A stretch of DNA of 64,000 bases from Macrostomum lignano (taxonomy: Eukaryota): NCBI GenBank assembly GCA_002269645.1, contig NIVC01002068.1:124001-188000 (forward strand), read 5' to 3'. Below are positions 1 through 64,000 of this stretch, one piece after another. Each line of letters begins with the position of its first letter. Positions within the stretch are counted from its first letter, which is position 1. The position numbers and the translations under genes were made by a program. The notes below the pieces were generated by a model. The model worked only from the letters and a program-made list of their open reading frames with translations, was not told the DNA's origin and did no database searches.

Positions 1-883
1 GATTCTACTAACAAACGCTTCGACTTCACGTTGGGGATTGGCGTCGGAATTTTTGCACCGCACGACAACAGCATCCAGTTGCGACCAGCGCTTGAGTGTC
101 GGTTGAAATCCCAACAAGTCTCGAACCGAAATCGGTGTATGCAGTTTGAATGCACGAATCAGAAAGTTAGGTGAGACAAAAATTCGAACAGACAGGTCTC
201 CATCTTTATCTAACGTAAACAAGTAAACATCTTCGTTCAGAATAGCTGTATTCAGTGCATGTCGAGATACGACATCCGAATTTTTTCACCTCAGCTCGAA
301 AACTTTCCCATGCCGGCAAAAAATCAAGCAGCTGAAAAGCGTCCATCTCATCGATGTCGCTGCACCTCGCGTCAGAAAGAACACCGCGCTTTTCGGCCTG
401 TCGGTCCTGGTCTAAAATAAGAGTAAAAATAAAAGTAAGATAATTGTGAGCGGCAAAATCGATATAGACGCTAAGTGTTGAGCAATCTTTAAGTTACGTA
501 CCTTGGTTCTGAACAAAACACGAGCTAGGAACTCCATTAAAAACAGAAGGAGGATTAATTGGCCTTTTGGTAGAGTTTTTCTTGAACATTGGAGCATCGC
601 TTGGCCAATGCTTTACGCACACGCCCATATTGTCAGTCACTCTCTAAAATAATAAATTTTGGGTTTCAAGTTGTTTGGACGAGACTGGCATGCAGAATTG
701 AAGCGGAATTATGCAGCAGTAATGACAGCAAATGATCTGGTTTCTTACCTGGAGAATATTTGGCAGCGCCTTTCTCCATCGCTCTCGCTCCTGTGGATCT
801 CTGGGAAACGCAAATGTCCGTGTTCGAACGGCTTCAGAGTTGTAATTTGACGAGCACGGAAATACGCTGCACTTTCTTGGCAT
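1..883 (-). mobile_element. THAP-domain (THAP9/P-element-like) transposase, 5' part; exons 883-749, 643-502 and 411 to <1; runs off the window
   Basis: GT-AG splicing joins MPRKCSVFPCSSNY...FAFPRDPQERERWRKAL to RVTDNMGVCVKHW...RPINPPSVF, giving a complete C2CH THAP motif. Exon 3 continues (...VRDLLGFQPTLKRWSQLDAVVVR) after a one-base frameshift in an A6 run at ~281-286. A possible CATGG terminus lies at 1210. Confidence 0.75.
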
Positions 884-1446
884 TTCATCAAGTGAATAAA
901 AAATGCTTCTCTTGATATAGTTCAGCTTAGCTTCACTGCTGGCCGCAGCTAAAGCAATTTTAATTTGCCTGATAGCAGAGAAGACTTGAAAAAGCCATAG
1001 AACAATACTTTTAAGCGAGCCCCTCAGATTTTTTGCCATGAATTGGCTCGTTTCGCGTCCCGAGGGTTTTAGTTGTCCCTGGTTGTATTGAATAAAAAAT
1101 ATCCTCACAAACGCATTGATACAGGAATATACAGATTGCTTTTCTGCAAATGGGTATATCCAAATATAACCCGTTGGGAATATCCAAAGATGGGGGGCGG
1201 CTTGACCATGGACTATTCGCAGATAAGCAATCCCTGTTTCGATGCCTGAAAGGCGCGCAAAAATTTACTTAGTTCACAATTTCCGTCGACGCAATCGTTT
1301 GTGGCCCAAACGAAACTAGACACAATACTGAGGATTCTGAAAATCCCACTGGGATGAAATATTAAAATAAAATCAGTAATTTCCCTCAGCGAAGAATCCC
1401 AACTTCAATTAAGCCTTCCGGAATACATCTAGGGCAATAACGCTTA

Positions 1447-4400
1447 TTAACTACCACGTATTAAGATGTAATCAACAACCCCTTGAATCTCACTCAGCAT
1501 GTCCAGGTATTCCGGTCTTGGACCAGGTGCTTTCGCCGGCGAACCTACACTCGAGTCTACATTCGCCGTTGCATCGATCGCCTTCATCGAGTGCATCTGG
1601 GCAGCTCCATCAGCAGCAACTAGCGGTTGCGGGTCGTGAAGCTCAAACAGCATGATTGGTGCGTTATGCGTCAGCACCAGCAGGTCCCGACCATCTTCCC
1701 CAACCAAGCAGAGTCCGAAAGGATCCGACTCAAACAGGTAGTTTGCAACGCGGCGTCCATCACTGATTACATAGACCTGGAGTGCAGAAATTAAACGCAG
1801 TCATTGAGAAAAGGCATCTTTAGATCGGATTCTTATAAGCGTAAGCATTAAAAGATTTGCCATTCCCTATAACAATCGTTGCTAATCTTACCTGCAAGCC
1901 TCGAGGTGGAACAATTGCGAACAGGTCCGAACTGTTCATGGATTCGTCATCGAATACGGCGAACTCCACCTCGTAGGCGGGAAAGTACACCTGGCCAACA
2001 AGCAGGCTGCAGTCTGGCGTGACCTGCAATCTAACAAAGTACAAGTCCTCGTCCTGGCTGAGACAGCGGATCACTTCGCCTTTCATGTAGTCCACAATCT
2101 GAAGCTTGTAGTTGACCAGGTGCTGGTTGTCGTGGAGGAAGGCCACTGCGGGTCCCATGTCGAACACTTTGCCGATGGAGTGCTGGAACTGGATCTCGCT
2201 GGTCGGAGTTCCTTTCTCCACGTCGCTGTAGTCGAGGCGCACAACCGCGCCGAGCCAAATCGGAGGAACTCCGACGCCGACGCGAATCTCCTCGGACGCT
2301 TTGAGGTGTTGGCTGAAGGCCAGGTTGAGCGTGCACTTCTCTGGCAGGAACTGAATGTCGACAAGGTCATTGCGATTATTCAATCGCTTTTTTAGAAACT
2401 TTTCTTCCTTCGCTTTCTTAGCCGCTTCCGTCAGCTCTTGTTCACCGCCATAGATGACCTCTGAAAACCGCTCGATAAAATCTTGTGAGAGTCGGTCTGA
2501 GCTATCATCGCCGCTGTCTAGATGATTATTTTTCGTAAACTTGAATACCACGCTCTCCATTGTGGGGAGATGGACAAGTGAGACAAAACTCTCTTTGAAG
2601 CTGTACTGAACGTGGCACTTAAGTGAAATTAAGCACTGTCGAGATTCATCAAGAAATCCTAATTCTAGAGAATTTGATCCATGCGAAATCGGAGTCTGGG
2701 CGAAGATGTTGTTTTTTGAGATACACAGTGAAGCCTGTAGTTCCATTTCTTTGTCACTTGATTCGTTTTCTGCGTCGACGTGAAATTTGAACTCGACCCC
2801 TCCAACTGATTTGGACTTACGACTTTGAAGGAGTTCCTCCTTTGATGTGCTACCAAAAACTTTTTCTACCAGCTGGTTGCTGATCACTGAGATGCCAACA
2901 GAAAAAGGAGCTTTCGGATCGCGGCGAAGCTCAATAATGGGAGGTTTATCCGACAGCCTGAGCGTCTCTACCTGATCGTCTTCTTTCGAGTCACGTGAAG
3001 AGGACTTCTTAACCACCAGTGTCCGAGTGTTCAATGAAATCAGAGCCTCATTAGTGCGAATGTCCACCGTGTGACAATCGGTGAGTCCTGTCGCATTCTT
3101 ACACGGCTTGACCTGAGTATACATGGGAAGCAGTGCATCCTCTTCGCTGTGGTGACTAAGCTTGTCGGTGAAGTGTTTCAAATTGTACACCTTAGTCATG
3201 ATGAACATTCGCTCGTCAGAGTCGCCAGCCGACTCGTCAGGAAAATGACAGATAGTGAAGAAGTCCGTGCCTTTCGGCTGGCCACAAAGAAAGCTTTCGG
3301 CCGTTCCTAGGGAGATTCCTTCCAAAAGTTCGCCAGTTTGCACGGACCACACAAGTAGAAGCACCTTAGAACCAGACGTAACTAGCAGTCGCTCGTCTTC
3401 GGTAAATTTAGCCTGCGTACCGTCACCAAAACTTGATGCAGCCTTTTTGAACTTGTCTTGCTCAGGTGATATTGTCATCCCAACAGCGCGCTTTTCGTCA
3501 CAGTCGTACAGCAGACCACGAAGAACGCTTGTTTGACCGTATAATCTGGACTTTCTCTTCAGAAGGAAAGTCATTCGACGACGACTTGGGCTTACGAAAT
3601 TTTTACTGTACTTTATATCGAAGCTTTCCTGAAGGTCCACAATACAAATGGGCTTGAGGCTTTGAGAGATGGAGAATGTAACGAAGAAAGTATTGAGTTG
3701 TTCTGCCCTCCCTTCTACAGCTGATTTTGTTGCGTTTACAATAGCAACGATGTTTCCCTCATGATCAATGAGACAGGAGCTAGCAGAAACTTCTTCAGCT
3801 TGCTGAAGTAGCTCGATGGCCTTCGATTTCAAGTCGGCTTCACTCGCTGCCGGACTTTCGTCCGCTTCTGTCTTCTCACAATTTTCATCCGGTGTCTTTT
3901 CTACTTTCTTATTGTCAGGTTGCTTTAGTGGTGAGTACCGCCACATGGACTCAAGTTCCGCTTTGTCAGCTGACTTGAAGATGTCAGGCAAAGAACCTCG
4001 AACGATCTCGTTCGTGTTTAAGTTCATGAACACGAGCAATCTTGAGTGGTTGCTGCCTGCCTCGATCCCAAAGCACAGCAAGTTGTTTTTGCTATCGAGG
4101 TTTTGGGTGCCGATTCTCGACGTTCCGCTTGTATTTTCTTCATAAAGCGCAACAAACTTCTTCTCTCCGAGTGACAGCAGTCTAAGAGTGCTTGTTCCCG
4201 TTGAGTCACTATTTCCCTTGCAACAAAGCACATAGTCCTTTGTCACATATTCTACGTCATCAGATGACACACTCCATGATGGGTCCAGAGTCATCAGTTT
4301 CGTCACCCTGCCGTTCATGAAGTCGACTCGAACGAGATCTTGCGACTTCTGCGCCTCTTCATCTCCAGACATCATCTTCTTCATCATCCCGTCTACGTCC

Positions 4401-7400
4401 AGCTTCTCCATGATGCTGTCTGGAATCTCTCCAGCGTTGAGAGATTCCATCATGTCTCGCAGCTCTTGCGGCACATCCTTGTTGCACGCTTCGTATTCTT
4501 CGATCTCCTCTTGGATCTTCTTCCGACCCATGTTAAGGACAAGCGCTTGTCTGTCGTCCTCGGTGACACCGGCATTCTTCGAGCGCATCGATAGCACGTG
4601 CATTACGCAGTCGTCTGGGATGTATCCAGTCGACATGTACTTCATGCTGAGGAACAGGTTGTAGTCGGAGCTGAACCGTTTGATCTCATTTCCCTCGATG
4701 TCGTACCAGGTGACTTCGTTGTTGATGAGTGAGAAGGACACCAGCTGACCGTTGGGCATGACCAGTCCCATTCCGAGTCCGAGATCAAAGCTGGAGTAGA
4801 GAACTCCAGACCCGGAGTCGAAGCACTGCACCTTCGGGATGAGGCAGCAGTTGCTGAGAGCCTGTTTCGACTGGCGACACTGGTTGAGCAGCAGCTTCAC
4901 TCGAGGACAGTCCTTCTCGTACATGATGAGCCGACCGATGAGATCAACGCTCAGATTGACAGGGTCGTATACGAGACTCTGAGCGGAGAGTCGGATTGCA
5001 TTGTACACGAGCTCGGCCTCTTTGATGTACTCGACACCGAGCTTCTGCGGGAGGTCGAGGTCTCTTAGCAGCAGGTACCGAGACGTTCCCTTCAGCTTGT
5101 TGAACATGAAGTCGTAGTCAAACACAATGTAGTCGTAGAACTCGTTCACTCGACCGGACTTGATGAGGTGCCACGGCAGCTCGTTCAGCTTTCGCAGGTT
5201 GTACTGAGCAGTGCCGTCCTCATCTTTGCGGAGCACGAATGGCTGCTCGGGAACGGCTCGGTCCTCCATTGAGAACTCGGGCAGGTTCTGGAGTGAGAAC
5301 GAATGCATGAACGGCTCAGTAAGTCGGTTCAGAGAACAGATCAATTTCAGTGCTCATCACTTACGAGCTTCTTGCGCAGATAGGCTGGGTACACGAACTT
5401 CTTTCTCCTGCCGCTCCACAGACCCAAGAAGTAGTCTGCCATGATAGAGTGAATGTCCCGTCTGGTCTTTTCGTCCGACAAGAAGTACTCCTGAGCCACC
5501 TCGATGAACTGTCGGTGGTACCAGAACACTACCCGGATGTTGTCCGCCTCTCTCTCGACCAGGTAAGAGCCAATGTCGTGACGCAGTCGAGCCCAGCAGA
5601 TCGGCGGGATGCGGATGAAGGGCGGCAGGTGATGCTGAAACACGTCAATGAGGACGGCGTCATCCAGACTGAGCAGATCCTCCAGCTCCGACTCTGACAG
5701 TCCGTTTCTCGATGCAGTGATGAATGCCAGGGCGTGAGAGGTCTGGAAAAACAAATGAGCAGAGAGAGTCATTCTGACTAGAATAATCCAATCACTGTAG
5801 ATAAGTGGATAGTTGTGGAATATTCTCACTAGCCTGGGCTACAGTAACTAACACGAACGAAGTACTTACAAAAAGCCTGCCGTGCTTCAACTCGAGTTTC
5901 TCGAACAGCTGAAATATTGCCTGACGAACGGTGTAGCGCAGAGACGACTCATCTACCTGTTGGTAAGAGCGCCATCTCAGAACCTCGTGGTACAGCAGGT
6001 GAACATAGATTGGCAGTGAGCACTTGGAGAATGCCTGCTCAACCAGAGCCCATTGCTGCTCGTTCAGAGTGCGACCTTGTTCGCTGAGCAGAGCCGACAA
6101 AATGCTGGTGCACAGACTGGTCTCCAGTGGCGTCACCTCCACGTAGATGTCTGGGTTCGGCAGCTTCCCTTTGAATGTCTTCAGCAAGTCGAACATGTTG
6201 GGCAGAGTGGACACAACCATCTTCACGTTGGCAGGCAATGGCGTCCGCACCCACGTCAGATGGTAGGCACCGTCAGAGCTGTCCAGCTGATCAACACTGT
6301 CAAGGAACACCAAGATTCTCCTGAACTGGCCCATGCGTTCGAGCATGGAGTAGAAGGTGTTCAAGATCTCCTTGAAGTCGTCGAGTGACTCGCACTTTTC
6401 CTGGTCGTCCTCGTTGCCGAACACAGCGAGCTGACGGCACAGGTACTTGAGTGTCTGTCGAATGCTCGACGTACCGGGACTGGTGCCGAGGAATCGCAAC
6501 AGCACGATGGCATCTTTGGAATCGGACTCTGGCAACCAGCTTCGCACCAGACTGGCGGCCTTGCCAAGAAGAGAGGTCTTGCCGCTGCCCGAGTCGCCGT
6601 ACACCACCAGAGGCTCCGTTGTGTTGCTCGCTTGCACATAAGCTTTCACCTTGTCGATGATCTCTTGCCGACCCTGGAACTTCTTCACGTAGTTGACGCA
6701 TGCAGTCGAGTGCTGCAGCACCTCTAAGTAGAGGTCATCGGATCGGAGTCGCATGCTCTCCCGCACGGATTCGGCCACGAGGCGCTTCACATTATCGCAG
6801 TAGTCGCGGCCAAACTTTTCCAGATAGTCTTTGTGGCTTCTCATGCCCACACCCTCAGCGTCATTGGTCCATTTTAGTGAGTAAGTGAAGGAATTGGATC
6901 CCGCCATTCGAGTCAGAACGTGTCTGTTCAACTCCTTGACCATCGCGTTCACAGCTTCATCAAGAACCTTTACTGCCTCGCCATCTTCGTTCACAGAGTC
7001 GGTCAGGTCAATGAACTTGAACATCTTTCCTCGAGAGAAGTCGCGCTGAGACTCCAGATCAGAGAACTCTCTCACGAATGCGAGAGCCCGAGCCAACTTT
7101 TGCGGAGGTTTTGACAATATTCCGCTGATCACCTCCATCTCGGTGACAGAGGCCGTGAACTTCTTCATTGTCGCGTGCGAGATCAAAGTCTTTTGAAGAC
7201 ACAACTCGGCACCTCTCTTCATGAGTCCGATGATGGAGTCTTGGACAGCTTCCCACCGCTGTCGAGCAGCTTTCAAGAGCTCCTTGTCCGCCTGGAACAA
7301 TGAATTACGAGATTAGAGGTTATTAAATTTATCCTGTTGCAAACTCTGAAAAACAAGCGCTGCAATAATCGCAAAAAAGCACACTTACCGCCTCTGCTAG

Positions 7401-7862
7401 AGTTGCAATCGGTCTCAGGACACAGATTGGTGGCTTGTTGTTCTCGTCGATCGTGTACCACTCGTGTAGACACGAGACGTCGCGTCCGTCCTCCTTCAAC
7501 GCTTCCACGATGTTGTTGAACACGTCGACCTCGACAAGGGCTGCAGGCGGCTGGTTGCCATAGCGCTGACCCAGCAGACAGATGAAGTAGGGGCCGGCAG
7601 ACATGATGAGCGAGTTGTCGATCTCTTGGTAGCACATGTACGGACCCTGGTGGTCGAGCTGTACCTCGTCACCGACTCCCCATCGCATGTCGATGGTTTG
7701 AAACTCGAGTCCGAAGGAGTCACGGCAGAACTTTTTCAGCCTTGGATTGACGTGCTGCATGAGGTAGTTGCGCTCCGTTCCCATGTCCGAGAAGGTGGAC
7801 GACAGGAAGATGCGCACGACGCGGCTGTTCATGATCGGCAGGTCGTCCAGACGGCCTTTCAT
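1447..7862 (-). CDS. NWD-type STAND protein, copy 1 (DUF4062-like N-terminus, NACHT/AAA ATPase, WD40-like propeller); exons 7862-7389, 7291-5870, 5742-5365, 5287-1892, 1776-1494 (or read-through to the stop at 1447)
   Basis: Motifs [11 protein letters not shown] and DMRWGV (DUF4062), Walker A GDSGSGKT, Walker [28 protein letters not shown] and [13 protein letters not shown] are typical of NWD1/NWD2-like proteins. All junctions are canonical phase-0 GT-AG and keep the frame. Confidence 0.88.
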
Positions 7863-9631
7863 GACTTTTAGGTAGACTGCTAATGGGTCAAACTCGGTGA
7901 GCGCTCCTATAAACTCCGAGTATCAGCCGTTTTAGCAGAGCTGGCCGCTTGGCTGACCGCACTGGCCGCGAGTGGCGGCTGTGAGCTGAGCCGATCCGTT
8001 TGGCCCCTCCCACATCGGAGGGCTCTCGTGAATTCAGGAACAGGTTTAGTAGCTGTTATTGATTTTCTAGTATTTTCTTGTTTTCATTGTGAAAAGCACC
8101 TGCTTAGTTTTGACCATTTTAGTAAATGGGATGTTGGATACTAGGCGATAAAAGAGAGGAATCTCAAAGAAATGGTAAAATGGTCCTCAAATCTGTGTTT
8201 TCCATCAAGGTTCATTTCATATGGTTCTTATTTTAAAAGTCTTAAAAATGTATTTTCTATTAGATTCATGAGTTGATTGGACAGTTCCAATTTTTGTTAC
8301 TTATAATGGCTGCTAAATTCGATTCATTAAATACCTACCAAAATCCTGTATGAAAATTTTAGTTAACTAGATTAATTATCTAGATTAAATAAATTTATTG
8401 TGGATTAGCTAGATTTATTTATCTTTCTCGTAGCTCAAAGGAAGTCATTTAAAAATTCATGTCTTATATTTTACTATTAGCTCATAGTAAAATTGAAAAT
8501 TTTGCTAATAATATAATTTTTGTATTATCTACTTATTATATTACAATTTGATTTTACAAAGCACATATCTATGCAAGTTAAAAGACAATTTTGATTTTTT
8601 TATTTGCTTTAAATTGCTAATCATAAAATATTGGTTTTGGAGTCCTTTGTTGTAGACACAATATAATTTTAGTGAATTTTTTTGGTACAACAAATATTTA
8701 GATTCGTGCTTCGTATATTCGACTAAGGCAATAACATTTCTGAGCAAAATTTTTGATTTGTAACTTTAAAGTCAAAATTAATTCTGGTTCTTAGAATGAT
8801 GACAATAATATAATATGTGTATAATAATATGTGTATAGATAAACTGTTTTAGTAAAAATATAAGGAAAACCGACTAAGATCAATTGAAGACAAACTTTTA
8901 ATGTATTTACATCGAGGGTATTTGAAAAATAAGGAATTAGGAAAAAATACAAGCTACAAATTTGAGAGACTTTGTTGGTCAACCCTAACGACTTTACTTT
9001 GATTTCAAAATAGTAAATCTTCATGGTTACTTGTTGTCATGAGTTTTAAAAGTCTGAGAGATGGTTTGAGGAACAGTAAAATATTTTCCTTTGTCTCGTT
9101 TTGCCGTTGAACTTTATCGATATTGTGATTTTGTTAATAAAAACTCGTACTTTTGTTTTAACTAGTACTAATATGCTCATCAAAAAATCCTGTTCCCACT
9201 AGATAATAAAAATGCATATTTGACAACATAATGACGACATATTCATCCATACGTGACGACAAATTCATCCATACGTGACGACATAAGGCGGGAAGACGGT
9301 TTTGTGTAGCGGTTAATTGGATAGTTCTCGATTTAGTTTTAGCATATCGGCAAGCCGCTTTCACCCTTAGAGTTACTTTGAATTGTTAGGCCTTGCAAAT
9401 TGCAAATTGCAATTGCAAAGATCGGAATCAGTTTATGAATTAATTGGTGGGCCGAGGTAGGCGGCGGAAGAGTTGATGGCAAGGAGGCCAGACAGCTAAG
9501 GGGCCCGCAAGCTTGAGCGAGAAGCGAAGCGAAGAAGCGAAGGGAGAGAGCGGCCGCTGACTGCAAGTGTATGTTTGTAATTGGTGAGTAAACAAAGATA
9601 ACAAGCTTAATCCAAACTTGTTTATTTTATA

Positions 9632-9680
9632 CCCCCTCAGACAAACCCCCTCAGACAAACCCCCTCAGACAAACCCCCTC
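9632..9680 (+). repeat. 14-bp minisatellite (CCCCCTCAGACAAA)n, the Polinton target site; continues at 24625-24647
   Basis: 3.5 units left of the element and the remainder on the right, read directly. Confidence 0.9.
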
Positions 9681-10393
9681 AGTAGAAGGCATGAGGGGGC
9701 TTTTGGGACAAAATTTTTCACGTCCTCCATAATCCACCTAAATCCATCCATATTATCCCCGACAGAATCAGAAAAAAGGGGGGTCGCACTCGTTCACAAA
9801 ACGTCCTCCATAATCCACCTAAATCCATCCATATTATCCCCGACAGAATCAGAAAAAAAGGGGGGTCGCACTCGCTCACAAAACGTCCTCCATAATCCCA
9901 TTAAATCCATTCATATTATCCCTGACAGAGTCAGAGCAGGTGTCCACTGATACCTGTTATGTTCACTGACACTGACATCCACCCATAGCATCTTCGAAAC
10001 AATCAGAAAATAATCTGCATTCTTCTCCCCATGGGGCCCACATTCAATTCGCAACGTGCTACCAGATCCCAAATACTTTAAATCATCAGCGCAGGGTCCT
10101 TACCCTTTGAAAAAAAATTAATTTCTCAATAAAAATGTTTCCAGTTGTCTCTCCAGGTTCCTATTATACTCAGCCTCATCCATTGTACAAATCCAAGTAC
10201 CAATGCAAACTAGAATGCAGCGAATACATGAGAAAATATTGGCCCGACGTTGATATCAATGTCCCTAATATTAATCAAGCACTTAAATCTCACTGGTTTG
10301 AAAAACACGGAGTAGTCATTAACAATTTTGACAGCTATTATAACTTTGCTGAAGTTATAAGGCAGTTGTAGTAGCCAACTACACGGTTGTACC
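9681..10393 (+). repeat. Left TIR (~713 bp) with three ~81-82-bp subterminal tandem repeats (9721-9940)
   Basis: Near-perfect reverse complement of 23911-24624. Confidence 0.95.
10135..10371 (+). CDS. 78-aa unknown ORF within the left TIR (identical copy in the right TIR)
   Basis: Starts in the element-wide AAAAATG context and ends 22 bp before the inner TIR boundary. No recognisable domain. Confidence 0.55.
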   Translation: MFPVVSPGSYYTQPHPLYKSKYQCKLECSEYMRKYWPDVDINVPNINQALKSHWFEKHGVVINNFDSYYNFAEVIRQL

Positions 10394-10707
10394 CTGTAGA
10401 GTGCAGACGCAAGATCTAAAAATACTGACAAAATCATGTGCAGCATATAGCGGCTCGTATTAGTTACATTTGTAAGCGATAGCTTACTGATAGTAAAGCT
10501 ATTTGAACATGGCGCGAATTCCTCACATGGTGGACTAGAAAATGTCGCCATGTGCAAGGCAAGGACTTGGTGCAAGGGCGTATAAATAGCAGTTCCACTC
10601 AGCTGGCTAGAGGTGGAGCCGACCTCGCGTGGCTATGACTGACTGACGAAGGCAAAAAGCCCAAAACCGGTCTCAGTCTGCCCCGCATGGTTCGATTCCC
10701 ACTGATA

Positions 10708-10930
10708 ACATGATTTTCACGAACGTTCGTAAAAATCATGTGCAGCATAAAGCGGCTCTCAGTGGTTACATGATTTTTACGAACTTTCGTAAAAATCATG
10801 TGCAGCATAAAGCGGCTCTCAGTGGTTACATGATTTTTACGAACTTTCGTAAAAATCATGTGCAGCATAAAGCGGCTCTCAGTGGTTACATGATTTTCAC
10901 GAACGTTCGTAAAAATCATGTGCAGCATAG
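10708..10930. repeat. Four 60-bp tandem units, each with a 34-bp palindrome (ACATGATTTT(C/T)ACGAAC(G/T)TTCGTAAAAATCATGT)
   Basis: Read directly; a partial solo unit lies at ~10431-10457. Confidence 0.92.
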
Positions 10931-10992
10931 AGAAAAAAAGCTTGCCCAGCTCAAGGATTCCTTAACTAGCTCAAAAGATCCCTCGCCTAACT

Positions 10993-11493
10993 TCACAAAC
11001 CCCCATTTAGTTCCTTGTTTAAACCCCCAGCCTTCTCAACCCCCAGCTCTTTCAGCAGAACTCCTACTTTTTTCCTTGGCGCGTGCAGTACAAAGCCCAC
11101 CCCGCCCTCTCTCCCCAAACACCCACCCTCGCCGTCGATCCCCAACCCCAGCTTTTTCTTACCAAAAATAACCGCCTTGACTAATTTCCGAGCAATCGAC
11201 TCGCGAAATCCGCTTGAAGCCCCTATATTGTCTAGTCTTCTAAGCATTTCTTTGTCCCAGCGATTCTTCTCCTCAGGAAAATCTCTATATTTAACGTCGT
11301 GCCACATGCAGACAGAGTCTAGCTCGTTCACAGGCTCATGCCCAGGATTTGGATTATCGTTTGTATCTAACTGTATTTCAAGTGGATTCAAAGGCCCGCA
11401 ATATTTGTACCCGGGAAGTGTCCAGCCTTTGTTTGGATGAGGAAGCTTTTCTATCAGTCCATGTGAATCTAACTTACCACCAGAGCGTTGCAT
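10993..11493 (-). CDS. Parvovirus VP1u-like phospholipase A2 (adintovirus PLA2X-type), 166 aa
   Basis: WTLPGYKYCGPLN Ca-binding loop and EPVNELDSVCMWHDVKY catalytic HD motif. Confidence 0.88.
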   Translation of the reverse strand: MQRSGGKLDSHGLIEKLPHPNKGWTLPGYKYCGPLNPLEIQLDTNDNPNPGHEPVNELDSVCMWHDVKYRDFPEEKNRWDKEMLRRLDNIGASSGFRESIARKLVKAVIFGKKKLGLGIDGEGGCLGREGGVGFVLHAPRKKVGVLLKELGVEKAGGLNKELNGGL

Positions 11494-11523
11494 TATTTTA
11501 TTTTAAATTTTCTTTTTAAAAAA

Positions 11524-12483
11524 ATGACAGATGAGAAACTTAAAAAACTCTACTACAGCGACAAAGGATTCTTTGTAGGAAAAAATGCCGTCACCAAACT
11601 CGCAGAACTAAGTAAGGAACCAAAAGCAAAAGTAGAAAAGTGGCTCTCTAAGCAGGCTGTCTTTCAAGTCTATTTCCCACCTGTTATATTTACAAGACCT
11701 CACTTTAGCATCTATAAACCTAATGAGGCGCACCAAGCAGACTTATTGTTTCTCCCCAACGACTCAGGCTACAAGTATGCTCTTACAATTACAGACGTTG
11801 CCTCCAGATATAAGGAAGCGAGACCGCTTAAGACGAAGAAGTCAGAAGCAGTTGCAGCCGCCCTCCAAGATATTTATAAAAACTCACCCCTTAGTTACCC
11901 TGAAATCTTTATGACGGACCCGGGTAAAGAATTCATGGGTGCAGTGAAATCACTTCTACATAAGCATGACACAAAAATTCGCTATGGAAGAACTGAGCTA
12001 CACAGAGACCAGGCTTTTGTGGAAAGATTCAATCTAACTCTAGCCAAGAGACTATTCACTAAGCAGACAGCTGAAGAGCTGAAACTAAAAAGTGGTCAGT
12101 ACTATACCAAGTGGACAGACCGGCTCCCCACTGTTATAGAGCAACTGAACAATGAAGTCACGCGCATGACTGGATTGAAACCGTCCCATGCAATTAAACA
12201 AGACACTGTCGAACTTAAGTCATCTCATAGAACAGACACCTCGAACTACCCTAAGCTTCCAGGAGTTGAATCACCATACATACTGACAAACTCTGAGTTT
12301 CAACGCTTTTTATATCTACCTGGAGAGCTAGAGAAAGACACCAAAAGAAGAGCTACAGATCCATACTTCAGCCTTGATGTACATAAAATAGACAGACATT
12401 TTACCTCCGACTCCGGTGACTATTACTTTTTATCTCAGGTCTTTAACCCTAAATCCCCCACGCGGTCATTCACTAGAGCTTAA
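11524..12483 (+). CDS. Polinton retroviral-like (DDE) integrase
   Basis: HQADLLFL, TITDVASRY, MTDPGKEF, QAFVERFNLTL. An in-frame tail (LLVIPADTEIN, to 12519) follows the TAA, suggesting a premature stop. Confidence 0.93.
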   Translation: MTDEKLKKLYYSDKGFFVGKNAVTKLAELSKEPKAKVEKWLSKQAVFQVYFPPVIFTRPHFSIYKPNEAHQADLLFLPNDSGYKYALTITDVASRYKEARPLKTKKSEAVAAALQDIYKNSPLSYPEIFMTDPGKEFMGAVKSLLHKHDTKIRYGRTELHRDQAFVERFNLTLAKRLFTKQTAEELKLKSGQYYTKWTDRLPTVIEQLNNEVTRMTGLKPSHAIKQDTVELKSSHRTDTSNYPKLPGVESPYILTNSEFQRFLYLPGELEKDTKRRATDPYFSLDVHKIDRHFTSDSGDYYFLSQVFNPKSPTRSFTRA

Positions 12484-12535
12484 CTCCTAGTGATACCAGC
12501 TGACACAGAAATTAATTAAAATATTAAAATAAAAA

Positions 12536-12981
12536 ATGACAAAGATTGAAACCAGAACCATCAATAAACTCAATAAAATCATTGAATCAAAGAAACCAGG
12601 TATTATATCAATTAAAGGTGTCAAAGTAAAAATCGATCCCACGCAGCAAATACTTCAGTGTAATGAGCAAAGACACAGCATCACAGATGAAAAGTCAGGA
12701 GGAATCCTACCATTAGCAGCTCTTATCCCGATTATTGCAGGCGCTGTAAGTGCTGCAGGTGGTGTAGCTGGAGGTGTAGCAACTGCTGTTAAAGCTGGTA
12801 ATGATAGAGCCCACCAGCTTGAATTGCAAAAGATTGCAAGAGACAAAGGTATAACAATTAAGGCAGAGAGGGCTGCCCCAATCGTGATGATTGTGAGAAT
12901 GAAAATTCTGTAAGCAAGTCTGACATTGTCAAAGCAATCATGACACTGCACAATGCTGGGTTTACAATAATGCGCATGTGA
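12536..12981 (+). CDS. Adenovirus pX/mu-like core protein; apparent one-base deletion at ~12860
   Basis: KSGG|ILPLAALIPIIAGAVSAAGGVAGGVATAV resembles adenoviral pX (GGILPLLIPLIAAAIGA) after a GG protease-cleavage-like site. Adding one A gives the C-terminus ...SKSDIVKAIMTLHNAGFTIMRM. Confidence 0.7.
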
Positions 12982-13122
12982 ATGTGAATGTGGATGTGAT
13001 GAGGTTTAAAACCCCGCTTTATCCAGCTTCATAAACCTAACGCTACTTATAGGATGTAGAAACAGTTCAACTTTTCTATCAGGGTGGTAACCCTCAAAAA
13101 AATTTTTATTTTATAGAAAAAA

Positions 13123-16100
13123 ATGCCAAAAGCCAATCCAGCAAAAGATTTAGTCAACAAATATTTTTCAAAAGGCGTCTCATTTCAAGAAAAAAGTAAT
13201 TTACTAAGAGAAGCATGTAAACAAAAGTTTAACACCGACCCTGGTCACCTGGGAAGCTATGAAAAACAGTTGGAAATCATCAATCAATTAGAATCCAACC
13301 AATATGCGCCTATACAAAATCCTGCAAAGGAACACCAAGAGAGGAGTCGCAACTTAGTTAACAAATACGAAACTCTCACTGGTGAAAAAGCAAAGTACCC
13401 ACAAAATAAGCAGGAACAAGGGAAATTAGAGCAATTAATCCATTTAAAAGAGTCGGAGCTTGCCATTGAAGAGATTAATTTTGCACAGAGGAAGTTTACA
13501 GAACATTACATAGAGTACACAATCCCAATAAACGGCACCACCGCAAACATCTACGACCATAAAGACAGCATCCAATCAGTTGTTGATCACACACTCAAAA
13601 CACGCAAGACCTTTAAACTACAGATATCATTCAAGATTGCGTTTTATATGCCTGCGAAACCCACTGAGCATCTCGAGTATTACATGACAACAAAGGCAAA
13701 ACCATTCACCCCAACAGACACACTGGATCCTTTCCTTCAAGATGTCAATAAGAAAATTGAAGCGTTTACATCCAGAGGTTCCGGATGGGTCGTGGGAGGG
13801 ATTCAAAGAGCGACTGTCATGGTCATGAAATATGACCCACTTAAAGCCTCCTCTTATATAGAGCTCCCACACAAGCTAGCCGGCAAAAAAGCTTGCATAA
13901 ATGTTAAAAATAAAGACAATTGCTGTGCTCTATGGGCAGTTCTTTCTGCACTTCTTTATGATAGTGTCCCTCACCACCCCGAAAGAACCTCAAATTATCA
14001 AAATTATTTCAACTACTATCTCATCGAATGCGAAAAGAAGGGAATCAGGTTTGACAAAGGAGGCTTGGCAATCTCTCAGATCCCAAAGCTAGAAGAAGTG
14101 TTTAATAACAAAATTAGAATCACAGTCTTTGAGTGGAGTGAGAAAACTGAAAAAGTTCAACCGGTCAGATGTAGCAAAGACGTTTTAGATCCTGAGGGGA
14201 AAAGGCGGACTGAAGTGGATCTTCTAGTGATTGGTAATTTACTAGAGGAGGCTCACTATGTTTGGGTTAAAGATCTTTCAAGACTCATTCACAAGCAGTT
14301 GAATAATCATCACGAGGCTGTTGCCATCTGCCGCTTGTGCCTTAAGCATTACAGTGGACCTGAACGCTTTGAAAAGCTAACAGAGCATGAATTATCATGC
14401 GAGGATCACCCGACAAACTGCTCTCTTCCTTCAGCTGAAGAGAAGTATCTCCGGTTTAAGAACTATCACAAGATGGAGAAGCTCCCATTTGTTGTATATG
14501 CTGATTTTGAATGCTCAATCATGCCAGAAACTCAAAAACATGTCCCCAATTCAGTAGCATATGCCTTTATTAATACAAAAGGACTTGTTGAGTCTAATTA
14601 TTTCTTTGGAGACCAGTGTGTGGAGCAGTTTATTGCCAGAATGTTAGAGTTGCAAAGAGTAATTAGCACCCTTCAACCTGTTCCAATAATGATGACTGAG
14701 GAGGATGAAAGCAATTTCCTATCAGCAACTCATTGCCACATCTGCAGGAAACAGTTAACTTGCACTGATTTTTAAAAACCCCACCGTTAGAGACCACTGC
14801 CACTATACTGGGAAATTTAGAGGTGCAGCGCATAACACCTGCAATCTAAAGCTAAAATCGAACATTCATGATCTAACGATATTTTGTCACAACGCAAAGA
14901 ACTATGACATGCATTTAATAGTTGAAAAAATCGGCATGATTCCAGACATACACCTTGACTGCATCGCAGAGAACAAGGAGAAGTTTAAGTGTGTTGATAT
15001 TAAACAGGATAATTCGGGTACAGGTAAAATAAGACTGAAGGATTCATATCAATTTCTAGCTGCCAGTCTAGACGAACTAAGCAAGAATCTAAAAGATGAA
15101 CAATGTACATATACTTAAGATATTTGCAAGTAAAATTAACAACAGTGATGAATCATTTAAACTCCTGAGAACCAAAGGCTTCTACCCCTATGAGAATATT
15201 ACTGGTTATCACGTATTTGAAGAAGGTTTACCACCACAGGAGAAGTTCTTTTCAAAGCTAACAGACTCTGAAATCTCTGACAAAGACTATGAGCACGCGA
15301 AGCATGTCTATAATTATTTTAATTGTCAAAACTTCTTCCAGTATCACCTGCTTTACCTCTTCACAGATGTGTTTCTGCTGGCCGATGTGTTTGAAACCTT
15401 CAGATATACCTGGTACACAGCATATGGCCTCGATCCAGCACATTATGTGTCTCTGCCTGCCACTAGCTGGGAATCTTTGCTTAAAATGAAATGGGATCAA
15501 GATCCAGATTGGTACATTGAACTTCTTACAGACATTGACATGTACAATTTTGTCGAATCGTCAAAGCGAGGGGGAATCTCAATTTGCACCCATAGATATG
15601 CAAAATCAAACAATCCCTACATTGAATCTTACAATAAGGAGCAGCCCTCAAACTACATTACTTACTTGGACGCTAATAATCTCTACGGGTGGGCGATGAG
15701 TCAAGATCTTCCAGTTAGAGATTTTCGATGGCTACCCTCATCAGAATTCAAACGGGACTTTTCATTGGCTGCCATTTATGAGGTTGATGTTTACATTCCA
15801 CCAGAGCTTCACGACTATTTCTCTGACTTTCCACCCTTCCCAGAGAACATCAAGTGCCCGAAAATAATCGAAACTCCCAATGATAATAATGGAACTTGGC
15901 ACCTGTCAGGAACAGAAAAAGAACATACAGAGAAACTAACACAGAATCTAAACAACAAGACACGTTACAAAATCCATTACAAACTGCTTCAGTATTTTAT
16001 CTCACTTGGTTGCAGGGTCACTAAAGTTCACCGGGCTCTTACATTTACAGAGGAAGCGTGGATGAAACCCTACATTGATAAGAATACCCAGTTTAGGACC

Positions 16101-16942
16101 AAAGCAACCAACGACTTTGACAAGAACCTCTTTAAGTTAGCCAACAACTCTGTCTATGGCAAGACTCTTGAGAATGAGCGGAAAAGAACAAACCTGAAAC
16201 TTGTTACCTCATCAGAGCCTGCTGTTATTCAGGCAAATATGTCAAAGCCAACATTCAAAGAACTCCATATCTTTAATAGCTACTTAGGTGTGATCATATT
16301 TTACAAAACCAAGGTGACGCTGCGCAAGCCGATCTATACAGGTGTCACTGTACTCGACGAATCAAAACGTTGATGTACCAGTTCTTCTATGGCATGAAGC
16401 AGCAGTACAAGGATAAAATGAAACTCTTGTACACTGACACAGACAGTTTTATTATGGACATTCAAACAGAAGACATTTATCAGGACATGCTGCAGCAAAA
16501 AGATTTGTTTGACTTGTCTGAGTATGATGAATCTTGCAGGACACAGAATGGCGATCAAGTGTTTGACGCCACTAACAAGAAAGTGATTGGGAAAATGAAG
16601 GACGAGATTGCTGGTGACATAATCACTGAATTCATTGGGTTGAGAGCAAAGTCCTATTTTGTAAAATGTGAGTCGTCAGACCCAATTAAAAAATCAAAGG
16701 GAATTCCGAAACGTGTGGTTAGGAAGGAAATTAATGAAGCTGAATACAGAGACGCCTTGAATTGCAACAAAAAGACATCACGTGAGTTCTCAAAGCTACA
16801 ATCTAAAAACCATATTATTCACACAATTCAGCAAAAGAAGATTGGACTGTCAGGTGCAGATAACAAGAGATTCATTTTTGATGACAATATCAACAGTCTG
16901 CCGTTCGGGCACTGGAGATTAGGTTTAGGAGGTGGAGGTTAG
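13123..16942 (+). CDS. Protein-primed family B DNA polymerase (pPolB) with an OTU-like region and inserted endonuclease-VII-like Zn domain; three frameshifts (~14770, ~15112, ~16365)
   Basis: ExoI YADFEC; CHIC...RDHCHYTGKFRGAAHNTCN; HNAKNYD; RLKDSYQF; YLDANNLYGWAM; KLANNSVYGK; YTDTDS. Adjacent ORF pieces join by single-base shifts. Confidence 0.95.
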
Positions 16943-17052
16943 GTTCGGGCACTGGAGATTGGGTTCGGGCACTGGAGATTAGGTTTAGGAGGTGGAGTTT
17001 AGGTTTAGTTTTAAGAGAAAGTTTAATAAACCTCATAAAAAATGACATAAAA

Positions 17053-17460
17053 ATGACGACAAATAACTTTCTTGAAGATTTGGCTAACGAACTGGAAATC
17101 CCAAACTTTAGAGGAATATTTATGAGGGACACTCTGCCTGATTTTCCTCTAAGAAAGGAATGCGGCATCATGAACTTTGACACCACCGATAAGCCAGGAT
17201 CTCATTGGGTTTGCTGGGTGATTGATCCCGATCGCAAGCACAAGTGTTATTACTTCGATAGCTATGGGACGGCAGTACCAGAAGAGCTAAGAAATTATAT
17301 GAAGGGAAAAAATAATAAAAAAATTTACCACTCAGACTTTATTCTTCAAGGTCTTAGCAGTGATATTTGCGGTGAGCTGTGCATGACTGTTTTGTATGCA
17401 ATGACCAAAACACGAAAGACCTACAAGGAAATTATTCTTGGCTTTCCCGGTGTTTCATAA
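17053..17460 (+). CDS. Adenain-like cysteine (maturation) protease, 135 aa
   Basis: GSHWVC (His), YFDSYG (Asp), LQ...DICGELC (Gln/Cys) catalytic motifs. Confidence 0.92.
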   Translation: MTTNNFLEDLANELEIPNFRGIFMRDTLPDFPLRKECGIMNFDTTDKPGSHWVCWVIDPDRKHKCYYFDSYGTAVPEELRNYMKGKNNKKIYHSDFILQGLSSDICGELCMTVLYAMTKTRKTYKEIILGFPGVS

Positions 17461-17464
17461 AAGT

Positions 17465-18132
17465 TCATTGTACATTTCTCGTCGTCCTTCTTGCCGAATT
17501 TTTTGCCGAATTTCTTTCCGCATAATGTTGAAAAACTTTCTCGAGTTCATTTTTCAGCTGACTCATGTCATCAGTACCGACCATGTTCAAGTTCATTCGA
17601 ATTGATTGTTCATAAAGATCCTGAATGGTTTTGAACTCATCCTCTGAAATGAACTTATCATCGATTGCCCTTGAAATGTACCCTATGATTGAAGTGTGCA
17701 CCCCTTTCTCTTTTACTTGCTTCTCCTGTAGCTGCTTTAGTTTTTTTCGCCTGTTTCGCGCTACTGCTCCAGTAATTGCTGAAATAAGTCCACATGCAGC
17801 ACCCACAGAGCCGAGCGGGATTGCGATTGGGGCTGTGATGACTGGCAACACTGAGACAGCTGCAGCAGATCCAGATAGAACAGACACAGATCCTAGAATC
17901 ATATTGCTGTAGTCGAAAAATTTACAGTGGCTGTCATAGCGCTTAATTTTCTTTGTGTCGTGGAAAATATTTTTTTCAAGATCATCGCGCATTTTTTGAA
18001 TCTCCACCAGTCGAAACTGTTGAGAGTTACAAGTAATGACGGGGTAGAGTTTTTTTGCTCATATTGGGGTGCACTAGGTGCACTAGGTGTTGTGGGAGCA
18101 TTCTGATCATAAAGAGAATTTTGAGCATCCAT
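17465..18132 (-). CDS. Gasdermin-X-like membrane protein of adintoviruses; one-base frameshift in the T7 run at 18050-18056
   Basis: Corrected N-terminus ...SAPQYEQKKLYPVITCNSQQFRLVEIQK, a long Gly/Ala-rich hydrophobic hairpin, and ISRAIDDKFISEDEF; pattern recalled from Polinton accessory proteins. Confidence 0.65.
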
Positions 18133-18242
18133 TTTTTAAGAGAATTTTTTAAAAAAAATCGACAACTAGTTGGTGGTGTTAGATTTGTTTTACGTTTGAT
18201 TGCTTCGTCTGCAGTCACGGCAACGGGTCTCTTCGAATCTGC

Positions 18243-18989
18243 CTATTCATTGTCTGTGAGCTCCATTCTACGTCTGATCTCAAACAAGTCGGTTGGATCA
18301 CTTATTTCCCTTGTGCAGGTCTGTGGTGCCTCTTCAGCGTCAATGTTTTTGAGATTATGCAAGCGTTCAAGACGACTGATTCTTCTCAACGATTTCTGCC
18401 ATTCGGTAAAAATTAAATCTAAAAAGACTTTAATTGTATCAATTCTTACTTTGATTTGATCATGCAACGCTGTTGACTGAGTCATGAACTCTTCTAAATT
18501 CCTCACTTTACCTGTGTTGGTTGCGACGTTTTCTTTAATTCTATCATGCAATGCTGTTGACTGGTTCATGAACTCTTCTAAATTCCTCACTTTAACTGTG
18601 TTTGTGAAAACTCCTTCTTCAAGAATGCGCATCCGCCTATCAATGGAGTTTCTCAGAAGATTAATTGTCGATGCTAAATTTGTTCTTAAACCGTTGATTT
18701 GCGAGACTGCCGAAGTTATTTCTGACCTTAGTTCATTAGTTGCGTGTACAACCTGTACATAAAGCTTATCACTTTCAAACTTCTGCCTGGCTACTTTTAT
18801 GCGGAGATCTTCTATGTTTATCTGTAGCTGGTGCATGGAGCGCTCTAATTGTTTCAGTCTGTTTTTATTCAGTTTGATCTCTGGGATCTCTTCGTCGCTG
18901 TTGATATATCGCCTGTCAAGGATGGATATTTGAGCTGATGTAAGAGCGCTGTTGCCAGAAATGGATTCACCTGCAAAGTTTATTGACAT
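18243..18989 (-). CDS. 248-aa coiled-coil protein (possible fibre/spike) with an internal 28-aa (84-bp) tandem duplication
   Basis: Heptad-rich ORF; TNTVKVRNLEEFMNQSTALHDRIK / TNTGKVRNLEEFMTQSTALHDQIK. Confidence 0.7.
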   Translation of the reverse strand: MSINFAGESISGNSALTSAQISILDRRYINSDEEIPEIKLNKNRLKQLERSMHQLQINIEDLRIKVARQKFESDKLYVQVVHATNELRSEITSAVSQINGLRTNLASTINLLRNSIDRRMRILEEGVFTNTVKVRNLEEFMNQSTALHDRIKENVATNTGKVRNLEEFMTQSTALHDQIKVRIDTIKVFLDLIFTEWQKSLRRISRLERLHNLKNIDAEEAPQTCTREISDPTDLFEIRRRMELTDNE

Positions 18990-19005
18990 CTTTTAATAGC
19001 AAATT

Positions 19006-19806
19006 TTAAATTACAGTTCTTTTTTCTTTGCTGATAATCACAAACTGGTAAGGCTGATTCCACTTGTCATAGCAAAGATTAACGAATTCCTCTTGTGAAA
19101 TCTTTCTGCTTGAGTTTTTTGTTGGATTTATGAAATAGGCAGGCGCAATGACCTCATTGTAAAATCTTTTTAACCTGTCCTGTGGAATGGTTGGAAACAG
19201 GAGAATCAGATTGCAGTTCCCACGAATTGTTTTGTTCGGGAGCTCGAACCAGTTCTGTGCAATGTAAATTACATTACAATTGTTATGTCGTCCTCTTGTA
19301 AAATAGTTTTCTATCTGCTTCTGTGGGCCTGTCATACAATCATCAAAGACGATCAAATGCTTTCTCCCCTTTTCTAGCTCATCTGGTTGGGGTAGAAGTT
19401 TGGTCTTTGGATCAGCCTGTGGATCTCCATAGGTGAACACTTTAATGTTCTGCCATTTTTCATTGTCTTTGAGGTGCTTTGAATATTCAGCAGCTACAAT
19501 TTCTGGGTTACTGGGAAGGCTCATTTGGTTATTAAAACATGCAATAATGTCCTCTTTGTTCAGCTTGTTTTGAAACCCTGCAATCAACATTCTATACTCA
19601 TCTTGATACAGTGTGGGAGAGTAGATGTGCAGAGTGTCATAGTCGATAAAGCCAGGTCTAAGAAGCATGTTAAAGACTCTGAATGTTTTACCTGAACCTG
19701 ATGAACCAACAACAATGCATCTGAAGTGACTCGGAATTGACTCGTGATGAGAAAACTTAATCTGATTACGCGTCCAGTGAGGATTGAAGTCGTTTGAAAA
19801 GTCCAT
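19006..19806 (-). CDS. A32/FtsK-like genome packaging ATPase
   Basis: Walker A VGSSGSGKT, Walker B LIVFDDCM, FTRGRHNNCNVIYIAQ. Confidence 0.95.
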   Translation of the reverse strand: MDFSNDFNPHWTRNQIKFSHHESIPSHFRCIVVGSSGSGKTFRVFNMLLRPGFIDYDTLHIYSPTLYQDEYRMLIAGFQNKLNKEDIIACFNNQMSLPSNPEIVAAEYSKHLKDNEKWQNIKVFTYGDPQADPKTKLLPQPDELEKGRKHLIVFDDCMTGPQKQIENYFTRGRHNNCNVIYIAQNWFELPNKTIRGNCNLILLFPTIPQDRLKRFYNEVIAPAYFINPTKNSSRKISQEEFVNLCYDKWNQPYQFVIISKEKRTVI

Positions 19807-19825
19807 TTTTTCTATGACAAAAATT

Positions 19826-19990
19826 AAATAATAAGTCATTTAGATGTGTCATTTCGGGACTTGAATGTGTCGTTTTGGGACTTAGATGTGTCATTTTGGG
19901 ACTTGGATGTGTCATTTTGGGACTTAGATGTGTCATTTTGGAACTTAAATGTGTCATTTTGGGACTTAGATGTGTCATTTCGGGACTAGT
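19826..19990. repeat. 21-bp tandem repeat (AGATGTGTCATTTTGGGACTT) x~7-8; minus strand reads (MTHLSPK)n
   Basis: Read directly. Confidence 0.9.
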
Positions 19991-20012
19991 CTTGTACCCT
20001 CGGAAAGTACCT

Positions 20013-20402
20013 TTAGTCAAATTTGAAACCACTTCCTTTTTTAATGCTTGCTCTCATCTTCTCATAGACTGCAGGGTCCACACTGTCTGGGTTTGGGGCC
20101 AGCGGGGCCAGCGGGGCCAGTGGAGGTTGAATCTCTTGTTTAGGTGTTACAGTATCCTTTATCTTTTTGGCTGCTGTGGCTACACTGCCAGCCACTTCGG
20201 CAACGTTCTTGATGTTCTCTTTGTTCTCTCCAATGACCTTAAAAATCTTAGCCCCCTGAGCGATCAAATCAGCAAGGCCATTCCCAGAGCGTTCTTTTCT
20301 TGGATAGTGGCCTGCAGGGAAAAGTCCAGATCCGCGTTTAATGAGATTAAGTTCCTCTTTGTCATAGTATTTGTCAATGTCTTTTTCGAAAATAAGAGGC
20401 AT
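20013..20402 (-). CDS. 129-aa putative virion core protein with three GxG motifs (KRGSG, RSGNG, KKGSG)
   Basis: AAAAATG start at 20402; amphipathic segment GLADLIAQGAKIFKVI after a GxG site, as in protease-processed Polinton core proteins (inference). Confidence 0.65.
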   Translation of the reverse strand: MPLIFEKDIDKYYDKEELNLIKRGSGLFPAGHYPRKERSGNGLADLIAQGAKIFKVIGENKENIKNVAEVAGSVATAAKKIKDTVTPKQEIQPPLAPLAPLAPNPDSVDPAVYEKMRASIKKGSGFKFD

Positions 20403-20418
20403 TTTTACTTGAAATAAA

Positions 20419-21665
20419 TTATTTTTTGTTGAACCGCGAAAGCAGAAGCTCTCTCGCCCTCTTATCGATGTATTTTCTCTCAAGCATTTTGTCCAGGATG
20501 TTGACAAATTCTTTTCTATTTTCATCTTTCATTCCGGTCTTTGCCGCTCCTAGAAGAACCGCTACTCGCTTGTAGATTTCAGAAATTCCTTTTCCAGTTG
20601 AGGGCGGTTGGTCTTGGGGTTGTGGAGTTGGTTGGGCTTGTAGCTGCTGGGGAGGTGATGCAAAAGACTGCTCACTTTCAGAGATGGAACTGTCATGTGG
20701 TGCCTGTCTTTGTTGAGGTGTGAAAACTCTTTGATTGATTCTTTCATTCGATCTGGAGAGTGTTGTTCTAAGCGTTGCCAGTCTGTTGGGTTTTGTTTCT
20801 TATATTCAGCTACTTTCAAAGGGTCTAACTGCTCGAGTTGACTGAGTACTTGTTCTTCTGTGAAATGTTGCTGCTGTTGTGGCGGTCGTTGTTGTTGTTG
20901 TGGTTGCTGTTGCTGTTGTTCTAGATATTTCATCTGATCAATGACTTCCCCCTGATCTGGCAAACCAAACCATTGTTTAAAGTGCTTGTACTTTTTGAAT
21001 TTAGTCAGGTTGACACCGCCATTGTACATGTGTTTCAGAACTTCTGGGACCTTTAGTATTTCTATATCTCTAGCAAGAGAAAAAGTCACTAGATCTCTGT
21101 AGTTCTTTAGCTGCTTGTCCGAGATTCTCTCTTGGTTCTTGGTCATAAAAGTCAGTAAGGCGTCTGTGAAAGGAATTTTCATAGCTTCTGAGCCTTTGAC
21201 AACAGAAATATTTTCCTTATTTATGTCGATATAATATTCCACTGGTTCATTATAAATGTTTTTTCTCCACATACTTATTCCAAATACATATTTCCCATCA
21301 TGTTCGACACGCTCTACTGGTCCAAAAATGTTATCTGTCACTTTTAGTTGCTGTTGTGGTTGTGATTGTTGTGGTTGTGATTGTTGTGGTTGCGGTTGTA
21401 TCTGTCGTTGCGGTTGTATCTGTGGTGCTTCTGGAATTTTTCCCAAAGCCTTTTGCACCTGGGTTTCCTGTATGTCGTCGATAGTTTCTTTGACCTGATC
21501 AATATTTTTCTTAGCTTCTCCATACCCGGGTTTATGAAACTCTGTGGCTGCTTGGACAAACTCATTGTAGGATTGTTGCTCCTTATTTATTAGCCTGGTA
21601 ACTCTCTTTTCTGCCTGCGCCAGCTTTTCTAGTTCAGATATCTGCTGTGTACTTTTTCGCTTCAT
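20419..21665 (-). CDS. Conserved Polinton Gln-rich protein; frameshift in a 4-base run at 20723-20726
   Basis: Adding one T extends the ORF to TGKGISEIYKRVAVLLGAAKTGMKDENRKEFVNILDKML...RFNKK*, matching the recurrent Polinton GxG..RL.LL.G...G...E...IL..L motif. Confidence 0.7.
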
Positions 21666-21695
21666 TTCTTATTTTATTTTATTTTTAGTTAAAAA

Positions 21696-22991
21696 ATGAA
21701 CGACCCACTGACACCAGTTTTCTACAAAATTAACAAGCCTATTTTGAGTGATGATAGCACAATCAAAGCGACTCAGGTAAGAGTTCCCAGTCAGGAAAAT
21801 CAGAATGAAACTAATCTTGGTCCTGGCCAAACACTGACATTTACATACAATGGATGTTCGTCTTTGGTCAGTGTCCACAGTCTAAGGAGCGGCTTCTATA
21901 TGACGTTTCAATTCAAAACTAAAGGAGGCGCAGACGCCGCTCATGCTAATGATGATCTACACAATGCGGATGTCGCACTAACCAGTAATTTCTGGGCTTA
22001 TATGTTCAAAGAGTTTAATGTGTCCAATGGAAGTACAGAGTTGGAAAGAATAGCAAACTTTGGTGTGGTCTATGATACCCAGTGCTTGATTGAGAACCCG
22101 GATTTTATTCAGATGGGGAGCGGTGCTGGATTCATCCCCAATGAACAGACAGGAGATGAGAATGACCCTGGTTACAAAAAGAGAAAGGAGAGATACAACT
22201 ATGCTCTTGCTGGTGAGAACGATGCTGCTAAGAATCCGCTGTTTAGGTCTGTAGATATTTTTGTACCTTTGAGGTTTATGAGTGGTTTCTGTAATAGTTT
22301 CAATCGGTTGACAAGCAACTTTAGCTACACATTTAGACTGACTAGAGATGATCGGAACAGAGGAATTTGGTCGGGGGCCAATCATACATCGATGGAGATT
22401 AAGCTAACTGGTGTGGAGCTGTACTTAGAAATTATTGAGCCCAAGACTGCACTCAAAGCTGAATACTTGAAGGCGATTGAGAAAGACATTGATGTTGCTT
22501 ATACAGCTTATATGTGCAGAGATGAGCGGAATGACGCAAGACACAATATTTGCATTAAAGAAGGCTCCTGTAGCAATCCAAGGTACATTATTGTCACTAT
22601 GAGGAATACAACTAATGTAGGTAGATATCTACATGGAAACATTCGATCGATTCAACATGAGATCAGTGACAATTTATACCCTGCATTGCCACAAAATGGG
22701 AATTTCTCGGAGAACAAGATTAGTAAGTTTTACAATGAACTGTCGGACTTGGCTGTCAAAGAGAATAACGGTATTGTTTTGACAACCTTGCAGTATAAAA
22801 AACTATATCCAATATTTGGTGTTGATGTGACTGCTAGACAAATGCCTACAGACAATAGCCCTGTTAACATTGTGACTAATATCGAGCGGAAAGAATTTGG
22901 TGCCGCAACGGCTGTTGATCTGTTTATTATCTATGCATTTGAGAGGAAGATCAAGGTCAATATGATCAATAACTCGTCTAGTAAAGTTTGA
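21696..22991 (+). CDS. Double jelly-roll major capsid protein, 431 aa
   Basis: Size, position, N-terminal SDDSTIK, NPRYIIVTM and C-terminal YPIFGVDV...LFIIYAFERKI as in Polinton MCPs. Confidence 0.82.
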   Translation: MNDPLTPVFYKINKPILSDDSTIKATQVRVPSQENQNETNLGPGQTLTFTYNGCSSLVSVHSLRSGFYMTFQFKTKGGADAAHANDDLHNADVALTSNFWAYMFKEFNVSNGSTELERIANFGVVYDTQCLIENPDFIQMGSGAGFIPNEQTGDENDPGYKKRKERYNYALAGENDAAKNPLFRSVDIFVPLRFMSGFCNSFNRLTSNFSYTFRLTRDDRNRGIWSGANHTSMEIKLTGVELYLEIIEPKTALKAEYLKAIEKDIDVAYTAYMCRDERNDARHNICIKEGSCSNPRYIIVTMRNTTNVGRYLHGNIRSIQHEISDNLYPALPQNGNFSENKISKFYNELSDLAVKENNGIVLTTLQYKKLYPIFGVDVTARQMPTDNSPVNIVTNIERKEFGAATAVDLFIIYAFERKIKVNMINNSSSKV

Positions 22992-23013
22992 ATAATTTTT
23001 TTTCAATAAAAAA

Positions 23014-23871
23014 ATGGAAGCCATAGCCGAAAGACTGAACAACATTGTTTCACACTCTAAGGAGAGCATTCCAATCACTGTAGCGGGTCGCATTACTGAG
23101 TCAAACGGAATCTTCATTCAAAAATTGGAGCAACCACTTCGTTTGGATCCCGAGGCGAATTACCACGTCTATCTCAATGATTTCACTGGGTGGTCAAATG
23201 TTCCCAATGTGACAGCGGAAAATAACAAGTTTTATTACAAATGGAAGCGTACTACAACAGAGGTTGTGATATTTCCTGTCAGCACACAGAGCGTGGATAC
23301 TTATAATTACTTCTTGGAGAACGTCTTCACTAAACGAAAGCATTTTGAGATACCGGATGAAAGCAAACCAGAAAATAAACTGTTCCCTGTTAGATTAACT
23401 TATGATCTAACTGTCATGAGAGTTGTCTTGCAAGTTCATAAGGACGCAGAGGTAGAGTTTAAAGATGGCACTTGGTATCGCGAGTTGGGATTTGAAAAGA
23501 GAGTTTATGGTGGCGCCACAGACCAAAGCCCGCTGCAGGCGCCTGGCACTGTTGCTGTGTCCCGGCTAATATCCGGTATGTACTTGGCGCCAAATATCGC
23601 TGACATTGTCAAAGGTTTGAATATATTAATTCGCAGCAATCTGAGCCATGATTGGATATTCAAGGGCAAACGAAGCAACATACTTTTTAAAATTTCAAAC
23701 TCTGTTGCTGGTGGCAAAATGCTTGTGCAAAAGCCAAACCCCGTGAAAAGAGTGATTCTGAGTAATAGAGAGATACATGAAATCATTCTGCAGTTTGAAA
23801 CAGAGGATGGCGTTGGTGTCGATTTTAACGGGGAAGAGTTTGTGCTAACAATTATTATTGAGAGAATGTGA
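23014..23871 (+). CDS. Minor capsid protein (penton), 285 aa
   Basis: PLRLDPEANYHVYL...WSNVPNV..ENNKFYY and C-terminal IHEIILQFETEDGVGVDFNGEEFVLTIII. Confidence 0.82.
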   Translation: MEAIAERLNNIVSHSKESIPITVAGRITESNGIFIQKLEQPLRLDPEANYHVYLNDFTGWSNVPNVTAENNKFYYKWKRTTTEVVIFPVSTQSVDTYNYFLENVFTKRKHFEIPDESKPENKLFPVRLTYDLTVMRVVLQVHKDAEVEFKDGTWYRELGFEKRVYGGATDQSPLQAPGTVAVSRLISGMYLAPNIADIVKGLNILIRSNLSHDWIFKGKRSNILFKISNSVAGGKMLVQKPNPVKRVILSNREIHEIILQFETEDGVGVDFNGEEFVLTIIIERM

Positions 23872-23910
23872 GTCGTCTTCAGACTTGTAAAATTACGATA
23901 TAAGCCGCCA

Positions 23911-24624
23911 GGTACAACCGTGTAGTTGGCTACTACAACTGCCTTATAACTTCAGCAAAGTTATAATAGCTGTCAAAATTGTTAATGACTACTCCGTGTT
24001 TTTCAAACCAGTGAGATTTAAGTGCTTGATTAATATTAGGGACATTGATATCAACGTCGGGCCAATATTTTCTCATGTATTCGCTGCATTCTAGTTTGCA
24101 TTGGTACTTGGATTTGTACAATGGATGAGGCTGAGTATAATAGGAACCTGGAGAGACAACTGGAAACATTTTTATTGAGAAATTAATTTTTTTTCAAAGG
24201 GTAAGGACCCTGCGCTGATGATTTAAAGTATTTGGGATCTGGTAGCACGTTGCGAATTGAATGTGGGCCCCATGGGGAGAAGAATGCAGATTATTTTCTG
24301 ATTGTTTCGAAGATGCTATGGGTGGATGTCAGTGTCAGTGAACATAACAGGTATCAGTGGACACCTGCTCTGATTCTGTCAGGGATAATATGGATGGATT
24401 TAATGGGATTATGGAGGACGTTTTGTGAGCGAGTGCGACCCCCCTTTTTTTCTGATTCTGTCGGGGATAATATGGATGGATTTAGGTGGATTATGGAGGA
24501 CGTTTTGTGAACGAGTGCGACCCCCCTTTTTTTCTGATTCTGTCGGGGATAATATGGATGGATTTAGGTGGATTATGGAGGACGTGAAAAATTTTGTCCC
24601 AAAAGCCCCCTCATGCCTTCTACT
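23911..24624 (-). repeat. Right TIR of the Polinton
   Basis: Reverse complement of 9681-10393, differing by a few substitutions and homopolymer lengths. Confidence 0.95.
23933..24169 (-). CDS. Second copy of the 78-aa TIR-encoded ORF
   Basis: Translation identical to 10135-10371. Confidence 0.55.
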   Translation of the reverse strand: MFPVVSPGSYYTQPHPLYKSKYQCKLECSEYMRKYWPDVDINVPNINQALKSHWFEKHGVVINNFDSYYNFAEVIRQL

Positions 24625-25317
24625 CCCCTCAGACAAACCCCCCTCAGGCGCAATGTACATGTACAAATTAATCGATAAAATAAGAGTATCGTGCCAGAAT
24701 ACCATAACGTCAATACATGTACATAGATGCATGGAACTACTTTACGAGAAATAATACACAATGCATGAAATACAATTAATGAAATAAATACATACGAGGC
24801 TACAAAAACAAAGTATTCAACAGTAACGTAAGCGCAATAATAATACGTATAGATTGTTGTTACAATGAAAGAAAGAATACAAGTGGTACGGTGTGCATGC
24901 GAGATAATCGAAATACGATACATATGCTTTCTACGAATTACACTGTCACACATATACTACTGGACTTTTAGACACAACATGATCAAAACAGCTTTACGGC
25001 GTATCAAGATTAGGCTTGTATTCTTTTCAACAAAACTTTGATCGCATCTGATTGTCCTTTCGTGCAGGTTTATAATTATTGCATACATAAAAAACAGCCA
25101 AGTTTTTTACTCTTTCTTCACTTTTATGAAAAATATATTCATAAGCGCTAGGGGCCTCATCGTGGTTCAAATCATCATGCTTGGCTTGGCCAGGCTTATT
25201 CAGTCAGCCAGGCTAAGTGGGCAGCAGCAGTGCATCGATCAACCAAGCTCGCTCAAGGCCTCACTGTACCGCTAGACTACTGACTTAGGTAACACTGACA
25301 GCTTAACCAAAGCCGGC

Positions 25318-25487
25318 ATGCAGGAGATTATCACCATCCACATTGGTCAGTGCGGCGTCTGCGTCGGGCTCAAGTACTGGGAGAGCCTGGCCGACGAGCA
25401 CGGCCTGGACTGTCAGGGCCAGTTTTTCGGCTCCAGCCCGTTGCAGCTTGAAAAGATCGGCGTGAACTTTGCGGAGTCGGGGTCCAT
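25318..25487 (+). pseudogene. Divergent beta-tubulin-like N-terminal fragment (~56 codons)
   Basis: MQEIITIHIGQCGVCVGLKYWESLADEHGLDCQGQFFGSSPLQLEKIGVNFAE aligns with beta-tubulin [52 protein letters not shown]. No continuation found in the window. Confidence 0.75.
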
Positions 25488-25567
25488 GAGAAATGCCCGC
25501 AGACGAATTGCCTGCCGAGATTTGCCCACAGGAGATTTGCCCGTGGAGATTTGCCCGCCAAGCTTTA

Positions 25568-28480
25568 TGTAGTCTCAGTGACAAGTACTTAAATAATAAA
25601 TCAAGACACAACATCTTCCCCCTCTCTGAGAGGTTCACCAGCCGTAACGTTGCACCGGTCGCCACTGACGGTTCGAACGTCTCAGCGGTGGAGTCGCAGG
25701 TCCCGAGGCTGGTCCTAGTATTTGAACGTTGGTCTCTCCGCCGCATTGTGCAGGTTGTTGCCTTTGAATGTCCACGAGGGGGGGTCAAGCTCGTTTGGCC
25801 CTGGTGGCTCAGAATTCGGCCGCAAAGACGTTGGTACAAGCGCCTGCTGATTCCAGGTGCTGCCGTCCGTTAGTCTACACACGGTGTTCGTTCTCTTGAC
25901 GATCTGTAGTGGTCCAGAAAGCCGCGTCCCCAGCTTTCCCTTTCGAACTGGACGATGCACTCGAACCCAGTCACCGGCGCACAATGTTGGTGGTCGCACC
26001 CCCGCCGCCGGTCGGTATAAGCTGCCGTTCGCTGCTGTCTCTCCTAAATTCGCTGGGCGATATCTGGTTGTGCCGCCGTGGTGTCCTTAAACGGGCCAGT
26101 AGAGACAGTGCAGTGCGCCAACGTCTTCTTAGCATCAGCTCCGCTGGACTCTTGCCAGTCAGGGCGTGCGGCGTACTGCGGTAGGTCTCAAGGAATTGCA
26201 ACAGCGCGTCTTTCATTGGGACATTCTCTGCCCTGGCCGCTCGTATGCTGTCTACCAGAGTCCGGTTGAGCCTCTCCGTCTGGCCGTTCGTGCTCGGACG
26301 GTACGGGCTGGTCTTCTGATGCTGGATGCCGCGCTCCCGCAGGAACCCCGTGAGCGCATTGCCGAACTGCGGTCCGTTGTCCGTGAGCACCGTCTTGCAG
26401 AGACCCCAGCGAGCGAACAGGCTGCGTAACACTTTGCAGATCGTCTCGGTGGTGATGTTTGACGTTGCAAATACTTCCGGCCATTTACTATGCAGATCCG
26501 TAATGACCAAAAGGAATCGTGACGATGCTGGTGCTGCCTGTAGCTCACCCACGATGTCGATGGCGATCTGTGTCCACGGCCCATCTGGCCACCGCAGAGG
26601 CTGCAGAGGAGCCGGTCGCAATTTGAAATTCTTTTCTGCGGTCTCGCAGGCACTGCAGTTTCTGACAAACGTTTCGACGTCGAAGTCCATCTTTGGCCAC
26701 CAGGCAAACTCGCGGAGCTGCTGCTTAGTACGAACCACACCGGATGTCCGGCGTGCGCCGATTCCAGTAGGTTACGCCGCAGCTGATGTGAATGACTGCT
26801 CGCTCTTGGAAAGCCAGGCAATGTGCCATCCTGCCAAACGCTGAGGTGCTCTCTGACTTTGAAGAACGGGTGCAACTCTGTATCCTTCGTTGAGCCCCAG
26901 TTGCCGCTAGTCACTCGCTTAATCACCTCGCGCAGAACCGTGTCCTCGGCCGTTGCTGTCGCTAGCTGGGTAGGTGTTACTACTCGGACTCGAGGCATCG
27001 CAGTGTCCGGTAGCTGTACGATATTCATGTCCGACCCACAGCTCCACATTGACAACATGTCGGCCACGAAGTTCCGATTGCCTGGCGGATATTTACGTGG
27101 AAATCGTACTGTTGAAATCTGTCACACCAGCCATGGATGCGCAGCGGCCGATGTCCCGTGCCGCTGGGTCCCAACAGTAGTTGACGTACCGCTTGATGGT
27201 CTGTTCGCAGCTCAAAGTGACGCCCATATAGGTAGTAGTGCCACTTCTCCATGGCCCACAGACTGGCCAATGCCTCCTGCTCATTTGCAGCGTATCGCTT
27301 CTCGGTGTCGGTCAAGGCTCGGGCGGCAAAGGCGATTGGACGCTCGACGCCGTCTTGGATCTGGGACAGGTTTGCACCGAGAGACTCCGCACTGGCGTCG
27401 CTGGTGACAATCGTCTCGGCCTCTGGGTCAAAGTGCGCCAGGATTGGTGGATTACAGATTGCTGCTTTTAGCTCTTGGAACGCTCTTTCGCAGTCCGTCG
27501 ACCACTCGAACTCCGCATCCCCCTTCAGTAGGGCCCTCAGAGGCGCTGTGACTTCAGCAAATTTGGGCACAAAGCGCATCAGGTAGTTTGCAGATCCTAG
27601 GAACGCCTGCAGCTCCAATTCCGGTTAGACGGTGAGCGCAACTGGCTGAATGCCTTGGTCTGGGACTCTGAAGGTCGCATACCGTCGGCTGAGAAGATGA
27701 GGCCAAAAAATTCTACCTCCGTCTTGCGTAGCAGGCATTTGTCCTTATTGGCCGTTAGGCCAGCGTCGTTCATACGCCCTAATAGCGCTCGCAGTCTTGA
27801 ATCATGTTCAGTCATGTTTGCTCCGAAAACAAAAAAATCGTCCAGAATATGTTCGACCCCATGAAGTCCGGCTACTAAGTCGTCCAACATCCTTTGGAAG
27901 GCTGCTGGCGCTGACGCTAAGCCGAAAGGCACTCTGCAATACCGATACAACCCCAGGTGCGTGATGAATGCTGTCAAGTCACGCGATGCCTCATCCAACT
28001 GCATGTAGCCAGCTTTGAGATCGATCTTTGAAAATACGCGGCCACTTTCTGCCTTGATCTTTGCCGAAATCTCGTCCAGCTGAGGCATCGGATGTCGATC
28101 GATTACAAGCGACTTATTCAGCTCTCGCACGTCGATGCAGATTCGAATGTTGCGTCTTTCTTGTTTGCGACAACCATGTTGGATATCCATGGGCTGGAGT
28201 TTATTCGTTCAATGCGGTCAAGTTCTCCATGCGGTCAAGTTCATTGCCTATTTTCTGTTGCTTTGCGAGGGGAAGGCGGCGCAGCGGCTGCTGCACTGGT
28301 AGCACAGCTGCATTTACTCTCGGCTTGTGCACCGCCCCTTTGCAGAGTCCGATTAGACCACTGAAAACCGCTGGGAACTCCTCCGCTATGTCTACACTGG
28401 CGATACTATTCTCAACCTCCGGAGGCTGCAGTTGTACCCGGAATCCATGATGCTGGGCCTGACTGCCTGCGTCCGGTTTC
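25568..28480 (-). mobile_element. Degenerate Ty3/Gypsy LTR retrotransposon pol (RT-RNaseH-integrase-GPY/F), 5'-truncated, with PPT and a short 3' LTR-like end
   Basis: RT (IRICID, FSKIDLKAGY, RVPFGLASAPAAFQ, ILDDFFVFG); RNase H (TSDASAESLGA, AFAARAL, TDHQ); integrase (QIAIDIVG, TDNGPQF, NGQTERLNRTL); KLGTRLSGP. Polypurine tract 25614-25628 directly precedes TGTTGTGTC. Several frameshifts. Confidence 0.92.
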
Positions 28481-28910
28481 CTGGACAGCTAAACCTCAGT
28501 CCGGGCAAACTGGCAAGCGCGCTGGTGCCCCTGCCCAGTGCGACCGGCTGTGCAGTCTCTACTGCGAGACCGCGACTGCCTGAGCCGCGCACCCAGCGCA
28601 TAATTTTGTTTAAAACATGAAAACTAAAAAAGTCTGGCTGAGTTGGGTAAATTTGGATGCAAAGCGTCATCTGAAGTAAAACTATAGACGGCTCAAAGCA
28701 GAGACCGAAACGCTCCATTCGTTTCTTTTTCAATTTCAAACTGTTTTCTCCGCGTTTAGTCTTTTATTTGACAATACTGGTGGTCTTGCCAGGAAAAGAG
28801 CTGCTGAATAACGTGAACTTGTCTAATGACTTGTCCAATGGGCACTTAAGGAGCATCTTTACCAATGGGGAGAACTATAAACAGAATTAAGGACATCTTT
28901 ATGAGTGAGA

Positions 28911-29456
28911 GGACATTTCCAACAGTTTGGGAACATGTCTAACAGTTTGGGAACATGTCCAACAGTTTGGGAACATGTCTAACAGTTTGGGAACATGTCC
29001 AACAGTTTGGGAACATGTCTAACAGTTTGGGAACATGTCCAACAGTTTGGGAACATGTCCAACAGTTTAGGAACATGTCCAACAGTTTGGGAACATGTCC
29101 AACAGTTTGGGAACATGTCCAACAGTTTGGGAACATGCCCAACAGTTTGGGAACATGTCCAACAGTTTGGGAACATGTCCAACAGTTTGGGAACATGTCC
29201 AACAATTTGGGAACATGTCTAACAGTTTGGGAACATGTCCAACAGTTTGGGAACATGTCCAACAGTTTGGGAACATGTCCAACAGTTTGGGAACATGCCC
29301 AACAGTTTGGGAACATGCCCAACAGTTTGGGAACACGCCCAACAGTTTGGGAACATGTCCAACAGTTTGGGAACATGTCCAACAGTTTAGGAACATGTCC
29401 AACAGTTTGGGAACATGTCCAACAGTTTGGGAACATGTCCAACAGTTTGGGAACTG
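28911..29456. repeat. 20-bp minisatellite (AACAGTTTGGGAACATGTCC) x~27; resumes at ~29843-29920
   Basis: Read directly. Confidence 0.97.
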
Positions 29457-29843
29457 TTATTAGGACGTTAGGAGTTGGAGCACTGATCGGCCCAAGACTG
29501 CAGCAGAGCTATCGCTGCTCTTCCCTGTCCCCCGGATGCTTCGGGTAGACGTCCGGCTTCGCGGCCGGAACGCTCGCCTGTTCTGCGCGTACGCGCCACC
29601 TGCCACCCGCCCAGATGAGGCTCAGGACTTCTTCGAGCAGCTCTCTGCGCGCGTGGAGGAGACTGCGCAGCGCGACACGGTGGTCGTACTCAGAGACCTA
29701 AACGCAGTTCCGCGTAGGTCCGAGCGGTCGCTGTTTGTGACGCCCCGCGAGAACGGCAACAACCAGGTGCTGCAGGACTTCCTGGAGAGGCAGGATATGG
29801 TGTCGGCCAACACCCGCTTCCGCAAGCCACCCAGCAGGCTCGC
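29457..29843 (+). mobile_element. Non-LTR retrotransposon (RTE/CR1-like) AP-endonuclease fragment embedded in the 20-bp satellite
   Basis: GVGALI...RMLRVDV...FCAYAP...DFFEQL...VVLRDLNA...NGNNQVLQDFLERQDMVSANTRFRK; GDxNA is degraded to RDLNA; frameshift in a C5 run at ~29530. Confidence 0.82.
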
Positions 29844-30843
29844 ATTTGGGAACATGTCCAACAGTTTGGGACATGTCTAACAGTTCAGGAACATGTACAT
29901 CAGTTGGGGAACATGTCCATAAAAACTAATAAAAGGTGTCGGACAGGGCAAAAGCATGCAGATAAAGAAACACTTCGTTGCATGCATGACAAACCAGCAG
30001 TTTCTCAGGAACTGGTGATTGTTTTAGGTTAATGTTTGATTTTTGGTAAAAGAAAGTATAAGCCAGTTAATCAAAGTAGATTAACTTTTTCAGCAAAAAA
30101 TATCGTATTAAGGCAGTCTCTTTGACTTTGTATTAATTTGAACAAATAATGGAAACACAGATAAAACAGGACAGATCGGGTGCCAGCAGTGATCAAATAA
30201 TCGCAAATCAGAGAGAATTCTTGAACTATCAAGAATACATCGCTTAGTTTGTACTGTTAACAAAAAGACAAATTTATAAAAAAATTATCCAGTAACAGTT
30301 TAAAGTTAAAAATGCGATAAAAATCGTGCAAGATTAAATTTTTTATTAGACTGTCTGTTGAGTTGATTGCTAGTTACAGAATGTTGCTTCAACAATCTCT
30401 AAAATAAGGTAAGGCTAAAAAAACACAACGGTTGCAGTGATGTCACTTGATAATTTTAAGAGCTTGGTACAGAAAAGGGCTGAAAAATATCTGGGATTTT
30501 TTTCTGTGCTAAAGAGTCCAATAAGCAGTAAAATATGAGCACGAGTGGTAAATAAAGGAGATTAGAGTTTGAGTAAATAGAGGTAAAAAAATTAGCAACT
30601 CCGACAGAAATTGAATTTAAGTGGCAAGCGGATAGGTGAAGGTCAAGTAATTTCTCATTAAATCGGTATTTAATTCAATATCTGCCATCTTCATTCGCAT
30701 ACTGTGTCTGCCTTGATGGATTGCAAATTTTCGAATGAAGTTATAATGACAGCTTGACCAACTTAACCAGAGTGCAATCAATAAGGCAAGGCGCACGGTC
30801 AGGTAAGCTTCAAGACAGCGAGTCACATCAAGGAAATTCAGCA

Positions 30844-30968
30844 TCAGATATCTGGCTGCTGGCTGTCGCACTGCGCCTTGTAGCGCAGCAGGCACTGCGC
30901 CAGGAACTCGATCGGGTCCACGGGCCTCGCGTTCGCTACCTCGGCCATTGAGCTGGCCAGTGCTGGCT
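30844..30968 (-). CDS. Dpy-30/DYDC-like dimerisation-motif exon, predicted terminal exon of NWD copy 2
   Basis: ttcttcattccag|AG CCA... Phase-1 joining to the donor CTG A|GTGAG at 31526 gives [48 protein letters not shown]. Confidence 0.78.
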
Positions 30969-33900
30969 CTGGAATGAAGAAATGGGGGGAATTTTGTAGT
31001 GCTCAACGAGTTCCGTAGGGTAAGGAATCTAAAGACACCACTATAGAAAGGACTCTGAAGACACCACACTCTGAGAAGGATCTGAATACACCACTCTCGG
31101 GGAAGGACCCTGAAGACACCGCTCTCTCAGGAGGCTGAAGACACCGCTTTCTGAGCAGGACTCTGAAGACAATACTCTGAGAGAAGGAACCGGAAGAAAT
31201 CATTGTGGGAAGGACTTTGAGGACACCAATTTGGGAAGGGAGGACTCTGAACACAGCACTGTGGAAATGACTTTGAGGACACCAATGTGGGAAGGACCTG
31301 AAGATACCAATTCTCTGAGAAGGACCCTGAAGACACCACTGTGGGAAGGAATCTGAAGGCACAATTTTGAGGATTCTGAAAAATCCCACTGGGATGAAAT
31401 AAGATCAGTAACTTCCCTCAGCGAAGAATCCCAACTTCAATTAAGCCTTCCGGAATACATCTAGGGCAATAACGCCTATTAACTACCACGTATTAAGTTG
31501 TAATCAACAACCCCTTGAATCTCACTCAGCATGTCCAGGTATTCCGGTCTTGGACCAGGTGCTCTCGCCGGCGAACCGACACTCGAGTCTGTATTCGCCT
31601 TTTCATCAATCGCCTTCATCGAGTGCATCTGGGCAGCTCCATCAGCAGCAACTAGCGGTTGCGGGTCGTGAAGCTCAAACAGCATGATTGGTGCGTTATG
31701 CGTCAGCACCAGCAGGTCCCGACCATCTTCCCCAACCAAGCAGAGTCCGAAAGGATCCGACTCAAACAGGTAGTTTGCAACGCGGCGTCCATCACTGATT
31801 ACATAGACCTGGAGTGCAGAAATTAAACGCAGTCATTGAGAAAAGGCATCTTTAGATCGGATTCTTATAAGCGTAAGCATTAAAAGATTTGCCATTCCCA
31901 ATAACAATCGTTGCTAATCTCACCTGCAAGCCTCGAGGCGGAACAATTGCGAACATGTCCGAATTGTTCATGGATTCGTCATCGAATACGGCGAACTCCA
32001 CCTCGTAGGCGGGAAAGTACACCTGGCCAACAAGCAGGCTGCAGTCTGGCGTGGCCTGCAGTCTAACAAAGTACAAGTCCTCGTCCTGGCTGAGACAGCG
32101 GATCACTTCGCCTTTCATGTAGTCCACAATTTGAAGCTTGTAGTTGACCAGGTGCTGGTTGTCGTGGAGGAAGGCCACTGCGGGTCCCATGTCGAACACT
32201 TTGCCGATGGAGTGCTGGAACTGCATCTCGCTGGTCGGAGTTCCTTTCTCCACGTCGCTGTAGTCGAGGCGCACAACCGCGCCGAGCCAAATCGGAGGAA
32301 CTCCGACGCCGACGCGAATCTCCTCGGACGCTTTGAGGTGTTGGCTGAAGGCCAGGTTGAGCGTGCACTTCTCTGGCAGGAACTGAATGTCGACAAGGTC
32401 ATTGCGATTATTCAATCGCTTTTTTAGAAACTTTTCTTCCTTCGCTTTCTTAGCCGCTTCCGTCAGCTCTTCTTCATCGCCTTTGGTTTCGGTTGAATTC
32501 TCTTCCCTGGTCTCCTGGTTTTCGGAAGGCTCCTTCGTCTCTTCCTTCTTGTCTTTCTTCCTCTTTTGCTTTTTACTGCCTTTCTTCTTAGATGTCGCCT
32601 TTAGACCGCCATAAATGACCTCTGAAAACTCTGAGAGCCTGTCTAGCTGAATCCACGCTGTGCAAACTCTCTTTGAAGCTGTACTGAACGTGGCACTTAA
32701 GTGAAATTAAGCACTGTCGAGATTCATCAAGAAATCCTAATTCTAGAGAATTTGATCCATGCGAAATCGGAGTCTGGGCGAAGATGTTGTTCTTTGAGAT
32801 ACGCAGTGAAGCCTGTAGTTCCATTTCTTTGTCACTCGATTCGTTTTCTGCGTCGACGTGAAATTTGAACTCGACCCCTCCAACTGATTTGGACTTACGA
32901 CTTTGAAGGAGTTCCTCCTTTGATGTGCTACCAAAAACTTTTTCTACCAGCTGGTTGCTGATCACTGAGATGCCAACAGAAAAAGGAGCTTTCGGATCGC
33001 GGCGAAGCTCAATAATGGGAGGTTTATCCGACAGCCTGAGCGTCTCTACCTGATCGTCTTCTTTCGAGTCGCGTGAAGAGGACTTCTTAACCACCAGTGT
33101 CCGAGTGTTCAATGAAATCAGAGCCTCATTAGTGCGAATGTCAACCGTGTGACAATCGGTGAGCGCTGTCGCATTCTTACACGGCTTGAACTGAGTATAC
33201 ATTGGAAGCAGTGCATCCTCTTCGCTGTGGTGACTAAGCTTGTCGGTGAAGTGTTTCAAATTGTACACCTTAGTCATGATGAACATTCGCTCGTCAGAGT
33301 CGCCAGCAGACTCGTCAGGAAAATGGCAGATAGTGAAGAAGTCCGTGCCTTTCGGCTGGCCACAAAGAAAGCTTTCGGCCGTTCCCAGGGAGATTCCTTC
33401 CAAAAGTTCGCCAGTTTGCACGGACCACACAAGTAGAAGCACCTTAGAACCAGACGTAACTAGCAGTCGCTCGTCTTCGGTAAATTTAGCCTGCGTTCCG
33501 TCACCAAAACTTGATGCAGCCTTTTTGAACTTGTCTTGCTCAGGTGATATTGTCATCCCAACAGCGCGCTTTTCGTCACAGTCATACAACAGACCGCGAA
33601 GAACGCTTGTTTGACCGTATAATCTGGACTTTCTCTTCAGAAGGAAAGTCATTCGACGACGACTTGGGCTTACGAAATTCTGACTGTACTTTATATCGAA
33701 GCTTTCCTGAAGGTCCACAATACAAATGGGCTTGAGGCTGTCAGAGATGGCGAATGTAACGAAAAAAGTACTGTCTTGCTTCCCACTGCCTTCTTCAGCA
33801 GATTTTGTTGCGTTTACAATAGCAACGATGTTTCCCTCATGATCAATGAGACAGGAGCTAGCAGAAACTTCTTCAGCTTGCTGAAGTAACTCGATGGTCT

Positions 33901-36900
33901 TCGATTTCAAGTCGGCTTCACTCGCTGCCGGACTTTCGTCCGCTTTTGTCTTCTCGTCATTTTCATCCGGTGTCTTTTCTTCTTTCTTATTGTCAGGTTG
34001 CTTTAGTGGTGAGTGGCGCCACATGGACTCAAGTTCCGCTTTGTCAGCTGACTTGAAGATGTCAGGCAAAGAACCTCGAACGATCTCTTTCGTGTTTAAG
34101 TTCATGAACACGAGCAATGTTGAGTGGTTGCTGCCTGCCTCGATCCCAAAGCACAGCAAGTTGTTTTTGCTATCGAGGTTTTGGGTGCCGATTCTTGACG
34201 TTCCGCTTGTATTTTCTTCATAAAGCGCAACAAACTTCTTCTCTCCGAGTGACAGCAGTCTAAGAGTGCTTGTTCCCGTTGAGTCACTCTTTCCCTTGCA
34301 ACAAAGCACATAGTCCTTTGTCACATATTCTACGTCATCAGATGACACACTCCATGATGGGTCCAGAGTCATCAGTTTCGTCACCCTGCCGTTCATGAAG
34401 TCGACTCGAACGAGATCTTGCGACTTCTGCGCCTCTTCCTCTCCAGATATCATCTTCTTCATCATCCCGTCTACGTCCAGCTTCTCCATGATGCTGTCTG
34501 GAATCTCTCCAGCGTTGAGCGATTCCATCATGTCTCGCAGCTCTTGCGGCACATCCTTGTTGCACGCTTCGTATTCTTCGATCTCCTCTTGGATCTTCTT
34601 CCGACCCATGTTAAGGACAAGCGCCTGCATGTCGTCCTCGGTGACACCGGCATTCTTCGAGCGCATCGATAGCACGTGCATTACGCAGTCGCCTGGGATG
34701 TATCCAGTCGACATGTACTTCATGCTGAGGAACAGGTTGTAGTCGGAGCTGAACCGTTTGATCTCATTTCCCTCGATGTCGTACCAGGTGACTTCGTTGT
34801 TGATGAGTGAGAAGGACACCAGCTGACCGTTGGGCATGACCAGTCCCATTCCGAGTCCGAGATCAAAGCTGGAGTAGAGAACTCCAGACCCGGAGTCGAA
34901 GCACTGCACCTTCGGGATGAGGCAGCAGTTGCTGAGAGCCTGTTTCGACTGGCGACACTGGTTGAGCAGCAGCTTCACTCGAGGACAGTCCTTCTCGTAC
35001 ATGATGAGCCGACCGATGAGATCAACGCTCAGATTGACAGGGTCGTATACGAGACTCTGAGCGGAGAGTCGGATTGCATTGTACACGAGCTCGGCCTCTT
35101 TGATGTACTCGACACCGAGCTTCTGCGGGAGGTCGAGGTCTCTCAGCAGCAGGTACCGAGACGTGCCCTTCAGCTTGTTGAACATGAAGTCGTAGTCAAA
35201 CACAATGTAGTCGTAGAACTCGTTCACTCGACCGGACTTGATGAGGTGCCACGGCAGCTCGTTCAGCTTTCGCAGGTTGTACTGAGCAGTGCCGTCCTCA
35301 TCTTTGCGGAGCACGAATGGCTGCTCGGGAACGGCTCGGTCCTCCATTGAGAACTCGGGCAGGTTCTGGAGTGAGAACGAATGCATGAACGGCTCAGTAA
35401 GTCGGTTCAGAGAACAGATCAATTTCAGTGCTCATCACTTACGAGCTTCTTGCGCAGATAGGCTGGGTACACGAACTTCTTTCTCCTGCCGCTCCACAGA
35501 CCCAAGAAGTAGTCTGCCATGATAGAGTGAATGTCCCGTCTGGTCTTTTCGTCCGACAAGAAGTACTCCTGAGCCACCTCGATGAACTGTCGGTGGTACC
35601 AGAACACTACCCGGATGTTGTCCGCCTCTCTCTCGACCAGGTAAGAGCCAATGTCGTGACGCAGTCGAGCCCAGCAGATCGGCGGGATGCGGATGAAGGG
35701 CGGCAGGTGATGCTGAAACACGTCAATGAGGACGGCGTCATCCAGACTGAGCAGATCCTCCAGCTCCGACTCTGACAGTCCGTTTCTCGATGCAGTGATA
35801 AATGCCAGGGCGTGAGAGGTCTGGAAAAACAAATGAGCAGAGAGAGTCATTCTGACTAGAATAATCCAATCACTGTAGATAAGTGGATAGTTGTGGAATA
35901 TTCTCACTAGCCTGGGCTACAGTAACTAACACGAACGAAATACTTACAAAAAGCCTGCCGTGCTTCAACTCGAGTTTCTCGAACAGCTGAAATATTGCCT
36001 GACGAACGGTGTAGCGCAGAGACGACTCATCTACCTGTTGGTAAGAGCGCCATCTCAGAACCTCGTGGTACAGCAGGTGAACATAGATTGGCAGTGAGCA
36101 CTTGGAGAATGCCTGCTCGACCAGAGCCCATTGCTGCTCGTTCAGAGTGCGACCTTGTTCGCTGAGCAGAGCCGACAAAATGCTGGTGCACAGACTGGTC
36201 TCCAGTGGCGTCACCTCCACGTAGATGTCTGGGTTAGGCAGCTTCCCTTTGAATGTCTTCAGCAAATCGAACATGTTGGGCAGAGTGGACACAACCATCT
36301 TCACGTTGGCAGGCAATGGCGTCCGCACCCACGTCAGATGGTAGGCACCGTCAGAGCTGTCCAGCTGATCAACACTGTCAAGGAACACCAAGATTCTCCT
36401 GAACTGGCCCATGCGTTCGAGCATGGAGTAGAAGGTGTTCAAGATCTCCTTGAAGTCGTCGAGTGACTCGCACTTTTCCTGGTCGTCCTCGTTGCCGAAC
36501 ACAGCGAGCTGACGGCACAGATACTTGAGTGTCTGTCGAATGCTCGACGTACCGGGACTGGTGCCGAGGAATCGCAACAGCACGATGGCATCTTTGGAAT
36601 CGGACTCTGGCAACCAGCTTCGCACCAGACTGGCGGCCTTGCCAAGTAGAGAGGTCTTGCCGCTGCCCGAGTCGCCGTACACCACCAGAGGCTCCGTTGT
36701 GTTGCTCGCTTGCACATAAGCTTTCACCTTGTCGATGATCTCTTGCCGACCCTGGAACTTCTTCACGTAGTTGACGCATGCAGTCGAGTGCTGCAGCACC
36801 TCCGAGTAGAGGTCGTCCGATCGGAGCCGCATGCTCTCCCGCACGGATTCGGCCACGAGGCGCTTCACATTATCGCAGTAGTCGCTGCCAAACTTTTCCA

Positions 36901-38120
36901 GATAGTCTTTGTGGCTACTCATGCCCACACCCTCAGCGTCATTGGTCCATTTTAGTGAGTAAGTGAAGGAATTGGATCCCGCCATTCGAGTCAGAACGTG
37001 TCTGTTCAACTCCTTGACCATCGCGTTCACAGCTTCATCAAGAACCTTTACTGCCTCGCCATCTTCGTTCAAAGAGTCGGTCAGGTCGATGAACTTGAAC
37101 ATCTTTCCTCGAGAGAAGTCGCGCTGAGACTCCAGATCAGAGAATTCTCTCACGAATGCGAGAGCCTGAGCCAACTTTTGCGGAGGTTTTGACAATATTC
37201 CGCTGATCACCTCCATCTCGGTGACAGACGCCGTGAACTTCTTCATTGTCGCGTGCGAGATCAAAGTCTTTTGAAGACACAACTCGGCACCTCTCTTCAT
37301 GAGTCCGATGATGGAGTCTTGGACAGCTTCCCACCGCTGTCGAGCAGCTTTCAAGAGCTCCTTGTCCGCCTGGAACAATGAATTACGAGATTAGAGGTTA
37401 TTAAATTTATCCTTTTGCAAACTCTGAAAAACAAGCGCTGCATTAATCGTTAAAAATCACACTTACCGCCTCTGCTAGAGTTGCAATCGGTCTCAGCACG
37501 CAGATTGGTGGCTTGTTGTTCTCATCGATCGTGTACCACTCGTGTAGACACGAGACGTCGCGTCCGTCCTCCTTCAACGCTTCCACGATGTTGTTGAAAA
37601 CGTCGACCTCGACAAGGGCTGCAGGCGGCTGGTTGCCATAGCGCTGACCCAGCAGACAGATGAAGTAGGGGCCGGCTGACATGATGAGCGAGTTGTCGAT
37701 CTCTTGGTAGCACATGTACGGACCCTGGTGGTCGAGCTGTACCTCGTCACCGACTCCCCATCGCATGTCGATGGTTTGAAACTCGAGTCCGAAGGAGTCG
37801 CGGCAGAACTTTTTCAGCCTTGGATTGACGTGCTGCATGAGGTAGTTGCGCTCCGTTCCCATGTCCGAGAAGGTGGACGACAGGAAGATGCGCACGACGC
37901 GGCTGTTCATGATCGGCAGGTCGTCCAGACGGCCTTTCATGACTTTTAGGTAGACTGCTAATGGGTCAAACTCGGTGAGCGCTCCTATCATTTCCGAGTG
38001 TTTGGTCAGCCGTTTGTGCAGCGCAGGCCGCTTGGCTGACCGCACTGGCCGCGAGTGGCGGCTGTGAGCTGAGCCGATCCGTTCGGCCCCTCCCACATCG
38101 GAGGGCTCTCGTGAATTCAT
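30844..38120 (-). CDS. NWD-type STAND protein, copy 2; exon 4 frameshifted at ~32620-32670 as assembled (pseudogene or assembly error)
   Basis: Near-identical to copy 1 at an offset of ~30.08 kb with the same splice sites; ATG at 38120; the exon 4 ORF stops at 32588 and resumes in another frame. Confidence 0.82.
31020..31375. repeat. Degenerate ~21-26-bp tandem repeat (GAAGACACCACTCTGAGAAGGACCCT-like) in the last intron of NWD copy 2
   Basis: Read directly. Confidence 0.75.
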
Positions 38121-41100
38121 GCAAAGGTTTAGTAGCTGTTATTGATTTTTAGATGGTAAAACAGAGGAATTAAAGAATTTTAAAATAGTTTGCCAATCTA
38201 CGATGGAAATAAAGGTTCAAATGGTTTTCCAATTTTATAAGTCTAAAATATGTATTTTTACTAGGTTCACGAGTGGATTGCACAGTTCGAATGTTTGTTA
38301 TTTGTATTAGCTATTAAAATTCTGTTTATCAGATACCTACTTAGATCCTATAAGGAAATTTTAGTTATCCATAGTAATTATCTAGATTAAATAGATTTAT
38401 TATGGATGAGCTACTTTTTCTCGCAGCTCCAAGGAAGACATTAAAAAATTATGCATTATATGTACTTAGTTAAATTGAAATTTGTCAAATAATATGATTT
38501 TTGTATTACCTGCTTATTATATCTAAATTTTATGTTTCAAGGCAAAAATCTATGGAATTGAAAAGGAAAAATTAGATTTTAAAAATATTTCTCTTAATTT
38601 ATTTTCTCTTAATTTTTAAAAACAAAATATTGGTGTTGGAATCTTTTGTAATTAACACGAGAATTTTAGTAAATGCTTTGGAACGAAAGTAAATTTTAGA
38701 TAGTCTGGTCCCTTCTGTATTCGACTTTAAAAGCCAATAAAAATTTTCTGAGCACAATTTTTTGTGACAGTATAATTAAAATTAGTTAAAGTTAATTCTG
38801 GTTCTTTGAATTATGTCAATTGTTTTGTTGTACATAGATAAACTGTTGCAGTAAAAAATATGAGTTAAATATGATTTAAATCGATTAAAGGCAAACTTTC
38901 AATACTTAAATTGATGTTTTTGTAAGAAGTAACAATATTCTTTTTTTAAGAAATAAGAAGAATTAGGAAGTGAGAAAAACTGCAATCTATAAATATGATA
39001 AGACTTCGTTGACCTCGATTACGACTTTACTTGGATTTCAAAATAGTAAACCTTCATGGTTACTTGTTGTCATTAGTTTTACAGGAGGTCTAAAAGATCG
39101 TTGTGAAAAAAAGTGTAATATTTATCTGCATTGCACTGTTATTGAAATTTTTACTGTGGTTTCCCCATTATCAAACTAGTATTTTTGTTATAACTAAAAC
39201 AAATGTTATTGCGTATTGAAAAACCCCTTTCCACAGATAATAATGCTTTAATCAATACAATACTGCTGGACGGACAATACAATGCAATACTGGAGGACTT
39301 GTAGAACTCACAACATTAATAAAAAACTCAAATGATCAATATTGGGCTTTTATTCTTTTCAACAAAAATTTGTTTGCATTTTGATGATTTTCACGTTATT
39401 GGCGTAGAGGCTATGACCCTTAGAAGGGCCGTTTTACGAGTTGTCGTAAGTCGTAGTCCCAAAATGAATCGAGTCAAGTCTTGAGAAGCGGATTGTGTAG
39501 CGGAGCACTTGGCGTACTAGGCAGGTAACTGCCGTAGTTGTTTTATTCTTGAGATCAATATTCAAATTGGTTAATGTTAATACAGAACTTATTGCGCTTT
39601 TGGGACACTGGCGGCTGCAATAATGGTTTTGAATTGAAGGTGAATTAGAAATTGTAGTCGAGTGGTAGGCGAGTGATGCAAGGCGATGCAACGTGGTGAG
39701 TAACGGCGATGAGCACAGCAATGGCGGATGCGTAGTGGTGAGATTGGCGTTAGCCGTGGCAGACAGTGGCAGGCAGTGTAAACAGGCTGGCCCAGACACA
39801 GGAGCCGTGGCGAGAGATAAGGAGGCAGACAGAAGGCAGGAGAAGGGGCAGAAATGAGGAGCCCGCCGCCAGGCGGGGGTTAATAAAGAGCGCAGAGGGC
39901 TAGCAAAATACACGCGGAGATTTTTCATTGGCTGGCGAGAGAACTTGAAATTATCGATCGTGCCAAAATTCACAGACGAGCGCAAGGCCTACCAAATACA
40001 CAGTGAATTAGCAGTTGATACAGATTATTTGCACGCTACTACAAGTAAACGTTAAAATAAACTATTGGAGAAATTAAAACGAGAAATTGCAAGGGAAACT
40101 ATAGTCCAACGGCCCTTTTGCGGGACCACTTAAACTAGCAACGTCACAATGATGTCATCTTTCATTCGGGCTTATATTTTTGCATGCAAGCAACCAGTTT
40201 TTAATCCTTTCTTCACTTTATGAAAAATTGTTAGGAATATATTCAAACTCGCATTTTTCTTGCATTTTCATGCATGTATAAAACCTACTTTCACATACCA
40301 CTTAATGCATTTAAAGAAGGCAGCTTATAGATGCGACTTTACGTTAGTGATCAATTGTCAATCAATATATACATATATACATGTACAATAACAGTTAATT
40401 TTTCTCGCAGTATTTTGTTATTTGTTTATTTAGCTCATGGATTTGGTTTTTTGCAGTAAAAGCTGAAACTATATGCCTTCTTGTTTGAAGTGTTTAGACT
40501 TTTATGCCGTGTTTTCACGTTCATCCGCGTAAATAAATTATTTTCGCTTCGCAATTCGAAAAAAACAAATCGCTTAAAACAAGCACATTTTATTAACTTT
40601 ATGATATGGTACCTGAGTGTCAGATCGGTGTGAAATATACATGTAATCGCTATATGATTAAATAGATCACTAATCGATACTATCACTTGCCTTGTAGTAC
40701 ATGTAGTACATGTAATGGCCGCGCCCATATACTGTATGGCTACGACTAGAGCCCTTGGCAATAGCGGCCTTTGTACTGGTGCCCACGGCGCTTTCCACGA
40801 AATCATAAATCAGCGTAACATGGCTCATCTGGCTTTGACACCCATGCTAATTAAATGGCGCGTCACCTGCTGGGTCAAATCGTCGTCTCTATGATGGCTG
40901 CTACCAAGGAGAGAAATCCTGGAAATTTAACACAGAGCACAGGCTAAATTTTTCTACAGGGGTGCATCTTCATGTCGGAGCTATTATAGTGCCTCCACGT
41001 ACAGTCAGTCAGCCTTAAATGCTTTCAACCCAAGAGTATCGCATGCAGCTCTGTACTCGCCACCACTCAGATAACAATGGAGCCTATTCAAGCTGAGCCA

Positions 41101-41206
41101 GCATTTTCACTAGCCGAATTCAGTTTATACATCTTATTTAACCCACCCATCTCTGCTAGATTTAATCTTCTATGTTGTACGCTTAAGCACACTTTATAAA
41201 AGTAAG

Positions 41207-43770
41207 GTGTGCTGCCGACGGGTTCTAGAGAGAGAAAATAAAAGTTGTGTAGCCTCAAAAGACGACTCTAACTCGACTACAGTCTCACGCCAGATAATGC
41301 TGGCTGCACCAGTGCCAAATCGACCCTCGACATCCATCGGCCAGCAGAGGCCAACATCTACAGAGGCTGAGCCGCAGCACAGGGCAACGTCCTCTGTAGG
41401 CGTCCAGGATCGATCGAGCTCGCAAAATGCTTCTACTAAAAGCGATGCCAATTCAGCGTCAGTGGCCACCTATCCTAAATCTACCAACGCTAAATCGCTG
41501 TCATCAAGTGCCACCAAAGGCGATTCAAAATCGGATGTCCAACGAAGTCACAGTCGGGCAGCTTCTGGCATTTCGCGGGCTACTGAGCCGCAGTCTGGGA
41601 GCGGCACAGGCGGCGCAGTTCCTGCTAGTCTTCAAACACCGAACCTTCCGCAGAGTCCGGCTAAACCGGCGCAGGGCAAGGACGCTGTCGACGCTAAGGA
41701 TAGAAATGTTTCCAAAGGCGGGGAGGTAAGAGTAACTGATTTGTCAAGTGCCACACCGACAGAACGGAGTGACACCTCTGTGACGGACGAAGACGTTTTT
41801 GCACCTGTTGGCGAGCAAGTGCAAACGATCGACTTCACGAAGATACTTACTCAGGGTATTCCGGTAACCAAGAATGAGCAGAAGAAGAAATCTAATTTAA
41901 TCGGGTCGCTAAAAAAGCAAGTGAAGAACTTCTTTCATGAGGACAGATTTGGACAGATAACAGACGAGCAGGGCAACGTTGAATTACCGATGGACCCGTA
42001 CTTGCAGGCCAGAGATGATCACGACTCCGGCCTGCTGCCGAGTCAGCGGCTGTTCCGCCTAGCCAGATACGAGCAGCTGCAGCTACAGGATCGCAATCTC
42101 CAGCACAAGCAGCGGTTCAAGCACCTTCCAACTCCAGGTGAAAGCGTCGATGACTACGAATTTGCTTGGCTGGTTAAGCTCCAGGCTCAGAGCGCCGCGC
42201 CAAGCGCAGAAGACGGTTGGCGCAGCCGTGGTCCCCGAAGCAGAATCGGCTAGACCAGCCTGATGGCGTGATTTCTGATGAAAACGAGGACGAAAATCAA
42301 GGCGGAGATGAGCCTGTTGAGGCGACGAAAACAATTGGCAACACGCAATCGTCGAAGGTTGGGACGGACACTGTGGACTTTAACCAGCGTCTAGAAACAT
42401 CGCTTGAGCCAGCTAAGCATGGATCGCAGGGAAAGCGCAGCGAATACCAGAGAGAATCTGAGCAAGAGAAGGCACGCAAAGCACAGCTGCTCAGCCTCTG
42501 CGGCCTCGTGGCAGCGCCAACTTCCGAAGTCTTAAGCCCAGAAGAGCAGGAAGCACGAGACAAGCTCTGCAGAGAGCTTCGCCAGGATTTCGTTGATGGT
42601 AGCGATGGCAGGTATCCATGCGATTGCTGCGAGTTAAAAGAGGCATCAGCTGCCAATTCGCCCTTCAATAGTGTTGCAAAGTACTACGATCTGCTGTTTG
42701 CGCGCAGGAAGAACGACAGCTTCACGGTGCGATTCGATCTGGTGCACTGCCTGCCCAGGTTCCTGCTGCACTACAAGTTCCACAAGCAGCTGTACGACTG
42801 TCTGGACGCAGAGGAACGGCAAGACCTTGTGAAGGCGGCCACGGACATCACCACAAGCTACAACCTTGGCCACTGCACGCTGCAGGTACCGCACGGAAAG
42901 TATCGCACCAATGCCTACCCGGCGTTCTTCGCTTACATCATCGTTCCGGACCACACCAAGTACCTGGAGATTTTCGAGGTCTGCAATCCGCCTGTAAAGC
43001 CGGGCGTGCGCCAGAAAAAGAGCAGCTGTGCGATCCCCAACTGGCCCGACAAGAGCTACGTGACCGAGTTCTGGACCTACTCCAAGGAGAGCTCGAGCTC
43101 GAGCGACAAGGATCCCCGTCTTACAATGAAGCTGTACGAGAAGAACGTGCTTCGCAGGCTGCAGCTGGTCAAGATGCCGGAGCTGCTGGTGACGCGCCGG
43201 AACCCGCCGTCGGAAGTCGCAAAACGGAAGCCCGCGAAGCGGTTGCGGGGAGAATTCGACCTGTTTGAGGACTTTTTGCTCATCCCGCACCAGGAGCAGC
43301 CAATGCTCGGTTTCGGCTCACTTGAGCACCCAAAGCACGCCTTGGAATCGAGATCACCAGAGCCAGACATCAAGTTTCTGGACCGCCTGCTGCAGGCGAT
43401 GAACAGCTACGTCAGGCAGCACCTCAACACCCGACAGAGGCGACTGGATGGTAGGGAAGACCTGAGCTGCACCGTGAACCTCAGCCTGCACCACAGCTAC
43501 GCGTTCAAGGGCCACCAACGGGTCTACGGATTCATCGGCTTCCCCCCAGCCTCCACCTACTGGGCGGCTCTGAAGCAGGAGCAACGGAAGAACGCCGCCC
43601 TGGCGGAGACGGCCGTCACCAGGAGGACATCCGGCTTATGCGTGCTGCAACTGCCAAAGCGAAGTCAAGCATCGACAACAAACAGGACCAGAATGATGAA
43701 ACACAAACGCAGACCAGTGCTGACCGGACGATTGACGGGCATGACAACGAGGACATCCGAGAGAAGTTGA
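41207..43770 (+). CDS. Unknown, apparently intronless protein (Ser/Thr-rich disordered N-terminus, globular C-terminal region); apparent frameshifts at ~42220-42260 and ~43605
   Basis: Two overlapping long ORFs (348 and 517 aa) with coding-like GC3 bias; no domain recognised. Confidence 0.6.
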
Positions 43771-44237
43771 AGTCATGCAACTTTTTGTGACACAATGGCG
43801 CATGAATAAAGCATTACGTTTGCACGTTGATATGCTCTTAAACCAACTCAAGGCGTATCACAAAACGGTTTGCTTATTATTATAAAAAGGTTGCATGCAC
43901 AGATAACTACTCGGACTCTGATATCAGACTAACTTGGATATTTTATTCAGATAATATGCTTGTTTAGATATTGAAGTTCTGAACAAACGATTTCATTCTA
44001 AAATTTTCAACTCTTTTCAACCCAACTAATATAGAAAACTTTACCCAGATGCATGCAGTTCAATTTAGCGGGAGAATAAAGCTATTGAAGACTTGCTTTC
44101 CATTGTCCAAGGAGAAGGAGACTTCTTGAACTTTGCGGTATACTAGCAGGTTGACCCGCTGCTCGGGTCCTAAACAATTGTCTGAGCAAGCACTTTTCTT
44201 GCTGTTTGACAACTCACAAGAAGACAGAAAAATCAAC

Positions 44238-44580
44238 CAGAGACAACCCGCTAGGAAACAGACACATGAAGCAGAGACAACCCGACAACCCGCTAGGAAA
44301 CAGACACATAAAGCAGAGACAACCCGACAACCCGCTAGGAAACAGACACATAAAGCAGAGACAACCCGACAACCCGCTAGGAAACAGACACATAAAGCAG
44401 AGACAACCCGACAACCCGCTAGGAAACAGACACATAAAGCAGAGACAACCCGACAACCCGCTAGGAAACAGACACATAAAGCAGAGACAACCCGACAACC
44501 CGCTAGGAAACAGACAAATAAAGCAGAGACAACCCGACAACCCGCTAGGAAATGAAACAGACACATGAAGCAGAGACAAG
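44238..44580. repeat. 42-bp minisatellite (AAACAGACACATAAAGCAGAGACAACCCGACAACCCGCTAGG) x~8
   Basis: Read directly. Confidence 0.95.
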
Positions 44581-45640
44581 CTAGTAAATTAGCTGCAATT
44601 TTGATTTGAGTATTTATTTGAGTCTCTATATGGGCTTTTGATTTCAAATTTAAGCTTTGCTTTCATGTAGCTGGGGCATGGGGAATAGGGGTTCTAAGGT
44701 GGGATGATTCTTCATGGGGATTGCTTTTATATACCTAAACTTGAATTGAGACATGGGTACCTATTGAAGAGATTAGGGGTACATAAAAGCTTACCCATAA
44801 AATGTAACTTGAATTTAAAATTACCCTATTTGAAGCCTACATAGAAAAAAAGTTAAGATCGTCTAATTCTCATTGACAGCATCAGCCCAGTGGCAAAAGT
44901 GGACTGGCGAATGTACATTATTGCTGAACCAATTAGCAAGTTGTTTACGCCTGCAAGCTTGGGCTTCTTAAACTTATCAAAGTCATTTCAGCCGCCTTTA
45001 TTTAAAAAAAATAGCTTATGTATTCTTCTTTGCTACTGAACTGAAAGTAGAAAGCTGTTTTACTAAGTATATATGCCTGAGTGGCCCATCTAGCCATTTT
45101 AGTATCTGTGGTCTGAATAGGTGTCCAGTGATGAAAGAAGCAGTTGCTTGTGTTGCTCGATCTCCGCAACCCCATGATGTCGTAGCGTAGAATGCACTGC
45201 TTTTCTATTTACGTTCGGCCATCGCAAAATATTCTCACCTCTCTCGACGTCTCTAAATTATTCGTCATTTGCCATATCTCTGTTTGTCTAATAAAATCTG
45301 TTATTTCCTTATGGTCTAAGAGGCCTGCACAATTGCATGCCAAACTTCTTAAATTGATCGCTTCACAGACCTCCTTTTGGACCATTGACAATGAAAAGCA
45401 AGTCTTCAATATCTTAATTCTAACTTGCTTGCTCCTAGACTAAACTGGCTCATATATAGATTACTCTTTTCATTATGTTTTTTTAAAGTTGTACAAAATT
45501 GAAACTAAGACAAATTCAATAAAACTGCGCAACTCTCTGAACTTTTTCGTGTATTTTACAGCTTTTCGGGAAAAATGTTCTTCCTCAGCTGATTGTCACA
45601 GTGAATCAGAGATGGAGTGCCTTCAGCTTGGTTTGATTCT

Positions 45641-45992
45641 TCAGCGGCCAAATCTGAAACAGAATCGAGGAATGTGTAACAGATGCTTATTATTTTGAAT
45701 AGCCACAGATTGTTCACCTCATCTGGCCGGACCATCGCAGGCTGTTGAGCAGGCTGGACATCAGCTTGGCTCGCTGCTCATCCGGGTTCTCCACCGTTCG
45801 TCGGTCCGGAGCTCGCATCAGTCGCTGCGGCGGCGGTGGAGGCGGCCGCGAAGCCAATGCCTCGTCCACGGTCTCTTCGACGTCCTTGAATTTGGCGTTG
45901 GTGGGTCTGGCTGAGGCCAGGTGCTGCGTCAGCAGGGCCCCGCCGAGAAGAACGGCCATCAGCAACGTGTACTGCCGAGCTGGGGTAGTCAT
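45641..45992 (-). CDS. NPY/NPF-like RFamide neuropeptide precursor; exons 45992-45718 and 45653-45641
   Basis: Signal peptide; a 64-bp GT-AG intron splits the Arg codon (AG|A) to give ...NPDEQRAKLMSSLLNSLRWSGQMRF-G-R*, with an amidation signal and the intron position typical of NPY/NPF genes. Confidence 0.8.
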
Positions 45993-47564
45993 ACTGCCTT
46001 GTTAGGGCTTATTAGCTTGCTGAATCGAGATTGACAGAATCCAACAGATGAGTCTCTGGACAGAATTAGAAGCAGACCCCAGCAGAGTCCTCAGTGCAGC
46101 TCAGTGAAATAGTCCCCATCCTAGCCAAAGTCATCATCGGCTCGAGTCACTCTGGCTCGCTCGGCCTATCGCTGCGGTTGGGGGTGAAAAACTTCCCAAT
46201 TGTGGTTTGTCTCGGCTAGCGAATACGATAAATGCAATTTCTCTTCGGCTTTATTTTTGGCATGAAAACTTATCCATCAGGAGGATAAAAACTGCCGAAT
46301 TAGAGTGGAAGCAGCGCATCATGTTTGGGAGAACAGCGAACGTGGAGCTTTGATGGAGGCAAATGGAAGTCCATTATCTCGGCCGCGCTCTATACTTAGC
46401 GCACCTGGTGCAGTGTGGGTGAGGAAAATCTTTCGCATTTCCAATATCTCTGAGTCAGTCAGCTTGTTTGTTTCCTCAGCTGGAATGGTTGGCAACCGGG
46501 GTAAGTGAAACAATTTGCCTGCTGAAGAAGCCAACAATTTTTTTATAGCTAGCTCCAGTTTCTTCTGGCAGAATCTTTAGTCTATTTTTAAGGGACAGAA
46601 CTGCCTTGCAATCGGCTGATGACGCAAAAAAAGATTAATGCAGAGGAATTATTGAAAATAAATTTTACCACGAAGCTTTAGCATGGAGCATTTTGGATCC
46701 ATACAAAGACTTGGTTGTACATTGTGCTGTACACTTCATACTTCTGTGCGGCCATCCGCTATGCATTTTTACTTACAAAAGTCAGCAAACAGACCCGTGT
46801 TCAAGGACTGCTGGCCATGGTAGGACGATATCGACGAGTGAATATTTTTAGTCAATTCAAGTCATACCACAGCAGGCAGACATCATACACTTGCCGGCCT
46901 GACTGACTCAGAAGTCAGTCTCTGTCAGTCTCAGAAGTCTCAGAAGTCAGTCTCCGCACGCAACTTATTTAATATTATTTAATTAAATATGAATAAAACA
47001 TGCAGTTCAAACTAATTGTTAAATTTCTAGGTGACATTTTAAACATCAACATCAACGACTTTCGTTATTTTTAAAAAGCTCTGCACGCATCTGTGATACT
47101 AAATTGCTATTTTCATTTCTAACCCGATGCAAGCGTGACGTATTGAACAAGTTAGCTGTATACATGTATATACTCGTAGCCCACAGATGCCTGGTTCTGA
47201 CTTGAGACGGAAAGGTGATGTAGAGCGACATAGTTCATCTTTGTCCCTCTCAGCCCTTTGTTCTGTCGCTAAATGTATATTTTAGTCATAGTATTAGCAT
47301 TTCTTGAAACTCTGCAGGAACGGAATAGTACAATTGTACCTCAATCTCAACGGTCAACGGTAAGTTATTTTAATGCTGCAGTGTAAGTCATTAAGCACGG
47401 CACACTGCCTTTTACGAGGTAAAATGTTTTTTATTGGTACCTGGTAACAAGTAACAAGGTAACAAGCAGGGAAATTGAAAAGTTCAAATAGTAGTGCTGC
47501 AATTTTTTGTTTAGCCGATTTGCGCTTGCTTTCTGATAATTTATTTAGTTTGAATCCTAAAAAA

Positions 47565-47852
47565 TTACAGCTTGATGCAGCTGAGAATCTGGATGGCGTT
47601 GCCGCCGCACTTGTTGGCCAGGCAGCCGGCCAGCTGGCTGATGTTGGTGCCGTGGGCGAAGTAGCAGGAGGCCAGGTTGGAGATCAGGCAGTTCACGGAG
47701 TCGATGCCATTCTGCTGCAGGCAGTTGGTGTCGATGCTGAGCACGGGAACGACCTCGTGAATGATGTCGTTCACGACCTCGTTCTTCTGCTCCGGAGTGT
47801 AGGCGGCGGCGGCGAAGGCCACGAGAGCGAACAGACAGACGAGCTTGTACAT
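47565..47852 (-). CDS. 95-aa secreted protein with six cysteines
   Basis: MYKLVCLFALVAFAAAA signal peptide, strong GC3 codon bias, six Cys in the mature region; no family recognised. Confidence 0.75.
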   Translation of the reverse strand: MYKLVCLFALVAFAAAAYTPEQKNEVVNDIIHEVVPVLSIDTNCLQQNGIDSVNCLISNLASCYFAHGTNISQLAGCLANKCGGNAIQILSCIKL

Positions 47853-48609
47853 GGCTGCTGAGCTGGGTGCTTTGGTTGCTGGCTTCTTGAGACTGGCTGC
47901 TGGGTTGAGTTGCTGATTGGGTCTCGGGCTCGGTCGCTGGGCTCTCATTTATGGTGCCGCTGGTGGCGCTGCAGGTGACGCGGTCTCGGCCTGTCAGAGC
48001 TGTCAGACCAAAACTTATAGATCTGCATAACTTTGATTTACTCAAACTTGTAAATGCTCACATTTTGTACGGACTGATAAGGATTCGAACAGGCTTCATG
48101 CCTTGGACAACTATTGCAAATCAATTTTTTGTTCCACAGAGACGCGCACTCCAAGCCTTTGTCGGGTACGCAACCGATTTTTCCCAAATCAATTACCGCC
48201 TTTCTGCTTTCTGGGTCATCCGGCTCTCACTGCATGGATACTGCGTGACTTGTGGCGAAAACTACGCACTTGAGGCATGCATGTTTATATGCGGAATTGT
48301 GGAAGGCTTGTTCATGGAGTTCCGCAAGGATACCCCTAATACACACTTTAACTCTCCTCATATGCTGACCCAAGGACCACTACATAGTAGTATAGAAGTC
48401 CTTGCACTGAACCCGTTACACAAATAACTCTGGTTGACTCGTTGTATGTCTTCGCTTGGCTAGATTTGGCCGAGACTTGACAGAATCGAAAAAAAATTAC
48501 AAAACTGAGCTTCTGATCCAGCTGTACCTGTGGCAAGCACGCAGCAAGAGAGCTACCACAGTCACTCTCGTGCGCCTCAGCGACTGAAACTAAAATTACT
48601 CGTAGATTT

Positions 48610-49752
48610 AGATGGACATTGAACCATCGGAATTGACTGTGGGAGGAGGCGGCAGATGGACATTGAACCATCGGAATTGACTGTGGGAGGAGGCGGCAGA
48701 TGGACATTGAACCATCGGAATTGACTGTGGAAGGAGGCGGCAGATGGACATTGAACCATCGGAATTGACTGTGGGAGGAGGCGGCAGATGGACATTGAAC
48801 CATCGGAATTGACTGTGGGAGGAGGCGGCAGATGGACATTGAACCATCGGAATTGACTGTGGAAGGAGGCGGCAGATGGACATTGAACCATCGGAATTGA
48901 CTGTGGGAGGAGGCCACAGATGGACATTGAGCTATCGGAATAGACTGTGGAAGGAGGCCACAGATGGACATTGAACCATCGGAATTGACTGTGGGAGGAG
49001 GCGGCAGATGGACATTGAACCATCGGAATTGACTGTGGAAGGAGGCGGCAGATGGACATTGAGGTATCGGAATCGACTGTGGAAGGAGGCGGCAGATGGA
49101 CATTGAACCATCGGAATTGACTGTGGAAGGAGGCGGCAGATGGACATTGAGGTATCGGAATCGACTGTGGAAGGAGGCGGCAGATGGACATTGAACCATC
49201 GGAATTGACTGTGGAAGGAGGCGGCAGATGGACATTGAACCATCGGAATTGACTGTGGAAGGAGGCGGCAGATGGACATTGAACCATCGGAATCGACTGT
49301 GGAAGGAGGCGGCAGATGGACATTGAGCTATCGGAATTGACTGTGGAAGGAGGCCACAGATGGACATTGAACCATCAGAATTGACTGTGGGAGGAGGCGG
49401 CAGATGGACATTGAACCATCGGAATTTACTGTGGAAGGAGGCGGCAGATGGACATTGAGGTATCGGAATCGACTGTGGAAGGAGGCGGCAGATGGACATT
49501 GAACCATCGGAATTGACTGTGGAAGGAGGCGGCAGATGGACATTGAGGCATCGGAATTGACTGTGGGAGGAGGCGGCAGATGGACATTGAGGCATCGGAA
49601 TTGACTGTGGGAGGAGGCGGCAGATGGACATTGAGGCATCGGAATTGACTGTGGAAGGAGGCGGCAGATGGACATTGAGGCATCGGAATTTACTGTGGAA
49701 GGAGGCGGCAGATGGACATTGAGGCATCGGAATTGACTGTGGGAGGAGGCGG
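48610..49752. repeat. 43/44-bp minisatellite (GATGGACATTGAACCATCGGAATTGACTGTGGAAGGAGGCGGCA) x~26
   Basis: Read directly. Confidence 0.97.
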
Positions 49753-50539
49753 TATGATAGCAATAATATCAGAGCATCAATAATTTGTCATTTTAAATCG
49801 CTTACATTCAGAAATAATCGTTATTGTGTCAATATAGCCAATAAAATTATTCAAACAGACTATCCCCATTATACTACTGACAGCAATAGGCCAGCTTAAT
49901 AATCTACCAAAAACGATAAACAAGCGGCTTAACTTTGCCATTGGCTCCCGCCTTCATTGGCCAGCGGCCTCTCTGCACTCAAAAGTGCTGCCCCCTTTTC
50001 TGCCGCAGCTCCGACTTCTCGACATCATGAGCGTTGTCGGAAACACGCGAAGTTCGGCTTGCTTCTGGTTGAGGATTCTTACTATAGGGATTCAATGAGC
50101 CAGCCGCATCAGGTGAGAAAACGGTAAAGCTATTTATATTATTACCTAGAACCAGCTATCAAGTATAATACTGTAGCCGGGTGATTGACAGGCTGCTTGA
50201 AACTGCTCGCATGGTAACCCGAGAGTCGCTTGGGAGTGAGTGACTTGCTACGGGCCCGACTCAAAGCTCAGCCCAGCCAAGCTTGTAGCAAGAGCTATAG
50301 CTGGCTTGAGTATACGCGCACCTCATCAGTGAAGTAGCGTCAGATATGTGGAGACCGCCATCCCCCCTAGCAACCAAACTCCTATAATTAATTAGCGGTC
50401 GGCAAAGCAAATCGAACTCGCCCCCCTCTTCGATATCCGCGGGTCCGTCTCGAGCTACTGTCGCTATTTCCGTTTCAGTTGAAAATCGAGGACAACATTC
50501 CTATCTTTTATCGTTCTTATTAAGTAGTCCTTGTTTGAA

Positions 50540-51568
50540 AATGGCCTCATCACCGAGGCTGCAGCTTGCTCAACCCCGCTGAGACGGTAGTTGAGCAGTC
50601 TCTGAGAAATGAAACTGGCCTCATCACCGAGACTGCAGCTTCCTCAACCCCGCTGAGACGGTAGTTGAGCAGTCTCTGAGAAATGAAACTTGCCTCATCA
50701 CTGAGGCTGCAGCCTCCTCAACCCCGCTGAGACGGTAGTTGAGCAGTCTCTGAGAAATGAAACTTGCCTCATCACCGAGGCTGCAGCTTGCTCAACCCCG
50801 CTGAGACGGTAGTTGAGCAGTCTCTGAGAAATGAAACTGGCCTCATCACCGAGACTGCAGCTTCCTCAACCCCGCTGAGACGGTAGTTGAGCAGTCTCTG
50901 AGAAATGAAACTTGCCTCATCACTGAGGCTGCAGCTTCCTCAACCCCGCTGACACGGTAGTTGAGCAGTCTCTGAGAAATGAAACTGGGCTCATCACCGA
51001 GGCTGCAGCTTCCTCAACCCCGCTGAGACGGTAGTTGAGCAGTCTCTGAGAAATGAAACTGGCCTCATCACCGAGACTGCAGCTTCCTCAACCCCGCTGA
51101 GACGGTAGTTGAGCAGTCTCTGAGAAATGAAACTGGGCTCATCACCGAGGCTGCAGCTTCCTCAACCCCGCTGAGACGGTAGTTGAGCAGTCTCTGAGAA
51201 ATGAAACTGGCCTCATCACCGAGACTGCAGCTTCCTCAACCCCGCTGAGACGGTAGTTGAGCAGTCTCTGAGAAATGAAACTGGGCTCATCACCGAGGCT
51301 GCAGCTTCCTCAACCCCGCTGAGACGGTAGTTGAGCAGTCTCTGAGAAATGAAACTGGCCTCATCACCGAGACTGCAGCTTCCTCAACCCCGCTGACACG
51401 GTAGTTGAGCAGTCTCTGAGAAATGAAACTGGGCTCATCACCGAGGCTGCAGCTTCCTCAACCCCGCTGAGACGGTAGTTGAGCAGTCTCTGAGAAATGA
51501 AACTGGCCTCATCACCGAGACTGCAGCTTCCTCAACCCCGCTGAGACGGTAGTTGAGCAGTCTCTGAG
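50540..51568. repeat. 74-bp tandem repeat x~14
   Basis: Unit GAAATGAAACTGGCCTCATCACCGAGACTGCAGCTTCCTCAACCCCGCTGAGACGGTAGTTGAGCAGTCTCTGA; period measured 50606 to 50680. Confidence 0.97.
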
Positions 51569-52152
51569 ATCAAAAAAGAAAGCAAGCAAAAACAAGATCA
51601 AGAGGCTGGGCGATCAAACCGGACGGTCTCCAGGGATCCATAGTGGCGGGATGCGCTGACACGATGCATACATCTTCTCTGACGGCCAGCCGCCCCGTCC
51701 CCACCCCCATCTTCCCCCAGTCTTGTGCTCCCGGAAACCTTCAGATCGGGAGGCAGGGGGAAGGCAGGGCCTGTGGAACTCTCAGAAGTCATTACCGGCG
51801 CTCTGCGTGGGGCGCCCGGCGCCGTGATAAATCTGATTGCTCTGGGGGAAGAGGCTGCGGGGGCGGTGCAGTTGAGAAGGAGGAACAAGCACTGGAGGGC
51901 CAATACATTCTTGGCTCAAATTTCAACTTGTTTCCTGCGAGAATGGCAAACGAAAAAACTTGTCAGCATGAGCTTGAAGAGCCACCTGCAGAACAGAGGC
52001 CTTTGCTGCCCATCTACTCCTGTTCCAGAGAAACCCAGCTGAGAGCATGACTAACGAAGTTCTGGCTACTGACTCGCATCATATAGAGAATTCACGACAT
52101 AAACTGGTGCAGATTAGACACGGTTTTTCTGAGCTTCTCACAGGGTTGGGAA

Positions 52153-54227
<2,075 letters not shown>

Positions 54228-55490
54228 AAGGAATTTTTTGGTCTATCCTGAGCATTGCATGCTTCCTCAACTAATTCAGCTCATCGCACTGGCCTGGCCG
54301 GACCCACCAAGATTTCCCCAGCAGCAAACAGAAGCAGTGCCAGCCTGTGCGGTGGCTGGTGCGGGACTTGAGACTATTGTTGTTGGAGCGGGCAAACCTC
54401 TTCTTGGTCAATAAGTTTCTCCTCTTTCCGCGCTCTGCCCCCCCAGCCACGGCCGCTGCCCTCCCAAGTCTAAAATTGAGTCCCCTTCTTCCTTATTTTC
54501 CATAATGCTATAAAATACAGCCGTCTCCAGCGCTCGCTCAGGTGCAGCACAGAGAAGGCAGCAAAAGTTTTTAAGTCGGCGATTTAATAACGCGCTCTAA
54601 TCAAGCGTTCGTCCCCCTCCCAGTCCCAGTAGCGCGGCAAGCTCAGCAGCTCCTCGGAGCAGAAATTCAATATCGGCCTCTTAAGATAGAGAGACGCTGA
54701 GAAGAAGAGAGAAGATCGGACAACGGATGGAAGAAGATTGATAAAAAAGTTCTTATTGTAGCTATATATAATAAAACCGGTGTAATATCCTTCGGCTGAG
54801 CGGCTCTGCTAGGGTTGAGGGGGGGGGATTTTTCCTCAAGATAACAAAAACGCGCAGACCTAATTCTGCGCTTCGCTGCCGACAAGCGGCCTACCTAATA
54901 TTTCATCATGAGCTGCCGGCCCTTCCATAACGGCGGGGAGGGGAGACACTTTTGAGGGAGAAAAGCGAGCTGGGGCCCGTCCGGTCCGGACTTTGCTGAG
55001 GCTTTTCATGAGCAGAGCCGGCCGTGTAGAGCGGGGACCGGGGCGGAACCCGGAGTCACCGCCGTGAACTTTTAGCTTGAAGGAATTCAATAGAAAGAAA
55101 TGGAAGTTTTAGTTGACTTTATAAGCGGGGATGCAAATAATAGCTGAAGCCTGAAAATAGCAGGATCCTGGCCATAGACTAGATTTTTAGTGCACCAGTT
55201 GCATTGACCAGCTTGGTTGTCGAGCTAGGCATGTAACTAACACCCTGTGGGACTGCTGGGCTCGTGTACGCATGATCTAAAATTGGCGAGCCGTTGTCAA
55301 GCAGGATCAATTCGTTCATCGCCTTATCTGACATAATTTTGCATTTTTTCTCTAAAAATTTGGAACACAAAAAAGTACTTTTATATATTTATTTTGCAGC
55401 TCGCCTACTAAAGAAGTCGCAACAGTGTCCGGATATGGGTGCAGCTGACACCCCAGACCGGAACTGAATCCGCCTCATCTCTTAGCGAAC

Positions 55491-55895
55491 ATGACCGCCT
55501 TGGACAGGCAAAGCTTCCTGCAAGCTCTGCAGTCGAACTCACCAGAGCAGGCTCAGCAGTCTGCCTCATCACTGCAGCCTCAGCTGAGCAGAGGCCGCAA
55601 TGTCAGCAGCTTCGGCAACCTGACCGGCCTCGAGAGCCTGACCAACTTCAGCCAGCAGATTGTCAATGCCACTCTGCTGACCAATTCAACGACCAATGAA
55701 CCGCTTGAAAGGCGGTACTGGGTGCTCGGCCTGCTGCTTTTCCCCTGCTTCACCATATTCGGCAACATCCTGGTGGTGATGGCGGTGTACAGGGAACGTA
55801 GTCTGCAGTCCGTCACCAACTACTTCATTGTGTCGCTGGCGTTTGCCGACATCCTTGTTGGAGCCATCGTGATGCCGATTTCTGTCTATGTTGAG
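55491..55895 (+). CDS. D2-like dopamine receptor (class A aminergic GPCR), first coding exon (N-terminus, TM1, TM2)
   Basis: [60 protein letters not shown]|gtgcg; N-glycosylation sites; the intron after VYVE matches D2-type genes. No downstream exons recognised in the window. Confidence 0.85.
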
Positions 55896-55922
55896 GTGCG
55901 ATGTTTATCGATAAATGAAAAA

Positions 55923-56437
<515 letters not shown>

Positions 56438-57210
56438 GTCGGCAACATCAATAAGAAAGAATTTAAATAGCTGACACTTGAATGGCACCCTCGCACGCGG
56501 AGGTCAAGCAGGAGACACTCGCAGCGCTCCGAACCATTGCAGTCAAATAGATTAAATTCTCGCTCGTAGAAAAGCGAGAGTTTAAGGCCAATTTGAATCC
56601 AGGAGGAGAAAGGAGACCGGGAGAGTGGCGGGACGCCACCCATTCAAATGAGCGGCAGGCAGCAGTTGGGATGCAAAGCAGCGTGAGGGAAGAGGCCTCT
56701 GGGATTTTCTTGCTCAGATGAAAATTGCTTTCTTTATTCTAGCAGGACGCTCACCCGATCCTGCCACTCTCCCTGCCATGTCTCCCAGCAGGCGCTCCAC
56801 AGTCCAGTCCCTCTGTGTCCCTCCGTTCACAAGCCTAGGGAAACAATGGCCGCTGCGCGCTGGGCAAACAGGACTGGAAGGGCCATGCGGGAGCAGAGAT
56901 TTTGCTGTTCTGCTGCTGTGTTTTCTGGGCCTCCCATCCATGCCAGCCGGGGGCTTTTAGCCGGCGGTCGGTCGATTGATATTGATACGGCGGGCTCAGG
57001 GCCTGGCTATGAGGCAGAGCTCCCCCACCCGGAGCCGCCCCCGGGGTTAAAGCACTTTTGCACCAACAAATCTGATTACATGCGGTTAGATACGCATTCT
57101 GCAGCCTTTACTCATGTCTGTGTCCCTCTCTACCAGATCTCCCTCCCGCTATCGTCCCCTGCCCAGCGATTTCGTCTCTGGAATTTGCGTGTCTGCAAGC
57201 TGGTGGGGGT

Positions 57211-58980
57211 GGCAGAGATGGGGGAGATGCAGAGATGCGGGAGATGCAGAGATGGGGGAGATGCAGAGATGGGGAGATGCAGAGATGAGGGAGATGAAAG
57301 AGATGGGAGAGATGCAGAGATGGGGGACATGCAGAGATGGGGGACATGCAGAGATGGGGGACATGCAGAGATGGGGGAGATGCAGAGATGGGGGACATGC
57401 AGAGATGGGGGACATGCAGAGATGGGGGACATGCAGAGATGGGGGACATGCAGAGATGAGGGAGATGCAGAGATGGGGGAGATGCAGAGATGGGGGAGAT
57501 GCAGAGATGGGGGAGATGAAAGAGATGGGAGAGATGCAGAGATGGGGGAGATGCAGAGATGGGGGACATGCAGAGATGGGGGAGATGCAGAGATGGGGGA
57601 GATGCAGAGATGGGGGAGATGCAGAGATGGGGGAGATGCAGAGATGGGGGAGATGCAGAGATGGGGGAGATGCAGAGATAGGGGAGATGCAGAGATGGGG
57701 AGATGGCAGAGATGGGGGAGATGCAGAGATGGGGGAGATGCAGAGATGGGGGAGATGGCAGAGATGGGGGAGATGCAGAGATGGGGGAGATGCAGAGATG
57801 GGGGAGATGCAGAGATGGGGGAGATGCAGAGATGGGGAGATGCAGAGATGGGGGAGATGCAGAGATGGGGGAGATGCAGAGATGGGGGAGATGCAGAGAT
57901 GGGGGAGATGCAGAGATAGGGGAGATGCAGAGATGGGGGAGATGGCAGAGATGGGAAAGATGCAGAGATGGGGGAGATGCAGAGATGGGGGAGATGCAGA
58001 GATGGGGGAGATGCAGAGATGGGGGAGATGGCAGAGATGGGGGAGATGCAGAGATGGGGGAGATGGCAGAGATAGGGGGATGCAGAGATGGGGGAGATGC
58101 AGAGATGGGGGAGATGGCAGAGATGGGGGAGATGCAGAGATGGGGGAGATGCAGAGATGGGGGAGATGCAGAGATGGGGGAGATGCAGAGATGGGGGAGA
58201 TGCAGAGATGGGGGAGATGCAGAGATGGGGGACATGCAGAGATGGGGGAGATGCAGAGATGGGGGAGATGCAGAGATGGGGGAGATGCAGAGATGGGGGA
58301 GATGCAGAGATGGGGGAGATGCAGAGATGGGGAAGATGCAGAGATGGTGAAGATGGCAGAGAGGGTGAGATGAAAGAGATGGGGGAGATGCAGAGATGGG
58401 GGAGATGCAGAGATGGGGGAGATGCAGAGATGGGGGAGATGCAGAGATAGGGGAGATGCAGAGATGGGGGAGATGCAGAGATGGGGGAGATGCAGAGATG
58501 GGGGAGATGGCAGAGATGGGGGAGATGCAGAGATGGGGAGATGGCAGAGATGGGGGAGATGCAGAGATTGGGGAGATGCAGAGATGGGGGAGATGCAGAG
58601 ATTGGGGAGATGCAGAGATGGGGGAGATGCAGAGATAGGGGAGATGCAGAGATGGGGGAGATGGCAGAGATGGGGGAGATGGCAGAGATGGGGAGATGGC
58701 TGAGATGGGGGAGACGGCAGAGATGGGGGAGATGCAGAGATGGGGGAGATGGCTGAGATGGGGGAGACGGCAGAGATGGGGGAGATGCAGAGATGGGGGA
58801 GATGCAGAGATGGGGGAGATGGCAGAGATGGGGGAGATGGCAGAGATGGGGGAGATGGCTGAGATGGGGGAGATGGCAGAGATGGGGGAGATGGCAGAGA
58901 TGGGGGAGATGGCTGAGATGGGGGAGACGGCAGAGATGGAGAGATGCAGAGATGGGGGATGGGAAAGATGGGGAGATGAG
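57211..58980. repeat. G-rich 17/18-bp minisatellite (GAGATGGGGGAGATGCA and variants)
   Basis: Read directly. Confidence 0.96.
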
Positions 58981-60780
58981 GATATGTAGTCATTTTGCAG
59001 TCAGGGAGGTGGCAAGCATTCATGCCCATTCCGCTGGCCCCTGAGCACACACAGGCTCACGGATGCGTACGCACAGGTTTACAACGGCCCCGACTCTCCT
59101 ATCGTTAGCATTGTTAAGCCTCGATAGCGATGAAGGATAGAAGTTGGGCTGAAGAGTAGATAAATTGCCTATAAGTTGAAGCGGAGGCAGATTGGGTCGC
59201 GTCTTAAGAGGGATGAGACAGGCCAGTCTCTGTGACATTGTGGCGACTTCATTCGGGCGCCGTCCTCCAGCCTCCAAGACTCCGCGCTGATGCGCGCAGC
59301 AGCTTCCGGTCTGGTTGGCTGCAGAACCAGCTTCATCTCTCCCCCAGACTCCCGCCCTCATCCATTCCGCGCCAGGGTTTATTAAAACGCACCCTTGCAC
59401 AAGCCCGTCAAGAGCCTGAAGTTCTACCTTGCAGCTCCACCTGCAAGCTCAGCTGCCGACTTCCGGATGAAGCACAATATATAATGATGAAGATGGGCCA
59501 TTCAGCTGCTCTACGGCAGGCTATTATTCAAGCAGTGGGCCTGTCAGAGGAATAATGAGAACGAAGCGGACGAGCGATAGAGCCAGTAATGAATCTTTAT
59601 TTTTTATTTATTCTCAAGCAAGTGAAATTCTGGAACCGCCTGGACTGCGTGGGGGAATTTCTGGGATCGTGCGGGCAGAACTGGAAGGGGCAGAGGAGGC
59701 TGGGGAGGGAGTCCGGCGACACGGAACTGGTTAAATGACGTCGTTAGATATATTTGGGGGGTCCGGGGGGGGGGACAAGAAGCGGCGAGAAAAAGAGAAA
59801 ACGAGGCCCTGCCCAATGCCCGAGATATCCCGCCCCCGGGGGCCGCTCAAATGAGATTTGTCCTCCCCCATGGTCGAGAAGTGGGAGATCTCGATGCTAT
59901 TAGCCGCTGGGCCGGGGCGCGCACTGCCGAGTGAGTTTACATACATACACAGTTTTCCCAAACTGGCGGCGGATTACAGCGATTTTTTTCATCAGAGGAG
60001 TCCGCAGTCAGTACCTCGCAGGGAAATAAGGAAATCCATTAGGCCAGAGCTGCCTGCACTCTGGGTCCCCCCGGCTTCCTGCGGGAGCTGCTCGCGGGAT
60101 CCTTCCACTTGGGAGCTGTACGAAGATTACTCAAATTCCCGCACTCTGCCGCTGATCTGCTGTTAATCCCCGCTAAACCCTTCGGCTCAGACCTGGGGTC
60201 AAGTATCCAGCTGTGCTGCGGTGGAACTCTCCATGACGTCACTGGGTAGCGGACGGTCGATCGTGCTGCCATGCTGCCGCAACTCAAGGTGTACAGTCCA
60301 TTCCGCTGTAGGCAGCGCATAGGGGAGGTGACCGCCGAGGCTTGAAGATCGATTGAAGATGAAGAAGGAAGAGACTCCGCAAATTTGGGGCCCCAGGTGG
60401 CCACCGACCCAGGCCAGCTCGTTGCCAAGATGTGTATTTGCCTTGAAGCACATCAAGAACTTGCCCTTTCTGGGCAAGATAGGCGAGGACGACAGAATCC
60501 TCTCGATGATTGCCGAACAGAAATACAACAGATTTTGAAGAATTTGATTTTGCTTAAAAGTTGAATATGTTTTTTTATAAATGACACACGTTTTATTGGA
60601 ACAGGGGCACGCAAGTTCAATAAAGTTTTAAGAAATGATAATTGGCGTGTGTTAAAAATCGTTAAAAAGATGGAAACTGATGTTATTTAAACAAATAGCA
60701 AGAGTAAGTTTTTTAAACAGAATATCGTGCAACTCAGTGAAATCCAGTCAGGAGTAAAAAATATGATGACAATGTAGGTT

Positions 60781-61455
60781 TGGAGTCTATCTATGTCCGC
60801 AAATTGTTTCCAAGAAACCGGAGTCAGTCTATGTCCGCAAATTGTTTCCTAGAAACCGGAGTATATCTATGTCCGCAAATTGTTTCCTAGAAACCGGAGT
60901 ATATCTATGTCCGCAAATTGTTTCCTAGAAACCGGAGTATATCTATGTCCGCAAATTGTTTCCTAGAAACCGGAGTATATCTATGTCCGCAAATTGTTTC
61001 CTAGAAACCGGAGTATATCTATGTCCACAAATTGTTTCATAGAAACCGGAGTATATCTATGTCCACAAATTGTTTCCTAGAAACCGGAGTCTATCTATGT
61101 CCACAAATTGTTTCATAGAAACCGGAGTATATCTATGTCCACAAATTGTTTCATAGAAACCGGAGTATATCTATGTCCACAAATTGTTTCATAGAAACCG
61201 GAGTATATCTATGTCCACAAATTGTTTCATAGAAACCGGAGTATATCTATGTCCACAAATTGTTTCATAGAAACCGGAGTCTATCTGTGCCCGCAAATTG
61301 TTTCCTAGAAACCAGAGTCTATCTATGCCCGCAAATTGTTTCCTAGAAACCGGGGTATTTCCACAAGTTGTCTCCTAGAAACCGGAGTATTTCCACAAGT
61401 TGTTTCCTAGAAACCGGAGTATGTCCGCAAGTTGTTTTCAAGAAACCGGAGTCTA
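60781..61455. repeat. 38-bp minisatellite (GTATATCTATGTCCGCAAATTGTTTCCTAGAAACCGGA) x~17
   Basis: Read directly. Confidence 0.95.
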
Positions 61456-61986
61456 TTTATGTTTAAGCGGAGGGATTAGTATTCAGTAGAGGCAGCACAT
61501 TTTGTAGTCAGCAAGGCAGGATAGTCCAGACATTGTTTTATTTCGGTATTGTTTCCAAGAAACCGGAGTCGCAAAGCTCTATTTAGTTTTTCTGCAAGGA
61601 AGCGATCAATTACACGCTGGGCAGGCACCGGTTGGCATGGGGGCGGATCGGTAATGCCAGTGCAAACGCGGGGACCGCAGTTTTTGCACCGAATAAATGT
61701 AGAGCAACCTCCAAAGTCGGCAATTCTTTGATCCTTTTTTAAATTACTTTTCTTCCCAAAATGGCAAAATCTTTCTATCGGCTGAGCAGAACAACGATCG
61801 GATCGGATTGAGAAGTGTTGCCTGGACACAGGGAGTTTGGTGTGAGGAAGGGAGCTCAGCTCGCCCAGACAATTTCCCAACTTCCGGAGGGTTCGCATGT
61901 CGAACTGAGGGGGGGACTGTCCTTTTAAATCCAACAACTTGCCGCTGCCTTCCTTACAAGAAGGGAAAAGAGCGGAGAGGAGAGCG

Positions 61987-64000
61987 GATCAGGGGATCAG
62001 GGGATCAGGAAGCGGAGGGGATCAGGAAGCGGAGGGGATCAGGAAGCGGAGGGGATCAGGAAGCGGAGGGGATCAGGAAGCGGAGGGGATCAGGAAGCGG
62101 AGGGGATCAGGAAGCGGAGGGGATCAGGAAGCGGAGGGGATCAGGAAGCGGAGGGGATCAGGAAGCGGAGGGGATCAGGAAGCGGAGGGGATCAGGAAGC
62201 GGAGGGGATCAGGAAGCGGAGGGGATCAGGAAGCGGAGGGGATCAGGAAGCGGAGGGGATCAGGAAGCGGAGGGGATCAGGAAGCGGAGGGGATCAGGAA
62301 GCGGAGGGGATCAGGAAGCGGAGGGGATCAGGAAGCGGAGGGGATCAGGAAGCGGAGGGGATCAGGAAGCGGAGGGGATCAGGAAGCGGAGGGGATCAGG
62401 AAGCGGAGGGGATCAGGAAGCGGAGGGGATCAGGAAGCGGAGGGGATCAGGAAGCGGAGGGGATCAGGAAGCGGAGGGGATCAGGAAGCGGAGGGGATCA
62501 GGAAGCGGAGGGGATCAGGAAGCGGAGGGGATCAGGAAGCGGAGGGGATCAGGAAGCGGAGGGGATCAGGAAGCGGAGGGGATCAGGAAGCGGAGGGGAT
62601 CAGGAAGCGGAGGGGATCAGGAAGCGGAGGGGATCAGGAAGCGGAGGGGATCAGGAAGCGGAGGGGATCAGGAAGCGGAGGGGATCAGGAAGCGGAGGGG
62701 ATCAGGAAGCGGAGGGGATCAGGAAGCGGAGGGGATCAGGAAGCGGAGGGGATCAGGAAGCGGAGGGGATCAGGAAGCGGAGGGGATCAGGAAGCGGAGG
62801 GGATCAGGAAGCGGAGGGGATCAGGAAGCGGAGGGGATCAGGAAGCGGAGGGGATCAGGAAGCGGAGGGGATCAGGAAGCGGAGGGGATCAGGAAGCGGA
62901 GGGGATCAGGAAGCGGAGGGGATCAGGAAGCGGAGGGATCAGGAAGCGGAGGGGATCAGGAAGCGGAGGGGATCAGGAAGCGGAGGGGATCAGGAAGCGG
63001 AGGGGATCAGGAAGCGGAGGGGATCAGGAAGCGGAGGGGATCAGGAAGCGGAGGGGATCAGGAAGCGGAGGGGATCAGGAAGCGGAGGGGATCAGGAAGC
63101 GGAGGGGATCAGGAAGCGGAGGGGATCAGGAAGCGGAGGGGATCAGGAAGCGGAGGGGATCAGGAAGCGGAGGGGATCAGGAAGCGGAGGGGATCAGGAA
63201 GCGGAGGGGATCAGGAAGCGGAGGGGATCAGGAAGCGGAGGGGATCAGGAAGCGGAGGGGATCAGGAAGCGGAGGGGATCAGGAAGCGGAGGGGATCAGG
63301 AAGCGGAGGGGATCAGGAAGCGGAGGGGATCAGGAAGCGGAGGGGATCAGGAAGCGGAGGGGATCAGGAAGCGGAGGGGATCAGGAAGCGGAGGGGATCA
63401 GGAAGCGGAGGGGATCAGGAAGCGGAGGGGATCAGGAAGCGGAGGGGATCAGGAAGCGGAGGGGATCAGGAAGCGGAGGGGATCAGGAAGCGGAGGGGAT
63501 CAGGAAGCGGAGGGGATCAGGAAGCGGAGGGGATCAGGAAGCGGAGGGGATCAGGAAGCGGAGGGGATCAGGAAGCGGAGGGGATCAGGAAGCGGAGGGG
63601 ATCAGGAAGCGGAGGGGATCAGGAAGCGGAGGGGATCAGGAAGCGGAGGGGATCAGGAAGCGGAGGGGATCAGGAAGCGGAGGGGATCAGGAAGCGGAGG
63701 GGATCAGGAAGCGGAGGGGATCAGGAAGCGGAGGGGATCAGGAAGCGGAGGGGATCAGGAAGCGGAGGGGATCAGGAAGCGGAGGGGATCAGGAAGCGGA
63801 GGGGATCAGGAAGCGGAGGGGATCAGGAAGCGGAGGGGATCAGGAGGCGGAGGGGATCAGGAAGCGGAGGGGATCAGGAAGCGGAGGGGATCAGGAAGCG
63901 GAGGGGATCAGGAAGCGGAGGGGATCAGGAAGCGGAGGGGATCAGGAAGCGGAGGGGATCAGGAAGCGGAGGGGATCAGGAAGCGGAGGGGATCAGGAAG
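61987..64000. repeat. Highly homogeneous 17-bp satellite (AGGAAGCGGAGGGGATC)n, >2 kb, runs off the window
   Basis: Read directly. Confidence 0.99.

Follow-up and report, generated by a model that had tools for sequence, protein, structure and literature searches.

We wanted to establish whether the segment at positions 9681-24624 of the window (the whole stretch of 64,000 nucleotides that was analysed) is a complete, recently inserted provirus that could be reactivated, as a preliminary description had proposed. We consider it highly probable that the segment is a full-length Polinton/Maverick with an Alpha-type polymerase (PolB) and a recent copy of a family that numbers tens to hundreds of members. 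As assembled, it has unbroken virion genes and a polymerase gene broken three times.

Ends, insertion site and gene content

The element is 14,944 bp long (9681-24624). Its ends and its insertion site comprise the following features.

9631-9682, no strand: 14-bp tandem array, the insertion target, with 3.7 copies at the left; it resumes to the right of the element
9675-9680, no strand: left copy of the 6-bp target site duplication, an exact match to the right copy
9681-10393, plus strand: left terminal inverted repeat, 713 bp, beginning with AG
23911-24624, minus strand: right terminal inverted repeat, 714 bp
24625-24630, no strand: right copy of the 6-bp target site duplication, an exact match to the left copy

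The terminal repeats differ at three places (2 substitutions and 1 homopolymer indel), which makes them 99.6% identical, and the element termini are AG..CT. Nearly identical 713-bp repeats and an intact target duplication had been claimed, and both were confirmed. Because the repeats are 99.6% identical and the duplication is exact, we agree that the insertion is recent. In PMC10748475 Polintons/Mavericks are given as 13-25 kb long with terminal inverted repeats of 100-1,500 bp, and the element falls within both ranges. It likewise has the target duplication of 5-8 bp (usually 6) and the AG..CT ends of this group.

The insertion divides the 14-bp array where a small repeat-like segment, which starts near 9232, comes to its end. 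Depth at bin 8944-9567, to the left of the element, was raised 13-fold in run X1. The target segment (9232-9680 and 24631-24650) has short tandem repeats at both of its ends and raised depth, and a contig lacking 181 bases inside it was present in runs X1 and X14. Within the left terminal repeat we observed an 82-bp tandem repeat (9720-9935). The G+C content is about 40% inside the element and 47-58% in most of the nearby coding DNA. The related host region near 39 kb of the window contains no such element. An 8-base word near the repeat end (9692-9699) matches the 14-bp target unit. Target specificity based on this match was unconvincing, as 397 of 20,000 shuffles and 83 of 9,104 14-mers of the window matched as well (1-2% chance).

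Several other features were seen in the host surroundings. A host gene of the NACHT/STAND type is tandemly duplicated at 1318-8070 and 31357-38152; its copies are 97-98% identical and are spliced in the RNA runs. A tubulin N-terminal fragment (25318-25572) adjoins a frameshifted pol remnant of the Ty3/gypsy type (25971-28208). Dense satellite arrays with periods of 4, 17, 38, 42, 44 and 74 occupy 44242-64000, and an exon of a GPCR (rhodopsin-type receptor) lies among them at 55.4-55.9 kb. The receptor, the NACHT protein and the Ty3-type remnant mark the host as an animal, possibly a flatworm.

The gene map of the element is as follows.

10993-11493, minus strand: parvovirus-type phospholipase A2 (PLA2), PF08398, E 1.8e-13
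11524-12483, plus strand: retrovirus-like integrase, 319 aa, PF00665 (rve), E 2e-10
12536-12913, plus strand: pX-like small protein, PF05829, E 3e-7, with a probable frameshift near its end
13123-16942, plus strand: protein-primed DNA polymerase B (Alpha type) in four pieces, with breaks near 14.77, 15.1 and 16.37 kb
17053-17460, plus strand: adenain-type maturation protease, 135 aa, unbroken frame
17465-18132, minus strand: GasderminX-like membrane-type protein in two frames, with a break near 18.05 kb
18243-18989, minus strand: 248-aa ORF with an 84-bp internal repeat, sub-cutoff Pfam match only
19006-19839, minus strand: FtsK/A32-type packaging ATPase, PF04665, E 4e-6, unbroken, likely start at 19806
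20013-20402, minus strand: 129-aa ORF
20562-21665, minus strand: 367-aa Gln-rich ORF, with a probable frameshift near 20.7 kb
21696-22991, plus strand: double jelly-roll (DJR) capsid protein, 431 aa, PF21738, E 9e-9, unbroken
23014-23871, plus strand: penton (minor capsid protein), 285 aa, unbroken

Six core genes were identified. The PolB and rve integrase of Polintons/Mavericks are present, though the polymerase is in four pieces, and so are the DJR capsid, penton, packaging ATPase and protease. The polymerase matched PF03175 (DNA_pol_B_2) with E 2.6e-13. By motif patterns alone, its pieces contain presumed OTU-like Cys and His motifs and exonuclease and polymerase motifs. The PolB is of the OTU-PF03175 class of Alpha adintoviruses, with OTU Cys/His recognised by motif only. 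Relatives of the polymerase occur in corals at 45-47% identity. It is 41% identical to the PolB of the Corynactis adintovirus, which is grouped under Alpha in Fig. S2 of Starrett et al. (PMC8502044). The Polinton/adintovirus identity first proposed for the locus was upheld.

Past the integrase stop, the frame continues open for another 11 codons (12481-12519). This stop may be premature; the relatives compared have a different C-terminus. Two entry genes had been named, PLA2 and the pX-like gene, and both have Pfam matches (PF08398, E 2e-13; PF05829, E 3e-7). A third label, gasdermin-X-like, held only in the sense of a conserved Polinton membrane-type protein. The window piece of this ORF (17.5-18.1 kb) had no Pfam match, and two relatives had none above the cut-off. 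Relatives were found in 3 of 111 loci, all of them with PLA2, ATPase and capsid. GasderminX proteins are recognised by likeness to the gasdermin C-terminal domain and by a pX-like end; for the ORF at 17465-18132 the label is tentative and follows the general character of the family and the position in the element. A second break in this ORF was left uncounted, its only trace being one 13-residue non-collinear match.

Three more features lie in or beside the terminal repeats.

10135-10371, plus strand: 78-aa ORF, copy in the left terminal repeat, with weak likeness to one RNase T2 motif
23933-24169, minus strand: second copy of the 78-aa ORF, in the right terminal repeat
10708-10929, no strand: array (60 bp x 3.7) of 34-bp imperfect palindromes between the left repeat and PLA2

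The 78-aa ORF matched RNase T2 in Pfam with E 0.003, below the cut-off (profile positions 67-101 of 188), solved structures with E 0.01, and Atlas with 0.92, a low recognition; all of these matches concern the same single segment. As an RNase T2 the ORF was rejected, since that enzyme has two catalytic segments in about 190 aa and the ORF has one segment in 78 aa. No homologue was found among 109 loci (0/109). The ATG of the ORF is preceded by AAAA, as are 6 of 10 other gene starts of the element, compared with 17 of 516 ATGs overall; in this count the PLA2, 248-aa and 367-aa starts are without it, the ATPase was counted at its second ATG and the 129-aa ORF as a miss. A putative RNase-T2-like gene in both terminal repeats is, on these weak sequence likenesses, a lead only. 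The palindrome array folds far better than shuffles (z -11.6), as palindromes must, and is reminiscent of baculovirus hr arrays.

Virion genes and frame breaks

Uninterrupted ORFs had been reported for capsid, penton, ATPase and protease, and we found each of them as one open frame. The capsid is full length: relatives of 422-438 aa cover 99-100% of it at 41-76% identity. It is only 20-25% identical to the other Polinton capsids found and had no match among sequences of solved structures. In a quick tree of 46 capsid proteins, for which the tool warned that long branches may join falsely, the capsid and 10 unnamed relatives, all on short contigs of at most 8.5 kb, formed a clade on a long branch (3.66, support 100). 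Hallmarks of both virion-module classes, Alpha (Mayetiola) and Beta (Terrapene), are present in the element, and the capsid hits include no named reference. For the penton ORF (285 aa) we found 120 relatives; a profile built from the ORF and 47 of these (48 sequences in all) matched only two solved pentons, with E 0.006 and 0.017. The protease aligns over its whole length with Polinton proteases and with adenain across the His region, and its Pfam match to the adenovirus protease lies just under the cut-off. Single-protein scans with capsid, integrase, polymerase and the 78-aa ORF (with capsid also in viral contigs) gave no close loci. Polinton capsid genes were also observed on two contigs filed in bacterial genome bins (L110 and L111), of which L110 also carries integrase, ATPase, PLA2 and polymerase. 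These contigs are likely misbinned eukaryotic or viral DNA.

The polymerase changes frame near 14.77 and 15.1 kb in comparison with 13 of 13 full-length relatives, and near 16.37 kb in comparison with 11 of 11 relatives that extend that far. The pX-like, GasderminX-like and 367-aa ORFs are likely also frameshifted in the assembled copy. The provirus had been called complete; this is true from end to end and does not extend to its coding capacity, given three frameshifts in the polymerase. An 'intact' Maverick is defined in PMC8097293 as one in which no core ORF contains a frameshift or a stop, and the element as assembled falls outside this definition.

We further compared the window with contigs of public runs for differences in length. 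Briefly, 12 of 51 entries were examined, and 11 of these lay inside the element. They fall at 9 places of the element. The polymerase has three of these places and the pX-like, GasderminX-like and 367-aa ORFs have one each; a further place lies in the 248-aa ORF (in frame), and the last two are intergenic. None among these 12 of 51 entries fell in capsid, penton, ATPase or protease. At the three polymerase breaks a length difference was present in 4/4, 3/4 and 4/4 runs. Since public-run contigs differ in length there, the family also has unbroken forms of the break spots. At two of the three breaks the difference concerned just 15-44% of the DNA-run depth; at the middle break 97% (X1) and 79% (X4) of the depth differed from the window, and X8 showed no difference. 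The two breaks at 15-44% and the result for X8 suggest that the window form may be common to other copies.

These data bear on whether the breaks belong to the DNA or to the assembly. The breaks may be long-read errors left uncorrected in a repeat that short reads could not polish, so that the copy would be coding-complete. The broken genes are without a certain in-frame stop, the open frames of the four polymerase pieces overlap one another, and the same-place length differences in 4/4, 3/4 and 4/4 runs point in the same direction. The terminal repeats, with 1 indel to 2 substitutions, have a high indel share; as a rule of thumb, one indel per two substitutions is high for natural change. However, the repeats differ by substitutions too, no run exceeds 2 letters at 5 of the 8 break places inspected, and the host flank is accurate for indels (0 gaps in 8 X1 pieces, 2,874 letters in total, and likewise 0 in 8 X4 pieces). 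We give assembly error slightly less than an even chance, and for the breaks of this copy we regard real and erroneous origin as about equally probable.

A defective subfamily multiplied in trans, in which many copies share the breaks, would agree with the observation that at two polymerase breaks most of the DNA-run depth has no listed length difference. However, such a difference would go unnoticed in short contigs whose ends fall at a break, and at the middle break most of the depth (the 97% and 79% above) differs from the window. We consider such a subfamily unlikely.

Depth and RNA cover in public runs

Among 24 listed runs, 20 (from 7 studies) contained 57-71% of the element words, and the run with the most (71%) may be the source sample. 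The median depth of the element over 19 places was approximately 520 times (X1) and 360 times (X4) that of the single-copy flank, and the lowest element bin was at 56 and 32 times, respectively; contig depth is here a sum over overlapping records, which overlapping short contigs inflate, and is not a copy number. One place in PLA2 had about 1x in X1 and 0 in X4. In X1, 6,614 of 12,738 contigs were less than 99% alike; about half is as expected of many diverged copies. From contig depth, the family likely has tens to hundreds of copies, and the locus is likely one of many related copies and not a singular provirus.

The depth of the capsid and penton (22048-23900) was 9-13 times below that of the polymerase in both DNA runs. 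Either this capsid type is in a minority of copies, or the module is absent or different in many of them. The drop is a hint of modularity, with more than one capsid type in the family or copies that lack the capsid.

None of the runs was recorded as RNA; X14 and X8 were recognised as RNA runs, because three host introns are skipped only there and are kept in the DNA runs. Both cover every element bin. Their contigs are up to about 3% different from the window (e.g. 16 other letters in 534), so other copies would be the main source of any transcripts. A Gln-codon repeat with unrelated loose ends is the site of one RNA peak. Given the great DNA depth of the family, carry-over at 0.1-1.6x single-copy depth would be enough to produce this cover, and DNA carry-over could thus explain what might be taken for expression of the element.

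We also asked whether much of the high depth could come from free, replicating linear genomes, i.e. from an active virus. This would fit the very high DNA depth, the virion genes without breaks and the cover in two RNA runs. It would also fit the weakness of the rank agreement between RNA and DNA depth profiles (Spearman 0.30 and 0.37, only a hint), compared with 0.88 for DNA with DNA. On the other hand, carry-over of about 0.1-0.2x (X8) or 1-1.6x (X14) single-copy DNA suffices for the RNA cover. Broad contig divergence, a similar profile in DNA runs from two separate studies and the 9-13-fold lower depth of the capsid genes all fit integrated copies. We find free genomes very unlikely as the source of the depth.

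The same runs bear on the age of the copy. In favour of an old, fixed fossil are at least 6 frame-breaking places and the best run, which contained only 71% of the words, with about 1% difference from retained contigs. Against this stand repeats at 99.6% identity, an exact duplication, four unbroken virion genes and the related host region at about 39 kb without such an element. Such a fossil is extremely improbable, and we retain the reading of a recent copy.

Interpretation and comparison with known elements

By analogy with known families, in which integrase, polymerase, ATPase, protease and PLA2 have these roles (PMC8502044, PMC11161782), the integrase would insert the element with a 6-bp duplication. 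The polymerase precursor would carry a terminal-protein and an OTU protease domain, and a working member would replicate by protein priming from the inverted repeats. The ATPase would package the genome into the double jelly-roll capsid, the protease would mature the capsid, and PLA2 and the small membrane-type proteins would aid entry. Since the assembled form, with its polymerase in four pieces, cannot make the polymerase, this copy would depend on its siblings; its intact ends would permit movement in trans only. Autonomy of this copy was not supported.

An active virus lineage of a laboratory-kept invertebrate seems quite unlikely to us; it would have hundreds of copies or free genomes, a capsid of an unnamed deep lineage that environmental assemblies also contain, one replication module combined with several capsid modules, and a small RNase-T2-like gene in both repeats. 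If true, it would be a rare animal system in which to seek Polinton particles in existing material. A host that has a large young family, with virion genes free of breaks and with sequencing runs from 7 studies, offers a useful setting in which to look for free genomes and capsid transcripts. The present copy adds no proof of particles, and such families are already known from corals, nematodes and fish. Animal Polinton particles have so far not been seen directly, according to PMC8097293 and PMC11131425. We found no published description of the present family in the open-access literature.

With Alpha adintoviruses or group-2 Polintons (Starrett et al. 2021, PMC8502044) the element shares the PF03175-type PolB with OTU-like Cys/His, the rve integrase, FtsK ATPase, adenain, hexon, penton, inverted repeats, PLA2 and a pX-like protein. 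Unlike in the Alpha scheme of that source, its pX is a separate ORF, and PLA2, a hallmark of the Alpha module, is joined with a GasderminX-like gene, a hallmark of the Beta module. This pair is also present in three other loci (L059, L085 and L110) and is thus not unique. Its capsid differs as well, sharing just 20-25% identity with the other capsids of Polintons that were compared.

Vertebrate Mavericks (Barreat and Katzourakis 2021, PMC8097293) have a similar size (12.7-24.6 kb) and similar repeats (46-1,447 bp), the 6-bp duplication and mostly broken copies. They differ in gene order and in their ends, which are (AG)3 or (AGT)2, while the end of the element is AGTAGA. The present family seems larger than their median of 8 copies.

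For stony-coral polintoviruses (Stephens et al. 2024, PMC11131425) expression of hallmark genes was reported, whereas the RNA cover of the present element was not separated from DNA carry-over. Other papers describe copy-number variation of Polintons in nematodes (PMC10748475) and their restraint by PIWI silencing in a planarian (PMC8532177). The element shares with the stony-coral polintoviruses of PMC11131425 a large expansion in an invertebrate in which capsid genes are retained.

Follow-up and report, generated by a model that had tools for sequence, protein, structure and literature searches.

A C-terminal Dpy-30 domain in an NWD1/2-family STAND gene of the flatworm Macrostomum lignano

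The window analyzed here, a 64-kb stretch of DNA from the flatworm Macrostomum lignano, bears on its minus strand a gene that, judged by sequence, belongs to the NWD1/NWD2 family of STAND NTPases, its DUF4062, NACHT and HTH_NWD1 domains all giving matches. The encoded protein of about 2,100 residues carries a Dpy-30 domain at its C-terminus, most of which is contributed in copy 2 of the gene by a short last exon (30844-30968) that the ORF track had missed. This fusion is already present in databases but apparently undescribed in the literature. The first-pass annotation had suspected an undescribed architecture, which stands as far as publications go, since a literature search for Dpy-30/DPY30 together with NACHT led to no paper describing the fusion, but not for the databases, where UniProt and GenBank models of M. 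lignano already combine NACHT with PF05186.

The last exon and its splice junction

The penultimate exon of copy 2 (31526-31808, minus strand) encodes the last beta-strand region, a linker and the first Dpy-30 residues (...PRPEYLDML), and the PDB alignment to DPY30 begins at PRPEYLD. It ends with GAA TAC CTG GAC ATG CTG A at 31526 and is followed directly by GTGAGA (donor GT at 31525-31524). The last intron (30969-31525, 557 nt, GT...AG) finishes with cattccag at 30969, and the last exon opens with AG CCA GCA at 30968. Exon 31808-31526 is thereby joined to exon 30968-30844 in phase 1 (A/GTGAG…ccag/AG) through a split A/AG codon for Lys, and the frame runs to a TGA stop at 30846-30844, giving a spliced copy 2 protein with the C-terminal end ...SQQPDI. 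The remaining two reading frames are full of stops. The exon occurs a single time in the 64-kb window, with 0 matches in 100 shuffles. A 26-bp tandem array (31022-31362) lies inside the last intron, the length of which differs elsewhere, at ~390 nt in the syntenic GenBank contig and ~1.4 kb in NIVC01002707.1.

An identical junction is present in UniProt A0A1I8HEY0 (98% identical) and in the GenBank models BOX15_Mlig021732g1 and BOX15_Mlig023669g3, the contig of the former being syntenic with the copy 2 locus of the window. GenBank models of M. lignano were derived from RNA-seq transcript assembly and TransDecoder (PMC5730564). Moreover, the Dpy-30 domain straddles the junction, its conserved Y-L-(D/E) start being located in the upstream exon in continuity with the NWD body, and each of the three genes checked has a phase-1 intron exactly 13 residues ahead of the invariant R-P, with A/AG as the split codon in the window gene, C/GT in the 43%-identical paralog BOX15_Mlig013297g3 and A/CT in the ortholog of S. 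haematobium. The in-phase splice proposed by the first-pass annotation is thus borne out by the sequence, its translation and the database models, and the attribution of the exon to the NACHT gene by the straddling domain and by an intron position common to the paralog and Schistosoma. At the level of sequence, we regard 30844-30968 as confirmed to be the true last coding exon of an M. lignano NWD1/2-family gene, with indirect junction support, from database models.

Relationship of the tail to known Dpy-30 domains

The spliced tail matched Pfam PF05186 with 34.4 bits (gathering score 22, E-value = 1.8e-8) over profile positions 9-41 of 42, so that the Dpy-30 match anticipated by the first-pass annotation was recovered well above the cut-off. 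Searching the PDB with phmmer led to human DPY30 (3g36, E-value = 4.9e-6), in an alignment that opens at the YLD motif of the upstream exon. Run against the PDB, a profile of the flatworm tails placed human DYDC2 first (8j07_c3, E-value = 6.6e-12), ahead of DPY30, and also matched DYDC1 (5.6e-9), RSP2, AK7 and NME5; the likeness to DYDC-type motifs, noted earlier from the letters, therefore proved sound. In an exhaustive search of 1.8 billion representatives, the tail end of the profile retrieved small bona fide Dpy-30 proteins. As modelled by AF2 (pLDDT 83.9), the 61-residue tail consists of two helices, at 15-34 and 39-57, and as a monomer fits the helix-loop-helix fold with an R-P-x-(D/N)-P turn. 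All of the top 34 Foldseek matches of this model in the PDB are chains of entries holding Dpy-30-domain proteins, namely DPY30 complexes and axoneme, radial-spoke or central-pair structures, with an rmsd of 1.1-1.6 A and a probability of up to 1.00 for the best; their E-values are weak (>=0.09) because the domain is short. The tail, of which ten sequences from Macrostomum to Schistosoma all keep Y, V, R and D-P, is thus confirmed, by profile and predicted structure, as a Dpy-30 (RIIa-like) domain.

Several known proteins resemble the tail without sharing the architecture of the whole. The axonemal radial-spoke proteins DYDC1 and DYDC2 are the nearest Dpy-30 sequences to the flatworm tail profile, and the best Foldseek match (8j07_c4) falls here as well. 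However, they have ~175 residues, with an N-terminal Dpy-30 domain and no NTPase, whereas the flatworm domain is C-terminal in ~2,100 residues; only the Dpy-30 part of the window protein matches, and the small layout with an N-terminal domain is missing, which places it outside the DYDC1/2 group. For DPY30, the COMPASS/MLL subunit that binds the SDI helix of ASH2L, the match to 3g36 covers YLD...PIEFLA...LL..KAQ and the tail fold superposes on 4riq chains at an rmsd of 1.1-1.2 A. DPY30 is nonetheless free-standing (~100 residues), and helix 1 of the window tail is one residue shorter, by a deletion at the splice site. AK7 and NME5 (E-values of 3e-4 to 2e-3 with the tail profile) are, like the window protein, catalytic proteins with a C-terminal Dpy-30 domain that plugs into a scaffold, but they are axonemal and their catalytic domains (adenylate and nucleoside-diphosphate kinases) are unrelated to those of the window protein.

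The NWD body and the copies of the gene

The first coding exon of copy 2 (37467-38120, minus strand as are all those that follow) encodes the N-terminal part of the DUF4062/TeTIR TIR-like domain (PF13271, E-value = 1.3e-9), and the ATG at 38120, the earliest in frame, is its candidate start codon. The next exon (35948-37369), assigned by Pfam and by alignment to the TEP1 structure 11gz, holds the C-terminal part of that domain with its SVTEMEV motif and, directly downstream of it, the NACHT NTPase (PF05729, E-value = 3.1e-10; AAA_16, E-value = 7.5e-12) with the Walker A motif GDSGSGKTS. An NWD1-type winged helix-turn-helix (PF25469, HTH_NWD1, E-value = 3.1e-8) follows in the exon at 35443-35820, which is bounded by splice sites. 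The large exon (31924-35365) encodes a helical region after the winged helix and then a degenerate WD40-like region. The best non-flatworm matches are NWD2-like proteins of Lineus, Tubulanus, Owenia, Tachypleus and insects, which share 35-38% identity with the query over its N-terminal 44-48%.

For the C-terminal region of 1,174 residues, no WD40 family was detectable by Pfam. Many WD40 proteins matched the flatworm profile at positions 24-63 and 372-415 in the exhaustive library search, and hhalign of the flatworm C-terminal profile gave a probability of 3.7% against a single NWD2 sequence and of 57% (E-value = 1.1e-4) against an NWD1/2 alignment, the last NWD2 propeller blades aligning directly ahead of the flatworm linker and tail. 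Since the latter match covers the last blades only, WD40 homology of the repeat region is no more than probable. For the last 330 residues, AF2 predicted beta strands, but at a mean pLDDT of 43, too low for a fold search of the repeats. The earlier designation of the protein as DUF4062-NACHT-WD40 consequently holds for its first two elements, but not for a canonical WD40 domain, as the repeats are degenerate and match no WD40 family of Pfam. Compared with NWD1 and NWD2, the window protein shares the DUF4062, NACHT and HTH_NWD1 domains and can be aligned to the last propeller blades; it differs in a WD40 region too diverged for Pfam and in ending with Dpy-30 instead of the S-x-x-C-a-a-X box of 20 of the 63 non-flatworm homologs.

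Three preprints of 2026 describe the DUF4062 domain (TeTIR/NIR) of the NWD family as a TIR-like NADase fold at the effector position; none of these DUF4062/TeTIR/NIR preprints mentions Dpy-30, flatworms or prenylation. The N-terminal domain of the window protein aligns with the TeTIR/NIR domain of TEP1, the vault/telomerase protein 1 (PDB 11gz, E-value = 9.3e-11), and the residues reported as essential for the NADase of TEP1 (F902, R914, R942, C959, R976 and E1008; 2026 preprint), among which R942 belongs to the RWG loop, are all aligned to identical residues in the window protein, under a numbering offset taken from the same alignment. TEP1 differs in having no Dpy-30 domain and another repeat region, and the window protein in turn has no TROVE/vWA region. 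NADase activity of the flatworm domain is not assured, because in vitro the full-length human NWD1 and NWD2 proteins had little or no such activity (2026 preprints). With the TIR-like fold holding the effector position, the first-pass view of Dpy-30 as the effector is probably wrong, and the domain is probably better read as an anchoring or dimerizing appendage.

Copy 1 (1494-8038, minus strand) is 97-98% identical to copy 2. Its penultimate exon (1776-1494) ends in an identical donor (...GACATGCTGA/GTGAG, last exon base 1494), just as the first-pass annotation had reported, and its large exon is intact, with a single open frame at 1820-5344. In this assembly, the large exon of copy 2 has lost 1 nt compared with copy 1 near 32650, which breaks the frame, and contains an in-frame stop at 32590-32588. 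The 5′ end of copy 1 is altered: it carries an indel and lacks an ATG where copy 2 has one. A Dpy-30 exon of copy 1 is absent from the 64-kb window, where likeness to copy 2 ends at 1318. Collinearity of the window with NIVC01002707.1 ends at 1082, and in that contig a copy-1-type donor is spliced to a Dpy-30 exon ~1.4 kb downstream (BOX15_Mlig023669g3); given this GenBank transcript model, the idea that copy 1 lacks any Dpy-30 exon was rejected. Read by eye, the window sequence beyond 1082 appears THAP-like.

Distribution and possible role of the tail

A profile search with the last 330 residues returned BOX15_Mlig023669g3 alone and was uninformative on distribution, and the exhaustive representative search was used instead. 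The Dpy-30 core was found in 16 of 23 flatworm homologs versus 0 of 63 non-flatworm ones. Conversely, a Cys at position -4 within a conserved S-x-x-C-a-a-X, a pattern noticed in this analysis and without a published family definition, ends 20 of the 63 non-flatworm and 0 of the 23 flatworm homologs. Five M. lignano lineages have Pfam Dpy-30 scores of 34-50 bits, compared with 27 for S. turkestanicum and 23 for Fasciolopsis. For Cichlidogyrus, S. haematobium, Calicophoron and Paragonimus, Dpy-30 is still the top match but stays below the cut-off, and with several tails at that level the domain may be decaying in neodermatans. As for the seven flatworm models without a tail, at least two visibly read into the intron (P0013 and P0019) and the others include fragments. 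Among the homologs seen, the fusion is confined to flatworms. It is kept together with the phase-1 intron in Macrostomorpha and Trematoda, and the tail is also present in Monogenea, so that every flatworm lineage sampled has it; the fusion thus had a single origin, early in the phylum.

Regarding function, we lean toward a reading in which the Dpy-30 tail dimerizes the M. lignano NWD1/2 STAND protein or docks it at a fixed site, in replacement of a lipid anchor. The predicted domain order runs from the TIR-like NADase fold at the effector position through the NACHT switch, the NWD1-type winged helix and a diverged WD40-like region of ~1,100 residues, the presumed sensor, to the 45-residue Dpy-30 domain. 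Going by its family membership alone, the tail would form the usual Dpy-30 homodimer and would dock on the amphipathic helix of a partner, so that the dimer would be held at a fixed cellular site. The tail may thereby have taken over the job of the prenylation-like S-x-x-C-a-a-X box at the C-terminus of many NWD1/2 proteins in other animals. From the anchored position, the repeat region would then sense ligand and NACHT would drive oligomerization of the TIR-like domain. A broader and rather speculative extension is that C-terminal anchoring is an overlooked core of NWD STAND action, achieved by a prenylated CaaX in most animals and by a DYDC-like Dpy-30 dimer, possibly on an axonemal scaffold, in flatworms. 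A literature search for NWD1 with CAAX revealed no report of NWD1/2 prenylation.

The tail might instead act within the molecule or the oligomer, the Dpy-30 dimer binding an amphipathic helix of its own protein, for example in the Glu/Lys-rich helical inserts, and thereby causing auto-inhibition or bridging two STAND rings. STAND proteins are commonly auto-inhibited by C-terminal regions (APAF-1 analogy, from a 2026 preprint), and the window protein does have long charged and probably helical inserts, with a helix at 17-29 in the AF2 model of the C-terminal 330 residues. However, unlike the tail, these inserts show little conservation among paralogs or between the window copies, and the protein revealed no helix bearing a Dpy-30-binding signature, which makes such a role unlikely. 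A specifically nuclear or ciliary function, through chromatin/COMPASS-type partners (ASH2L-like SDI motif) or AKAP-like scaffolds of the radial spoke and central pair (RSPH3-type), the ciliary variant having been raised by the first-pass annotation, also seems improbable to us. It would agree with M. lignano being a ciliated animal and with the proximity of the tail profile to DYDC2 and DYDC1, and further to RSP2, AK7 and NME5, axonemal proteins docked via Dpy-30 domains. Forty residues are nevertheless too few to discriminate between partners, and DPY30 scores nearly as well. In addition, the literature search led to no expression, interaction or localization data, the identifiers Mlig021732, Mlig013297, Mlig012608, Mlig023669 and Smp_145280 being absent from the searchable papers and from the supplements of two M. 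lignano transcriptome studies, and mammalian NWD1 has been reported at the ER and not at cilia (PMC11897295).

We consider it very unlikely that the tail is a relic in decay that no longer has a function, and copy 2 a pseudogene. The frameshift and stop in the large exon of copy 2 and the parasite tails below the Pfam cut-off could be taken in this sense. Yet the single-base indel comes from one assembly and may be a sequencing error, the Dpy-30 exon of copy 2 is intact and differs from the GenBank alleles by one residue (Y to C), pN/pS between copies 1 and 2 is 0.25 over ~1,950 codons, at least five M. lignano gene lineages have high-scoring tails and the residues listed above are invariant as far as Schistosoma. 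Finally, there is hardly any chance that the exon is part of a different transcript, for instance that of a small Dpy-30 gene lying downstream and joined by a gene-model artefact or an SL-trans-spliced polycistronic precursor: multi-gene precursors do make up ~7% of the assembled M. lignano transcripts (PMC5730564) and one database model (P0002) splices the Dpy-30 exon in the wrong frame, showing that models are not all reliable, but the exon alone, with its one Met, would yield a 34-residue peptide devoid of the first part of helix 1, the Y-L-D start sits upstream, the fusion is found again, with its phase-1 intron, in the paralog and Schistosoma, and tails are contiguous with NWD bodies in the models of Fasciolopsis, Calicophoron, Paragonimus and Cichlidogyrus. 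On these grounds, a chance ORF or a separate gene was rejected as well.

For annotation, these results indicate that the last exon has been missed in the flatworm gene models of S. mansoni (Smp_145280), Heterobilharzia and S. japonicum. NWD1 and NWD2 are conserved but little-understood STAND proteins of animals, and their DUF4062 was recognized in 2026 as a TIR-like NADase fold, the kind of effector used by bacterial and plant immune receptors. If the broader and speculative anchoring idea is true, the Dpy-30 dimer of early flatworms would have replaced the lipid anchor and plugged the TIR-like NADase sensor, already dimeric, onto an AKAP-like scaffold with an amphipathic helix, and a prenylated CaaX tether, if real, would explain the ER targeting of the mouse Nwd1 C-terminal fragment. 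Two experimental handles follow, the binding partner of the flatworm tail and a possible lipidation of the CaaX cysteine in mammalian NWD1/2; for the former, RNAi and transgenesis exist in M. lignano. The phylum-wide exchange of the C-terminus points to C-terminal localization or dimerization as a conserved requirement of the NWD family.

Two tandem gene copies and their surroundings

The gene is present as two tandem minus-strand copies, copy 1 at about 1494-8038 and copy 2 at 30844-38120, which are 97-98% identical to each other. Sequence and GT-AG splice sites together delimit six coding exons in copy 2 (38120-37467, 37369-35948, 35820-35443, 35365-31924, 31808-31526 and 30968-30844), with a TGA stop at 30846-30844. 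The window is genomic sequence from the free-living flatworm Macrostomum lignano, and the spliced model is 95-98% identical to UniProt and GenBank proteins of that species. Compared with copy 1, copy 2 lacks one base near 32650, and the resulting frameshift runs into a stop at 32590-32588. The stretch 32588-32650 (minus strand) differs between the copies by several indels, including a lysine-rich insert and this frame-breaking deletion, and is handled in three different ways in three database models. The large exon of copy 1 is intact, while its 5' end lacks the ATG of copy 2 and bears an indel. These blemishes may be recent or assembly errors. Since pN/pS between the copies is 0.25 (about 1,950 codons), both have been under constraint.

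The Dpy-30 exon of copy 1 lies beyond the first base of the window, behind sequence missing from the corresponding GenBank contig (NIVC01002707.1). Nothing in the first 12 kb of that contig corresponds to this part, window positions 1-1082 (minus strand) in the last intron of copy 1. It holds spliced-looking pieces that by eye are THAP zinc finger-like (...FPCSSNYNSEAVRTRTFAFPRDPQERERWRKALPNI...), and a transposon insertion here has probably pushed the exon outside the window. The last intron of copy 2 harbors a 26-bp tandem array of about 12.6 copies (31022-31362) and measures 557 nt, against about 390 nt in the syntenic GenBank contig; part of the difference falls in the array, where the alignment breaks.

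Between the two copies, a Maverick/Polinton-like, virus-like element occupies 10700-23900, with ORFs for an rve integrase (11488-12483, plus), a protein-primed family-B DNA polymerase (15096-16373, plus), an A32-like packaging ATPase (19006-19839, minus) and a double-jelly-roll capsid-like protein (21696-22991, plus). Overlapping ORFs at 25971-28190 (minus) look by eye like LTR-retrotransposon pol (reverse transcriptase, RNase H and integrase motifs), with the frame in several pieces. A 20-bp unit, tandemly repeated 27 times (95% matches) at 28913-29454 and 29845-29919, generates long artefactual ORFs on both strands, and is also found downstream of the gene in NIVC01002707.1 and in the contig syntenic with copy 2. 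Compositional extremes at 52000-54000 (GC 0.27, GC skew 0.86) and 62000-64000 (GC 0.65, GC skew 0.64, AT skew 0.67) are probably simple-sequence repeats.

The C-terminal tail and its place in the gene

Four independent tests identify the tail as a Dpy-30 domain. The spliced tail scored 34.4 bits against Pfam PF05186 (E = 1.8e-8; cut-off 22 bits), and phmmer against the PDB returned human DPY30 first (3g36, E = 4.9e-6), followed by DYDC1 and DYDC2. A profile built from ten flatworm tails matched DYDC2 (8j07_c3, E = 6.6e-12), DYDC1, DPY30, Chlamydomonas RSP2, AK7 and NME5. When 1.8 billion representatives were searched exhaustively with a longer profile, its tail end retrieved small proteins that are Dpy-30 by Pfam. 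The AlphaFold2 model of the last 61 residues (mean pLDDT 84) consists of two helices meeting at an R-P-x-D-P turn. Its top 34 Foldseek matches in the PDB were all chains of entries holding Dpy-30-domain proteins; these are either complexes of DPY30 or structures of the axoneme, radial spoke or central pair. The best have an rmsd of 1.1-1.6 A, and the shortness of the domain explains the weak E-values. The Dpy-30 assignment of the first-pass annotation is hence confirmed, and the DYDC-like look of the motif that it had noticed holds at the profile level.

Several lines of sequence evidence agree in making the last exon part of the NACHT gene. The in-phase splice from 31526 to 30968 proposed in that annotation holds as a phase-1 junction (...CTG A/GTGAGA...cattccag/AG CCA), and an identical junction is found in UniProt A0A1I8HEY0 and GenBank BOX15_Mlig021732g1 and BOX15_Mlig023669g3. 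The GenBank annotation of that assembly rests on transcripts assembled from RNA-seq, in which TransDecoder called the ORFs (PMC5730564). On both flanks, the contig with BOX15_Mlig021732g1 shows synteny to the copy 2 locus. The domain itself spans the splice site: the upstream exon, in one open frame with the protein body, encodes its conserved Y-L-(D/E) start, and the last exon by itself could encode only a 34-residue fragment. The fusion recurs in M. lignano paralogs only 42-43% identical (P0005, P0006, P0008, P0009 and BOX15_Mlig012608), in trematode orthologs (Schistosoma, Paragonimus, Fasciolopsis, Calicophoron) and in a monogenean (Cichlidogyrus). A phase-1 intron splits a codon at the identical position, 13 residues ahead of the invariant R-P, in three genes: the window gene (A/AG), the paralog BOX15_Mlig013297g3 (C/GT) and the S. 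haematobium ortholog (A/CT). All this is most simply explained by one ancient fusion, with the intron inherited along with it.

A further paralog with its own Dpy-30 tail (...VLSEGFAMVADARPDDPIDFLASWLRDYGQK) is located at 1530-3458 (minus) of NIVC01003854.1, on the opposite strand and a few kb upstream of BOX15_Mlig013297g3, so the family is expanded and partly clustered in M. lignano. In five database models, P0013 (S. mansoni Smp_145280), P0019 (Heterobilharzia), P0016 (S. japonicum), P0002 and P0007 (both M. lignano), the last exon is missed or mis-framed, by intron read-through after ...YFEESGL or by wrong-frame splicing, which hides the tail; these models can be corrected.

Family membership and the effector position

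Pfam detected DUF4062, NACHT (with AAA_16 and nSTAND1) and an NWD1-type winged helix. Outside flatworms, the nearest relatives are NWD1 and NWD2-like proteins, which share about 27-38% identity with the N-terminal 38-48% of the query. No Pfam family matched the other roughly 1,100 residues, whose clear relatives were confined to flatworms (Macrostomum, Schistosoma, Paragonimus, Calicophoron, Fasciolopsis, Schistocephalus, Protopolystoma and Cichlidogyrus). In the flatworm profile of this region, hundreds of true WD40 proteins matched at two positions, hhalign aligned the last blades with the NWD1/2 ones (57% probability, E = 1.1e-4), and a low-confidence model is all-beta; judged by profile and model, it looks like decayed WD40. 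The earlier label "NWD (DUF4062-NACHT-WD40)" therefore stands as to NWD, and only in part as to WD40.

Three 2026 preprints identify DUF4062, renamed TeTIR or NIR, as a TIR-like NADase fold that holds the effector position in TEP1, NWD1, NWD2 and NPHP3, with strong NADase activity for human TEP1 and little or none in vitro for human NWD1/2. The window protein aligns with the TEP1 TeTIR structure (11gz, E = 9.3e-11). With numbering offset from this alignment, F902, R914, R942 (RWG loop), C959, R976 and E1008, each of which abolishes TEP1 activity when mutated (2026 preprint), are all identical in it (motifs IFLSSTF...ER, MRWG, YMCYQE, GQRYG and SVTEMEV). Because this fold sits in the effector position with the TEP1-essential residues kept, the tail is unlikely to be the effector that the first-pass annotation proposed; at the other end of the protein, it forms an additional module.

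A CaaX-like box in place of the tail

Among the best 86 homologs (23 flatworm, 63 from other phyla), the Dpy-30 core was present in 16 of the 23 and in none of the 63. Conversely, a conserved C-terminal S-x-x-C-a-a-X box was found in 20 of the 63 non-flatworm NWD1/NWD2-type proteins (e.g., ...SRACVVS, ...SHACVLL, ...SQVCLLV; end tetrapeptides CVVS, CLIS, CVLL, CHIV, CLLV) and in none of the 23. Its carriers are vertebrate NWD1, NWD2-like proteins of nemerteans, an annelid and a chelicerate (a horseshoe crab), amphioxus and rotifers. By its residues the box looks like a prenylation signal, and we found no discussion of it in the literature on NWD1/2. In mouse Nwd1, a C-terminal fragment tagged at its N-terminus is reported to suffice for ER localisation (PMC11897295), which a prenylation-like box would fit. 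In hhalign, the last shared blade directly precedes both kinds of tail.

Dpy-30/RIIa domains elsewhere dimerise and dock partners, as DPY30 does with ASH2L and as RSP2, NME5, AK7 and DYDC do in radial spokes. By analogy, the tail would dimerise and clamp an amphipathic helix of a partner, which would keep the dimeric protein in a defined place and so take over from a lipid anchor; the TIR-like domains would then be brought together through sensing by the repeat region and oligomerisation of NACHT. We give this docking and anchor swap an even chance. Alternatively, the tail may dock intramolecularly, or it may have a specifically ciliary or chromatin partner, the settings of the radial-spoke and DPY30-ASH2L examples. 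A decaying relic is a further, unlikely reading.

The structural statement, an NWD-family STAND protein that ends in a conserved Dpy-30 domain, we hold with high confidence. The suggestion of an undescribed architecture fails for databases, where UniProt and GenBank entries carry both Pfam domains, and stands for the literature searched, including the three preprints defining the DUF4062/TeTIR/NIR family, in which the fusion was not found. The fusion represents a known family in a lineage-specific variant, not a system of a new kind. It is of interest for its phylum-wide conservation and its apparent exchange with a CaaX-like box, at a time when the NWD family has newly been tied to TIR-like NADase signalling.
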